DNA of 62,504 nt, the filler included, from Phoronis australis (taxonomy: Eukaryota; Animalia; Phoronida), in NCBI GenBank assembly GCA_002633005.1. It is 5 parts of 5 records of this genome, joined end to end, with 100 filler letters (N's around TTAATTAATTAA, not from the genome) between each part and the next. Parts side by side here need not be neighbours in the genome. Positions count along the whole stretch, not along the records: positions 1 to 21,093 come from NMRA01000417.1; 4 more parts are not named here. The stretch is one strand, 5' to 3'. A program made the position numbers and the translations under genes. Positions within the stretch are counted from its first letter, which is position 1, and each line of letters starts with the position of its first letter. Below are positions 1-62,504 of the stretch, piece by piece. The notes beneath the pieces are model-generated. The model saw nothing but the letters and a program-made list of their open reading frames with translations. It searched no databases and had not been told where the DNA came from.

Positions 1-1024
1 GTATGGCAACTCTGAAGCAGATTGTGTTGAACGTCTTAGCCGATGAGCTTAACACTAACAGTCCTTCCTATGATAGTATTAGGGACGTGACAAAAAATTT
101 CAAATTCTTATTTAATATTTAAAAATGCATTGATTTAAAAAAACATCAAAAACAGAGTCAAACAAAAAAAAAATTAACAAAATCCATTAAGCCGTTGACT
201 TTTTATGAACGTTTGAAGAGCGAAAATTAGCCCTTTTTTTTAGTCCTCTGAATACATGGGAGTAAATGCGCATTCATGTGACCCAAAATTAGTTTTTTCA
301 CAATAACTTTCTTAATACTTTTAAGAACAGCGTGAAAATTTCAGGATACGACAATCCTTGTATTTACTTAGTGAGAGACATTTTTAAGACAACAAAAATT
401 CCAAATTCCAAAATGGCGGACAATATGGCCACCATTATGATTGCAAAAGCGTCTTATTTTTACGTTAACAAACTATATGGTGTAATATACCATTAACAAA
501 CTATATGGTGTAATATATCAAATAATAGGTCTTTTAATTGCTTTTTTGACAAGAATGATTAAAAATTTTTTTAAAATATATAGGCAAGATTTTCGACATT
601 TCCGCAATAGCTCCCAAAATTACTGCATTAACGACCACCAGAAGAGATTGATTCAACAACCATGATGTACATGTAAGATATGAAATTAAAGGTGATTTTA
701 TAAACTGCAAGGATATCAAATAAGTGTTATGCATACATGTTTATTTTGTACAAAATGGCTGCCAAAATGGCTACCATCAATAAAACAAAAGTAGTTAGTA
801 ATATAATTTTACAAGACAAATGAAATCAAAATGAAATTTGTTCAACTTTAAGAACAAACTTGGGTTCGATCTGCATCAAGACAACCCAGAGGTTCAAAAC
901 TACATCTGTAACAAATACAAGGGTGCACAGAGTGCATCACATAGAGCACAGATACAAGGGATGCTCAATATTTTAATCCCACAACGGGGAGCAATGCGAA
1001 TGGAGCAAATGAACTCGAAACTTT

Positions 1025-1420
1025 AAAAATTCCCACTAGGTGACGCAGAATACATCAAATATGTCTGAAAATGGCAAGGCATTGTAGTCTCTTTAACAGA
1101 AACCTAACTACTAAGTTTCATGAAAATCCATCTATGAACTCTGAAGATACACAGGAAAACCTACAAAAAGTTGCCTCTGGGGGGGAACACCAATTGTTGG
1201 ATTGGTCTAGAACTCCTCATCCTATGTTGTCAGCAACCTCCAAAATAAACAGCCGCCAACTTCCACAAAGTTCTTGCAAAAAGCAAATTCTCAACTAGGG
1301 GGCGCCAGAGTAGTCAAACCCATTCGAACGTCAGCTGCAGTCTCCTCAGTAGGAACACACCTGCCAATTTTCAGAATGATTCTTTAAGTGGTTTGGCAGA
1401 TAGAAAAGCAGACACTAACA
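1025..1420 (-). repeat. Fragment of the HINE internal repeat family inside the transposon 3' region
   Basis: 1295-1317 (actagggggcgccagagtagtc) is the reverse complement of the motif at about 16303-16325. It also has the reverse complement of the gattttcatgaaa motif seen in the HINE units. Confidence 0.6.
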
Positions 1421-1497
1421 AATTGACTTGAAAATTCAAAATATGGCCATATAAATGTGTGGGTGTATTATAACAACCAGGATAACATAACTCCAAA

Positions 1498-3565
1498 CTA
1501 GCAAAAGTACAAGTCATTTGAGATGAAGTCCGCAGCCAGCTCGTACTTGGGCACATCATAGTCAACAGCCTCCTCTTCACTTTCACAGCTATCTTTCCAA
1601 TAACTAACACAATAAACCTCCTTCTGTTTTATCAACTTCATAACTTTACCATTGTATATGCTTCTTTCCCCTTCATCGAGCCACACATGTAAAATATTTC
1701 TGCCAACTATCAGTCCTTCCATAATATCTTTCACAGATTCTCTAACAGACAATTCATACGCACCAAGATCTTTGTCTACATTGAATGTTGCACTCTTCAA
1801 TCTCTTTTCTAACTTTCTACGACTTTGCATTTCCCTTTTCCTTGCTTTTTCCTGCATTCTTTTTTTCAACTCCCTAGTTACTTCCGTTTTCCAGCTTCTT
1901 TTTGAATCACGCTGCTTTCGAGCAATGTTAATACACATTCCGACGAGATCTTCACGACTTTTCTGATTCATGCCGTCCAGCTTCATTACAACTTTGTTTT
2001 TTTTAGCTCTAATTTTGGAGGAATGATAATCAAGTGTTGCACTAGGTGCCTTGCTCTGAGCAGCGCTAAACATGCCCATGACTTCCTCACTGTCCATATT
2101 ATGCAGGCGTGCGGAAGAAATAACTTCTTGAAAATCTGCGTCTGTTTTCAGACTGAAGTAGCGAGTGTATTGTCGTTCCAGCACAGACACAATGCCATCT
2201 AGACAGGACACCATCATCTTGTTAAACAAAGCCAGGTTGGATGGGACACTTTGGAGGCAAGCCAGACGTTCATCATGAGTCAAAACTTCACCAAATACGT
2301 CGTGAGCTGTGGTGAGAGTACGACCAGGGCTAGCTTTCAATTCACTGCAGCAGGTGATGGCAGTCTTGACAAACCCGAAAGCTTCAACATGGTTCACATT
2401 GCCCGCTGGCTTGTAGTAGCGTTTCATCCATGGCCCAGACAGCAAAACACAAACCAGGCCAAGCACCTGAAATTCAATTCGGGCAATTTCTGTGCCAAAA
2501 TCTGCGGCCAACGCTTTCTGTAATGTAGCACAATTAAGTAAAGATTCATTTAAAAACTTCTGGAAAACATCATAATACTGATAATATTTAGCAGAAATAT
2601 CAAACAGGATGTGGAGCCGATTTCCTCGATATCGTGGAATGAAAGTGCTGCCGAGCTGGGAGTCATTAAGCCACAACTTAAAAGCTTTAGGATCTCCCTT
2701 ACCATCTTTGTATCTCACTGTGTTCATGGCCCATATGATATTAGCTGCCATGCATTCACGGCCAAAAACTTTGCCTTGACCCTGTTCTTGTGCCTTAAGG
2801 TTGCCCCTGCACATACTGGCAATGGTATCCAAGGGATGAAGGTTGCAGTTTAGCTCATTTAACATTTTCCCCCATTCTGACTCCAACAAAGAAATCGCTG
2901 CATGGTTTACAGGTGCCCGATCTGACATGGTATTGTCAATGTTCTTTATAATTTGCAAACGACAATCTTCGAATGGTAAATTATACACAGAAGAATAAAC
3001 AGATGCAATGTGTCGTATGGTGTTATTAACATGCCCTGCGTAGTCTGCAGCCGTTCCACCAGGTAGCTCATCTACAGACATCACTAGAGTTTCTTCCTTT
3101 GTGGTGACATGCACACTGTTTATGTGCACCCCTTCCTGAGTGGTTGCATCAAAACCCACCGTAAGGTGGGGTACGGTCATCAGGGTCTCCCCTACAAGAA
3201 GGTCGGACAAAGCACCCAGTTCGCGTGTCATGAGCTCCACTGTGTTCCGGTGAGGTAAAGAGTCCACTTGAACACCAACTCGGTTCAGGATGCTACCGAT
3301 TAAAACAGATGCATTGTTAGTTGGTACATTATTCACAATTCCATCGTAGAACATAAGCCTCAGTTCAGTGGGATATGACTTTGACTTCTGAAATGAGGTC
3401 CCAACATCACTTTCTTTTTGAGATTTCACTATGTCTTCTAATTCTTCAACATTCTCTTGGAGCTGCTCATTTCTCTGTTGGAGTTCAGCGATGCGCTGGT
3501 CATTTGCCCTGAGTGATGGATCAGGAGTGTGACTTCTTGAGCGTTGGCTCCTTAATTTGTAATAC
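1498..3565 (-). CDS. Transposase coding exon 2: DDE/RNase H-like core with CxxH, plus C-terminal Tudor/Spindlin-like segment (spliced product 937 aa)
   Basis: Acceptor tatttcag|G at 3566/3565 completes the AG|G Arg codon, so phases match; 746+2068 = 2814 nt. Motifs: VGFDATT (D1), MSDRAPVN (D2), NCNLHPLD (CxxH), GNRLHILF, HNMDSEEVMG (E). C-terminus IVGRNILHVW...YNGKV...YCVSYW. Confidence 0.85.
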
Positions 3566-3791
3566 CTGAAATACATAAATATTGATAAGTTCCTTTCGTA
3601 ATCACTTTTTAACATAAAAAAATTAAAAAGCACACTTTTGAATGAGAAACATTTGCGTTTTTAGAGATTTATATTTGTATAAGCAATGACCCTGGTTTTC
3701 TAATGTATCATTACAAGATATGTATACACAAAGTTCACTTTATTTTGCTTACATTCAAAGTATAACTTTCACTCAAACAACATGTACAAAC

Positions 3792-4537
3792 CTCTTCATT
3801 TTACGGTGGGTATTTCTCAGCCTAGCCAATTCAGCCTGAAGTTTCCCACACTGACTTCGTCGTAGTTCACTGATTACTTTATTCTTTTGTTCAATGGTAA
3901 GTTTCTGGCGCTTTATCTGCTGTGTCAAATGCTTGATCTGGCATACTTTTGTAGACTTCAATGAAGACTTGAGATCACGAATGGTTTTCTTGTACTTAAG
4001 CTTTTCAGCAGACTTTTCCTTTGAAACATACTGTAGTCGTCTCTTTAGTTTTTGTTTCCTAGGTGTTAGGGCTTCTGGCTTAGAGGATCTTGTTGAGGTG
4101 GATGGCTCTGATTCAGCTGAAGGGCCAGCTTCAAGCTCTGGTTGTGTCAGTTCAGGAGATTCAGGTTCATGGTGAGGGTCAGCAACCTCGCAAGACACAG
4201 GTTCTTGACTGGGTTCAGGAACAAGAGGAAACAACTCTTCGCACACTTCTTTAAACTGGGACATGCTTTTTTCATTTGAAAGTGATTGATACTTCTTTAG
4301 TGACCTATTCACCAGCGATATAATGTTGCTTGCAGTAATTTTCCAATTACCGATAAGTTTACGTTTTAAAGTTAACACTGTCTCTGTCTGGGATTTGTTG
4401 CACTGCAGGAACACATAGAGGGCATGACCATTTTTCAGGTTTTCACTGGGAACAGCGCTGAAGTTCTCTTGAAGGAACTGTCTCGCTTTGCCAGGTTGAG
4501 ATGGAGCTGACAACTTTCTTCTTTTTTTTGGAGACAT
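3792..4537 (-). CDS. Transposase coding exon 1 (NLS, acidic/Pro linker, coiled coil)
   Basis: Acceptor ttttcag|a precedes ATG at 4537, giving MSPKKRRKLS (SV40-like NLS). The Lys-rich heptad region ends at donor AG|gtttgt at 3792/3791 (phase 2). Confidence 0.8.
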
Positions 4538-6145
4538 TCTGAAAATATAAAGAAAGACATGTAAGAAATAAGATACCAATGTACAGTGTCATAATATATT
4601 TGTTGTACACGAAATGATTCAGACTGCCTTTTCCTGTAACTACAATTAAACACTCATTACAAAACCTCGAACTAAAGTTTGGAATTTTTCACACTGATGT
4701 CCAACACAGTGAAAAACATGCTACTTAAATGAGCAACACATAACAAAAAAATAACATTTTCGATGAGGCGTTTAGTGTTCACAAAGTGCATTGATTTATC
4801 ATTTTTTTAAAAATTAAACAGTTCCTTTCCTTAATAAGTGTACTTCAAGAACTTGGAAACTACATATGTAAAACTTCTCCAGTTGTAGGCAAAATATGTC
4901 AGGCAAGTGTAATTATATTTTGTCAAATACCTCATAAACTTAAAGGAATCAATGTTTACTTTGATGTACCCACTCAATGATTTTCCAAGCACTAGCAACG
5001 AACTTAACTTTTGAAAGAATGACAATATCAGCAACTATTCTTGTCCCAAACTGAAGAATTTTTTAAACATGTATGATTAGAAAATCATTACATGTTATTC
5101 ATGGAAAAAATCAACAAAAACACTACTGTCATATAGAATTGACAAACTGAGGGTTTACTTCCTAAAAAACAGTAAAACATGGCAATATTGTGAAGAAAAC
5201 CTGGCCAAAAATCACAATATAAACATTCATTATCAAGAATTCGGGTTTTGAGCCAATCAAATGTCTTGGATTTGGTCACGTGACCAGAATTCGCCGGACA
5301 AAGACTACCTATAATAAGCCTTACTAACTCGTCGATTTTCAAAAAATATCAATGAAAATATATAGAACGTCATCCAAGTTGATCACTTCCGCTATTAATT
5401 TACATAAAATAGTCATTCTACCTAATTTAAGGGCAATTGTTAACCATGAACTGCCATGCTGACACTGGGTCTGTCATGGCTGGTCAGCGAGAATGCCTGC
5501 CTCGGGTCTTAACTTTCACGGAGTTAGCAGATCATGATACGGTGAATTGATTGGAATGAAATTTGGTGAACAGTTGCAAGAGATATAAAAAAAGAAAACA
5601 TATTACATTTCATAAGAATCAATGGCTTACCTTTCAAAATACAAGCTGTCAAACAGGAGCGAAAATTTCCCCCAACTTCTCACCAGTCACATGCTTTAAC
5701 AAGAATGAAAACACAACAAAGAAAATGACGTATGCCTAGAAGAATTTACTGTCTACGTCATCAATAATGTGGTTCCCTGTTTTCTTGGTTTCTGGAGGAG
5801 AGAGAGTGGAAATACTATAGCCACCGTGAAACAATGGCTGTCTAATCGATAATCGCCATTACGCAACATCTGGGAAAAGCCAATCAGCGTTGAGATAAGA
5901 CTTTGTCACGTCCCTAGCTTGCATGATGCGGATTCTCATTCTATTTCTGATTCTCATCGCCAATAGATTCTCCCTAATATTTCTAAAAATCTTGAATTGC
6001 CACTTATGGCATAAGTGACTTATGCCAATTTCAGCTTCTGTTGTGTGTACTTCAGAGGTAAAAAGCTGTATACTAAACTAACCTTGGTGCAAAGCTGTAT
6101 ACTTAAACATAAGTGTACAAGTTTGTGTCAAGCTGTATAGACACC

Positions 6146-7077
6146 GGTGACCTAAAGTCGTGAATATAAGCATAATAAGTGCCGATTGTCACACTACCCA
6201 ATGTCCGTTAGCAACTGCTCATGTGATGTCATGGACATATATCAGCCTTCACAAATATACGTGTTTTGACAATCTTAATCCTTGTTTGTCTCCGTAAGCA
6301 GAGTTTTGAAACGGTCGCTGATATCTCCGGCCATTTTGAATGAGGCCCTAAAGTCGTGACCGTTTCGGTTAGACGGAAATACACGAAGTAAGACCACACA
6401 AGTCAACTACAGTGCGTACAGTTACTCTAGATGAAATAAAAATGCATTGCATTGTTTATTAATTCAGTTGCAATTGAAATAAATTGTTATATGTTTTGCA
6501 CCCAACTTTGATGTGCACAGACGTTTTCAATGAGGTTGTTCACATAAAACGCTAAGGACCCAGCATCAATTATCTCTCTGTATTTTATTGCTTTGGCCTT
6601 ACAAAACTTTATTGACCCTGGGACATTTTGATACATTGTTCAAGCTACCCCTGGAGCTCGTGTTTGAGTAAATCTGAACAATGAATATTTNGTTCACGTA
6701 AAACGCTAAGGACCCAGCATCAATTATCTCTCTGTATTTTATTGCTTTGGCCTTACAAAACTTTATCAACCCTGGGACATTTTGATACATTGTTCAAGCT
6801 ACCCCTGGAGCTCGTGTTTGAGTAAATCTGAACAATGAATATTTTCGAAAATATATCCCAAAAATGCTCAAAAAAGTGGATTAGCGAAATATGCTGTTTT
6901 TAAGATACATTTGAAAAAAGAAGCCACTCACTCACTGTTTGTTATCATATTGTGAATACCAAGACGTCCGGGTGTTTGTTTGACGTTCGCAAGCAGACGA
7001 ACGCTGGAAACTTCAACGCCAGATGTCGCGGGACCGCGCAGATGAGGAAATAAGTTCGTTCACGACTTTAGGGCACT
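6146..7077. mobile_element. Non-autonomous TIR element (MITE)
   Basis: ggtgacctaaagtcgtgaa (6146-6164) versus ttcacgactttagggcact (7059-7077): 17/19 inverted match. A further internal copy lies near 6345. No clean TSD. Confidence 0.55.
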
Positions 7078-7210
7078 AACGACTTAGTTTAGGCCTAGGG
7101 CCTCTGATGGTACCTGGCAAGGCTATCCCAACCCCAACTAACTGCTAAAAAGTAAAGGTCTGATTTTGGCACGAGAGGTTGTAATACGGCTTTTGAACTA
7201 CTGCCTACCC

Positions 7211-7960
7211 TAGCCTTGGTACAAAGCTGTATGTAAATATACAGCTTTGCACCGATGTGGGTAAAAAAGTGGTAAGATAAAATCTGACACAAAATTAGTG
7301 TCATTAAAAACTACAGTCTTCCTTGAGTAAACAAAATTATCTAACAGTGTTGGAAAAAATGGCGTTCTACCGTTATTCTGCTGCTAAAGTTGTGGAGCGA
7401 TCTTTAGCGACGGCTTTCGGCGCCATGAAATATTGCGTCACCTATTGGCCAGTTTCTTTTTTCGCCGATTCTTCAATCAACTGCTGTTCTTTCACGAGCT
7501 TGCGTACACGTCACAAAAAATTATTGGAACTGGTTTCACTTCATTATAATTTTTTAGAATTCCGGTACCGAAAAACCGAATTTCAGAACAAATTTTGCTT
7601 ATCCGAAGTTGTCGCGAAAATTTAGGAAATGGCGCGTGCGCATGACACGAGCGCATTGTTTTCGAAACGACGACATACTTTTCACTGTTAGAAAAGGCGG
7701 AGAGTTACGCAAGAAAATGACGTTTATTGCATTGTTTTTCACTTAAACGGCTGTAACGGGCAAGGTAAGTATCGGTTGATTCCCAGATTTTGCATGCACT
7801 CCGTCCTGTCTTAGCTTTACATTTTGATACAAATTTCTCGGCGCGGTGACGAGCAGAAGTACCCTGGCTGTGTGCAATTTAGGGGTCTACGGAAGAAATA
7901 CACGCAGTGGGACCTAGCTGTATTTTGACGACAGTCATCATACAGCTAGCTGGCTGGCTA
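7211..7960. mobile_element. Dispersed non-autonomous repeat with TAGCC...GGCTA ends; partial copy at 29193-29370
   Basis: Starts tagccttggtacaaagctgtat...atacagctttgcacc (internal palindrome). About 180 bp recur at 29193-29370. The putative right end is catacagctagctggctggcta. Confidence 0.45.
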
Positions 7961-8759
7961 TGTCTACCCCAATATTTTCAGACTGAATCCGTTGACATCA
8001 TGCCCATTTAATAGAAAATAATCTTTGACTGCCTTTAAATATATGGCCTACCTCTGTTCGTCGCTACGGAGGCCATTTGTTTATTGACCTTTTACGGATA
8101 GACGTCACGAACGCAAAGCGTTATGGGATATTGGTTCTCCAAACCAAACGTGGAACTACAACCTGCAGAGATCAATGTCATGTTATGGAAGCATTTTAAA
8201 CAGCCAGAAGTTCAACTCAATCCATACTCCCATTTTTTCGAACGGAATATTACATAAATGACTCTTCTTTAGGTCTGGATTAATCAACCATTATCCCGCA
8301 ATTCTGTACTCACAATCACATGCGCACGCGTCATGTCATTGGTGATGACCTCATTTTACGACAAATAACTGTCACACTTTCCACCTAAACTGTGGTCAAA
8401 ACTATAAGTGACAGACTAATGTGACTTTAAAATTTGCTTCATTATACAAAACTTGTATCCATGCGTAATTTTGTAAAAATAAATATAAGACGAAAAGCCA
8501 ATTTTCGTTGTCGTAAAATTTATTTCCTGTTTACGTTCATTTTGGCTTGGGTAAAACGTGTGGTTGCGTACGTGACATTGAACCCGATTACAGAGATGAT
8601 TTGACCCATACTAAATGAATCGGACCATAATTAAACATTGAGAAGAGTGAAAAGCTGTTTACACGTTTAATTGAACCGGTGAGTTGAAAGTTACTCAAAA
8701 ATCTGGTTTGTCTGTCAAAGCCCAAGGTCATCGTTCAGTTTCGTTGTAGCCTAGGGCTG

Positions 8760-11700
8760 CCTAGGCCAGGTAAGTTCGGGTTAATAATAATATCCGACGA
8801 AACCACCTAGCTCGACTTGCTTAGGGTGGGGGAAACCCGGACAGCGGTAAAATACGGACAAGTCTAAATAAACGTCAAATATATTAATAACCAAGATGCC
8901 TTACCACTAAATGAAAAGATTATTCATAAGGTAGGGGAAGTTCGGGTAAATGCAGACGAAACCACCTAGTTTTGAACAATAGTAGGGATTTATTTATCAC
9001 CTCACTTGAATTACAACAAAGTTTCAACAGATATGAGGCATGTTCAGCAATGTAGTAAATGTCGACGTCAGTCTCAGCTGTGGCGTCTCTGTTGTATAGT
9101 CCGGGTACCTATCGTCGTCAGGCTCCAAAGGTCGTCCGCCATCTTGTTTCGCATGCAGCGCAACCACGCGGGACTTAGCGTTCCAATTTGGAGTGCTCGT
9201 CTGCACGTTAGGTACTAACCTCTCGGGAGAAACACGCATGGAAGAACTGAGACTAAAACTAATGCATTTACCGACTCTTTTTTGAGACCACTTAAAAACT
9301 TGTAGATTTTACTAATGCACTTTTTTGTTCATTTTCAGAAGATATTTTCGAAACTAAATTTTCTTCAGACGGAACAAAAAGCAACTCAGGGGTTGTTTAT
9401 GCAATGTATCTATTTCTCCCAGGCACTAACCGACATCTGTTTGGCCAAAGGAAAAACGCAGCAGACAAATGGATCACGCTGGGTGCTTAACAGTTTCAGC
9501 CCACGCCTTAGTCATCAAAATATTGTTTACTTGTTTTTTATATTGCCACACAAAGTACTGAGCTCAACATTTATGTTGAAATTTTTGGTTAAAGCATTTT
9601 GAATTTATTTCAAGAAAATTAAAATACTTGAATTGATAGAGAATGGCCACCAATAAAGTAAAACATTGACTTTATTTCACTATATTGCAATTGTTACATA
9701 CAACACAGCATGACATAATCAAAAATAAAAGAAGAGATTGAGCAATAAAATTCAAATGCGACTTGGGTATTTATTTATTTATTTATGATTGCATAAGCCT
9801 GTTAAAGATGAGAAAAAAATCAAACAATACGATTATGGGTAATTTATTAGAACAATTGTATTGAGGTTCAATGATCAACTTGCGCCGACAAAGTCTCAAA
9901 GGGTTATACTTCTGTTCTGGCTGACAAGGTGTTAACAGAAAATGAAGAGAAACTGAAAAGAAAAAATAAGACAGCAACGAGAAGTGGTGTTAAGTACAAC
10001 AAGATCAAAAAGTCAAATAAAGAGGTCACAAACAGAAATAAGTAAGGTATATCTGGAATAAAACAATCCAGGGCTCAGCCGTGATTTATTTTCCAGAACT
10101 GAAATTCTAAATCAATTTTAATCGATTTAAAAATCGATATCATACTAGTAAAGCAGTTTGTGGTTGAAGTAGAATTGTTGTATACCACTTTCCACTATTT
10201 TCTTGGCCTTTTTCTTTGTGGTTTGCTGTTCTTTCAAAAGGCGGCAGCATATGACGACCATAGGTGTCGTTATAAAATGGCTGCCGAAAAGCAATGCACA
10301 GTTGAACAACTCGGCATAAGTAAAAGAAAACGTTTGAATCAACGAATACTATATATTTGTGAGAGTTAAATCAAATCCTATTCAGATCATAACTTTGAAG
10401 TGGAATGATTGGGTAAGTACGACAACAAGCCGGTTTTATGCTTAGGCGGACGACCATTGGGTTCCCGAGTATAATAAAGTCGGCTGCCTAGCAGACACAC
10501 ATGTTCGGGCCTATTAACACGGTGCAAGAGAAAACTCCGGAGTATACTCACATTACGTCCGTACAGGACGGCAGCGAACTCCAGAAGGCCCAGACGATCT
10601 TGTCACGTGGTCTTGATGGGCGACTCGTCACGTGATAGATGGGTGACCTCGGCTGGGCTCTTCTGGCGTTAGATGTCGTACCAGGCCAAGACCAACATTG
10701 TTAACAAAAGGACATCACAACATAGAGACGCCACAGCCGACATTTACTACATCTCTATGTTGTGATGTCCTTTTCGTTACAATGTTGGTCTTGGCATGGT
10801 GCGACACAGTGTTGTATTAGTTGGCTGCAGCTACTGCTACAGTCAAACAGGTTCGGCCTATTGAACACGGTGAAGAGTAAAGTCTAGAGTGTACTTACAT
10901 CACATCCGCACGGGACGGCCACAAACTCCAGAAACCCCAGATGATCTTATCAAGTGGTCCTGAGAGGTGACTGGTCACGTGATGACAGGGTGACCTCTGC
11001 TGGGCACTTCTGACATCAGGTGTCGCACAATGCCAAGACCAACATTGTAACGAAAAGGACATCACAACATGGAGACGCCACAGCTGATACTGACGTCGAC
11101 ATTTACTACAGCACCTTATGTCGCTCTGCCGTCTGCTTCGCGTGGTGATTTCGAAAGTCTGCAGTAGGTACACTGTCTTTCCAAGTTTTATTTAGGTCAC
11201 TTGGTCACTTGTCATGTAAATGAACTTGAATTTACTTGATGCATAATTCATCACTATGCAGTTTTATGTGTTAATTCCAATACAAAATCTTACAAAAAGC
11301 ATGATTTGACAAAAAAAAACTTGTGTCTGAAATTTCCCCTCCAACTTTTTGTATGTTGCGGTGTTTTTAGGCTACTAGATGCTTTTCTTGACGTTTTCTT
11401 GAGAGATTTTCGTAATCAGGTGATGACCTTCTGTTTTAAGAAGTCAATCTAAAACTTAATTTGTCAACAACAAATGCGCTGTCTACCACGTGGGCTGCAC
11501 ACAAATTGGTAAGGGCGGATGTACTTTTACGTTGTTTATGTGGCCAGGACATGATATGATGACTTCTTAAATTTTGTTATTCGTCTGATGATAAGACTGC
11601 TAAATAATACCTAAATTCATTTTTTGAAATCATAAAGTTAGTACTGTTATATATTTTGTCCGAGTTTTACCTATTCAGAATTTGCTGGTCCGATTTTCCC

Positions 11701-11760
11701 CGACACTCCGTTGTTATTATTCTTAAAATTCGAAAGCATTGAAACTGAACTAGTAACGAA
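8760..11760 (+). mobile_element. Dispersed MITE-like repeat, interrupted copy (intact relative at 33970-34995)
   Basis: 8835-9046 and 11111-11760 align co-linearly with about 33985-34855. Imperfect inverted motifs gttcggggaaa..cggac / gtccga.tttccccga are present. Confidence 0.75.
9051..11110. mobile_element. Non-autonomous Ginger-like TIR element (TGT...ACA, about 39-bp TIR, 4-bp TSD)
   Basis: TGTAGTAAATGTCGACGTCAGTCTCAGCTGTGGCGTCTC at 9051 and its near-perfect reverse complement ending at 11110. Flanks are gcaa/gcac. The empty site is visible in the paralogous copy near 34151-34170. Confidence 0.75.
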
Positions 11761-11761
11761 C

Positions 11762-14122
11762 ATTCGATTTAACTGCCCACTGCTCGGTTAACCGCCCTCC
11801 CCCGATTTTTTAAGAGTTCCAGTTAAGCGCCCACCTCTCGGTTAAGCGCCCACCCCGACTTTTAAAGAATGAAGATTTAGCGCCTAGTGCTAAGGAAACG
11901 CGCGATTCCCCGACTTTTAGAAAAAGTTCGATGATCACAATGAGTGCAACGACGCCGGGACTCCGAGATGGTGGTTTAGCAATCTGAATCACAATACAGG
12001 TAAAGAGTTATTGTCTTGGGTCATGAACTCACTTCAAAATACTTGAACGTTTTTGTCACTTTATTTTCTTCCCTTGTTTGCAAAGTTTAAGAACGCCGCC
12101 GGCGTCAAAACCCTCCGCTTTCAGCGACTTTGTCTGCCGCACTGAGTTTCCGTCTGCAGTGCATTAGATAAAACATATTTTCGAAAAAATCAGGCCAGAG
12201 AAATGTGACAATGGTTTTGCCAAACCTCCAAATTCTATTAAGGTGGGAAGCTCTCGTATTTTGAACAAATCTCACAACTCACGGAAAGACGTCAAATTCT
12301 CAATATTTTGATGAATATAACTGCCGGGTTATAGAGGATGCGGGGAGACCGAAGGGACAGTACAAGTGCCTTACTGGGTTACCGATTTCGTTGCTGCCTG
12401 TCGATTTCTGAATTCAAACGTTGGCAATAATGTATGTTTGTGTATGATCTTGAAGTAATAAAAAACGGCTAGTCAAATTTTGTTTTTCGCTTATTGCATC
12501 TCAGTCAAACTGGTTAGCAGATTCGACTAATGTCGCTGGCTGTTCTTTACTATTTCTTGTGTCAGCCCCCACGTAAGCGTGACTGTGTGAATTATCGTTT
12601 CCACATCCCCTTTTTAGCCATCCGGAATAGTTTTGTTCATACATTGGCCATTTTCAGCCTGAACAAAAATTCTTACCATTCGAGTCTGAAATATCTACGA
12701 CGTAGACTGCTTGACGATAGTGGGTAGGAGATTCACGCAGCTAGTTACAGGGATGGGCTTAGGGAGCATCGAGCCGGGAAATATGGGAATAGACTTGACA
12801 TCGCAGTTTTGGGGAACATTGGCAACGGAGGAATATCGTAAAGAACTGGGTCTTTCGTAACAACAGCTTAAAAGTACATAGTCACGCCCGTTTTTGTTAC
12901 TTCGTCGGACTGTCGCTATGTGTGACTGATTTGTAGTGGTGCACGTGCGCAAGTTCCCACACTTTGGAGTGCATGTTACCTTGACACCAACATGTGATTG
13001 ACAGGTGACTCACACGTAGGCCCTACGTGCGTGCTGAACACCGCCACTATCTTTGGCCATAAAAAACGAGATGCATATTGAAAGAGGCCGTTATATTACT
13101 TGACGGCATTTCCAAGTCACGATTGTCAGCCGACTGAGACATTGCGCGATAACAGCGGGACCGAACAGTGCCGCAGTGCGATATTACAAGTGATATAAAT
13201 AGGATAATCTGGACATCTTACATGAAAAATAAATGTTTTTCCACCACGAAGTTTGGTAAGGTGATCGTTTAGAATAATGAATTGAAACATTGCTGTTTTC
13301 TGACATTTTGTAACATATTTATGCAGTTGCTTGAAATTTTATTCTTGATCGACGACTGGCTCGACCACCCCCGATCCTTGTCTTACTTCTTTGCATAGCA
13401 TGTTTGGCGCAACGGCAAGAGAGCAATGCCGGGCTGTCGAGATAAGACAGCTAGCCGCAGAACCATACGCTGAAAATGTCATTGAGTCACGGAGTGTCGA
13501 CTATAACATCCCAAACACAAAAAACAACAGAGTTAAGTTTTTCAAACTTTTATTACAACCAATTTTAAAACTGCTCTCTGACTCAGAACTTGACAGCTAC
13601 ATATAGTACGAGACTGTAACCATAAATTTGATGTCTGACCTCTGCAACACGTGAAGCTTGCACGCGCGCACTTAAGCAGGGTCACATCTTGAAACAGTTT
13701 TAATTCTAGTGGAGGCTGCGTGGTGACTGGTCGTCTGCGCACCGCAGGACGGCACGGGGCTATTACTCAGCAATTTTGTAAATTTAATAGTGAATGACTA
13801 ATCTGAGGGCAAGAGAACCTTTGTTGGGATCATCCGCTGTTATGACGTTTTCACAGTCACTTAGCGACGTGACGATAAAGCTCTTTGAAAAGGGCTACGC
13901 GTTCCGAGTATGAGTGTCGTGTCGGGATTTAGATCGCCAGGTAAGATTAACCGCCGAGGGCGGTTGACTGTCGTAATAAGCGCCCATGTTCGGTTAACCG
14001 CCCTTCTCCTACTTTAGGTGGATTTTCGATTTTACCGCCCACTGCTCGGTTAACCGCCCTCCCCCGATTTTTTGGGTTCGCCAATTTAACCGCCCAGGGC
14101 ATTAACCCGAACGATTACGGTA
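11762..14122. mobile_element. Tc1/mariner-pogo-like non-autonomous element, left TIR missing
   Basis: Right end ...cgattacgg|TA at 14122. Subterminal ttaa(g/c)cgccc repeats occur at both ends. A roughly 48-bp direct repeat lies at 11763-11810 and 14025-14072. Confidence 0.5.
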
Positions 14123-15052
14123 TGAACAACAATCTGAATTGGATCTCGATCCGAAATGTGATTAACTTTCTGTTCTGGCCTTGCTAAAATGCTGCTTACT
14201 TTATCCCTAGCCTTTCTTTTGCTTAGACATGCAGCCTTTATATGACCTTTCTTGTGACAGAAATGGCATTCAGTCTCTTTAAAACGACAATCCATTGCCG
14301 CAACTGGGACATCTTCCCTTTGGAAAATACCTAAACTTCTGTGCTTTGCTCTGCCTGCTTTCTTCCCTCCTTTTCTTTTGTAACTTAAGCACTGGATCTC
14401 CGTAAACCGTTTCTTTTGCAATTTTAGACGCCTCTTCAATTTCTGCTGCTATTTCTATGGCTTTCTTAAAAGATAATTCATCATCTTTTATTTTGAAAAG
14501 GGCTTTTATTAGGACCGCCTCATTATTAATTCAACAAATAAATCTTATTCTCATAGCTTCATCCTGAGGATCCGTTGTTGTTGGAAAATCGCATTTTGCA
14601 GCGTCTTGTCGAATGCTAGCTCCTGTATTGTCTCACCTGGCTGTCTTCTTGTGTTAGACCAAAATTTGAATTGCTCCCAGACTACAAAATACTTCGAATT
14701 GAATTGATTCTCCATAAATGTTGTAATTTTATTGATTGTCAGTTGATTGATATCCTTGGAAGGTGTCTGCTGCTCTGCCAAAGTTGCAAGCAACTTATCA
14801 ACCCTATATGTCTGATTCATCAAGAAAGTTTGTGAAACTTTTTCTTAGGTATGGAGTGTGCAAATGTTTGGAATCTGGACCAATAACCCTTCCAGAGTTC
14901 CACTGAACTGTCGAACGCACCAAAAGTTGGCGTAGATGTCGTTGGTTGGTGCATCAGCCTACTAGTGATCATCTCGGCAAAACGCTGATCATTCTGTTAC
15001 TGTTGGTTGATTTGTTGTTGTAATAACGAAATAATGCCAGCCAACTCACCCA
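14123..15052 (-). pseudogene. Degenerate Ty3/Gypsy gag fragment
   Basis: Frameshifted pieces: FDSSVELWKGYWSRF, LLATLAEQQTPSKDINQLT..QFNSKYFVVWEQFKFWS..RQPGETIQEL, and the zinc knuckle CHFCHKKGHIKAAC. Confidence 0.8.
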
Positions 15053-15140
15053 TCTTTTTATGCGCCCACATATTTATATGTGGACGCATTATGCCGTCAT
15101 CTCTGTCCAACCGTCCGGGCGGCTTCCGTCTGGCGTACGG

Positions 15141-15921
15141 CAGGGCTTCATCTAGGATTTCGAATATAGGGTGTCCAAAATGGGGTTCCCAATATTCCAG
15201 GGCGTCCATGATTCCAACGCCGCATTACCCCCCNTTGGTCATCTCAAGTCAAATTCTGTTATAAAGTTTATTATATCAACTTCACTAGCTTTATATTCTG
15301 TACAATGAGTCATCAAAGCTGCAGTTACCAACAAAAGAAAAATGCACAGATGATGTTGGTTTATATTTTGACAACAGGTGTCACTGCTGCTCCATTTTAG
15401 ACGCACATAGAAAAGCATGAAACAGGCGAAAACTCAAACATTTTAAATGGGGATATTCTTGCGGCACATCATATTATTAAAATAATGACATTTATTTTGC
15501 TTTTGGTATTTTTAAAAAAAGATGAAGTACATGAAATTACAGCTCTGAAACACCAGTTTGGAGTTAAGCAAGGTCCATGTCCCTATGTAAAGTACAGAAT
15601 GGCAGTGGCATGTGAGTTTATTGAAAGCAGACACTCTGGCAAACAACCACGTGCTATTGATTGACAGGTCTACTAAATAGTTTGAAAATAGTTTGAATAT
15701 TGCAACATTTTAAATACTTTGTATATTTCTTTCTGAGTTGAAAGGGCCAACTTCCCGCTTTGATTAGCTGGGAGTCTTAGAAATCTTTCAATGTGTCCAA
15801 ACTGGAGAAATTCAGATTGACAGGGCGTCCAAATGATACATTGGGCGTCCTTGCCAGGGCGTCTACATTAGTGCAAGGGCGTCCAAATGGACGCCCAGGA
15901 CGTACGCTGCATGAAGGCCTG
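15141..15921. mobile_element. hAT-family MITE inserted in the HINE
   Basis: TIR CAGGGCTTCAT / ATGAAGGCCTG (10/11 match). Perfect 8-bp TSD GCGTACGG at 15133-15140 and 15922-15929. Confidence 0.85.
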
Positions 15922-17306
15922 GCGTACGGTGTCCGCTGCTCTATCTCCAAAACCCTTTGATACATGTTCATGAAGTTTGCACATGTTCCATTCATGAATG
16001 GGACGGCATGAGTGAACTTTCGGACGGAGCCAACTACCATTGTGTCCCCTAGTGGCAATTTTAATTTTTTATTTTCATGAAATTTGGTATGTAGGCACCT
16101 ATTAGTGAGATGACGCCATCCTCCCATCTTCTGATGGATTCGAAGTAGTTTGCGCCACCTAGTGGCCATTTTTACTGTTTTCGATTCTGTTTTTTGCGTC
16201 CACCCCTCTATCAACCAAACCGCTCAAAGGATGATTGTGAAAATTAGCATGTATGTGCTTACTATGAAGAGAATGGTTGACGATGATTTTCTGACAGTTT
16301 CGACTACTCTGGCGCCCCCTAGTGACAGTTTTTTTGCGCCTGTGACTGTATCTCCTAAACCATTCGCAGGATCTTTACGAAATTTAGTTAGTTTATTTAT
16401 ATGATGTTAACAACGGACGAAGACGACTTTTGGACAGATCCAACTACCGGTGTGCCCCCTAGTGGCAAGTTTATTTTTTACGTTTACCTTTGTATCTTCA
16501 AATTTAAAGTCCTTAACGGATTTTTATGAAATTTAATGTGTAGGCACCTATTAGTGAGGTGACGCTATCCTCCCGTTTTTATATGGATTCGACGTAGTTT
16601 GCGCCACCTGTGGCCATTTTTACTGTTTTCGGGTCTGTTTTTTACGTCCACCCCTCTATCAACCAAACCGCTCAAAGGATGAATGTGGAAATTGGCATGT
16701 ATGTGCTTACTATAAAGAGGATGATTGACGATGATTTTCCGACGATTTCAACTACTGTGGTGCATCCTAGTGGCAGTTTTGTTTTTGTTATCTTTTCAAT
16801 TCATCTCTAACAACTAGTCAATTTAAACAAAGGCCCATTGCTACCTATAGGCCTAATCCACTAGCTGCTCAGTAGGCGTGCAGTCCGGCTCCAAAGTCGC
16901 TGAGAATAGATGGGTTTTCATCTGAAGAATGAGTTTGTGGCAATCCTGAAAATTATGGGAATTTGAAAGTTGCAAGCATTTGATAATTCAATTGATATCT
17001 TTTTAGAAATATTGGTTATCATCAACAGGACTAACACTCCCATCCAATTAGATGGAAAACGCACATGAATGGTTTTGTTTACCCTACCTAATTTGCATTC
17101 ATAAGGGAGGACTCGCATATTGTGCAGTTTTTACAGGAGTTCTGGTAGTGCAGAAGTTCAATATGTTGTACCATATTCAGAACATCGAATTCAGACTATA
17201 AGAATGCTGTGCAAAACATTACACTTACAGACCGAGGTAAGATGTAGACTCTGCTATCAAGACATAATAATGTGACTGACTTTGCAAAGACACTTCACTT
17301 GGACTG

Positions 17307-18202
17307 TGTCAGACGATAGTCTGTGTGGGTTTGTTTAAAAGGTAGCTATGCTTTGAAGTTGTGCGTAGATGGAGAGTGAATAATCAAATCCAGTAATTAA
17401 TTTATTATATGATAACCCCTAATTAGACAAATGAAACCTATTAATTAATAATCAACTACAAAGAGAAACTACGCTAGCGCCCTCTTTAAAGATTACTTTA
17501 ATCAAACAACCAAACGATCAAATGTCTTATCTGCTATCCAAGCTAGGACTCTCCACTTGTTGGATGTCTGTCCTGTTGGTGAATCTTCGAGCTACACACA
17601 CACTGTATAGCGACAGTGTACTTGCTGGTCACCGTCTCTGGTGATTCAACACTTGCAGGCAATTTCTTCTAACCGCGACTCTTCTTGCTGGTCACAGTCT
17701 CTGGCTGATGACGCAACACTTCAGGTAGTATCTTACTACCCACAATGCAAGTGACAAGCTCTTAGTTAACTTCCGGTTCGTTAACCCTTGCCCTTTTCAA
17801 GATCCTCTCTAGAATCTTCCACGAGATGGCTCTGTCGTACAACTGCTTCTGTACACCGTAGCAAGTCTTTATGCTTCAACTACTTTAGCGCATCTGATTA
17901 TCTTGCTGATTTCAGCCCATAATATAACATTTTACTTATTTAGTGATTGGCTAATAAAAACCACATGATCATATCCACTCGTACTATTGGCTTTTACAAT
18001 TTGTTCTCAGAATATTCTAGACTCTCTAGAGTACTTTGACCCCAGAACCCAAAGTTGTAAACACCATCTAAAAATAGATTTTGACGTTAAAATACATGTC
18101 AAGAAGTCTGGCCCCATGATTTAAAAGTACATATGCACAAATTTTGGGCAACTTAAAATGGATCTATTCTTACTAATTACTTAATCAATATTTATTCTGA
18201 CA
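17307..18202 (-). mobile_element. Solo LTR (896 bp)
   Basis: TGTCAGA...TCTGACA termini. Perfect 5-bp TSD GACTG at 17302-17306 and 18203-18207. AATAAA on the minus strand near 17401-17406 suggests orientation. No coding content. Confidence 0.75.
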
Positions 18203-19779
18203 GACTGTCTACATCATGGGAAAAGTTTAATTCTGTGTAAGACTTTTTGTGCTTAGTTGACTATTGATATCACAATTATTGAGTAGCTTAAAGGAGAATG
18301 CCACCCGATTTAATTAGTCTTTTTGCTGTCTTAATCGGTCTATATCCACATTACCTCGCATACGGTCGACCTTACCTCACCAAGAGGTGTCGCGTTAACC
18401 TGTGAGGAAGGTGAGAAACGACGCTAGAGACGTCAGTGGTTGATATGCAGAGTGAATGCCGCTATGTTGCGGTGCATCGTTCCCGCTTGTCCGAACTAAG
18501 CAGCTGCGAGGAAAGTGGGTATATCGTTTTTTTTTACTTCCTCGTGAGTCCGAAATGCTTAGGAAGTGACTCATGGTAGTAAAGAATGAAATGTACACTG
18601 TAAATAGCAAGTATGAGGCCGTGAAACATCTCCGTGTCTGTGGCAGTGCCTGACGACTGCCGGCTTACCAAATAACTCCATACGTTCCGTTGTCTGAGCT
18701 TGTTCACGGCGCCTCTCTAGTATTTCTTCATCACTGTATTCCTGTTTGAATTGATAGCCTTTAAAACTTAACGATCCACCTGCGAAGTCAGGACTGATGA
18801 GCTCTAGCTCATCCTAAGTCAGGATTGCGAGTTGCCATGTTGGCGTTTATTACTGAGCGTTCTGTTTCAAAATGAATTATTCTCACCCTAACCAATACTT
18901 ATATAAAACTTAAACAAAGTCTGTCTCATTAGATGCAATTTGTAATGCCTTTGGAGTGTTTGTGAGTGCAGATGATTTGAGAAGCCAGCAATTAATAAAT
19001 CACTGCGTTACTGGCTTTAGGTGCAGTTTTTACGAATGCGACCTGTTTAGATTTTCAGATGTGGAGAACACTGTTATATGAAGTTGACTATGGATGACGA
19101 CGACTTTCGGACAGATCTGATTACTGCTGTGCCCCCTAGTGGCAATTTTAGTTTTTTACGTTTAACTCAGTATCTTCAAAGGTCCTGAACAGATTTTCAT
19201 AAAATTTTAAATATAGGCATCTATTGGTGTGATGACCCTATCTTTCTGTATTTGGATGGAATCGACGTATTTTGCACCATCTAGTGACCATTTTTGCTGT
19301 TTTCAAATCTTGTTTTTGGTGTCCAGCACTGTATCAACCAAATCATTTCAAAATTGGCATATATGTTCTCAGTGTGAAGACGACCTTTGATGATGGTGAC
19401 TGACTACTGTGGCACCTCCTAGTGGTAGTTTTGTTTTGCACCCATAGTTGTATCTCTTAAACCCACTGCAGGATCTTTACTAAATTTAGTAAGTATATTT
19501 ATATGAAGATAACAGACGGCGACTTTCAGGCGAATCCAGCGGACACTGTGCCGACTAGTGGCAATTTCATGTTATTCTATTTTCCTTTGTTTCTCTGAAG
19601 TTCCTTGACAGATTTTTATGAAATATGGCATGTTCCTGTTTTTGGATGGATTGTATGTTTTTGCGCCATCTAGTGGCCATTTTTATGATACAAATAAATA
19701 ACCCTAAAAGCACACCATTTGCAATGCATTCGTGGGCGCATTTCATCGCTCCGTGTTGCTCTTGTTTTATATCCTGCCT

Positions 19780-20690
19780 ACTACGCCAAAATGTGTTACG
19801 TTTTTGTAATAAAAGAAATGTAAAATATATGGACAGGAATTGAAAATGACATCACAAAAGGATGACGTCATGGAAAACTATAACATCACAACAATTTCTT
19901 TCAGCTTTTAAGCTATATAAAAAAATTACTATGCCGCCACATTAGCAGTGACTCCAAGGAAATAAAGCATTGGCCAAAATAAACCAAATATCGTGGACTA
20001 AAACTGCTGTTTTTTATCAAATTGGCTTCTGAAATTGAATTCTCCATGAAAAAATTGTTATTGTCGTTTGTTCCCAAAGAAATACAATAAAAATTAGCCA
20101 AAAACGATGTCATTGTGCTTACCAAGAGAAGTGTGTTTGCTGTAATGCCGGATACACAATTGATTTATGACCTGTGAGCGTCATCAAAAGATTGCAAGAA
20201 CGCTTTAACAATATAAAACTTGTTACCTGATCCTGGAAACTCCTTTCGTGTACGGTGTGCATTTTTTACTATACATGTGCTATAAAACTACTCATGTTAA
20301 AACACCATGTAAAGCACATAGGGACACATCTATATGTTTGAATTCAAACAATCCAAGAAAGAAGGTGTTAAGTGTGTTAACGGTTTTCTTCTGTGTGACA
20401 AATATGCAAACTCCTGAAATATGACCTTGCTTTCCTAAAATGTAACAATGATACATTTCTCCCATGTGTATTCCATAAATTGTAACAATTACACAAAATG
20501 TAACAACTTGTTACATCTTAGGAGAGGCCTAGCAACAAAATGTAACAATGATGTAAAATGTAACAGTTGTTACTTTTATGGAATTGTTACATTTTACTGA
20601 GTATCATAGCATCCCTGGTCGAAAAATACATTTTAGGAGAGGCTTAGCAACCTAAAATGTAACAATGATGTAAAATGTAACAGTTGCGAT
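19780..20690. mobile_element. Deleted copy of the AAAATGTAACAA-repeat TIR element family (see 47369-50077)
   Basis: 19985-20325 matches 48195-48540, and 20320-20606 matches 49805-50077 including the end gttacattttac..gtatca. Confidence 0.7.
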
Positions 20691-21093
20691 ATTTATGTGT
20701 TACTAATAAAGCACTTTTAAGCAAACTACATATTCATAGCAAGGTTAAAAATGTTGTTGAGTTACGGAAGTACCGACATCGTGACTTTACGCGACAAAAC
20801 GACAATTTCCGTACCGTCCTTGACCTCGAGCGGCAACCGATGGACGTGTGTGGGTTTTTTTTTGTTCTTTGACTGCGAATTTCTTACGAAGTCGCCGGAA
20901 CAGGACACCGTGAATGGTATTGGGAGAAAGAACAATTCTTCATGGTTTGTTGAACCTCTGTTTTGTGTAAATTTATTGAGTTTTATGTTTGCTATGGACG
21001 GCTGAAGTGAAGCACCCGTGGAATTTCTGGTCGGAAGTGTCATACCTTGTAGTATTATATGTAGTGTATTGGGGACGATCAGAAGCTGAGGAC

Positions 21094-21193
21094 NNNNNNN
21101 NNNNNNNNNNNNNNNNNNNNNNNNNNNNNNNNNNNNNTTAATTAATTAANNNNNNNNNNNNNNNNNNNNNNNNNNNNNNNNNNNNNNNNNNNN
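21094..21193. other. Artificial scaffold linker N44-TTAATTAATTAA-N44
   Basis: Exactly 100 bp, with stop codons in all six frames. Identical linkers occur at 26091, 53507 and 60003. Confidence 0.97.
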
Positions 21194-21454
21194 GTATAAA
21201 TGCTTGCTACATTGCTGCATCAGTATGCCAAATTTTGTCAAATGTTTGGTGACAGCTAAACAGTGCTAAACATGCCAACTACAAGGTAAACTTTTCTTGT
21301 AATTTTTAATCTTGTTGATAAAATGGTCAAAATGAACTTGTATTTATTGCACAATACACTTCAATATGCTAAACCAAAAGACGTCTGGATTATTGGGAGC
21401 AACGTTGTTTGAGCTTGGTGTGAAAATTTAAATAAGGTATTTCAGAAAGTTTAT

Positions 21455-21778
21455 GATATTGGCCGAGAATAAATAATATTGGCCAAGCATAAATAATATA
21501 GGCCTATCTTAATAGTATTGGCTTATCTTAAATAGTATTGGCCCATCTTAAGTAATATTGACCAGGCTTGAGTAATATTGGCCTAGCTTAAGTAATGTTG
21601 TTCTACCTTAAATAATATTGGTCTATCTTTAGTAATACTGACCTATCTTTAGTGATATTGACCTATCAATATTGGCCTATCTTATGTAATATTGGCCTAA
21701 CTTAAGTAATATTGATCCATCTTAAATGATATTGGCCTATCTTAAATAATTTTGGCCTACCTTAAATGATATTGGCAA
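21455..21778. repeat. Minisatellite, ~20-bp unit AATATTGGCCTATCTTAA(G/A)T
   Basis: About 15 degenerate tandem copies are visible directly. Confidence 0.9.
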
Positions 21779-22150
21779 TGGGCCGTAAAAGTTTCCGCGT
21801 CTTTTGTCATAGGTCATTCCAAGCCCTGATCTATAAATTCAGTGTCTTTGTTCATTATAATTACTTGAAGTTATGATTGTGTTTATTAACAGGTGGTGAA
21901 GATGATAAATCACTTACAGTGGGTACTCAACTTGCTGTACTCCCAATTCCGGAAAGAGGGGAGATTCCGNAGTCCCAATTTTTCTCGCGGAAAGGTTCAC
22001 ATTGACCATTTCAGGGGCTGGTTATCGGGCATGATTTGGGCCGTAAAAGTTTCCGCGTCTTTTGTCATTGGTCATTCCAAGCCCTGATCTATAAATTCAG
22101 TGTCTTTTTTCATCATAATTACTTGAACTTATGATTGTGTTTATTAACAG

Positions 22151-22343
22151 ATGGTGAAGATGATAAATCACTTACAGTGGGTACTCAACTTGCTGTACTC
22201 CCAATTCCGGAAAGAGGGGAGATTCCGACGAGCAGCTGACATTAGTGATGACATAGAGATATTGATGCTGCCATCTTCTCCTAAAAAGCTGCCAGATGGG
22301 TCTCTAGAGATGAACTTTGTGGCTAAGAATAAAACGACCAATG
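22151..22343 (+). CDS. Candidate internal exon of an unidentified extracellular-type protein (RFRR furin-like site)
   Basis: Acceptor ttattaacag|. Open frame MVKMINHLQWVLNLLYSQFRKEGRFRRAADISDDIEILMLPSSPKKLPDGSLEMNFVAKNKTTN. Weak donor G|gtagta. Confidence 0.45.
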
Positions 22344-25300
22344 GTAGTATTTTTAACCTTTCCAGCTAATATGCTAGGTTTGCAATTAATTATTTTCAAA
22401 AGGTGATTTAACACATTTTATTCAATCTTCTAAAATCTGTGTGCCTTTTTAAAAATCATGCTTTTCATGGAGATATACATATTTTCCAAAAACATGTATT
22501 CCTTCCTCCACACTTCCAAATTAGGTTTCTTTATTCCATTAGAAGCATGTCTGCGATTATATCTTTCTAGCAATACGCCAATGACAATGTGCCTGCACCA
22601 TTTGTTTATCTGGCTCATTCGACTGCTGCAGCACCTCCTTGTGGCCCTAAGAAACTTATCGTACACGATGCACCATGTGTGGTTGTGAGCGCCCCCTGGT
22701 TGCTCTTGTTAAAAAGTGGATGGGGTTTACGTGGAAACCTCATTATGTATGACCGCAGTTGAATGAGTACCCATAATGCACGTGTCTGCTGTCACTCTCT
22801 ACGGCCACCATTTAGGTGGTGGTGCACCATCAAAAATAAAAACTTAACCAAACATTCAAATTAAATTCTGCAGTAAAGTTTGAAAACATTTGGAGTTGTG
22901 TTGAACAAGTTTAATTTGGACTCAAGTTTGTCTGAACTAACTGTTAGTTAAAATTTGTTTCGTGAAGTTTTTGACTAAAATACAGCAGAATGATTGTCCT
23001 TAATAAATATTGTAACTAATATGTCTTTGAAGTAATGAGATGTTTTGACTGGAATTTTGGAACTTTGGTGCACTCAAGANNNNNNNNNNNNNNNNNNNNN
23101 NNNNNNNNNNNNNNNNNNNNNNNNNNNNNNNNNNNNNNNNNNNNNNNNNNNNNNNNNNNNNNNNNNNNNNNNNNNNNNNNNNNNNNNCTTGAGTGCATAA
23201 AGCGGTGACCTCCCGCTGAGAGCACGCGCTGATGAAGAGACCACAGCTAACTCGATCGCTTCGCAATCAGGAGGTGAAAACACTCTCATGACCGCAGTTC
23301 TGAATTCCAACTAAGCAAGCCCTATTTCGAGGAGCGGATTTGAATTGTTTTCGTCCCCAGACTGTGGATTGCAGAGAAGATTAGAATGAGGTCAACATCG
23401 AACTTTCAGCGGCTACCTACATGTATCGTGTTGAAAGTTTGAAGTGTCAGAACCATAGACGGAGCGCGCGGGATGTCTATGATTCCTGTTCTTCTTCAGT
23501 TGGCGAAAACATTGCTATCGGCATAAAGAATGACCGTGGGTTATTCATTTTGAGTTGGACACCTGTATCCAAGAATAAATATTAATACTCTGAAATATCT
23601 CACCCTACGCGTTTCGTTTCTTTGACGTTGTTTGAGGTTGCGGCATCGTGAAACAACGCCGTCGGGTGAGAGAAATTGCACCGAGTAACTGGAATTGGCT
23701 GCAGTTCTTTCCTTTAGAATGCCCGCACTCAACTGTGTCATTTTCTTGGCAAGTCTCTTGCCTGCCGAAATCTTTCTGAGCATTGAAGACCTCGGCCTTT
23801 TCNGTGAAACAACGCCGTCGGGTGAGAGAAGTTGCACCGAGTAACTGGAATTGGCTGCAGTTCTTTCCTTTAGAATGCCCTGACTCAACTGTGTCATTTT
23901 CTTGGCAAGTCTCTTGCCTGCCGAAATCTTTCTGAGCATTGAAGACCTCGGCCTTTTCCTGCGCCAATAAACCTTTTATCTGCTACAGAAATGTTATGCC
24001 TAATTTCCTACCATTTTAGCACACTTTGTCGTTCTGCTACAGTTAGCACTGCCATAATCGTATTTCTTAATTCCGCCACAGTATGCATACTTGGAAGTTA
24101 GTTTTGCTAAGTATTTTTTTCCAAATTAAGCCACAACAGTTGTTCATCATTAAATGCCTCAGATTCCTCGACGCAATGGACATTTCCGTCAACACAAAAC
24201 GCACCTTTGCCATTCTTAAAAAATCGTATATATGTGCTATAATTGCTTCGAAGGACCGGCATTAACCGTGGCTGGAATGTCTGCAGCTTCGCGACTAAGT
24301 CTACAGCAAACTCCTGTTGAAATTCTCTATACTTCATAATTCTGGTTTGCAGGTGCTGATAATTGCCTTTGATGGTTTTCATAATAAGAGACTACAAAGC
24401 ACACACGCCCACTGGCCTGCTGCCTTACATTTTCACTGGCCACCTTGCTACAGTCGACTTGCGCAATAGCCGAATTAGTGTCCACATTTGTGATCACGCG
24501 CAGTTGCAGCAACAAATTCGGTACGAATCCATAAAACCTTTTACACGCACAATTAAATGCGCAAAACTGCTCCTGTANAATTAGCATGGCCATATATTTT
24601 AGAATATTGTAGTTTTTCACTTGGACGTAAAAATTTTACCAAACGCAACAATTTCCAGTTTCCCAAATTTTTTTGAAAGTTCTTGTTTTTTTACAATTCT
24701 CTGGCTAAATGCAGTGATGGAAAATATCGGGTATATGTTTCTGTAGCTGTTACTGAATAATGAAGTAGAATTTGGATTTTTGATAATGATTCGCCTCTGC
24801 AGTACTTTCTATGATCTCTAAGAAACTTACTGACTATTTTGAAAAAATACTCTGGCACATCACCGTAGACAAATTCATATAATTTTTGTCCAAAGCATTT
24901 ATGTGATACACAATTATTTTAACAGAATACTGTTGAAAGTCACTATTAAACATGGGTCTTGCATTTTGAGAACCAGTTTTCTCCACTGAATAACGGGCGT
25001 CAAACTAGTTCTCAAAATCCGAGATCCCTGTAGGGACTTTTCATGCTTCACGTGTTAAGACTGTGATAGAATATAATTTAAAAAGTTTTATCCTCGTTGC
25101 AAAGGTAGCATTTTCTCTAATTACCGGTGATTTCTGATCTTGGTAAGAACTGGGAATGGGTTCCTAGTTATGCACTGAACATGATCCCAAGTAATAATGA
25201 TCTGTCTTTTATAATTATTTCCACAAATTGATTCTCATCTGAGTAATGAACAAGTTGAGACCATTTTTGTAACGACTGGTGTAGTAAGTCAAAACTTGGT

Positions 25301-25456
25301 TTCTTTGTTCACCAAAAGGGGTTGATAGTTTTAATTAGGGGATAATCAAAACTACTTCTTACTCCCGACATAGCAATTTTCTTGTCACAAACCAAACCTT
25401 GATTCTGTCTGGTGTTTTATATCTCTGCCTCCGCTCATTTTGTTCTGGTCTCATAG

Positions 25457-25604
25457 GGGCTAGTGAATGATCCTGAGAGGGGTGAGAACGGTCAGGGCAA
25501 CCCTATTCCTGATGATGAAATTGTGAAAGATGAACAACCCATGCTAGAGAAGGAGGTGCCTAATGGCAATGGTGTGCCAATCACAAAGCTGGATGAAGAG
25601 AATG
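25457..25604 (+). CDS. Internal exon of an unidentified acidic protein
   Basis: ctcatag|GGG CTA GTG AAT..., reading GLVNDPERGENGQGNPIPDDEIVKDEQPMLEKEVPNGNGVPITKLDEEN, then G|gtaggt. Phase 1 matches the next exon. Confidence 0.6.
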
Positions 25605-26039
25605 GTAGGTGGGACTTGTTGTCAATCATCCAGAATTAGTTGTTTGATTGACAGGCGTCGCCCTTATTTGTTTTGTCTTTCATGTGAAGTGTCTTTTGGC
25701 ATTGTTAGCAGATAAACTGGTTCTTCCTGATTTCACTGAATGTGTATTAGTTTACTTACACAGTATGGTAGTGCTGTTAGAGAAGAAGTTAGATTAGTGT
25801 GATTAACATTGCCCTTCGAAGACTCATTCTCTGGTGTTGGTTACTCTAGTCCATGCAATTGGTTTAAAAATGATCACTTTTTTATCGTATTTATTTACGA
25901 TGGACACAGTGGGCGCACATGAACACTGCTATCCATGGTGTTGTCAAGTGGTGTGGGCGTCATATCAACTTAGCACTTTTTAGAGCTTTTCTTTGGTAAA
26001 TGATTCCGTTAGTTAATCTTATCGATGTAACGTTTGCAG

Positions 26040-26090
26040 GTTGGGTGGTGCCTATCGAGGAGTTGTCGCCCGAAGAGAAGGAGAAACCAG
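26040..26090 (+). CDS. Following exon, truncated by the gap
   Basis: tttgcag|GT TGG GTG continues in frame from 25604 as GWVVPIEELSPEEKEKP. Confidence 0.55.
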
Positions 26091-26190
26091 NNNNNNNNNN
26101 NNNNNNNNNNNNNNNNNNNNNNNNNNNNNNNNNNTTAATTAATTAANNNNNNNNNNNNNNNNNNNNNNNNNNNNNNNNNNNNNNNNNNNN
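26091..26190. other. Artificial scaffold linker
   Basis: N44-TTAATTAATTAA-N44. Confidence 0.97.
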
Positions 26191-26929
26191 ACTGGCCGTC
26201 ATCAAAGTCGTTAACGATTCAAACTAACTCGGATAATCGCGAGTTTGCTCTTCAATACCTTCCAAGTACGGGAAAAATAGGTCAGTCGCAAAACGACACG
26301 CATGTCACTAGTGTTAATTTTCTTTCCGAGGTATAAAACAAAGCCGGGATTTGGTTTTTACATGTTGTGAAAAGACGTTTTAGAAAACTGAAGTTGTGTA
26401 AAATGAAAGTGACACACACCATATAAACTGCGTGTCAATTTTAAACCACACGCGGTCGTTTGTAGTGCGCAATGATGGGCGCTAGCTTGAACTGTGGGCG
26501 CTTAATTGGAAATTCTCAAAATTTAAGGGAGGACTTTTAATAGATCAGTGAGCGCTTATTATGAAACACTTTAAAGGTAGGGAGTAGGCTTGTGCGTGAG
26601 CATAGTCGTTAACCTCAGTGTTTGCGGTAATAAGATATTAAAACGCTGCAATGGTAAGAAACATTATAATAATACGATTTTGCGAGGCAAACTCCATCTA
26701 GTAGGGGTGACTTTCTGGATATCGTTACCACAAACTTTGTACCCTTTTTAGCCACCTGGAATGATTTTGTTTTTAACTGCCCACTTCAGCCGGAACAAGG
26801 TTGTTTCTATAGGAGTCTGAACATTTTACGGCGACGGTGGTTCGGGGAGCGAAAAGTTGCCGAGGGGGGTTGTATATAAAGAGAAGAATGAAAAGTTCGC
26901 TAACTTGAACCACAATTTCGCATCTAGTG

Positions 26930-27154
26930 CTAGTTTAGTTGCAATAGCTGGCTATGGGCATAGAATACAGGGAATACAGAACATCGACCTCGGGAAACAT
27001 CGGAACAGGAAAACGTCAGTTCTGGGTTATATCGGTCCCGGGACATCGGGTCTTTTATAACCGCTGGGAATCTGAGTTCATTTTCAAGTAAACCAGAGCT
27101 AAGCCGGTATACTCTTTCATTTAGGACTGTCGCTGAGTTCACGCACTTGAATCG
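26930..27154 (-). CDS. Candidate terminal exon of an unidentified minus-strand gene
   Basis: Phase-0 acceptor ctactccag|CGA, then RFKCVNSATVLNERVYRLSSGLLENELRFPAVIKDPMSRDRYNPELTFSCSDVSRGRCSVFPVFYAHSQLLQLN-stop. Confidence 0.4.
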   Translation of the reverse strand, partial: RFKCVNSATVLNERVYRLSSGLLENELRFPAVIKDPMSRDRYNPELTFSCSDVSRGRCSVFPVFYAHSQLLQLN

Positions 27155-27360
27155 CTGGAGTAGGCCTACACTTCACGTAGGCAACAGCATGTGAAAGACA
27201 AATCATATTTCGCGCACGTAGCCCCAGAAACAAGTAAAGGGTTTGAGAATTTCTTGGCAACTGAAAGTAAAGACGTGGCCGTTGTTTGGCGATTGATAAA
27301 GTTGTCATTTTCACTTTGGCTGTCTTAATACGATAAAAAGGAGAAGTACATCTCAGTCTA

Positions 27361-27930
27361 AGTCACGATTGTCTGCCGGGACCGCTTGTGCGCTAACGGT
27401 GCCGCAGTGCGATATCAGGGATATTGTCGCGGATATTTGGTACATGTAATAAGGACATCTTATGTGAAAAATAAACATTTTTGTCCACCACAAAGTTTGG
27501 TAAGTTGATCGCTTAAGAATTAGTAGAAACACCGTTGTTTTGTGAAGTTTTATCACGTGTTACCAGTGGCCCGAAACTTTCTTCGGCAAATCCGGGAATT
27601 TACAAAAGTGGCCGAAAGTGTTAGCCAATAAAACGCGTTAAAGATCGATTCTGCATATCCCATGTTCACTTGCTTACAAGTCATCTGGAGGGCTGTTTCC
27701 GGTTCGTGTTCTTTTGAACTTGGATTTGGCAACAACCAAATAACGGTCGGATTAACAAGAGTTGCTTTGTATTTGCCAGGTATCTGTTGAGAAGTGTAAA
27801 AACTCAGCTCGCATTCATTGGAAATTCAAGGTCACATTTTGCGACTTGATACGAGCTGACAAAAATCTCAGCTCGCATTTCTAAATTTCAGGTCGCAAAT
27901 GCGACCTGCAGCTCGTTATGTCGAGCCCTG
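27361..27930. repeat. Dispersed repeat (matches 13114-13300) plus a hAT-like terminus
   Basis: aagtcacgattgtc...gtgccgcagtgcgatat...aagtttggtaag is shared with 13114-13300. The segment ends gtcgagccctg (a CAGGGCTCGAC terminus). Confidence 0.55.
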
Positions 27931-27972
27931 CTTACTTCGCCTAATTCCGGCTGTTTACGGCTAAATACGTAC

Positions 27973-28267
27973 TGTTGACAAAATGGCAAAGCACGAGCTC
28001 TGAAGAAAGTAGCTTCTGAAAGAAGGGAACATCTGTTTTTGGGACGTTATTCCAAAGAATGACAATGTCTTATTCAAGGGACCGTGGAATTCATACTGCA
28101 AGTTGTATAGCGTATTTTTGCGGACATGGTGACTGCACTGACTTCGTAGCGTGTTGAGCTGACGATAATACTCGAGCCACAGTCGAGCCTCAAGGGAGTC
28201 AAGCCTTGACTCAAGCCTCGACTTGAGGTCATTTCGCATGCAGTACGGTAGTACGTGATCAGATACA
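27973..28267 (-). CDS. Candidate internal exon of the same minus-strand gene
   Basis: Acceptor cattgtaag|, 98 open codons (VSDHVLPYCMRNDLKSRLESRLDSLEARLWLEYYRQLNTL...AILST), donor ACA|gtacgt in phase 0. Confidence 0.45.
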
Positions 28268-28868
28268 CTTACAATGAATAATTATTCAAAACTTTCGAGA
28301 ATGGTTAAGAAAATATTGATGCTAAACATTGTCCAGTGCAAATTCATCAACACATTTTTGCAGATAGGTTTTTGCATGTATTAACATAACTAAGTTCAGT
28401 AAGGACATTTGATTAACAGGATCTTTTCACTATGCGCGTTATCCCTCAACTAAACAACTTAAATTATTCTGAAAATTGGTGATCAATTCACTATGTGTGT
28501 TTTAGAAACTGAGAGGCAAGTAAGTAGGAAAAGTACCCAGGAGGCGGCTGAATGAGTTCCAAAACCGAAAGTCCGAGCAAAAAAGACAAAAGTCCTCTAA
28601 AGAGGCAAGAATTTGGTGCGAAACCTCTGAACACTAAGCAAAGCCCTCTCCCTTTTTTCTTTTTTTTAGTCGCTCAGATAGTGAAAGGTAAATTTGGTCT
28701 GTGCATGGGAATCTGCGAATTTACTGGAAAAACTGCAAATCTGGCGTTCAGAGTACTCCAATGCAGTTTGGTTGGTACACAGGTCTGCTATTACCCCTTA
28801 ACCTAAATTTGCGAATGCTGATTATGCCATATACTGCTTTTGATACCAACTCTTGTCACTCTTATCAG

Positions 28869-29123
28869 GTATTGAATGCTTAGTCTGCTTAGTTGAGAGG
28901 GACTCGGACATCACTATTGGTGACAACAATGGCTGCCTACCTGCCCACTTAGCTGCCTGGAAGGACCACCTTGACTGTCTACGGTTCCTATGTAGACAGG
29001 GGACGGAGTTAGTTGCCACACAGGGAGAGGGGAAGACCCTGGCCCATGTGGCTGCCCAGCACAATGCAATCAACTGCCTGCACTGGTTGCTGGAGAAAGG
29101 CTCCGACCCAAATATACAGGATG
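28869..29123 (+). CDS. Ankyrin-repeat protein, internal exon
   Basis: ttatcag|GT...G|gtgagt. Ankyrin consensus in DNNGCLPAHLAAWKDHLDCLRFL and GKTLAHVAAQHNAINCLHWLLEKGSDPNIQD. Confidence 0.92.
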
Positions 29124-30247
29124 GTGAGTGGTTGCACTACTGACTCATTACACTTATTGAGGTGATTAAGAACAATGTTTCATACTTACTGGTAGCCTTG
29201 GTGTACAGCTGTATACTTAATATACACCTTTGCACCGATGTGGGTAAAAAATGGCCTAATAAAATCAAACCCAAAATTAGTGTCATTAAAATGTGCATTT
29301 CGTCTTGAGTAAACTAAATTATTTACCGCTGTTAGAAAAATTGACATTCTACCGTTATTCTACTGCTTAAGAGCACGTCCACGAATGGACCAGGCAAAAA
29401 GTGATAAAGGCTATGTCACGGATTTCCTCGATTGTTTGCATGATGGTAGGGGTTGATGCCCCAGCCTTCATACCCACATTAATTTTTTTGCGTGTGCCAC
29501 CTTGTGGTTGCTATGGGAACGTGTTTGTTTTTCTGTCAATTCCAAGCCTCGTTACAGCTAAATTTTGGCACTTTTTGCGAACTTACCTTGAGAACAATAG
29601 TGCAAATTGAAACACTTCAAGTTTATCACTGAATTGAGGTGTCTTTCAACTTGCCAGTCATAGAAAATACCACGGTTTCAGTTACATCTTAGCCGTTTTT
29701 GAAGGCTACCAGTTTAGCTAGTTTGTTGTGTTAAAAAAAAATTACTATATATGTTCACAATGCTGCCAACATAATTCAAGGCTTTGGTCAATAAACAAGA
29801 CAATTAGTGTAACTACTCTGAGACATCCGTTTATTAAGATTTTGAATTTATTTCCTTGCGGGTTTGATACTGTAGCAATATACATTTTGATGCACAAGTA
29901 TATTTACATGGTAGCGTATTGTTGTCATCTTGTCTGAGCATCCAATTGTCCTGGTGTCCATTCGACATCCAACAGATTCAACCACTGCATAAACTCGCGG
30001 CAGCCATTTTGGCACCAATGCATTAATTTTGAGGGAATAGTTTCTGGATGTTATCTAATAACTGATTTTCGAAATAGCCATGCCCTATTGAAATACACTA
30101 GACAGAGATCAGGGGCCTGTTCCAAGAAACTGACTTACCGGTAAGTTCATTTTTAACTTACGTCTAAGATTTGTTTTAACTTCTGAACTTTGAAACTTCC
30201 ACATTTGAAAAGTTGGTCAAAATTAAGACAAAACTTAGGTCATACAC

Positions 30248-31266
30248 CATAGGCGGATTTAAGGGGGAGCAAGGGGCTCGACCCCCCCTTGGCTGCCTCA
30301 AAAAATAAAACTGCAAGAGCGTATAGGGAAATGTTGAGTTTATTAATTAACTTTGATAATTAAAATTACACGGATGAAACAAGATTTAAATGTGTGCAGT
30401 TTTAGTGTTTGTGGGGGGGCTCAGATCCAATTTCAAGTGTCAAATTTGGATCACGGCGCATTCGTAACGGAACTATGGCTAAATATAGGCTCTCCCGCGA
30501 TATCTCAGGAGACCGGCTGTGGCGCTGCGCACTACGACTCCGTTTCCGTCATCTGCTCCACTGCGCAATTAAGAAAATTTACTTCATTTTTTAAAGAAAA
30601 TGGAACCTGAGTGACGATGAAAAAACAGAAGCTGCTGGTAAGATGTGAATTTTAATCGAAGCCATAGTGAATCACTCGGAAACTCATAATTCTCTCTTTG
30701 TCAAACCTTAACTTAAGACGATTTCCAAAGCAATCCCGTCATTATTGCCAACACGAAAAACAGATTTGGTCTTTTAGGCACTTGAAGACTATTTCAAATA
30801 CAACTAATTTGTTAAGAACTGATAACATAAAATATAAAACGTGTAATGAGCATTACAAAAAGAAGTAGGTTTCGCGCACAAACGCTGTGGACCGTAAACA
30901 AGAAGGTCTCTTAGTATAACATTAGTAGTCAAATCGTGGTGGTTTAGTGGTAAAGCACAGGCGCTCCTTCCGCCAGGTCGTGAGTTCGAGTCTGTGGAAC
31001 TTGCTGTTTTTCCTGTTTGACACGTTCTCTGTGTTTTTGTTTTTGTTTTTTTTTTTGTTTTTTTTCTTGGATAATACTTCAGGAATCAAGGAAAATGCTT
31101 AATTTTTAGAAGAAAAAACAGACAAATTTCCTGGGCGGGGGGCAAACCCCCCCTCCCGACCTCCCCCCATTCAGTGCTATACGCATCTACATTCGTGGTT
31201 TGCGCAAATGCTTACAGCCGTACAAAATGTTGGGCCCCCCCTTGTGATATCCTAGATCCGCCACTG
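30248..31266. mobile_element. hAT-like MITE with a 5-bp TSD nested in the Harbinger MITE
   Basis: CATAGGCGGATTTA ... TAGATCCGCCACTG. TACAC at 30243-30247 and 31267-31271. Confidence 0.75.
30936..31010 (+). repeat. tRNA-derived SINE head / tRNA-like pseudogene
   Basis: A-box-like TGGTTTAGTGG and B-box-like GAGTTCGAGTC at tRNA spacing. No proper acceptor stem. Confidence 0.5.
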
Positions 31267-32930
31267 TACACTTAAGTCAAACTTAAGATTTTTTCTTGAT
31301 TTGGTTTTGAGACAAATTCAACTTTTATTTTAAAATTTACTAAAATTTAAGATTTGTCTTAGCTAAGTCAGTTTTGTTGGAACGGGCCCCAGGCCTTTAG
31401 TGGACAGGTGTTCAGCACCACCAGCAGATACCATGTAATGCGAATGACGAAGAGGTTTCAACCTATTGCTGTAAAGAGCGTTTTAACACCTTTTCTGCTG
31501 TCATATTACAACCAAATTTCCACTGTTGTCGGGTGGGTGTCTTGCGGAACAAAAGCCAAGTCTTTTCGAAATGTCAATGGATAAATAAGGACATCAAGAC
31601 AATGTTCCATATATTTTCCACTGTGAAGAAGAATCCATGGCAAAGCCAGTACAAAAAGCGGGAGAATTTCGATCCCAGCCAGTATCCAAAAGCTAAAATG
31701 GATTAGTGAACTTAATAACCTAATCAAACAATGACAGTGGGATTTATTCCTGTGTTTTTAAATTAATGAACCACTATGTAGTAATTGAAATTCTGTCCGC
31801 GGAATCTGATTCAGGATCAAGCAGAAGTCACTTTCGTGTTCTCGAGCGCCAATGTGAAAAGTTCATTTTTTAACAGATTTCAAAGAAACTTGCCTCAGAG
31901 GTGATGGGCATATTGCAGCACCAGTTGATTTCGTAGCAAATTCAGTCACTGTAGCACCCCGTAGTTGTCATTTTGTACAGTTCTCCAGTTTTCTGCTCAA
32001 TATTCTAAAACCCTCTGGTCATATTTTGAAGGAACTTAGCACAAGGGTATTGAGTATGATTAGAGGGGTGCATGCTATTTTTCAATCTGGCACATCCCCG
32101 TTACCAGGAAACAGGGCTTTTGAATATTTTTGCGGAAAAGGGTTTCTGGATGATAGTTTTACACACGGAATATGATGCCAATGCAAGGGCACCAGTCAAT
32201 TTTCAATTAAAACACCTTTTACGGGCCATTTTGGAGCTTTTGGGACTAGGTTTTTGGGTGACGAATATGCTCGATATCTTAGAAACTACTTTGTCGTGTT
32301 TCAATAAAATGTGTTCAAAGCTGTTGGGCATCAGTTTGCTGCCCTGCCCCAGGGTACAGTGTTTTTCAGAATTTTTTGGAGAACAGCATTTCGAATATTT
32401 AAAGATTCAAATAACAGATTTCAGTGCAATTTGACACAGTGGTATGTGACAGCCATACTCCGGCAGATGTTGGTAATAATAAACGCAGCTTTGGTTTCTG
32501 TTTGGTTAACTACTTTTTGGTGTTGGGTGGATTTTAGTTCTTAAGGCCTTGAGATCATTATTGAATACCAGCTGAATTAGTCATTCTTTAAGGCATGTAG
32601 TTTGTAAGTTTGACCAGCTCACACAAGATTACACCGTTGTAATAAGATATTTCAGGGTTTCCCTGAGTTAACTTGCAACCTGGTAAAATGACCACCACTG
32701 AAAGTGATTGGAGGGCTACCTCAAAATGTTGAATTATTTGAGAAAATGATTCATTGATATACACAATACTCAATTTTTGCTGTATGAACCAAGGTTTCTG
32801 ATGTTTCTGAGTAATATATGCCAGTTATATTCAAGAATGGGAGCTTTTAATTTCATTTTACTGTTAACTCCCAAATTTGCTCCACTCCATGTAACTCGGA
32901 AGATCTCCATAGACCTCTGCCGTTTTCTAG

Positions 32931-33095
32931 TGTATGGCAACACCCCTGGGCACTATGCTGGAGAGGCAGGACATGCCAAGTGTTTCAACTGCTTTTTACA
33001 ACATGGAGGCGATCTTGACCTATGTAACAATACGGACGATACACCATTTGCTGCGGGTCGAAAAGGAGGACACCCTCTGAGATTAGAGAAAGCAA
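32931..33095 (+). CDS. Ankyrin-repeat protein, internal exon
   Basis: ttttctag|TG...A|gtaagt, phase 1-1. Reads VYGNTPGHYAGEAGHAKCFNCFLQHGGDLDLCNNTDDTPFAAGRKGGHPLRLEKA. Confidence 0.92.
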
Positions 33096-33969
33096 GTAAG
33101 TCCTAAAGTTGGTCCTTTGTTGGCTGTGCATTGAGGAAAAGTCCCTAGAACTTAAGTGTCCTGTTTTAAAATAATTATCAATCTTTGAGGCAATTTTTAT
33201 AAAAAGGCCACATTCATATAGTGCATAAAAGTTGATCTTTATGTCTTTGCTACTGTTAACATTTGCTGGAATTCATTAAATTCCAAATATGTTCAGGATC
33301 GCATCAGTGGTCATCTATTTCTTTTCAGGCATATGATTTTCAATTATGGCTTTTGGCAGTTTTGAGCTTCAATTTCTCTTTAGTGCATTGTTGAGTCCGG
33401 TAAAATTTTTTATACTTATTACGGCCTATGACAGAAGGAACTTATGTCTCAGATGTTTTATTTACCTTAACAACAGCAGTCAGCCATAAAAAGGACATCT
33501 TGGGGACAGTGGACTAATACGTAGATGCTGTTTCAGGGTAAATATAAATCCAAGATATAGTTCCCTGCATATAGTCTGGGGATAATATGGTTTAAAGATG
33601 AGGTCACCTGTTTTTTAGGTTCTTCAGAAAGTCATATACAAAGCAAGAAATCACTGTTTCAAAAAAATGGCAATCGCGTGATTATAAAGAGTTAGATATT
33701 GGACATGGATTAAGATTTTTTATTCATTGAGGATTGGGAAATAGTATAGCTTCATGATGGACAGTAAGCAGTTATTTATGATATGTGAAAGGACTTCATG
33801 AAGGTTGACAATGACTTTAAATGGTTAAACTGTGGGTATTGCTTTATGTTGGAGCTGTTGCTCTCTATGAAATGTGTTTGTTGTAGAACTAGCATCTTTT
33901 CTAGTCATTGTTAGTTACATGGGAGATGGCAGGATCCTGAGTAGTGATCGTGATAGTTTGGCCAGGGAG

Positions 33970-34995
33970 TAGGGGTAGTTCGGGGAAACTCGGACGGCGG
34001 TAAAATTCGGACAAGTCTAAATAAACGTCAAATATATTAGCAACCAAGATGCCTTACCACTAAATGAAAAGATTATTCACTTCTTTGAACAATAGTAGGA
34101 ATTTATTTATCACCTCACTTGAATTACAACAAAGTTTCAACAGATATGAGGCATGTTCAACACCTTATGTCGCTCTGCTGTCTGCTTTGCGTGCTGATTT
34201 CGAAAGTCTGCGGTAGGTACACTGTCTTTTCCAAGTTTATTTAGGTCACTTGGTCACTTGTCATGTAAATGAACTTGAATTTACTTGTTGCATATTTCAT
34301 CACTATGCAGTATGTGTTAATTCCAATAGATAAACTTACAAAAAAGCATGATTTCATCAAAAAACCGGTGTCAGAATTTTCCCTCAAACTTTTCGTATGC
34401 TGCGGGGAAATTCGGACACCCGTGTTTTTAGGCTAGATGCTTTTCTTGACGTTTTCTTGAGATTTTCGTAAACACGTGATGACCTCCTGTTTTAAGAGGT
34501 CAATCCAAAACTTAATTTGCCAACAACAATGGCGCTGTTTACCACCTGGGCTGCACACAAATTGGTAAGTGCGGACGTACTTTTACGTTGTTTATGTGGC
34601 CAGGACATGATGACTTCTTAAATTTTGTTATTATTCGTCTGATGATAAGACTGCAAAATAATACCTAAATTCATTTTTTGAAATCATAAAGTACTGTTAT
34701 ATATTTTGTCTGAGTTTTACCTATTCAGAATTTGCTGGTCCGAATTTCCCCGACACTCCGTCCGACTTTCCCCACCTGCATCTGAATTTGCCCGATTTTT
34801 ACCATTGTTATTATTCTTGAAATTCGAAGGCATTGGAAGTGAACTAGTAACGAAAAATCTCATTGGTTGGTTTCTTAAATGATTTGCGGAGATCCCATTA
34901 CTCGTCTAATGTTATTAGCTGACACATAAACCTTCAGTAGTAGGTAAGCAAGTCGAGCTAGTAGGTTTTGTCTGAATTTAGCCGAACTTCACATA
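33970..34995 (+). mobile_element. Uninterrupted copy of the MITE-like family seen at 8760-11760
   Basis: Long co-linear similarity to that copy. The end at 34945-34995 is the reverse complement of motifs at 8770-8822 and 8931-8970. Confidence 0.75.
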
Positions 34996-35242
34996 CAACA
35001 TCGTGAAGAGTATAGTTCTCAAGTTAAAACTTGAAAAACTTGTGTAGTGTTTTAAGTATAAAATTGAAGTGATATGTTTTTGACCATATGGTAAGGTTTC
35101 CTCAAATTTAGACAAACCTTATTGCCAAAATTGTAATTTTCCATATTTTGAAAGATCACTACATTCTTTAAAACGCTCAAACATCATTATGTTTTTGTCG
35201 ATGATAGCTCCACTATATAGACTGAACATATGATGAAGTAAT

Positions 35243-36485
35243 TTTTTTATGCGCCGACATATTTATATATGGAAGCATTATGCTGTCATCTCCATCCGTC
35301 CGTCCTGCGTCCGCTGCTCTTTCTCCAAAACTTCTTGATGTATGTTCATAAAGTTTTGCTCATGTGTTCCTTCCGTCGATGCCCCTAGTGGCAATTTTAT
35401 TTTTTACGTTTACCTCAGACTGTATCTTCAAAAGTCCTGAACGGATTTTCATAAAATTCGGTATGTAGGCACCTATTAGTGAGATGACGCTATCCTCTTG
35501 TATTCGGATGGATGTGACGTAGTTTGCACCACCTAGTGGCCATTTTTAATGTTTTTGAGTTTGTTTTTTTCGTCCACCCCTCCATCAACCAAACCACTCA
35601 AAGAATGATTGTAAAAATGGGCATGTACGTTCCTATTAGGAAGTGGACGGTTATGGTTGATTTTCCGACTTCGACTACTGTGGCGCAGTGCCTCTTAGTG
35701 GCAGTTTTGTTTTTTTTGCACCTATGCCTGTATCTCCTAAACCGTTCGCAGGATCTTTACTAAATTTAGTAAGTGTATTCACTGATGTTAACAACTGATG
35801 ACGACGACTTTCGGACAAATGTGACTTCTGATGTGCCCCCTAGTTACAATTTTAGTTTTTTACATTTAACTCTGTATGTTCAAAAGTCCTCTACATATTT
35901 TCATAAAATTTTAAATACAGCCATCTATTGGTGAGGTGACGCTATCCTCTTGTTTTTGGATGGAATTGAGGTATTTTACGCCACCTGGTGGCCATTTTTG
36001 CTGTTTTCAAATTTTGTTTTTGGCGTCCACCCCTCTATCAACCAAATCATTCTAAGGATGGTTTTAAAAATTGGCGTATATGTTCTCAGTGTGAAGGGGA
36101 CGTTTGATGATGGCGACTGACTACTGTGGTGCCTCCTAGTGGTAGTTTTGTTTTGTTTCGCGCCCATAGCTGTTTCTTCTAAACCCACTGCAGGATCTTT
36201 ATTAAATTTAGTGGGTGTATTTATAATGAAGATAACAACAGATGACTATGACTTTCAGGTGGATCCAACAGACACTGTGCCCACTTAAGTGGCAATTTCA
36301 TTTTATTCTGTTTTCTTTTGTTTCTCTGAAGTTATGAAATATGTATGGCATGTTCCCGTTTTTGGATGGATTGTACATTTTTGTGCCATCTAGTGGCCAT
36401 TTTTATGATACAAGTAAATAACCCTAAAAGCACACCATTTGTGATGCATTCGTGGGCGCATTTCAACGCTCCGCATTGCTCTTGT
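35243..36485 (+). mobile_element. HINE/DINE-1-like element, copy 2 (complete, ~1.24 kb)
   Basis: ttttttt-ATGCGCCGAC ... ccatccgtccgtcc ... internal tandem units ... GTGGGCGCAT (36452-36461), then hairpin caacgc-tcc-gcattg and a CTTGT end. Confidence 0.8.
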
Positions 36486-36689
36486 CCAGTTTGTTTTTGT
36501 GGAAAGTTTTTCAGAAATAAAATTTCACTTTTGCGTCATATTAATGTGTTCTAAATTACAGAAACTTTAGCATAAATATGTTGGTGATGTTCCTGTCTCA
36601 TGTTAATCAAACTTTTATAGTAAATTGTTATGTTTGTCAGTAGGTTTGGCATTTTTTTTTCAAATCACATGACTTGACATCTTTTGTAG

Positions 36690-36834
36690 TAAAAAATGAG
36701 ATAACATGTCCTATGTGTGTGAAGAAGCATGTGAGACTAGAGTGGGAGAAAGCTCACATGCCGAAACCTGTGGAAAGAGGCATCAGTCTCACAGCAAGCT
36801 ATGCATATACAAACCCTGTACCCTCCGTGCAAAG
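36690..36834 (+). CDS. Ankyrin-repeat protein, penultimate exon (not in the ORF track)
   Basis: cttttgtag|TA...AG|gtaggg, phase 1 in and phase 2 out, matching both neighbours. Reads IKNEITCPMCVKKHVRLEWEKAHMPKPVERGISLTASYAYTNPVPSVQR. Confidence 0.8.
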
Positions 36835-37650
36835 GTAGGGAAAACAATATACTGTAATTGTGCAGGATTGCATCCAGGGAAATAGTGTTTGCTAATCTGA
36901 AAGTGAGGCTGAGTTTTCTAGACAAGGGTGCTTAATGAGGCTGGATTCTTCTAGACTTGTGTGCTTAGTGAGGCTGTGTTCTTCAAGACAAGGGTGCTTA
37001 ATTGGAAAGTTGGTGGGCACTCCAGAACAATGCTGCTCATAATCTCAGAAAGTTGGTCAGTTGAAGGAGAGTGTGGTCCCAGACATAAGAATACAGTCAC
37101 AGAGTTTCTATAAACCTGCTCAGAGACCTTCCAAGAGCAAACCTTACATAATTTCCTGCAGATTTCATTTGTTCTATGGGAATGTCATCCTGTTACGGAG
37201 GATACAATGTCAATATGAATTACTAACTATATACAGTTCAAACTTTGCTGTTTACCATATCCAATGCTTGGCAGACAGGTGAATGAAATGCAAGATTGAT
37301 ATTTGTCAGAGCATTGTGTAAACAAGAAATTTCGCAAGTAAAGTGGTTCCTTGAGTCTATTGTCAGTGTTGTCTTTTTACCATGAAATAAAATGCTGTCA
37401 AATACTTCAGTCTTGGCTGTGTCAATTTCAGACAACGCAATTTTTTCTGTTCTCATCTATTCTTTTGTGCATTGCTCTATTTTTTCTGTTAATTTGAAGT
37501 CAGTGTCATTAGGTGGCAGTCAAAGTGTCACTGCTTTTAGAAAAAATGTTATTTGATTACTTTTGTTCTTGCATATAAATGTTATCAAACTTGTGCCGAA
37601 AAGATTCTTGATACTGACAGAAATATGTTAATTGTCTGGTCTTTACACAG

Positions 37651-37840
37651 GAAGCCACAACAGTGGAAGGACAGTCGAAGGGACGTGAGCAAAATAACCA
37701 GTCGATCAAGAAGCCCCACCAGGGGGCGTGCCAGCTTCTTTTTGACTGAAAAACAAGATAAGCTTCCACCAAGGGACTTGACAACAAAATATTTTGGAGA
37801 ACATTTAGACAAGAAAACTGTCTTCAAACTGAATTTTTAA
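37651..37840 (+). CDS. Ankyrin-repeat protein, last coding exon
   Basis: ttacacag|G in phase 2, KPQQWKDSRRD...KTVFKLNF-TAA. AATAAA lies near 37913. Confidence 0.8.
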
Positions 37841-39665
37841 TTTTTTATCTTGTCAAGTTTACTTCAAAACATTCCAACTACAGGAGTTTTTTTGTTTTTT
37901 TTACTTGTGATAAATAAACAATTCAAAACAGATAAGCCGTAGTTATGTGGCCAGAGAGTGACACTCAAACAATATGGTCCCAGTTGGCCCTTCCCTCTGT
38001 AGGGTCACAGTATTGCACTCTAGATGTATTATAGGGGGTCCTGACACAGGTGTGGTAAGCATCTGGTATTGGTCAGTTCTGCACCTTCCACATACAGTAT
38101 TTAGTGATTTGTGAGCCTCATCTTGTGTGCCTGGCTAGAATCAGGAAATTCTGCTTCAGACTGGATATCAGTACCTCAAATAAAGACCAACATCCTGAAT
38201 GGACGAATGCTTGACAATACATAATTCATTTTTTCCAACCAGAAAAAAAATCACGACTTTTCAACGAAATAAATGCATTGTTGATTAACTGAAGGGTATT
38301 CAAAAATGTACTGGCACATTATTACAAGAGTTCAAAGTTAGTTCCTGTGGATCAGACTGTGTGCTTGGGTTACTGTTACACCTTGCTGTAAAGGTACAGA
38401 CCTAATCTGTTGCTCTTTAGGCATGTGAATGGCAAACGACTGGTCTTTGTAGAAAGAAAGTTTATTGTGAAACGCTATCGACAAGAAAGACAATAGATCA
38501 TCTTTCCAAGTTAATTAACAATGCATTTATAATTTTGTTTTATTGTAGGAGTTCCTTTCTGACCAACCTATTCTCCAGAAGTTCCTTTCTGTCCCCCTCT
38601 TTATGAATTTAGACCAGTAATGTTGTTCCTTAGTCATTAAAATATGCAGTTTTAATTTGTCTCAGAAACTCAAAAGTTTTTTCATGAAAATCATATAAGT
38701 GCTATTTGTTGATAGACCATCTTGCAAAAGTGGAAAAATAATTATTCATGTCTGCGTTTTAGAGAACAGCATAAAGCATGTGAATTTGATCAGTCATTTC
38801 TGAGGTATGATGGTCTAAAGTTTGCCAAATTTGGACATTTTTAGGTCCTATATAACCTTAAACTGTTTAATTTCTTTGCTAGTAAAAAGTAACGAGTTCT
38901 TAATTACAATAACCCGTTGACTGCTTTCACAGGTAATTACAGAATCTCGTAAGTTGTGATTTTCTGTTAGTCAACAGGTATGGATAGTAAAACATTCATA
39001 AGAACTTTTTATTTTGTTTTTTCATTGCAGATAAAAGCAACACATTGTCTTTTCTTTCAATGTTTGTCCATTAAATCTACAACACATTTTCATTTCATTC
39101 ACACTTAAATTGCCCCATGCTTTAAGTTTAAAGGGATACTAAACCCTGTTTTGATGATTTCAACCAATCCTCGTTCTGTCACTTGCTAATGCATTATTGG
39201 TGAAAAGCTTCTAAGTTAAAGGCAGGAACCTGCTTAAAACGAATACTCCTTATGTTACACATTGGACATTATAGTCCTGCCCGTTTAGCAGACTTTGAAG
39301 GGAGTTTCCAAAATTTCCTCCAAACTTTTGAGGGTTGTTGAGAGTTACAGAACATTATTTTGCTTCAGAGAACTGGATTGGAAAGTCATTCCTATGTACC
39401 CACATATTGCCGTCATCTTTGTCTAGGAGTTCGTTTTCTGCGCCATGTGGTGGCAATTTAAAAAAAATGGAGTATATATTTTTACGTCTGCCATCCTATA
39501 TGCCAATCTGCTCATAGGATGATTATGAAAATTGGAAGATGTGACCCTGATGAGAAGACGGCAGCTGACACTGATTTTCGGACGGGCTCGACTGCTGTGG
39601 CGACCCCCAATGGCATTTTACTTGGCAGAATTCTTCAAATGCCAACAAGTATGTTGGTCATCCAT

Positions 39666-41790
39666 CAATTTTTTTTTCGCACGATACAGGTCGCAATTTC
39701 CGTCCGATCATCACGAAATTTACACATAACACGTACTTCTGGAAGTACTGGAAGCCTATTGTTTTTCGTCATAATCGGATACAAGATGGCGGCTGTGGCG
39801 GCCATTTTGTTTTCATTTTAAGATTCAAAGGCTTCTGGAGGCTACAATCATTTTTTTACGTACAGGTTTTAAACTCAGCACAATAAATGGACTGGATGTG
39901 CACTACATGTGTACCGGAAATTCTTTACTTCTGTTCAAAGATGGCGGAAATATTGGCATTCGCGCATGGGCACCTCGATTTCGGGAAAAAACCGTTTTCT
40001 CCTGTAGAGGGTGCAATATAAGGCTAATTTCTTTGAATTTTTGCAGTTATTAGTTTTTTACGACTTGCTATTAGACAAAGCCAAAAAAACGAAGGTTGCT
40101 TTCAAGATGGCGGATCTGGCGCATGTTGACCTATTTTCAGTCGTGCTGAAGTGCCACTTAAACGGGAGGAGAAAATGACGTGAATTTTTGCATTTGGATT
40201 TTTTACGGTATACTCTTTCAAATGAACTCCAACAATTTTTTCTCAGTCTTACCGTTTTTGAGTTATTTGACTTTGAATTTCTTTAAAAAAACGCAAAACT
40301 TCATTTGTTTTCGAAAAATTTACGGAATTGTGTGATACTATCAACTTAAACAGAGTTTTGAACGGGCTTTCAGAAGATTTTTCATTTTCCGCTACGACCT
40401 CTACTTTTCGAATTTTTCGAGATTTTCTGATAGCGCTGTTCCTATGTTGAGCTCTCTTACTGTATTGATGTTGGTTAAGCTTCAATTGAACAATACTGTA
40501 GCCTATTTCTTACTGATTTATGACATCTAAGTTCGTCATATGAATGTCATGATGTTTTTTCATCGTCGCCCCCACCATCATCATATTCGTCATCTTCGTC
40601 ATCATCTCCGTCGTTGTCTTTTCAGTTAATTTCGCCAAGTGTCACTCAAGACTGTAGCCTATTTCTTACTGATTTCGGACTTCTACGTTTGTCATGTGTA
40701 TGTTATTACTTCGATTGTTCATCCTCGCCACCATCGTCATATTCATCATCTTCGTCATCATCTTTATCGTCATCTTTTTGGTTAATTTCGCCAAGTGTCG
40801 CTCCTTGGAGCGCTTTCATTTTTTTTTGTTCGCACGATACAGGTCGCAATTTTCGTCCAATCATCACGAAGTGTTCACATAACACGTAGTTTCGGAAGTA
40901 CTGGAAGCCTATTGTTTTTCGTCATAATCGGATCCAAGATGGCGGCTGTGGCGGCCATTTTGTTTTCATTTTAAGATTCGAAGGCTTCTGGGGACTACAA
41001 TTTTTATGTACAGGATTGAAACTCGGCAAAATTATTGGACTGGACGTGCGCTACACCTATTCTGGAAATTGTTTACTTCCGGTTAAATATGGCGGAAATA
41101 TTGGCGATCGCGCATGCGCACCTCGATTTTGGCCTAAAAACCTTTTCTCCTGTAGAGGGCGCATTATTGGGCCAATTCATTCGAATTTTTGCAAGTATTA
41201 GTGTCTTAGGACATGCTATTATACAGAGCCAAAAAACCCGAAGTTGCTTTCAAGATGGCGGATATGGCGCATGTTGACCCATTTTCAGTCGTGCTGGACA
41301 CTGCCATTTTAAACGGGGAGAGAAAAAGACGTGATTATTTGCATGTGGATTCTCTGAGGTATACTCTTTCAAATGACCTGTAACAATTTTTCTTAGACTT
41401 ACAGTTTTCGAGTTATTTGACTTTGAATTTCTTTAAAAAATGCAAAATTTCATTTTTTTCGAAAAATTTACGGAATTGTGTGCTACTAACAGTTTAGATA
41501 GAGCTTTGAACGGGCTTTCAGAAGATGTTTTCCATTTTTCGCTAGGACGTCTACTTTTCGAGTTATTCGAGATTTTCTGATAGCGCTGTTCCTTTGGTGA
41601 GCGCTCTTGCTGCGTTGATGATGGTTTAGCTTCTATTGAACAACACTTCAGCCTATTTCTTAGTAATTCCTTGCTAGTCACATGAATGTTATCGTGTTGT
41701 TCATAATCGCCGCCTTCATCGTCATGGTCGTCGTCCTCCCCATAGGCGTCCTGTTTTCGCTTAATTTCGCCAAGTGTCATCCGAGCGCTC
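39666..41790. repeat. Two diverged tandem copies of a ~1.15-kb unit embedded in HINE-like sequence
   Basis: ttcgcacgatacaggtcgcaattt starts near 39677 and 40829, and both copies end ttaatttcgccaagtgtc. The TCA/TCG-rich tail is additionally duplicated at 40650-40800. Flanks 39400-39650 and 41790-42020 resemble HINE units. Confidence 0.85.
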
Positions 41791-42025
41791 TCGTTTGTTT
41801 TTTGCGTCCATAGCTGTATCTCCTTTACTCTTTAGACAATCTTTGTGAAAATTGGCTGATATGTTCCTATGATGATGATAATGAATGACTGAGTTTTAGA
41901 CCAACCCGGTTACATATTTGCCCCTTAATGACAGCTTTAGCTTTTTACGTTTGCATCTGTAGTCTGTATCTTCTGATCGAGTTCCTTAATGGATGTTCAT
42001 GAAATTTAGCATATAGGTTGTTATT

Positions 42026-43349
42026 ATGCAAAGTGCATAAAAGTTTAAGGAAAGACATTAGTTAGTCATTTCACATCAATTCATATACAAACTGGTCAAA
42101 ATTGTTACCTTTTGTAAGGTTTTAATCAACTAATTAGCTCAAATTCCAAAACGGGCCGGCTGTCGAGGCCTGTCCCGTATTGGAATCGGCGACAGTAGCC
42201 CGGCTTTTAAGTTGATGCAAAGTGCATAAAAGTTTAAGGAAAGACATTAGTTGGTCATTTCACATCAATTCATATACAAACTGGTCAAAATTGTTACCTT
42301 TTGAAAGGTTTTAATCAACTAATTAGCTCAAATTCTAATACGGGCCGGCCGGTGAGGCCTGTCCCCGGGCTGTATTGGAATCGGCGACAGTAGGCCTTTA
42401 AAGTTGGTGCAAAATACGTAAAAGTTCATGGAAAGACATTAGATGGTCATTTTATACCAATTTATATACTAAATTGTCGAAATAGTTACCTTTGAAAGTT
42501 TTTAATCGCCTAATTAGCTCAAATTCCATTACGGGCCGGCTGTGAGCTGGCCTGTCCCATATCGGCGACAGTAGGCCTTTAAAGTTGGTGCAAAATACGA
42601 AAAAGTTCATGGAAAGACATTAGACGGTCCTTTTATACCAATCAATATGCAAACTTAGAAATTGTTACCTTTGAAAGTTTTTAATCACCTAATTAACCCA
42701 AATTCCAATACGAACCCGTAAGATCCCTGGGACGGTGAAGGAGGCCGCCTGAACTGTCAAAAAAACCCAAAACGCCTCTTCCGAATTGTGATCAGAACAT
42801 GTCACAATGTTCAACATAACGTGTAGTTTGGTTGGCACAATTATTTCGATGTTGGGAGCTTTGCATTTATGTCATTTTGAAGCCGATGTTTTGATCGCCG
42901 CGCGATTCCAATACGGGCCGCTGTCGAGTGTGTGTCCCGTATTGGAATCGGCGGTAGTAGGCCTTTAAAGTTGGTAGAAAATACGTGGAAATTTAACAGC
43001 ATATTTTAGCATGATCTTTTTATATGTAGCAATATTCAAATCCGTCGAAAATGTTCTGGTAGAAGCTAAATTTTAAAAAATGTTTGCCTTGCACTCCTGA
43101 AACTCGTAATAGCCACCATTTTGAATTTAGCCTTGGTCAATCTCGCACAAAGATTGAGGATTTAATAGCAACACGACGTTGTGGGTGTCCGTTTTATATT
43201 AAAATTATGAAAGGAAACCTCCATTTTATGAAAACATAGCGAATTATAAAGTTTTGTAGTCAATTTATCGTTTTAAAGTATTATTCCAACACGGGCCGCC
43301 TGTATTGGAATATTCCAATACGGGCCAGATTCCAATACGGACCGGAACA
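42026..43349. repeat. ~190-bp tandem array ending in a transposon-like terminus
   Basis: Units start near 42026, 42214, 42408 and 42587, with a partial unit near 42966. Each carries ttccaatacgggcc, usually with gtattggaat. The array ends ttccaatacggaccggaACA at 43349. Confidence 0.8.
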
Positions 43350-46300
43350 ATGATGCCCTCTAGTTTTCACACGATTTTGGGGTATTGTTTGCCACCTGGC
43401 GGCAATTTTTAATTTTTTTGTGTATATTTTTTCAAAGGATAATTTTGAAATTTAGCGGATGTTTTCCTGATGAAAAGGCCATGCACAGCTGACCCTGATT
43501 TTCGGACAAGTTTGACTACTGTGGTGAGCCTTAGTGGCAATATTTTGGGGTTTTTTGCGTCCATGGATATATCTCCTTAACTCTTTGGAGGATCTTTGTG
43601 AAATGTGACAGATGTGTTCCTACATTCCGGGCTTCATTTTGGCCTGAGAATTATTTTAGGGGCTCATTAAATCCTTATCGGCTGAACCAATCTAATTGAA
43701 ACTTCATGCTAGGTCGCCAGTGAGGCCTGCTGTGCATAGCTAATGATGACCTTTGCTCCAGGCAGGGAGCTACTTTTAAACTAAAACTATCAAACCAGAT
43801 TACTTTGATGGTATTTGACAATCTGCCATTTTCACTTCAGATTTAAACCGACTCCGAATTGTTTATTTGTGTTAGTAAAACAGAATCTTGTCTACCGCAA
43901 TTTTTCAATTTTCAGCTAATGCTTACAAGTTACAGTTCCTGGGAAACATAAACACTTCGTTTAAGTTTGATAACTCAAGTGACAATAATTTTGGGTGCAA
44001 AATGGTCTCCAAATTGCAACTAACGAAACGGCAACGACTTTCTCTATTGAGGAACAGTTCTATGCCTAAGTACACGTCTAACTTTTAATAATCGCCATGT
44101 GTAATCTCCATGTGATGAAAGTGGACAGATTTAAAATCTATGAACTTGCCAATAATGTCGTACGCTTGTGTTAAAATCCGACAAACTCTTTTGAAGCTCT
44201 GACCTAAACACTTCAATTTTCGATTGATATCATAGAGCCCGTCAATAAAGGCTCATTCATACTATTGGGAGACTTGTGATGTCATGATACATCAAGCGTG
44301 ATTAAGCCCCAGTATTGCCATTTTTTTCTTCAAAGTCTAGCGCTATGATTAGTCAGAGATTGTGGAGCTTTTACATACATTTTTGAAATTTCGTCCTGAG
44401 AAAGTAGTCTGTTATGTAAAAGTGCTTTCAACACCTCCATTATAGAAATAGTTGGATTTCTGTGCAATAGTATCTAAACATCCTCGTTGCTCATGCCGCT
44501 TTATAAGAGACGTACTAGTGTGATAATTCTGGTCATTGTTAATTTTACTCTTAACACAAATAGACCATGTTTACTTCTTCATAATGTTAAATAGGTTAAC
44601 ATTTCTCTTACCCCTCGTAAAATCCGTGAATTGGCCTATCCCTTAACTTTTATTAGTTGCGATGCCAAAAAACAGACGCTCGAATATAAGCAAGGCGCAA
44701 ATGAGTATTTGTAGGCACTGCTAAAGTGCCTGCCCTGCAGACTATTATATTGTTTTGTGACTAAAACACCGAAATTTTAAACTTGATCCGTCACTATACC
44801 GCAACTACGCAACCACACGTTGACAACATAGCTCTAGTACTATGTCATGATTGTAGCTAACTCGTACGCATACATTTATAGTAAAAATAAAATAACTGTA
44901 ACTTCAAACAAATGCCTTTTATGGTTAAACCAATAACAAAAGACATATACGTACAGCATCAGAAAATTAATGTATTAGGTCTTCCCCAGATTTCAAAAAG
45001 GTTGTGTTCATGACTTACTACAAAATACTCGTATGTTAATAAATACTATCTACTATCTAACAACTGTTGCAATATAAAAGATATACAGTGAGAACAAAGA
45101 TGGATAAAATAGGAAAGGAATATCAAGAAATACAAACTACGAACAACAGAGTACAATCATAATTAAAAGACAGAGATCGTTTAAGTTAAGGGTATCTGAA
45201 CTGGTGGCTTATTTCATGACCTTGGCTTCCATTATAAGCATAGCGGTTTTTATAAGCAACAAGCTGAATTTCAGGGTTGTGCAAGCCTTTGTCTTATATG
45301 GTCTTTCGTACGTCTGGAAAACTTAATGATGACGCGTACAGCAAATGTTTAAGTGACAAAATTTAGGAAATATTCTAGGCCTATATTCACCAACTAACTG
45401 TTATCATAAATGAGCGTGAATAAAAAACCCTGACGATTCCATCACGTGACACATCGCGTGAGCATAAACTTTCAAAGAGGTGGACAAACTCATGTTCAGC
45501 AGTATTCAACAGTACTTTGCTGCTTAAATGAGGAAGTGAGAAACATGGAAACCGCTGTAAGTGTAGTCAAAAACCAACCAGATGATCTCCGAAACAAGTA
45601 AAAACATTTGTTTAGGATGTCAAACAGCAAAACTACATTTATTAATAGCAACTAATCGCTTTTTACCGGAGCCGTAAGTCCACTAGGTTCACACCGAGAT
45701 ACCTTTAAATGAACACAGTGCAGTGTAATGTACAAACTATTGTTTTTTTAAGTATATCAACAGCAACGTTTGCTAACCAACCATACTCTAAAAACGCATC
45801 ATGTTTTACAAATGAATAACAATTGCTGCAAGTTCACCATAATTCTCAATCTAGCACCTTCCCCCGTTACAATAATCGTAATTAAAATACTAAATATCAC
45901 AGGGAAATAAAAAATAAAAACACCGATCCCCTATAGTATGTTTACAAATACGGAACATCTTAGGACTCTTCTCATATGAAAACAACTCCACTGCCCAGTT
46001 TGTAACCCATACTAACGTTTTGTAACCAAAGACTGTTCAAAACATGAAGACTGACCAAGCACACCAAACAAAACTGAGTAATAAAGGTCAAACATGATGT
46101 TGCATTATTGACCTAACATAAATACCAATTCCTTAACCATTCAGCAATCAAGTAGAGCTATGAAGGTCAGATACCCAACACCGCTGCCACAAGTGGCCTA
46201 CAACTTAGCCACCAGGTATGGCTTCACTGGCTCAGCCATGCATATTGTCAATCAATGCGGTGGTAACAAAGCTGGCTTATGTGTCTGTCTTATGGTTCAT

Positions 46301-46879
46301 AGGGACTTGCCTAAAATTAACCAGAAATTGCGACTACAGCCGTTAAATTATAAAACTGACATCGTTCAATGATACTGTTTTCAGAAGGATTGCAAGCATT
46401 AGTTTGATTACAAATGGTTTTCAGTAACCTATGTTAGTTTCGCATGTTTGTCCGAGGGGCCTCTGTTCACACACCCATAACGAAAAAAATTTATTGGGCG
46501 AACCCCACTTTGATGCAGATTTGTAGTAGCCAAAGACCCAAATTCAAGATTTAAAAACTTAATCAAAAAATTAAAACTGTGTGGAACACCACCATTTTAA
46601 AAAAATGTCCCAATTAATAACCTACAGATCAATCATTTCGATGTTTTCAAACGTTTTTTCCTACCACCAGGTGGTACAAAGTCAAAGCCCTTGACTTGCT
46701 GCAACAGAACAAGCTAAGCGGAGAAACCTGCCACTCAACTCCGCTACGTTACGTTTGTTATATTTTCAAAGCGCCTTGAGAAAGCCACACAAATGGCCAA
46801 TAAACGACACATTTCTGGGGACTTAAAAAATTTTCAATTCAACGTTTCAAAAAGCGACACAAATGGCCAATAAAAGACA

Positions 46880-47000
46880 CAGTTGCGGATCTACGTATTC
46901 AGTAAAGGGGTATGATATTCGCGCCATGCGCGAATCCGAGTCGCGAAGCGCCGAGTGGGAGAGGTTACCCCCCTCCCGTGTACGGCATTTTTTGTTTTTG
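46880..47000 (+). mobile_element. hAT-like MITE left end (related to 59915-60002)
   Basis: cagttgcggatctacgtattcagtaaagggg versus caggggcggatctacgttttcagtaaggggg. Confidence 0.55.
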
Positions 47001-47368
47001 TAGTTAAATAGTGCAATTGCCATGCATCCTGGTGAGTTCGTGGCAGTTAACGTGTCTCTGGAGTTTTTCTTATGATGATTTAAACCCCCTTCTCGATTTC
47101 ATCACATAGACTTGGCTCATAAGTTAAGTAAAATCATATTAATTTTGTGCACATCTGGGTATCAGTCACGCCACCATGCTGCAAAATGTTAGTTGAAACA
47201 TCTGTCTACACACACCGATTTTTAGCATACGAAAAGTCGTACACGGAAAAGTGGAGTGTGCCTACAGGGGTTTAGACAACTACCAAATATTCAAGAGCAT
47301 AAGGAGTACCAACGGCCATGTAAAAACCCAACGCTTGAATAACTTATCTGATGATCGCGTGACAGAAG

Positions 47369-50077
47369 TGATACGCCTTAAAATGTAACAATTTCGTAAA
47401 GTATAGCAACTTACATTTTACGTTGCTCAGTCTCTCTTAAAATGTAACAAGTCGTTACATTTTACGTAGTTGTTACATTTCACGTCGAACGCACATGCGA
47501 GAAATGTACCATTGTAACATTGCAAAGAAAGACCAAAATAACTAACAAAGGGTATCTGACAAGGTCAGGGACAAAAACTGACCATTTAGAGACTAATTTG
47601 AATAAAAGTTCACATTTTCACACACTTCTGTTCCAGAAATTCAGGAAAAGCACCTTTTACATATAATTTTGGTTGCATGTTTTTGTAGTCCAAAAGGCCG
47701 ACAGACAGCTTTTTTAGACTATTGCCCCCTTTAACTATCGACCTAGACCAGGTTTGAACAAAATGATCATGTCCTTTAATTATGCGAAATGTTTTCAATT
47801 TCGCAAGCTAGGCACCCCATTTTTACGTATACACGGTACGGTTTGACTTGTTGTTACCACCACTATTTCAGACAGATTCGACACCATAGGGACAGTGATA
47901 TTTCTTTCAGCTTTTAAGCTGTATAAAACACGTTACTATGTCGTCATTTTTATAAACTATTGGCTGGCCCTTCTGAAATGTTTTGGAAAAATCTGTCAAC
48001 CTGCCGGCAAATAAATGCTTGCTTTTGGTTCTTTCCACCACAATGTCTTTAAGAAATTGTAATTCGTTGCTAAGGTGGTAGACAGAAGCCATCGGCATCA
48101 GAAACTTTGGTCTCACTCCTTTTTGTGTGGAGCAGGGCAATTACTGCATTAGTGATGTCTCCAATGCAATAAGACACTGGCAGAAATAGGACAACCTATC
48201 GTGGACTATTGTTATTTCTACCACACTGGCTTCCTAAATCGAATTCTCCGTGAAAATGTTGTTATTGTCGTTTCTGATGGAAGAAATACGATGAATATCA
48301 GCCAAATACGATGCCATTGTTGTGCTTACCAAGACAAGTGTGTTTACTGTAATGCCGGATACACAATTGGTTTATGAGCTGTGCATGTCAACAAAAGATT
48401 GCAAGAACGCTTTAGTAATGAAAAACTTGTTACCTGATCCTGGAAACTCCTTTCGTGTGAAGTTGAAACTGTACGCTGTACATTTTTTACTGTACCGTAA
48501 AACGTCTCATGGTATAAAACATGGAAAACACATAGACCCCATTCACGTCGACAGGAAGCGAGTTCCAAAACGAAGCTCGCTACGATAGCTGTATTCCCCG
48601 TTGCTCGAACGCGGGCTAGGAAAAATACGGACATTCAACTGTCTGTTTTACAATCTCCGACTAAGGACGCTGAGATGCGGAAGCGACGAAAGAAAATATG
48701 TTCGTGTAAAGTTTATAAATGTTTTCGAAAAGTTAGATCATATTTGATAGCATCTCGTTGCCAACTAAGACGAGTGGAGAATCTTCGGCCAGCGAGGCTC
48801 AGTGTGTTTTCATGATGCATTTTTCTTTCCAAAAAAGGACTGGGCCCTCAATCCCTCGATTTTGGAGCCGAATATCTCTTCGAAGTTCAAATCATCTGGA
48901 GTGAACCACAAACTCTGGTGACAATTTCAAAGAGCACAAAATGCTACTTGAGACATAGCCTATGAGAGCTTGCAACAGAGTGGGGGTTTATTGATGGTGA
49001 TCGGGAGCTAGATTTTTCCCGTCACTCGGCGAAAAAATCCCCCTCTTGAAGGCACAGGCATATTTCAGTCCCCTTGCCGGGATGAACGAACGAGGTCCCT
49101 GAAGAAACATGATAACTATGCTTGCTCTGTCCAGTTAACTGAAATTGAGCTCTAAAACGAGGTCATGCTTTAGACGAACGAATTAGGTACAGTGTACGTG
49201 TTTTAATTTTAAAATTCAATTTGGTACAGATTGATATTTGAAGCCTAACACATGCAATAGACGTAAGAATTATTAAAACCAAGAAAGCAGAATTGATGGT
49301 CAAATAATTTTTATTTTCAGTTACGAGCCAGGTTTTTTATTTTAATAAAAATATATTTAATAACATCAATTATTTTTTCAGACAAATGACAAATCAGTTG
49401 TTAGTCCCGTTAGTCCCTACCTCACCAGGACCTAACTAGACTTTGCTTGATGTTAATATTCTTGATTAACAAATTAAACCAGATGTACATGACAGCAAAA
49501 TGCTGTCGAATATTTCATCAAGTCGTCAACAATAAGAGTAGACGAACTGGTTCGTGTGGAAATTAGCATTTTTATCAACAATTTACAAGAAGAAACGTAA
49601 CCCTGCATTCAGCATAATATCTAGCCGTAATTTGGTCATATTTGCTTTTCATGTTTTAAACCTAGTTTTCCGAAAAAAGACAACTCTTTGGTGCATTGAC
49701 TTGTTCTCTAATGTATTTTTTGTGTCTCTGTGGTTAATTATTTTTAAGATTTAATATCCAGGTTGGCCATTTAACTCACGCACTATCAACTTCGGCTTTG
49801 TTTATCGCATAGGGACACATCTATCAATCCGACCTGGTACAATCCGAGAAAGAAGGCGTTAAGTATGTGAACAATTTTCCTCCGTGTGACAAATACCATG
49901 CAAACTCGTGAAATATGACGTCGCTTTCGTAAAATATAACAATGGTACATTTCTTGCATGTGCATTCGACGTAAATTGTAACAATTACATAAAATTAATA
50001 ACTTGTTACATTTTAGGAGTGGCCTAAATGTAACAGACACATAAAATGTAGCAGTTGTTACATTTTACGGCGTATCA
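47369..50077. mobile_element. 2.7-kb TIR element with TG...CA ends and AAAATGTAACAA subterminal repeats, unclassified
   Basis: TGATACGCCTTAAAATGTAACAA (47369) / TTGTTACATTTTACGGCGTATCA (ends 50077). Multiple tgtaacaa/ttgttaca motifs at both ends. No exact TSD. Confidence 0.75.
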
Positions 50078-50299
50078 GAGCAACCTCAAGTTGTTTTCGA
50101 ACGATCGAAAACCGGCACTGTTACGTCCGGAAATAAACATTGTGTTCTGTCTCGTTGCGAGAAAAACTGACGAACTATCGGTGATCTCAGCTGACAGTCT
50201 ATTATTAAAAGCGACTATAAACACTTAAGTATCACTTTTATTAAGGTGGATCACCTTAGCTGTATGTCGCAACAATTGAATAACGTCAAATGTATCAGG

Positions 50300-50760
50300 T
50301 ATCAAAGCATAATGTACACTGTGGTTAAAAGATATACAAGACCAGTTCACCGAGGGACCAGAAGTACAATGAGAGTCAATATCTACACATATAATCTGGC
50401 CTGGTCCGTCATGAGACCAACAGAACACCTGTGTTAATTGTCCCTATAAAATAGTCGTTATGTCGCGTGGCCAAACAGTACCGACTGAGGTAAAGCACAC
50501 TGTGGTGAAAAGGTATCAAAAGACTTAGCTCGCCGAGGGACCAGAAGTACACTGAGAGTCAATATCTACACAAATAATCTGTCCTCGTCCGTCGACTAGA
50601 AGACAAGAAGTTCGCTATGCTAAATATCTCTAAAAAATATTAGAACTGTCGCGAGACCAAATAAGTAGGCTTACTGGCTGCTCAGTAGATATAGCTTTAC
50701 AAGACCAGTTCGCCGAGAGAGTCAATAGCTTCACAAATAAAATGGCTTGGTTCGTTGCGA
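50300..50760. repeat. Three degenerate ~180-bp tandem units
   Basis: caagaccagttc(a/g)ccgag...gagagtcaatat recurs near 50337, 50518 and 50700. Confidence 0.7.
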
Positions 50761-50829
50761 AACCTAAAGAACACTATGCAGGCCCCTAAACAAGATCATT
50801 GGAGTGCTAAGCACACTAGTCAGTAATAC

Positions 50830-51850
50830 ACAAGCTGTTCCGTTTCTTATATGCGGTAGTATACATATTTCACAACTAAGATATTGGGATTACATAATAG
50901 TCTATAAACTTTAAACAAAGAGGGACTTGTCCAGAGGCTCTCACTTATAAACTTGACTCTGATTTCGAGAAAAGCGTCGCAAATTAACAAAAAGTGATAT
51001 TCATCCTCGACACAATTCCTCGAGCATAATGTTCACACTCTGTCTTGATATATCACATTTACGTGACGACCAGTTTCTACTGCCAGTCTGTGGTTTGCAC
51101 ATCGAAAACGTGTAAAACTTTGCATGAACATTATTGGAAAATTTTCAATTTGAACATAGTTTTCATGATTAAATACAACCTTCAAATTTTTGTAATCGTT
51201 TAACTTAGAATTGTAATCAACATTGGACTGCCATCTTTGCAAAGCACAGTCCTTAACCCGTTGTGAGAAAATATTTACAAACGACTCTTAACATGCCACT
51301 AATTGGTTTACTCAAACATCATAGAAACCATATATTGACAATAAATTGCGGACTGAGCTTACCCAATTATAAAAATGTCTACCATTTTCATCTAGTTTGT
51401 ACAACATGTTCTAAGCGGCCCTTGGATAACGTTCCTGTGGCGTATTCAAAATTTTAAATCAGTATTTAATACAGCTAACAAAATATCTCGTAAACATTGG
51501 GTATCTGCCACATTCTCCCAATACTGCAGCGTTAGAGCAAGAGCTGCCAAGTCCCAGGGTCCATTTACAAATTTTTAAATGATTTTTTTTCTAAACCCTC
51601 GTATTTTTTAAAACTCCAAATATCGGCACCATAACGCAATGTTGGATACACCAGTTTATCAAATAACAATTATTTTGGTTTTCTTTAAATTCACAGCCAT
51701 ACCCTATGAATCACAATAATCATTGAGACAATTCAACCTACGTGAATTGGGTTTTTCTAAAAACTCAGATACAAAACAAATAGTAGACGGCTTTTCATAC
51801 AGCCTTGTCGAGAACCAATAGTGCAATAAACAAGACTGATAAACCATCAC
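50830..51850 (-). pseudogene. 5'-truncated non-LTR retrotransposon (LINE) ORF2 3' end, RTEX/CR1-group type
   Basis: LFDKLVYPTLRYGADIW, FCKWTLGLGSSCSNAAVLGECGRYP, FTRFRCANHRLAVETGR and CSRNCVEDEYHFLLIC, interrupted by stops and frameshifts. Confidence 0.85.
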
Positions 51851-51865
51851 GTGTTTTACCACCGG

Positions 51866-53506
51866 AAGTCAGTGGAGGCCACTAGAAGCCAGTGGAGGCC
51901 ACTTCTTGCCAATGCAGGCCACTGGAAGACAGTGGAGGACAAAGCAGGCCACTGCAGGACACTGGAGGCCACTGGAGACAAGTGAAGATCACTGGAGGCC
52001 AGTGAGGGCCACTGACGGACAGTGCAGGCCACTGGAGGTTCTTGGAGGCCAGTGGAGGTCACTGGAGGGCGGTACAGACCACTGGCGGCAATTGGAGACC
52101 ACGGGCGGCTAGTGGATGCCACACTGGAGGCCAATGCAGGCCAGTGGAAAGCACTGGAGTCCAGTGGAGTCCACTGGAGGCCATTGGAGGCCGGTAGAAA
52201 ACACTGGACGCCAGTGGAAGACATAGGAAGCCACTGGAGAAAAATGGGGGGCAGTGGAGACCACTGGAGGATATTGGAGGCCACTGGACGCCAGTGGAGG
52301 CCAGTGGAGGTCATTGGAGGCCATTGAAGGCCAATAGAAGCCAGTGGAGGCCTGTGGAGGTCCGTGCACGCACCGGAGGCTACTAGAGGGCACGGGAGGA
52401 TACTGGAGGGCACTGGAGGACATTGTAGGCAGCTGGAGGCCAGTGGATGCCAGTGGCGGACAGTGAAGGCAAGTAGATGCACGTGGAGGCCAATGGAGGC
52501 CAGTGCAGGACAGTGGGGGCCACTCGAAGCCAGTGCAGGCCAGTGGAGGCCATTGGAAGCCAGGGGACGTCAATGGGGCCATTGGAGGGCAGTGGAGGCT
52601 AGGCGATGCCAGTGGAGGCCACTGGACGCAAGTGGAGGGCAGTGGAGGCTAGTGGAGACCACTGGAGGCCAGTGCAGGATCTTGGAGGTCTGTAAAGGCC
52701 AGTGGGGGCCAGTGGAGGCCAGTGGAAGCAAGTGGAGGACAGTGGAGGCTAGTGGAGACCAGCGGAGGCCACTGGAAGCCAGTGGAGTCCAGTGCAGTCC
52801 AGTGGAGGCCAGTCTAGGCCAGTCGAGGCCAGTGGAGGCCAGTGGAGGTCAGTGGAATCCAGTGGAGGCCAGCGGAGGCCACTCGAGGGCAGTGGAGGAC
52901 ACTATAGGCCACTAGAATTCAGTGGAGGCCAATGGAGGCAAGCGGAGGACAGTGGAGGCCAAGGGAGGTTAGTGGAGGCCAGTGGAGGCCAAGGGAGGCC
53001 AGTGGAGGCCAGTGGAGTCCAGTGGAGGACAGCGCAGCCCCGTGGAGTACATTGGAGGCCAGTGAAGGCGAGTGGAGGCCAGCGGAGGCCCTTGGGGGCC
53101 TGTAAAGGCCAGTGGGGACCAGTGGAGGCCACTGGAGGCCAGTGGAGGACAGAGGAGGCCAGTGGAGTCTAGTGGAGGCCAGTCTAGGGTAGTGGAGGCT
53201 AGTGGAGGCCAGTCTAGGCCAGTGGAGGCCAGTGGAGACCAGTGGAGGCCAGTGGAAGCCAGTGGAGTCTAGTGGAGGCCAGTGCAGGCCAGTGGATGCC
53301 ACTGGAGGCCAGTCGAGGCCAGTGGAGTCTATTGGAGGCCAGTGGAGGCCAGTCGAGGCCAGTGGAGGCCAGTGAAGAGCAGTGGAGGCTAGTATAGGCC
53401 ACTGGAGGCCAGTGGAGGCCCTTTGAGGCTAGTGGAGGGCTGTGGAGGCCGGTTGAGGCCAGTGGAGGCCGGTGAAAACCAGTGGAGGCCAGTGGAGGCC
53501 AGCGGA
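51866..53506. repeat. GC-rich 10-bp satellite (CCAGTGGAGG / CCACTGGAGG)n, running into the gap
   Basis: More than 150 tandem units are visible. It explains all the overlapping low-complexity ORFs on both strands. Confidence 0.97.
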
Positions 53507-53606
53507 NNNNNNNNNNNNNNNNNNNNNNNNNNNNNNNNNNNNNNNNNNNNTTAATTAATTAANNNNNNNNNNNNNNNNNNNNNNNNNNNNNNNNNNNNNN
53601 NNNNNN
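53507..53606. other. Artificial scaffold linker
   Basis: N44-TTAATTAATTAA-N44. Confidence 0.97.
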
Positions 53607-53654
53607 CGCCGCCTACTACCCGACCGCCGCCTACTACCCGAACGCCGCCTACAG
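53607..53654 (+). CDS. Multi-ShK protein: Pro/Thr linker exon (5' part in the gap)
   Basis: The 18-bp repeat encodes PPTTRPPPTTRTPPT and ends in a strong donor G|gtaagt (phase 1). Confidence 0.75.
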
Positions 53655-54426
53655 GTAAGTGACTGTAAGATATAGTTTAATAGAATACCGACCAGTCTGT
53701 CAGAGACCTTTTTGCATATTATAACTGCACTTGGTTATCGTGAAATTAAACATGTAAGAGTGGTAGCAATTTAAATGGCTTCTGTAGGCAACATTATTAC
53801 GTGACCACGCGTGGTTCTGTCCTCTAATTGGCTAATTCGCACTTGAACAAACTGGCCGTTGAATATCACTTTTCATCCGTACCACCCGGACGTCAGATGC
53901 CCCGATTCGTGAACTGACCAATCAAACGCTGAAGAAATCATAAACTCTGTTTACAAAATAAAGCAGACGATGCTAATATATCAAAGCTGATAAGAACATG
54001 ATAAGCTAATAAGATACGAAAAAGTGATGGGAAAGAAGTCTCAGTGGCCGCGTGATAAGGCACACATATAGGGCCTACCAATCTCTCGTGCATATGAGAT
54101 CATATACACCTCGGAAGAGAAATGTTGCACTCGGCCCTCGATCTCGAACAACATTGCTTCCCCTCTGTCCATGTGATGTAGTATTACTCCCGGAATCGAT
54201 CCATATTTTTACCTTTTCAACCCGATGTCGTAGCTCGTCCAAAATCAGTACTAACTTAAAAGTCAACGACATTGTTAGTCATCAACCGCGTTGTCGTTGG
54301 GTTGTACTTTGTCCTTGTGACCAATCCTGTCAATAACACTTACATGTACAATCAATAATTACGTGCAATTTAATTTATAGTGTTTAGATCGTCGGACAAA
54401 TGAATATTGAACGTTACTCCATCCAG

Positions 54427-54546
54427 GGGGTCCATGTGTGAACACACACGACACTACTCAATGCAATGGTTGGGCTGCTACTGGAGAGTGCGAGAAAAAC
54501 CCGACTTGGATGCATACGAACTGTGCACTGGCATGCGGCATTTGTA
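54427..54546 (+). CDS. Multi-ShK protein: ShKT domain exon A
   Basis: ccatccag|GG...A|gtaagc, 120 nt, phase 1-1. GGPCVNTHDTTQCNGWAATGECEKNPTWMHTNCALACGIC has the six-Cys ShKT pattern. Confidence 0.93.
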
Positions 54547-54902
54547 GTAAGCTCTGGGATTTTTAGAATTTTGAAAATTAGATGGAAAACGTGTGAACTC
54601 TCACTCTTACTTGTAACCGTCTTCTCATTGAAAATTACTAAGTTTGTATTGTTACTAATTAAATATCTAAAGGTATTCATGACGACTTTTGTTCAATATC
54701 TGCAGTTATTTTACGTCGTTATTCCAAAGTAAATTTCGTCTCCCCCTGAGACATGGTCTAAATTCGTGCTTAGTACGACATTCAAATGTTTACGGATCTT
54801 GCTTTTTGTGAAACTCTGACATTGTTTACATGAAGTGTATTCAAACTTGCAATGTTCAATTTGTCACAATACACTCATTCTTCCGTTTTAATTCTTTTTA
54901 AG

Positions 54903-54935
54903 GTTATCCACCACTGCCAACAGCACCACCAACAG
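54903..54935 (+). CDS. Multi-ShK protein: 33-nt linker micro-exon
   Basis: ttctttttaag|GT...G|gtagcg, phase 1-1, reading SYPPLPTAPPT. Confidence 0.75.
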
Positions 54936-56017
54936 GTAGCGACACCTACATGTAGCGACATTTACGCTCTGTTTAAAAGAAATGAGTCTATTCTTTAAAG
55001 TACTAGACTCTTAGTGGAAGTCATGGCCAAAATTTCTTGAACGAACCACGTCTACAAATCATTACATTTTATGTACATAAGGCTTGATCTAGTATAATAT
55101 CTGCACACACTTTTAGGTTAAAATTCCAGTCATTTCATGCAATTGTTGTATGTTTGAAACCCTCATCGTTGCTTAACTACACAAGTTAAATATGTTACGA
55201 AGAAATCATTTAATCTACGAAGATTGTTTATTAATTTTAATGATTTTTAAAAATGCTGGCAAAAACTCGTGTTAAAATGCTTATATTGAAATACGAGCAG
55301 AAAGTGAGGTGAAGCTTCTTTTAAAATTAAAAAATGTAAATAGCTTCACGAATATGTAGCAATTTAAAACGACGGAAACGACCTGGTCATCTTGGTGAAT
55401 TATTCTGCTCACTTAATTGTATTGTTAGTCAATTGGGCTTGATCTGTAGCTGTAGGCGATTTAACATGATAAGTTTCGTGGGTACATTCACCTTCTAGAT
55501 TTATTCTGACGTTTTCCACCTCATTTTAGGAGTACTTTTTAAATGCAAATTTCCCACATTTAATATGATAAGGTTGACGTGAGCCAATGAAAATCAATTT
55601 CTCATACAGAGAACAACGTCTTGTATGTCTGCTTCCAAGGAAATTACTTATGGTTGATGTGAAAATTTGTTTAAATTGGTTAATATTTAAAATGATTAGT
55701 TTAATTACAAACACTTTGTTACAAATGGTTATGCATTTGCTTTAATTTAACCTAGCAGTGCTAAATATAGAACGGTGTCTATATTTGTTCACCAACGGAA
55801 AGTGGTCAATGAAGCTCTCCAATACACACCCAATTCATATGATTCAGTGCAATTCGCATTGGGATTTGTCTGTAAATTGAATTTCATTCCGGATTTCGCT
55901 GCTTTCAGAAGATGCTATTTAGGCTCATGACACATGTGTAACTCAAATAATCAACTGTTCCCATTCTAAGAATTTGCTGTTGAGAAACTATATAATAGCT
56001 CATACTATAACCGCTAG

Positions 56018-56148
56018 GGAGGAGGCAGTGTGGACTAGTGTGACAAGTGTCCGATTTCTTCACTCGAGGTCGTGGGTTCGAGTCCCACCGGCTTATACCA
56101 CTAAACCCTTGAGTCAGGTATCTAGCACCTCAGCTCGGTTTTAACTAT
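56018..56148 (+). repeat. tRNA-derived SINE fragment
   Basis: A-box-like TGGACTAGTG and B-box GGTTCGAGTCC, followed by a cccttgagtcagg body motif. Confidence 0.6.
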
Positions 56149-56349
56149 ATGTTAATAAAGCATAAAAATGGTTCCATGTCTCAGTGCAATGGGACCTCAT
56201 GCGCGGCCATACCATTAGGTATCTCTGTAGTCAGTCTCCACCATATTGTCTCCGCGACTGCACGTCAATTACGTAGAGGTAGGGACTTTCGCCATGCACA
56301 CAGTTATTTTTCTTTTTTAGATAATATTGCTATTATCTTTAAGCCATTC

Positions 56350-58755
56350 ACTTAGCAGGTCTCACCATCCATTCAATAGAGACTTGAACTGAAGTGACTG
56401 TATGTTTATCTATGATGGAGACTGTCTGTTGACCAACTAACCTACTTCTGCCAACACGATTCACTACCACACTGACGGCCGTGTTCCGTCACCTAAGTTT
56501 GCACAACTTCACTCTCACTACCATGAGGGGCATTCAGTGCCTTATAGGGGGATGTTCCCATACAACCCCTGATGTCGAACTTGCTATTGTGGCTGCACTA
56601 CTGAAACCACACGCCATTACCCACACGTCACCACCCACTGGCTCCCCCAACGCTGACCCGCTGAAAAAGTTAAAAGACCTCACATTGCCGCAGATGGGAC
56701 CATTGAAGATTGGCAATACGAAAAGACCTGGTTTCAGTGGCCAAGCCAGCATTTGCAAGCTCAGCATACCATGCCCTAACTGCAAGTACGCAGTTAATTT
56801 CATCGACCACGTCATACGCGATCATCTCTCCCTTGGGATTAATGACTCGGAAAAAACAAATTGATCTCCTCGGGGACGAAAACCAGGCGTGCGTTCAGGA
56901 GACGCTAGGACTTACGCTAGGACCTAGCTAAAACCTAGTTAAAATCACGTGCTCTCCTTTAAAATTCACGGCAATATTTCGCGTAATCTCGCGAAGTCTT
57001 GCATTTTAGCGAGGTCCTAGCGTTAATGAATGGGAGGCAGGATAGAACTTTGTAAGAAATTTTACGCTTCGTCGAAGCAAAAGAAGCCACCCACCCTCTT
57101 GATTCCCACGGCGCCGCGGTTACCAGCACGTATCGATGGAACCAACATCAACCAAATCAACATTTGCCATCCTGCATCTATTTTGGCGGCAAGAGTCATG
57201 GTCGCACAGCATCACTACAGACCCGTAGAACTGTACGTCCCGCCTACGGTAAAACATGTGAACACTATGGCAAGCCCCACTACCATAAGGACATTTGCGG
57301 CAGCAAGCCTCACAACAGTAATCCTCCCAAAGCCGCTAATGATGTCTTCGACGCTCTGTGTGAAGTCTCTTTCAACCCACAAAACCGAAAACGATCCGTT
57401 ACACCAAGTCATCAAAACTGCGACGAGCTCACAAACGCTTGGTTGAAAAAAGATCATTGCGTCAACTCTTCATCAGCCTCACAGCTAGTGCCTCCTGAGA
57501 TGACTACACCCAAATTGGATTCCCAGAACACGTACCTGACCAGGATCCAACCGACACGGGATGCCAGAGTTGTCTCTTAGGATTTCAGACCCTCAAACGA
57601 CTCTTTGTGACACGCAGCAATTCAGTCATAGTCTACATGAAGATGCATGCAGCAAACAACGAAGACATACCCATCGTGGACGGCACCTTCCTTCACGTCT
57701 CTGACGCAACGGCCAACTTGCAAAATAAACAGGTTGCATAAGTTACTGACGGTACATACATATTCTAACTTAATAGAGAAGCCAGTGCTGCCCTACAGCT
57801 CATCACGGACAATTTTTCTACCGTCGGTGATGCAGCATAAAATTCTGTAACCGAAATTGAAGGAATTGAATCCTGAGCTCCATGTGGATGTCCTTGACGA
57901 GAAAAACTACCACCATTGCCTACAGAGCTGCCTTTTCTGCCCACTAATGACAACTGTGACAACCTTAAATCCTACTTACGTGAGTATTACAAGGCAAGCA
58001 CCCTCGAAACCTTCGAACACCAGCCGCTCCCCTAAATGAGTGGACCTCCCATGCTTCTTATGACCGACCCTAACGCCACCTTAGTTGCACATCATTCCCC
58101 TGTCTCAATTCCGCTCCACTGGCAGGCTGAGGTGAAAGTTGTCTTGCACCAAGCCGTTCGTTTAGGTGTCTTAGAAACCGAACCTGAAGAGAAACGTGGT
58201 GGTTGTATGCGCAAAAATGGTAAATGCCGTTGCATTTAAGATTTACAACCCCTCAACAAACATGACTTGCAAGAAACGCGTCAAACGCCTTCCCCATTTC
58301 ACCAAAGTTGATCCATTCCCAGTGACACAAAGAAGACTGTCTTCGATACGTGGAATGGATTCCACTGTGTTCGTATCTGTGAGGAGGATCGACATTACAC
58401 CACTTTCATTACTCCTTGCAATCGCTACAGACCTTGCGTAGCCCCTCAAGGCTACATGCGACCATCTGACGATTGCCATCGACCACAAATCACTTGCCAA
58501 GGTGAACCCGGCAGAGATCTGGAGGGCATACAAATGCTTGCCTACAAAAACCTAAAAAGGAAGGAACTTACGATACCACTTCGCCATCGTTCGCATCCCA
58601 GGTGTGCGCCACAAAGCAGCAGATGCTTTCTTCAGACACCACATTGGCAGATCGGTGAACCTTCACCTCCCTGGCAACGTAGCTTCCGTTCATGCAGAGA
58701 TTCATTCAACAAAGACTTGAACTGAAATGGTTGTATGTTTATATACTGATGGCAT
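56350..58755 (+). mobile_element. Internally deleted Ty3/Gypsy LTR retrotransposon in a ShK-gene intron
   Basis: Direct repeats cattcaa.a.agacttgaactgaa.tg..tgtatgtttat at ~56370-56418 and ~58704-58754. gag: IQCLIGGCSHTTPDVELAIVAALL, DLLGDENQ..FVEAKE. Protease: DTGCQSCL. RT: IPLHWQAEVK, DLQPLN, KTVFDTWNGFH, DRHYTTFITP. Many stops and frameshifts. Confidence 0.88.
56887..57037. mobile_element. Small Harbinger-like MITE inserted in Gypsy gag (CAG TSD)
   Basis: CAG at 56884-56886 and 57038-57040, with an imperfect IR acgctaggac / gtcctagcgt. Removing it restores DLLGDENQ|DRTL*EILRFVEAKE. The same family start occurs near 61826. Confidence 0.7.
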
Positions 58756-59000
58756 CTCGTCTCAAACGATTTGTAAACTCATGTTTACGTATATCATAAC
58801 GATCCTGAAAATGTGTGGTTTAACAACGCAAAAAGTTTAAATTGGCTAAAAAACAGTATGTATCTGAAGATTCAAGTAAAACTTTGCACTCTGCAGCAGT
58901 GTTGAAGAAAAATGAATAACTTTTTCTTCAGGTAGAGTTCTTGGAATTGATGAGCATTGCAGGTGCCATCTTTCAGTGTAATGTATAACTTTCGTTGCAG

Positions 59001-59120
59001 GCCCAGATTGTTCAAACATCCATAACACTACAGCGTGCGACAGATGGGCTGCAAGAGGCGAGTGTGTTAAGAACCCCCGATGGATGTTACCTAATTGTGC
59101 ACTGGCGTGCGGCAAATGCA
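59001..59120 (+). CDS. Multi-ShK protein: ShKT domain exon B
   Basis: ttcgttgcag|GC...A|gtaagt, 120 nt, phase 1-1. Reads GPDCSNIHNTTACDRWAARGECVKNPRWMLPNCALACGKC. Confidence 0.93.
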
Positions 59121-59602
59121 GTAAGTGCTCGATCTAATAATTGGTGCGGCATTGTAGTTTACCTGAAAAAGCGTGCCTCCGTTAGCTGACGTGATTAAAG
59201 ACTTCCACAGCAGTGATTTGCAGTATAAGAATATATTTAGCCAGGTAGATCTGTGGTCACTTTGAAAATAATGCTTGACCAAGAAGACATACTCGTTTGT
59301 TCATTTTTCCAATTGTAAAACATGTTTCACTCATTTGATATATGCAGTAGTACAGTGCTTCGATCGTCACCTAGAAATTACCTATATGTAGCAGGATCTC
59401 ACATACGGGTGAATACAGATGCCGTTTACCATTGGCTACTGGTATGTCGTAGGAGAAAATTCTATTCTGTGGGGCCGTCTTGTAGCTTGACCAATTCGGA
59501 AAACATCGAGTATTTTCGCAGTCCGTGTATAGTATTCGAAATCAAGACCACTCGTAGTATTTTTTAATAGTGAAATTATGTGTGCTGACATCACCTTTAA
59601 AG

Positions 59603-59680
59603 GTACAACACCAAGACCTCAACCAACAACAGGGGCAAGAACGACGGTGACACCGCCAAGGACTGTTCCACCTTCTGGAG
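59603..59680 (+). CDS. Multi-ShK protein: Pro/Thr linker exon
   Basis: ctttaaag|GT...G|gtaata, phase 1-1. Reads STTPRPQPTTGARTTVTPPRTVPPSG. Confidence 0.8.
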
Positions 59681-60002
59681 GTAATAAGCAAACAACATCG
59701 CGAATAAAACGAACGGTCTGGCAGAATAAGTGTCAGAATATAGACTGACACCGTATTTAGTTGTATTGTTTTGTTTTGTTGTTCTGTTTAATTGGCTTGA
59801 CCCCTGAGTTAAGTACATTGATGCTGTAATTTGGTTACTAAAGAATAGTGTGGAGCTTTCTAGAAGACTCTAGCATGACAGTGATTGATGCAGTATGGAA
59901 TATTCTAGAGACTACAGGGGCGGATCTACGTTTTCAGTAAGGGGGGGTTTAGGATTCCCGCAAAGGTCGAATCCTAGGCGCGTGGCGCCGAGAGGGGGGG
60001 GG

Positions 60003-60102
60003 NNNNNNNNNNNNNNNNNNNNNNNNNNNNNNNNNNNNNNNNNNNNTTAATTAATTAANNNNNNNNNNNNNNNNNNNNNNNNNNNNNNNNNNNNNNNNNN
60101 NN
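60003..60102. other. Artificial scaffold linker
   Basis: N44-TTAATTAATTAA-N44. Confidence 0.97.
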
Positions 60103-60948
60103 CATGGAATTTCTAGTCCGGAGTGTCATACCTTGTAGTATATTATATAGTGTATTGTGGATGATCAGGAGCGGAGGATGCCTGTGGGTCATATGATACT
60201 TGTGAGGTCATATCCTTACAACCATGGCATCAAAACTAATTAAATGTTCACATTATTTTCATAACTTCAGTAATTAAATGGATTTTCATGTTATCATGTT
60301 TGAAAGCCAGGTCTTATAGATGTTCTTTGGTAAGTAGCATGAACAAGAACATGTAAAACTGACAGGAAGTAATATATGTACATTGAAGTTTATAACTTTT
60401 TATGTCCTAAGCCTAAGACAACAACAGCAAGACTTTCTATCTGTAACCTGTAAATTACCTGAGTAAGGTGCTCATGGATGCTTGAGACTATTTTGAGGCT
60501 TATAAGTAGTGCCTCCAAATTACGATTCATTGCAAGTTGCAGATGCTCAGCTAAAATGGAACTTGTTTTTTTACATAATGCATTTGTGGGCTGCATTATT
60601 ACATTGATAGCTAGATGGATATTCTGTCATCTAACCGGCGTACTTATAAAGGAAATACAAAGTCACGTGTTGAAATGTGCCAACGACTGCTGTGCAAGCG
60701 GTATGCTTCTAGTGGTAGAATCATGGATATTAGATGTTGTAGAATACATGGAACAAACCTGAAAATTGCAAGAGTAGATGTGGTTGTCTCTCAATACAAG
60801 ACAAGAGCAACATGGAGCATTGATATGCACCCACTTTGTGCATCACATTTATCTCAGACAGAAGGATTAGATTCAAACATTCTCACTAAAGAGAGCAATG
60901 CTAGAATAGTAAACTTGAAATAGACTCTACGGGCTGCATTAGCAAATC

Positions 60949-61032
60949 AGCGGTTCAAGAGATCTAGCGGTTCAAGAGATCTAGTGGTTCAAGAGGCCTA
61001 ACGGTTCAAAAGATCTAGCGGTTCAAGAGATC
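60949..61032. repeat. 17-bp minisatellite AGCGGTTCAAGAGATCT x5
   Basis: Direct tandem copies. Confidence 0.9.
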
Positions 61033-61048
61033 CAACACTGAATGCCAG

Positions 61049-61203
61049 ACAGTGCAGTACATGAGTGCATCAAAGTCACACAGTGCAGTACATGAGTGCA
61101 TCAAAGTCACACAGTGCAGTACATGAGTGCATCAAAGTCACACAGTGCAGTACATGAGTGCATCAAAGTCACACAGTGCAGTACATGAGTGCATCAAAGT
61201 CAC
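61049..61203. repeat. 31-bp perfect minisatellite ACAGTGCAGTACATGAGTGCATCAAAGTCAC x5, cut by an N
   Basis: Head-to-tail identical copies with no spacers. Confidence 0.92.
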
Positions 61204-62504
61204 NGCTTTAATATTGGGTTTACAAACTGTGAACTAAGGGCAATAAATTATCTACGTAAGTTATTGTGTACTCGAGCATAGAATAATAGACACTTATCTT
61301 GAGTTCACCCAAAAGTAGATTAGAAAATGCCAAACCTAATTTTGAGTTCCATTTCGAGTAAAAAGATTGGAGACCAGGCCCTGGTACCAATATCCTAAAT
61401 GTGCAGTATCACAGCATAAAAATGAGATTTTTATTTCTGCTGCTATGCAGTTACTAACTACTGTGTATTACACTATGTATTGCAGGAAGAACTTAACATG
61501 GAAACTTGCATATCTATTATATATCTATAAAATAAAAAATAAAACATCTAAAAAATACTACAGAGCACAACTAAACATAAAAGCATCCACAATCTCTCTG
61601 TCATATAAAACATACGTCTTACAAAATATACAACACGGAGTACACAAATCAGGTTAGCAACTTGGTCTACAAAATACGATTGCCAGTAAGAAGATCTAGG
61701 TCAGCACTATCAAATTTGTTTAACGAATATTCTATAGCTAACCAAAGGACAAAACTCATTTGTATCTACGGCATCAGGAAATGATGGACTCGCATCTACA
61801 GTACCTCAGTAAATGCACTCAAGCCCAGGCGTGCGTTCAGTAGATGCTAGGACCTATGCTACGGTAAAGTCGCGTGATTTTCGGACGGCCCGCCATTTTC
61901 GACCAAGAATAAATATTTCCGAAATAAGTTTTTCATNTCGGATTTTTGTCCCGCGACTTTCGGACAAGGAAAATTTTTAGAAACGGTAATTTGGGATCGA
62001 CACAACTCGCGTGTCACTAAAGCGTTCAACGGATGATTACTACTGTATACGGCTTGAGTCCGAGAATCGGTATAACGGGCTTGTAATTTTTACCTTGTCT
62101 TGAAGATGTCACGACCGTCACTCGATTGTCTTGCGTTTAGCTTGTGTTTGGCGCTTTATCTATGAAAAGAATCGCCGAGTTCCGCATGACGGAAATTTCT
62201 GATGAAAATACAAATAGGAAATATACCGAAGGCTGCAACTTTTCGTTGTAGCGTAACATGTGCTCTGGCCGTGCTGTTCGACTTCCGACTGTGACATTGA
62301 ACTTGCACGCCTGACATCAACTTGCGTGTTTACGAAACGTTTTTATTTTTAAAACTTCCTGGCCTTTGCAAATGCCCTTGTTAGTGGCTAAAATCTCCCG
62401 ACGACGTGTCCGGATTTTATTCTTGTCCTGATGAGAAATATTTTTTGTTTAGGCCCCCATACACAATAGGCCACAGCTAAGTCTGTCCGTAGGATATCGC
62501 GCGT

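Follow-up and report, generated by a model that had tools for sequence, protein, structure and literature searches.

One character used to classify transposons is the length of the target-site duplication (TSD), which mirrors how far apart the two active sites sit on target DNA. In the hAT superfamily (Hermes; Ac, Buster, Tip, hAT5/6/7), the duplication is of 5-9 bp (usually 8) and a BED zinc finger at the N-terminus is common, not universal; a narrower hAT range of 5-8 bp has also been described. For hATw, the duplication is 7 bp. The hATw label (Repbase/Dfam) has been reported from Hydra, amphioxus, and Caligus. Terminal inverted repeats (TIRs) of hAT elements measure 10-25 bp (PMC3942097), and hATm elements have TAGGGTG termini, an 8-9-bp TSD, and the PF05699 domain (PMC6004678). 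Kolobok elements combine a C/DxxH motif with RR...YY termini and a duplication of TTAA, and most of their lineages have an inner zinc finger (PMC9587614). In the available text of PMC3706591, C/DxxH enzymes are described as producing 4-10-bp duplications, and Dada as having no TIRs, inserting in small RNA genes, and making a 6-7-bp TSD. TA-duplicating lineages (ESTA, PHISTA) arose inside other superfamilies according to the available text of PMC12730594.

The window is the whole stretch of DNA that was analysed, 62,504 nt from Phoronis australis with filler included. Table 1 gives the positions of the element's features. The perfect 13-bp TIRs with TA on each side, called at 82..5914 in the first-pass annotation, were confirmed by an inverted-repeat search, in which perfect inverted repeats enclosing the transposase gene reached at most 15 nt (80-94 and 5902-5916), made up of TA plus the 13 bp. 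An inverted repeat of at least 15 nt between both flanking regions was obtained in 3 of 300 composition-matched simulations, and the whole window, when scanned, held no further copy of the 13-mer, every other site having at least two mismatches. The copy sits in a gapped short-read scaffold. The gene lies on the minus strand (ATG at 4537, GT..AG intron 3791-3566, stop at 1498-1500), and translation gave the expected 937-aa spliced ORF with no internal stop; the exact splice is putative because alternative donor/acceptor pairs also preserve the frame. The transposase motifs were located at aa 385, 462, 489, 563, and 738, and the earlier calls of catalytic residues stand as to the motifs, with the refinement that the invariant Glu is E742, the first of the two glutamates in SEE, giving a D2-E distance of 278 aa. 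The residue after the invariant R565 was L/F/I in 78/78 aligned sequences, L/F standing at what is putatively the place of the hAT hairpin tryptophan (Hermes W319).

Table 1. Positions of the features of the transposon in the window, with the basis of each.
Feature	Position	Strand	Basis or comment
Left flank	1..79		Contigs of 4/4 DNA runs diverge after 72
TA outside left TIR	80..81		Either duplicated target or the two outermost bases of the terminus
Left TIR, 13 bp, gene's downstream end	82..94	+	Inverted-repeat search
Stretch absent from abundant deleted derivative, joint 1169 to 3872	1170..3871		Contigs in 2/4 runs, word depth ~530-550
Transposase exon 2, aa 249-937 and stop	1498..3565	-	178 homologues
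Tudor/Spindlin-like beta barrel, aa ~862-937, predicted	1501..1728	-	Sequence, fold, and relative's profile
RNase H core and alpha-helical insertion domain	1972..3276	-	Superposes on Hermes 135-609 (predicted model)
Catalytic E742	2086..2088	-	78/78 aligned sequences
Invariant R565 of GNRLH motif, then L, not aromatic W	2617..2619	-	Alignment; putative equivalence to Hermes R318-W319
C489xxH492 motif	2836..2847	-	C489 and H492 in 78/78 aligned sequences
Catalytic D464	2920..2922	-	77/78 aligned sequences
Catalytic D388	3148..3150	-	77/78 aligned sequences
Putative GT..AG intron, 226 nt	3566..3791	-	Frame and intronless homologues
Transposase exon 1, aa 1-249	3792..4537	-	N-terminus homologous to relatives; 34% identity to P0012, E 6e-29
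Right TIR, 13 bp, gene's upstream end	5902..5914	-	Inverted-repeat search
TA outside right TIR	5915..5916		Inverted-repeat search

Using the AlphaFold model of the transposase (pLDDT 91), Foldseek ranked Hermes first (E 3.7e-6), as did VIA (Z 16.9, rmsd 4.2, 345 aligned; next row 10.8), whose list also held the P element (Z 8.3, rmsd 7.5, 330 aligned), Mos1 (7.2), and RAG (6.6); a further structure comparison with Hermes gave Z 18.7 and rmsd 3.4 with 342 residues aligned. An RNase H DDE triad with an alpha-helical insertion between D2 and E was present in the model and alignment, and the fold is predicted to be specifically hAT (Hermes)-like, well ahead of any other transposase compared. The first-pass annotation had claimed such a fold with CxxH, had assigned the enzyme to the C/DxxH type at large, and had named Foldseek as a check; the model and the conserved residues support the fold and motif, the catalytic residues fit the RNase H fold, and, with Hermes as the top match, the type is narrowed to Hermes-like, with P, Mutator, Kolobok, and Dada no longer on an equal footing. 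Pfam and PDB sequence searches of the transposase gave no transposase match, a profile search of exon 1 gave no BED zinc finger, and Atlas matches to Pfam families of the hAT group stayed below 0.9 and serve only as leads. PF05699 (the hAT C-terminal "dimerisation" domain) was absent from the window protein by profile search, absent among the 25 of 41 Pfam families listed for 33 members, and found in 0/28 distant relatives; the structural match nonetheless extends to Hermes 609, PF05699 being undetected by sequence. The element would work like a hAT yet lacks several of the marks by which hAT membership is tested. In common with hAT it has short TIRs (13-15 bp, within the hAT range), a size of ~4-6 kb, the CxxH motif, and an RNase H DDE core with the helical insertion placed after strand 5, but it differs in its transposase (~10% identity, no PF05699 or BED match, a C-terminal Tudor-like domain) and in that no duplication of hAT length was seen in 3/3 intact elements, whose flanks are possibly mismatched.

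The C-terminus of the transposase is predicted from the model to be a Spindlin-like Tudor barrel. Its best PDB sequence match was Spindlin-4 (E 0.036), and its fold matched RDM15 Tudor (Z 7.5, rmsd 1.8, 58) and Spindlin-4 (Z 7.2, rmsd 3.0, 66), all Tudor Z-scores being <8 and level with that of the unrelated TraI domain (7.2). In the relative P0296, Spin-Ssty scores 32 bits against a Pfam cut-off of 25, and the matching region can be aligned to the C-terminus of the transposase family (E 3.7e-4); the window protein itself is below the cut-off of the Spin-Ssty profile. Conserved residues in this region are H, W, Y, Y-W, and D-Y, a pattern that suggests a putative aromatic pocket. The domain went unremarked in the first-pass annotation.

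Several described groups were compared with the family, and all of them except hATw were rejected. With hATm the family shares the hAT fold and, if the TA is counted, TAGG at both ends, but its ends read TAGGGAC or TAGGTAT, with no 8-9-bp TSD and no PF05699. hATx was set aside because hATx-6 has BED, PF05699, and an 8-bp TSD, none of which was seen in the window element. hATw proteins presumably resemble the distant GNRFNILF subgroup of the tree of the window transposase, but their 7-bp TSD was not seen, this comparison being one of label and general features; the supplements of related papers, searched by motif and label, held no sequence of the window family or of hATw. Kolobok is alike in its C/DxxH motif, RR...YY termini (GG...CC here), and T/A-only target, but the window element has no TTAA duplication, inner zinc finger, or Pfam Mutator-like transposase match; the family's motifs were absent from the KolobokP supplements (alignments gapped), and the fold lists had no Kolobok row. 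Tc1/mariner shares the TA on each side, but was rejected for its compact DD34E without insertion domain as against 278 aa between D2 and E, and for the score of Mos1 (Z 7.2 vs 16.9 for Hermes). P was rejected on the same list (Z 8.3, rmsd 7.5 vs Hermes Z 16.9), and Dada because the window element has TIRs.

Homologues are spread across animals, many of them in Hydra and some in Caligus, with others in Patella, Asterias, and Misgurnus, and no relatives were found on viral or prokaryotic contigs; no Pfam model covers the family, whose members are annotated "uncharacterised protein" from Hydra to fish. Two of 43 metagenome loci have both TIRs flanking an intact ORF (L008, 929 aa, 41% identical to the window element; L012, 943 aa, 37%), the other 41 having no clean TIR pair. 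Their short TIRs came to light in relaxed motif searches; searches for exact inverted repeats (32 of the 43 loci) and self-BLAST (20 of the 43) missed them. TIR-pattern scans gave 0 stretches, or 18 phage coding matches without TA and without similarity to the element. L008, L012, and the window element fall in one 22-row clade (100/99) and share the terminal motif GG[GT]A[CT]G, flanked by TA at both ends. At the GG boundary, TA/TA was the sole perfect duplication in 3/3 intact elements, and none of 4-11 bp was found at any of three boundaries, so the lineage likely duplicates only 2 bases; since the same footprint occurs in two distant intact relatives, it is taken as a lineage trait. The earlier claim of TA flanks without a longer duplication thus recurs in L008 and L012, in neither of which an 8-bp TSD was seen outside the terminus, the observation that had been named as counting against it. 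Outside coding regions, GG[GT]A[CT]G had 48 matches, of which 7 were preceded by TA (the six paired ends and the L005 3' end) and the other 41 were not (0/41). The context TAT-TA-GC is common to the window and L012, with the element in opposite orientation. The flanks of L008 contain 2.3 and 3.8 AATTC per 100 nt vs 0.24 inside the element and, lying in one AATTC-rich tract, are therefore probably true partners; keeping one TA at this site restores a fourth local ATAATTC copy, and removing both breaks the repeat. L008 also had a 3/3 match at one boundary, and L012, with a left flank of only 5 nt, a 3/3 match at length 12, at chance level among many tests. In an older subfamily (L004, L013, L029), the ends are decayed, with TA three times, CA once (L029), and no usable pair.

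Copies in four other samples (DNA runs) were 99% identical to the window element, and internally deleted derivatives with retained ends were abundant there, so the family appears young, as had been proposed. Contigs of 4/4 runs leave the left flank of the window after 72, and the two flanks of the window element may therefore not belong together. In 2/4 DNA runs, a contig rejoins the right flank exactly at 5917, just past TA, with other letters before (X3 record 21, X4 record 29), and among 15 of 29 joints listed there was no left-to-right flank joint, including the expected 79 to 5917. The 8-mers outside TA at the window element are non-identical, as the claim of no longer direct repeat in the flanks implied, but they agree at 5/8 positions (chance ~0.03, single test); with the 8th base outward being a pyrimidine in 6/6 flanks of readable length, this points weakly to an 8-bp site. 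The 5917 contigs, the odd left flank, and these two signs would suit a divergent hAT, possibly hATw or a group near it, with termini of 15 bp (TAGG...CCTA), in which an ordinary 7-9-bp duplication is hidden because the assembled flanks, in a gapped short-read scaffold, come from different insertions. This explanation, which we regard as doubtful, expects the empty site to have no TA, and some other left flank that ends ahead of GCTTGCAT; TAGG/CAGG suits hAT termini, the hAT fold also agrees, and the hATw label has been reported from Hydra and Caligus, both with homologues of the window transposase. It requires, however, mismatched flanks in 3/3 intact elements, including L008 with its one-tract flanks, and a 7-bp test outside TAGG gave 0/7, 2/7, and 2/3 across the three elements.

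The lack of a repeat in 3/3 elements and the TA-less rejoining at 5917 would also be accounted for by ends reading TAGG...CCTA and insertion without any duplication (a blunt target cut), for which Spy of PIF/Harbinger is a precedent in another superfamily in the available text of PMC4122938. We consider this unlikely: no C/DxxH transposase precedent appears in the available text of PMC3706591, where such enzymes make 4-10-bp duplications, the ATAATTC repeat at L008 does not survive the removal of both TAs, and the joint 79 to 5917 was absent among the 15 of 29 listed. The L008 repeat is fitted equally well by GG...CC ends inserted bluntly into TATA, but this would leave TA in the empty site, contrary to the 5917 contigs. 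A domesticated or dead gene with incidental ends has on its side, in the first case, the coding differences in other samples (8 synonymous among 12 listed), which fit a maintained protein of either kind, while TIRs conserved across 37-41% identical elements and the abundant deleted derivatives favour mobility; both of these explanations are highly improbable.

The reading preferred here, at a probability of about 0.5, is that of an intact 5.8-kb cut-and-paste transposon from a widespread animal lineage, with a predicted Hermes architecture and Tudor-like domain, that inserts at TA and duplicates these two bases, so that the true element ends would be GG...CC. Against TA duplication, an empty site still holding TA should fit from 5915 and the contigs rejoin at 5917; TAGG is a hAT-type terminus and one older end (L029) reads CA; and the window flanks may be mismatched. 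Judging from Hermes and Kat1, the transposase would pair both transposon ends, the CxxH histidine would assist cutting, excision would leave hairpins on the flanks, and deleted copies would be mobilised by this same transposase. Integration would proceed with a 2-nt stagger, and the Tudor-like domain, if the predicted fold is a guide, may bind methylated histone or other chromatin. In the literature covered (Repbase Reports and most subscription journals lying outside its scope), no TA-duplicating hAT lineage or Spindlin-Tudor transposase was described. In the available text of PMC12730594, ESTA and PHISTA likewise adopted TA duplication inside another superfamily, but these are fungal members of the EnSpm/Transib and Harbinger groups, whereas the window lineage would be a hAT-group counterpart in animals.

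A broader, tentative possibility is that the lineage is a hitherto undescribed part of the hAT clan, present throughout animals, in which the 8-bp stagger gave way to TA duplication or none, the hairpin tryptophan was lost, and a histone-mark-reading Spindlin-type Tudor domain was gained to steer insertion. If true, a Hermes-fold enzyme with a duplication of 2 bp or none would show target geometry rebuilt on one scaffold, many of the non-autonomous elements with TA flanks that are assigned to Tc1/mariner would belong to a hAT-like partner, and a chromatin-reader-type domain across a whole transposase lineage would be a natural targeting module.

The ends of the element form a perfect 15-nt inverted repeat within the window (80-94 / 5902-5916), composed of TA and a 13-bp terminal inverted repeat (TIR), and an inverted repeat of at least 15 nt arose by chance in 3 of 300 composition-matched simulations. 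The spliced transposase frame on the minus strand encodes 937 aa with no internal stops; the TIRs, TA flanks and stop-free frame claimed in the first-pass annotation were thus all recovered. The frame is also kept with alternative donor/acceptor pairs, and the splice chosen is supported by full-length colinearity with single-ORF relatives. Coordinates are collected in the table. Among the other features of the window, the fragments resembling the subterminal region are probably related non-autonomous elements or a shared repeat, the nested inverted repeats are likely a MITE, the termini of the ~2-kb element are presumably Ginger-like, and the tandem copy around N and the N gaps are signs of a gapped short-read scaffold.

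Positions of the gene, the related complete elements and other features (window positions unless a metagenome locus is named)
Feature	Position	Strand	Basis or description
Transposase start (ATG)	4537	-	reading frame
Intron (GT..AG)	3791-3566	-	colinear alignment with single-ORF relatives, whole length
Transposase stop	1498-1500	-	reading frame
L008 element	130-4333		both TIRs, intact intronless ORF
L012 element	6-3973		both TIRs, intact intronless ORF
Fragments like element's subterminal region (1018-1450)	16071-16771, 19132-19207, 35382-35635, 39486-39607, 41832-42019		67-82% alike
Nested inverted repeats	6086-7253		14-16 nt; from 170 nt beyond element's right end; very high contig depth
Tandem copy	6538-6844		153 nt, around one N
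Gaps	21094-21193, 26091-26190, 53507-53606		100 nt, N and TTAATTAATTAA spacer
~2-kb element	9051-11110		22-nt TG...CA inverted repeats; inner 41-nt inverted repeat 10757-11070
Decayed LTR-retrotransposon-like frames	14086-14448, 56433-58725		zinc knuckle; reverse-transcriptase-like piece
GC-rich tandem array	51856-53428
Inverted repeat arms, locus L004	2956-3313, 10674-11040		370 nt; enclose older copy

According to the AlphaFold model for exon 2 (pLDDT 91), the protein is predicted to have an RNase H core in which the CxxH directly follows strand 5, the glutamate lies in the closing helix and a long helical insertion is present. The Foldseek comparison suggested by the first-pass annotation ranked Hermes first (E 3.7e-6), as did VIA (Z 16.9, rmsd 4.2, 345 aligned), followed by the next row (Z 10.8), ISCth4 (9.9), the P element (8.3), Mos1 (7.2) and RAG (6.6); a second VIA comparison with Hermes gave Z 18.7, rmsd 3.4 and 342 aligned. 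The predicted likeness to Hermes in core, helical insertion and CxxH suggests that the transposase works like a hAT enzyme. D388 and D464 are conserved in 77 of 78 aligned sequences and C489, H492, R565 and E742 in all 78, with a D2-E spacing of 278 aa. Searches of Pfam and PDB by sequence matched no transposase.

Homologues of exon 2 comprised 178 proteins among 7,993 candidates scored, almost all uncharacterised and without Pfam domains; the best 120 share 36-49% identity with it and come from molluscs, echinoderms, Hydra, a priapulid, a sea spider, a copepod, hagfish and bony fish. A profile search matched 3,996 cluster representatives (E <= 0.001), and no relatives were found in the viral and prokaryotic contigs searched. 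The full core is present in 188 of the 299 family proteins; 71 of the 299 were hand-picked by names and distance and 68 kept for a tree after removal of 3 too short; in this tree, built without a named outgroup, the window protein falls in a 22-row clade (100/99) with the homologues P0070 and P0121, adjoining more distant subgroups. Family members from fish (Oryzias, Misgurnus, Scleropages, Anabarilius) share 41-44% identity with the window protein, no less than mollusc and echinoderm members do, and the patchy host spread might reflect horizontal transfer. In the gene models of P0047, P0052 and P0231, family members continue into BTB (PF00651; sea spider), into an unrelated C-terminus resembling SARM1 (Oryzias) or into a piggyBac-type domain, and these fusions may be annotation artefacts. 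One cluster of hypothetical proteins from Basidiomycota (808 aa; feature score 0.88) is a lead to fungal relatives.

The last 75 residues of the transposase form a predicted beta barrel (pLDDT 95), nearest to the RDM15 Tudor (Z 7.5, rmsd 1.8, 58 aligned), then, tied, Spindlin-4 (Z 7.2, rmsd 3.0, 66 aligned) and a TraI domain (Z 7.2, rmsd 2.3, 65 aligned). Spindlin-4 is also the top PDB sequence match (E 0.036); among 28 distant relatives, one has Spin-Ssty above the Pfam cut-off in its C-terminal part, which is alignable to the C-terminus of the family, and another a weak Agenet match. A Tudor-type fold is likely, and the conserved aromatic residues suggest that it might read histones. Chromo and PHD fusions to transposons, a sponge hAT among them, are described in the part of bioRxiv 2021.11.30.470311 consulted.

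At 2 of 43 metagenome loci, L008 and L012, an intact intronless ORF is enclosed by both TIRs; these start with GGTATGTG and GGGACG, similar to the window's GGGACGTG, and the two elements have TA at either side. With the boundary placed at GG, TA/TA is the only perfect repeat in all three complete elements, and no 4-11-bp duplication matched in them at a GG, AGG or TAGG boundary; with the boundary at AGG, L008 matches 3/3, and L012 has a partial 3/3 match at length 12. TA precedes 7 of the 48 motif matches outside coding regions, namely the six paired ends and the 3' end at locus L005, itself recognised partly by the same motif. The flanks of L008 probably belong together because both lie within one AATTC-rich tract, and retaining a single TA there completes a fourth ATAATTC copy. 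The window and L012, in opposite orientations, share the context TAT-TA-GC. TA duplication on insertion is given about even odds (0.5), this and the gradings of its rivals being judgements, none computed.

Contigs of four DNA runs from one study were compared with window 1-6500. Against TA duplication, one contig in each of two runs meets the right flank precisely at 5917, after TA, preceded by 77 or 2,104 foreign letters; if these are empty sites, TA is part of the element and absent from the target. Alternatively, the common TA may have been assigned to an unlisted left piece. Insertion without any duplication is considered improbable. Contigs of all four runs abandon the left flank after position 72 and none of the 15 joints listed out of 29 links left to right flank, so the two flanks may belong to separate loci; gaps are numerous in the scaffold. 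Three contigs of run X2 continue from the right end across TA and a single further base before diverging, which fits TA in either target or element. Also against TA duplication, the two outer 8-mers of the window share 5 of 8 positions (chance ~0.03) and the eighth outward base is a pyrimidine in 6/6 flanks. An older subfamily carries TA at three of its ends and CA at one, as would be expected of hAT termini, which are YAG; termini of TAGG with a hidden 7-9-bp duplication are a somewhat unlikely reading. Any other explanation of the footprint is very improbable.

If it acts as Hermes and Kat1 do (PMC4763223, PMC7780238, in the parts consulted), the enzyme would pair the two ends and use the DDE triad and CxxH histidine for cutting, excision would leave flanks with hairpins, and the ends would be joined to a target; integration at TA with a 2-nt stagger would be the novelty. 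The residue after the invariant R565 is L or F, not W; if this position is the equivalent of W319 in Hermes, hairpin handling may differ. The Kat1 tryptophan is not essential according to the same excerpts (PMC4763223/PMC7780238).

Coding-core contigs of the four runs differ from the window at 12/2,435, 16/2,797, 9/2,529 and 34/3,201 letters; in a subset of 12 coding differences, 8 are synonymous and none a stop. Word depth, which is no copy number, lies between 35 and 65 over the core and reaches hundreds to thousands at the ends, and deleted forms occur (e.g. 1169 joined to 3872). Together these fit an autonomous element of young age that has given rise to many derivatives. The older copy at L004 lies as if inserted mid fold-back element.

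In the portions of the literature consulted, hAT duplications are usually 8 bp, with 5-, 6- and 7-bp groups, and ESTA and PHISTA are TA-duplicating lineages within other superfamilies (PMC12730594); hATm has TAGGGTG termini and 8-9 bp (PMC6004678), hATx-6 has BED, PF05699 and 8 bp (PMC8721813), Kolobok has RR..YY termini and a TTAA duplication (PMC9587614), C/DxxH groups make 4-10 bp (PMC3706591, PMC10045372) and Spy none (PMC4122938); PMC3942097, PMC4455052, PMC12905397 and PMC13465017 were also consulted. The window element, L008 and L012 have TA flanks instead of the usual 5-8-bp hAT duplication. Hydra is closely catalogued and holds many intact copies, so it is quite possible that the lineage is already named in Repbase, hATw, with a 7-bp duplication, being the foremost candidate. 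No published account was found in the literature searched, which excluded Repbase Reports and the.doc supplements of PMC6004678. The transposon is real, intact and young, has an enzyme of predicted hAT fold and a probable Tudor domain, and differs in footprint from hAT, as do the other two of the three complete elements.

Follow-up and report, generated by a model that had tools for sequence, protein, structure and literature searches.

Does a DNA transposase of the phoronid Phoronis australis carry its own reader of histone marks, and would such a reader help to choose where the element inserts? Host partners and the sequence or shape of the DNA are mostly held responsible for how DNA transposons choose their targets in chromatin. 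The locus lies in a window of 62,504 nucleotides, the whole stretch of DNA that we analysed, and the original prediction was that a transposase encoded there ends, after a basic coiled coil, in a Spindlin/Tudor-like module of about 70 aa and may thus be a reader fusion. Positions are those of the window throughout.

The element and its spliced transposase gene

The whole element spans 80..5916 (5837 bp) between perfect 15-bp terminal inverted repeats. The 5' repeat, TAGGGACGTGACAAA, lies at 5902..5916 on the minus strand and was located by an inverted-repeat search and by reads leaving at 5916/5917; the 3' repeat, at 80..94 on the plus strand, is a perfect match to TAGGGACGTGACAAA. Same-species reads and contigs from runs X2, X3, X4, X5, X6 and X7 exit at 5916/5917 into many different flanks, so that the multi-copy element truly ends at this junction. 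The other end, at 80, is predicted from the inverted repeat. An 8-bp target-site duplication is described as a feature of the hAT superfamily in the accessible part of PMC2803484. The 8-bp flanks of this copy, GATAGTAT and GCTTGCAT, match at 5/8 positions, so that no duplication is evident; the same is true of locus L004 (4/8 agreement), which alone among 45 related loci has both ends, and a search of these 45 loci and the window found no duplication at any full-length element. Ends of different copies may have been joined in either assembly. The element is an autonomous cut-and-paste transposon with an intact reading frame and perfect inverted repeats, hAT-like in its predicted fold.

A deletion derivative joining about 1169/1194 to 3872 retains the two ends together with the larger part of the N-terminal exon, and drops the core and the Tudor module. 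It is abundant and transcribed; the summed depth of the 1169->3872 derivative is 527.6 vs 64.5 in run X1, depth being no copy number.

The transposase, 937 aa long, is encoded by a spliced gene on the minus strand with no internal stop, and no second ORF inside the element reaches 150 aa. The non-coding first exon and promoter region cover 5631..5900 (spliced RNA joints end at 5631; the start is approximate). Intron 1 (4539..5630, GT..AG) lies directly ahead of the start codon. Its RNA joint, 4517->5631, is supported by 21, 31 and 105 reads in the same-species RNA runs X5, X6 and X7, these reads coming from diverged copies of the family, and in our reading the acceptor is at 4539, placed by the 12 letters between the joint ends. 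The joint 4517-5631 is also seen in a contig of run X2 (depth 171.7), a run guessed to be DNA; either X2 is RNA or intron-less copies exist.

The N-terminal 248 aa are encoded by an exon at 3792..4537, an open frame that matches the N-termini of 64 stored homologs. It opens with a basic NLS-like MSPKKRRK, and it has no BED finger, no Pfam family at cut-off and no significant PDB match. Intron 2 (3566..3791, 226 nt, GT..AG) we infer from the splice-site pair and the frame, since only one of the three GT-AG pairs tested preserves the frame (937 aa, no stop); no spliced read is listed across it in the RNA runs. The last exon lies in a 720-codon open frame, 3660..1498 on the minus strand. In the three RNA runs, coverage over 1405-3744 is low and one-stranded (mean depth 0-3.6); assuming libraries of the usual type, the strand covered is the sense strand. 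The identity threshold for these reads was 90%, and other copies may be their source. Below, residue numbers such as D140 count along the 689 aa of the last exon (P0001), the full protein being numbered 248 higher, and numbers such as W20 along the 80-aa terminal piece (P0002).

Several other repeats are present in the window. Within the 3' region of the element, 1018-1449 has matches of about 70% at 16071-16771, 35382-35635 and 39486-39607, and CCACTAGGTGACGC and ACTAGGGGGCGC in this segment resemble a CTCF site. Positions 1-72 are probably the end of another repeat, 9 bp from the element end (reads leave at 72; CCTA at 67-70). A probable non-autonomous DNA transposon lies at 9051-11110, where a 240-bp direct repeat accompanies inverted repeats 39-56 bp long. 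At 6538-6844, a stretch of 153 bp is directly duplicated at 98% identity with an N where the copies meet, possibly through an error of assembly, and a short-period tandem repeat at 51856-53428 (CAGTGGAG..-type units) yields several spurious ORFs.

A predicted Hermes-like catalytic core and basic linker helix

The protein upstream of the module is a transposase, as had been supposed, of the DDE type, and its predicted fold is closest to that of Hermes. With the model of the last exon (pLDDT 92.1) as query, the best Foldseek match is Hermes (E 5.6e-6), with P-element transposase next, and structural alignment to Hermes gives Z 18.7 and rmsd 3.4 over 343 aligned residues, the other listed folds scoring 10.8 or less. 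The hAT-like core, assigned by this predicted fold and by conserved residues, occupies 1966..3565 on the minus strand and contains a helical insertion. We infer that D140 (3148-3150), D216 (2920-2922) and E494 (2086-2088) form the catalytic triad. They are conserved in 78/80, 84/85 and 86/86 proteins, respectively, and C241 and H244, which make up the CxxH motif, in 85/85 each; the 86 aligned proteins, picked for having the tail, comprise 85 of the 120 listed matches plus the query itself. RYRGNRLH occupies the place of the RW motif of hAT enzymes.

No Pfam family is found at cut-off in either exon, BED and PF05699 are absent up to E 10, and a full-length profile searched against PDB sequences returns coiled-coil matches only. 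As there is neither a BED finger nor a PF05699 match, we file the protein as hAT-like rather than assigning it to a hAT subfamily. In the ESM Atlas, the nearest clusters to residues 65-540 of P0001 are unnamed fungal and cnidarian ones, with basidiomycete scores of 0.94 and 0.91.

Core and module are connected by a basic linker at 1795..1965 on the minus strand (residues 535-591). What had been described as a basic coiled coil is basic (24 K/R vs 11 D/E over residues 535-609 of P0001), but is predicted as one single 57-residue helix. This helix is poorly conserved, with a mean identity to the query of 27%, as compared with 42% for the tail and 40% for the insertion domain.

The tail is predicted to fold as a Spindlin-type Tudor module

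The peptide first noted at the C-terminus is present on the minus strand, starting at 1710 and ending with a stop codon at 1498-1500. The module itself is real but its extent was understated: it runs from about 1740 to 1501, 80 aa rather than about 70, and includes an N-terminal helix. Profile search, model and structural alignment together place a Spindlin repeat-2-like Tudor module, with its stop, at 1498..1740.

The model of the tail (pLDDT 93.7) comprises a helix, four strands, a second helix and a closing strand, and a check for a Tudor/SH3-like fold run on it returned a predicted Spindlin-type Tudor barrel. The best structural match is residues 125-193 of Spindlin1 (Z 9.2, rmsd 2.1, 67 aligned, 21% identity). 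When 982 chains from the Foldseek ranking were realigned, Spindlin entries took the first 24 places with Z 8.0-9.2; in nearly every case the alignment covers repeat 2, which in the Spindlin1 alignments comprises residues 124-193 and includes the C-terminal helix and acidic residues. An unbiased, wide search of 48,161 chains puts the Tudor of RDM15, an H3K4me1 reader, on top with Z 7.8, a value inside the tool's stated background of 7-8 (rmsd 1.7, 58 aligned), followed by Spindlin-4 (Z 7.6, rmsd 2.2, 64 aligned) and, at rank 6, BAHCC1 (Z 6.3); the TraI barrel, at Z 7.2-7.4, is level with the readers. Foldseek finds no match to the tail model at E<=0.001, Spindlins still filling most of the top ranks.

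A search independent of the structure model points the same way. When a profile of 51 C-terminal stretches was compared with 177,635 PDB sequences, 17/17 matches at E<=0.05 were Spindlins, albeit weak ones (the lowest E is 2.8e-4 over a whole chain and 0.18 over a single repeat). The 80 aa of this copy alone match no Pfam family and no PDB sequence. A Pfam scan of the 51 members yields scattered matches to Tudor families, with PTM/DIR17 in 6, BAHCC1-like in 5, Agenet in 3 and Spin-Ssty (PF02513) in 1/51, at E 0.1; this protein does not reach the cut-off of PF02513. The ESM Atlas ranks a Spin/Ssty cluster first (score 0.90, 169/256 features) with a recognition value of 2044, below the 2300 mark, which we treat as a weak lead. 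The module is net acidic (17 D/E vs 9 K/R). Judging by the model, the module very probably has a Spindlin-type fold.

A putative methyl-lysine pocket and its conservation

In the available text of PMC3967050, the H3K4me3 cage of Spindlin1 is formed by F141, W151, Y170 and Y177, while D184, D189 and E142 anchor H3 R2 and A1, and the D184A substitution lowers affinity about 90-fold. H139 and D184 line one shared pocket, according to the portion of PMC11167732 at hand. In HMMER alignments, W20 (1681-1683), Y29 (1654-1656) and Y47 (1600-1602) of the module fall on W62/W72/Y91 of Spindlin1 repeat 1 and on F141/W151/Y170 of repeat 2, and H18 falls on H139, the Spindlin1 numbers being found by counting along the printed chain. 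By residue counting, Y61 (1558-1560) likely corresponds to Y177; this is the least certain step. A register in which residue 80 equals Spindlin1 193 puts D71 (1528-1530) on D184 and D76 (1513-1515) on D189, assuming ungapped last ten residues. The count of 68 aligned residues given for 1-80 versus 124-193 agrees with this register, and with residues matched end to end in this way both equivalences are likely. At the position of E142 there is no acidic counterpart (residue 21).

A check of homologs for the aromatic positions found the cage aromatics kept. Among 237 rows of the domain, drawn from 262 stored proteins, an aromatic stands at W20 in 96%, at Y29 in 97%, at Y47 in 99% and at Y61 in 88%; in rows of the same domain, H18 is found in 220/231, D71 in 216/220 and an acid at D76 in 205/214. 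The rows were chosen by the same profile, a choice that favours conserved ones. The three cage positions W20/Y29/Y47 are all aromatic in 84/86 selected full-length rows. The loop after Y47 is longer than that of Spindlin and carries a family-specific W48 (219/229), and with these two features the pocket may differ from Spindlin's. Position 55 is E in this copy and aromatic in 72% of the family.

The module belongs to a transposase family found across animals

We found 171 homologs, and 94 of the 120 listed carry the module; among the 26/120 without it, 25 end no more than 26 residues past the core match and one runs into unrelated sequence. Among the matches listed, the sources are Hydra, limpets, snails, chiton, priapulid, sea spider, copepod, echinoderms, hagfish and teleosts. 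The module is thus not a one-off fusion, as it characterises a family that ranges from Hydra to fish. The tail profile retrieves 460 representatives at E<=0.001, 150 of them listed; among the matches listed, 139 are new, 79 of these have at least 40 residues upstream, and 67/79 match the core. In these 150 listed of 460, no protein context for the module other than this transposase family was found, nor among the matches listed in further searches, one of which was weak. Of 45 related loci, many of them partial, 28 encode the module. Over 3655 pairs, identity in the core goes along with identity in the tail (rho 0.61, 0/999 shuffles as high), which fits joint inheritance; kinship by itself accounts for it.

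Three stored proteins of 139-190 aa (P0126, P0163 and P0205) join the transposase N-terminus straight to an intact module, without the core; possibly they are deleted copies, products of alternative splicing or repressor forms. Small CAG-ended MITEs lie near or inside related elements (L002/L003 3630-3777, L007 7329-7838, L014 7668-7890 and L039 9613-10015), with 7/8 target duplications, typical of hAT derivatives.

Proposed function and alternative explanations

We propose the following mechanism. The transposase would cut and paste like Hermes, and its tail would bind a methylated histone tail, most likely H3K4me2/3. The W20/Y29/Y47/Y61 cage would hold the methyl-lysine, and D71 and D76 would hold H3 R2 and the H3 N-terminus in the manner of D184 and D189 in Spindlin1. 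The long basic helix may act as a spacer, bringing a nucleosome next to the target DNA within range of the reader, and several readers per transposase oligomer would add avidity. Tethered by its reader to marked chromatin, the transposase would insert with a bias toward such sites.

On the predicted structure, the module probably binds a methylated histone tail. That this binding serves target choice is argued by analogy and is a tentative step. A reader-guided hAT-like transposase is the best explanation overall, and we give it a probability of roughly 45%. Of the reader fusion first proposed, the predicted fold and the conservation of the cage have held up; that the module belongs to an entire hAT-like family and that the gene is spliced had been missed. 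More speculative is the wider claim of a pan-animal hAT-like family with its own H3K4me reader, which would be the first cut-and-paste transposase steering integration by a histone mark, and whose repeat is perhaps a sister or the source of the Spindlins.

Methyl-histone reading could instead act at the donor end, helping the transposase to find, open or keep its own copies unsilenced against Spindlin-type silencers, with no steering of insertion. The cage evidence (aligned aromatics, conservation, Spindlin fold) serves this explanation equally, and mouse SPIN1 recognises young transposons via H3K4me3 and H3K9me3 and then silences them, according to the part of bioRxiv 10.64898/2026.08.20.746118 that is accessible. 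P0126, P0163 and P0205, consisting of N-terminus and module, could act in this way without catalysis; however, they may stem from gene prediction on copies with deletions, and the commonest derivative in this host, with the joint 1169->3872, lacks the module. We consider a role restricted to the donor end unlikely.

Slightly less likely again is that the barrel serves structure, oligomerisation or DNA contact as an SH3-like domain comparable to those of Tn7 TnsB and F TraI, its aromatics being kept for folding. In shape, TraI is nearly as good a match as the Spindlins (Z 7.2-7.6, rmsd 2.1-2.3, 65 aligned), TnsB reaches Z 7.0 (rmsd 1.9, 57 aligned), and with both the BED finger and the Pfam hAT dimerisation domain absent from the family, such roles may fall to some other part. 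Yet identity to TraI and TnsB is 7-9% vs 20-23% for Spindlins, Spindlins alone score by sequence in the PDB profile search (E<=0.05), the module is acidic overall, and its best-conserved residues are those lining the ligand pocket of Spindlin1.

Binding of a non-histone methylated protein, such as PIWI-pathway methyl-arginine tails or a host cofactor, in the service of localisation or evasion of germline defence, is improbable: Tudor cages do accept both methyl-lysine and methyl-arginine, R8me2a is a ligand of Spindlin1 pocket 1 (PMC3967050, in the available text), the Tudor of SMN also matches, if less well (Z 5.5, rmsd 2.6, 56 aligned), and the extra W48 and longer acidic loop may reshape the pocket, but the best matches, Spindlin repeat 2 and RDM15, are both H3K4me readers, and the acids anchoring the H3 N-terminus appear to be kept.

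If a reader-guided transposase is the right explanation, its single repeat may be related to the triple repeats of the Spindlins, which silence mammalian transposons by reading the same mark; this raises a connection, open to testing, of the transposon domain with Spindlin, reported to be a reader through which the host silences young transposons. With a built-in reader, an intact and transcribed transposase puts direct targeting by histone marks within reach of experiment, and the module could serve as a natural, swappable targeting part for gene-delivery transposons.

Comparison with known systems

In the literature that we searched, with Repbase and subscription journals outside its scope, we found no description of a DNA transposase with a Spindlin/Tudor domain; the accessible portions of PMC5751038, bioRxiv 2020.05.07.082677 and PMC13269885 contain nothing on such a transposase. 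KolobokP (PMC9587614) and hATx-6 (PMC8721813), as presented in the parts of these papers available, are likewise C/DxxH-group DNA transposons of marine invertebrates or Hydra. KolobokP, our first guess, was rejected: zinc fingers, the His-Me nuclease and long terminal direct repeats are lacking here, and four motifs of the present family are missing from the PMC9587614 supplements at hand. hATx was rejected on domain content, as hATx-6 has BED and PF05699 (PMC8721813, accessible part), both lacking here.

With Hermes and other hAT elements (PDB 6DWZ, 4D1Q, 2BW3) the element has in common the RNase H core, the large helical insertion, CxxH, D/D/E and short terminal inverted repeats beginning TAG. 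It differs in sequence (about 10% identity) and in having no BED finger, no PF05699 match and, at this copy, no evident 8-bp duplication; after the Hermes match ends at residue 530, it has the extra 57-residue helix and the Tudor tail.

The Tudor of Arabidopsis RDM15 (PDB 7DE9) and the tandem Tudor of BAHCC1 (8YE8) resemble the module in the barrel, a three-aromatic cage and similar spacing; the cage of RDM15 is W616, Y623 and Y641 in the accessible text of PMC8184781. Both are host proteins, however, and the mono-methyl-selecting D643/D645 of RDM15 have no clearly conserved counterpart right after Y47. Repeat 2 of Spindlin1-4 (PF02513; PDB 7E9M, 4MZH, 4UY4) matches the predicted barrel, C-terminal helix and closing strand of the module from end to end, and the three aligned cage positions are kept, as most of the other pocket positions appear to be. 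Spindlins are free-standing proteins of three tandem repeats, which pack together (PMC3967050, text available), whereas the module is a single repeat ending a 937-aa transposase, with 10 extra residues between Y47 and D71 and a conserved extra W48, and lies below Pfam detection.

The chromodomain and Tudor Gypsy integrases (chromoviruses; Gypsy-10_Ec32) also place a histone-reader fold at the C-terminus of a mobile-element DDE enzyme. Chromatin readers fused to Gypsy integrases are a precedent, and the brown-algal Gypsy-10_Ec32 is termed the first reported TE with a Tudor domain (PMC12477816, 2025, both from the accessible part). Gypsy readers sit in LTR retrotransposons, whereas the element described here is a DNA transposon with a module of predicted Spindlin type.
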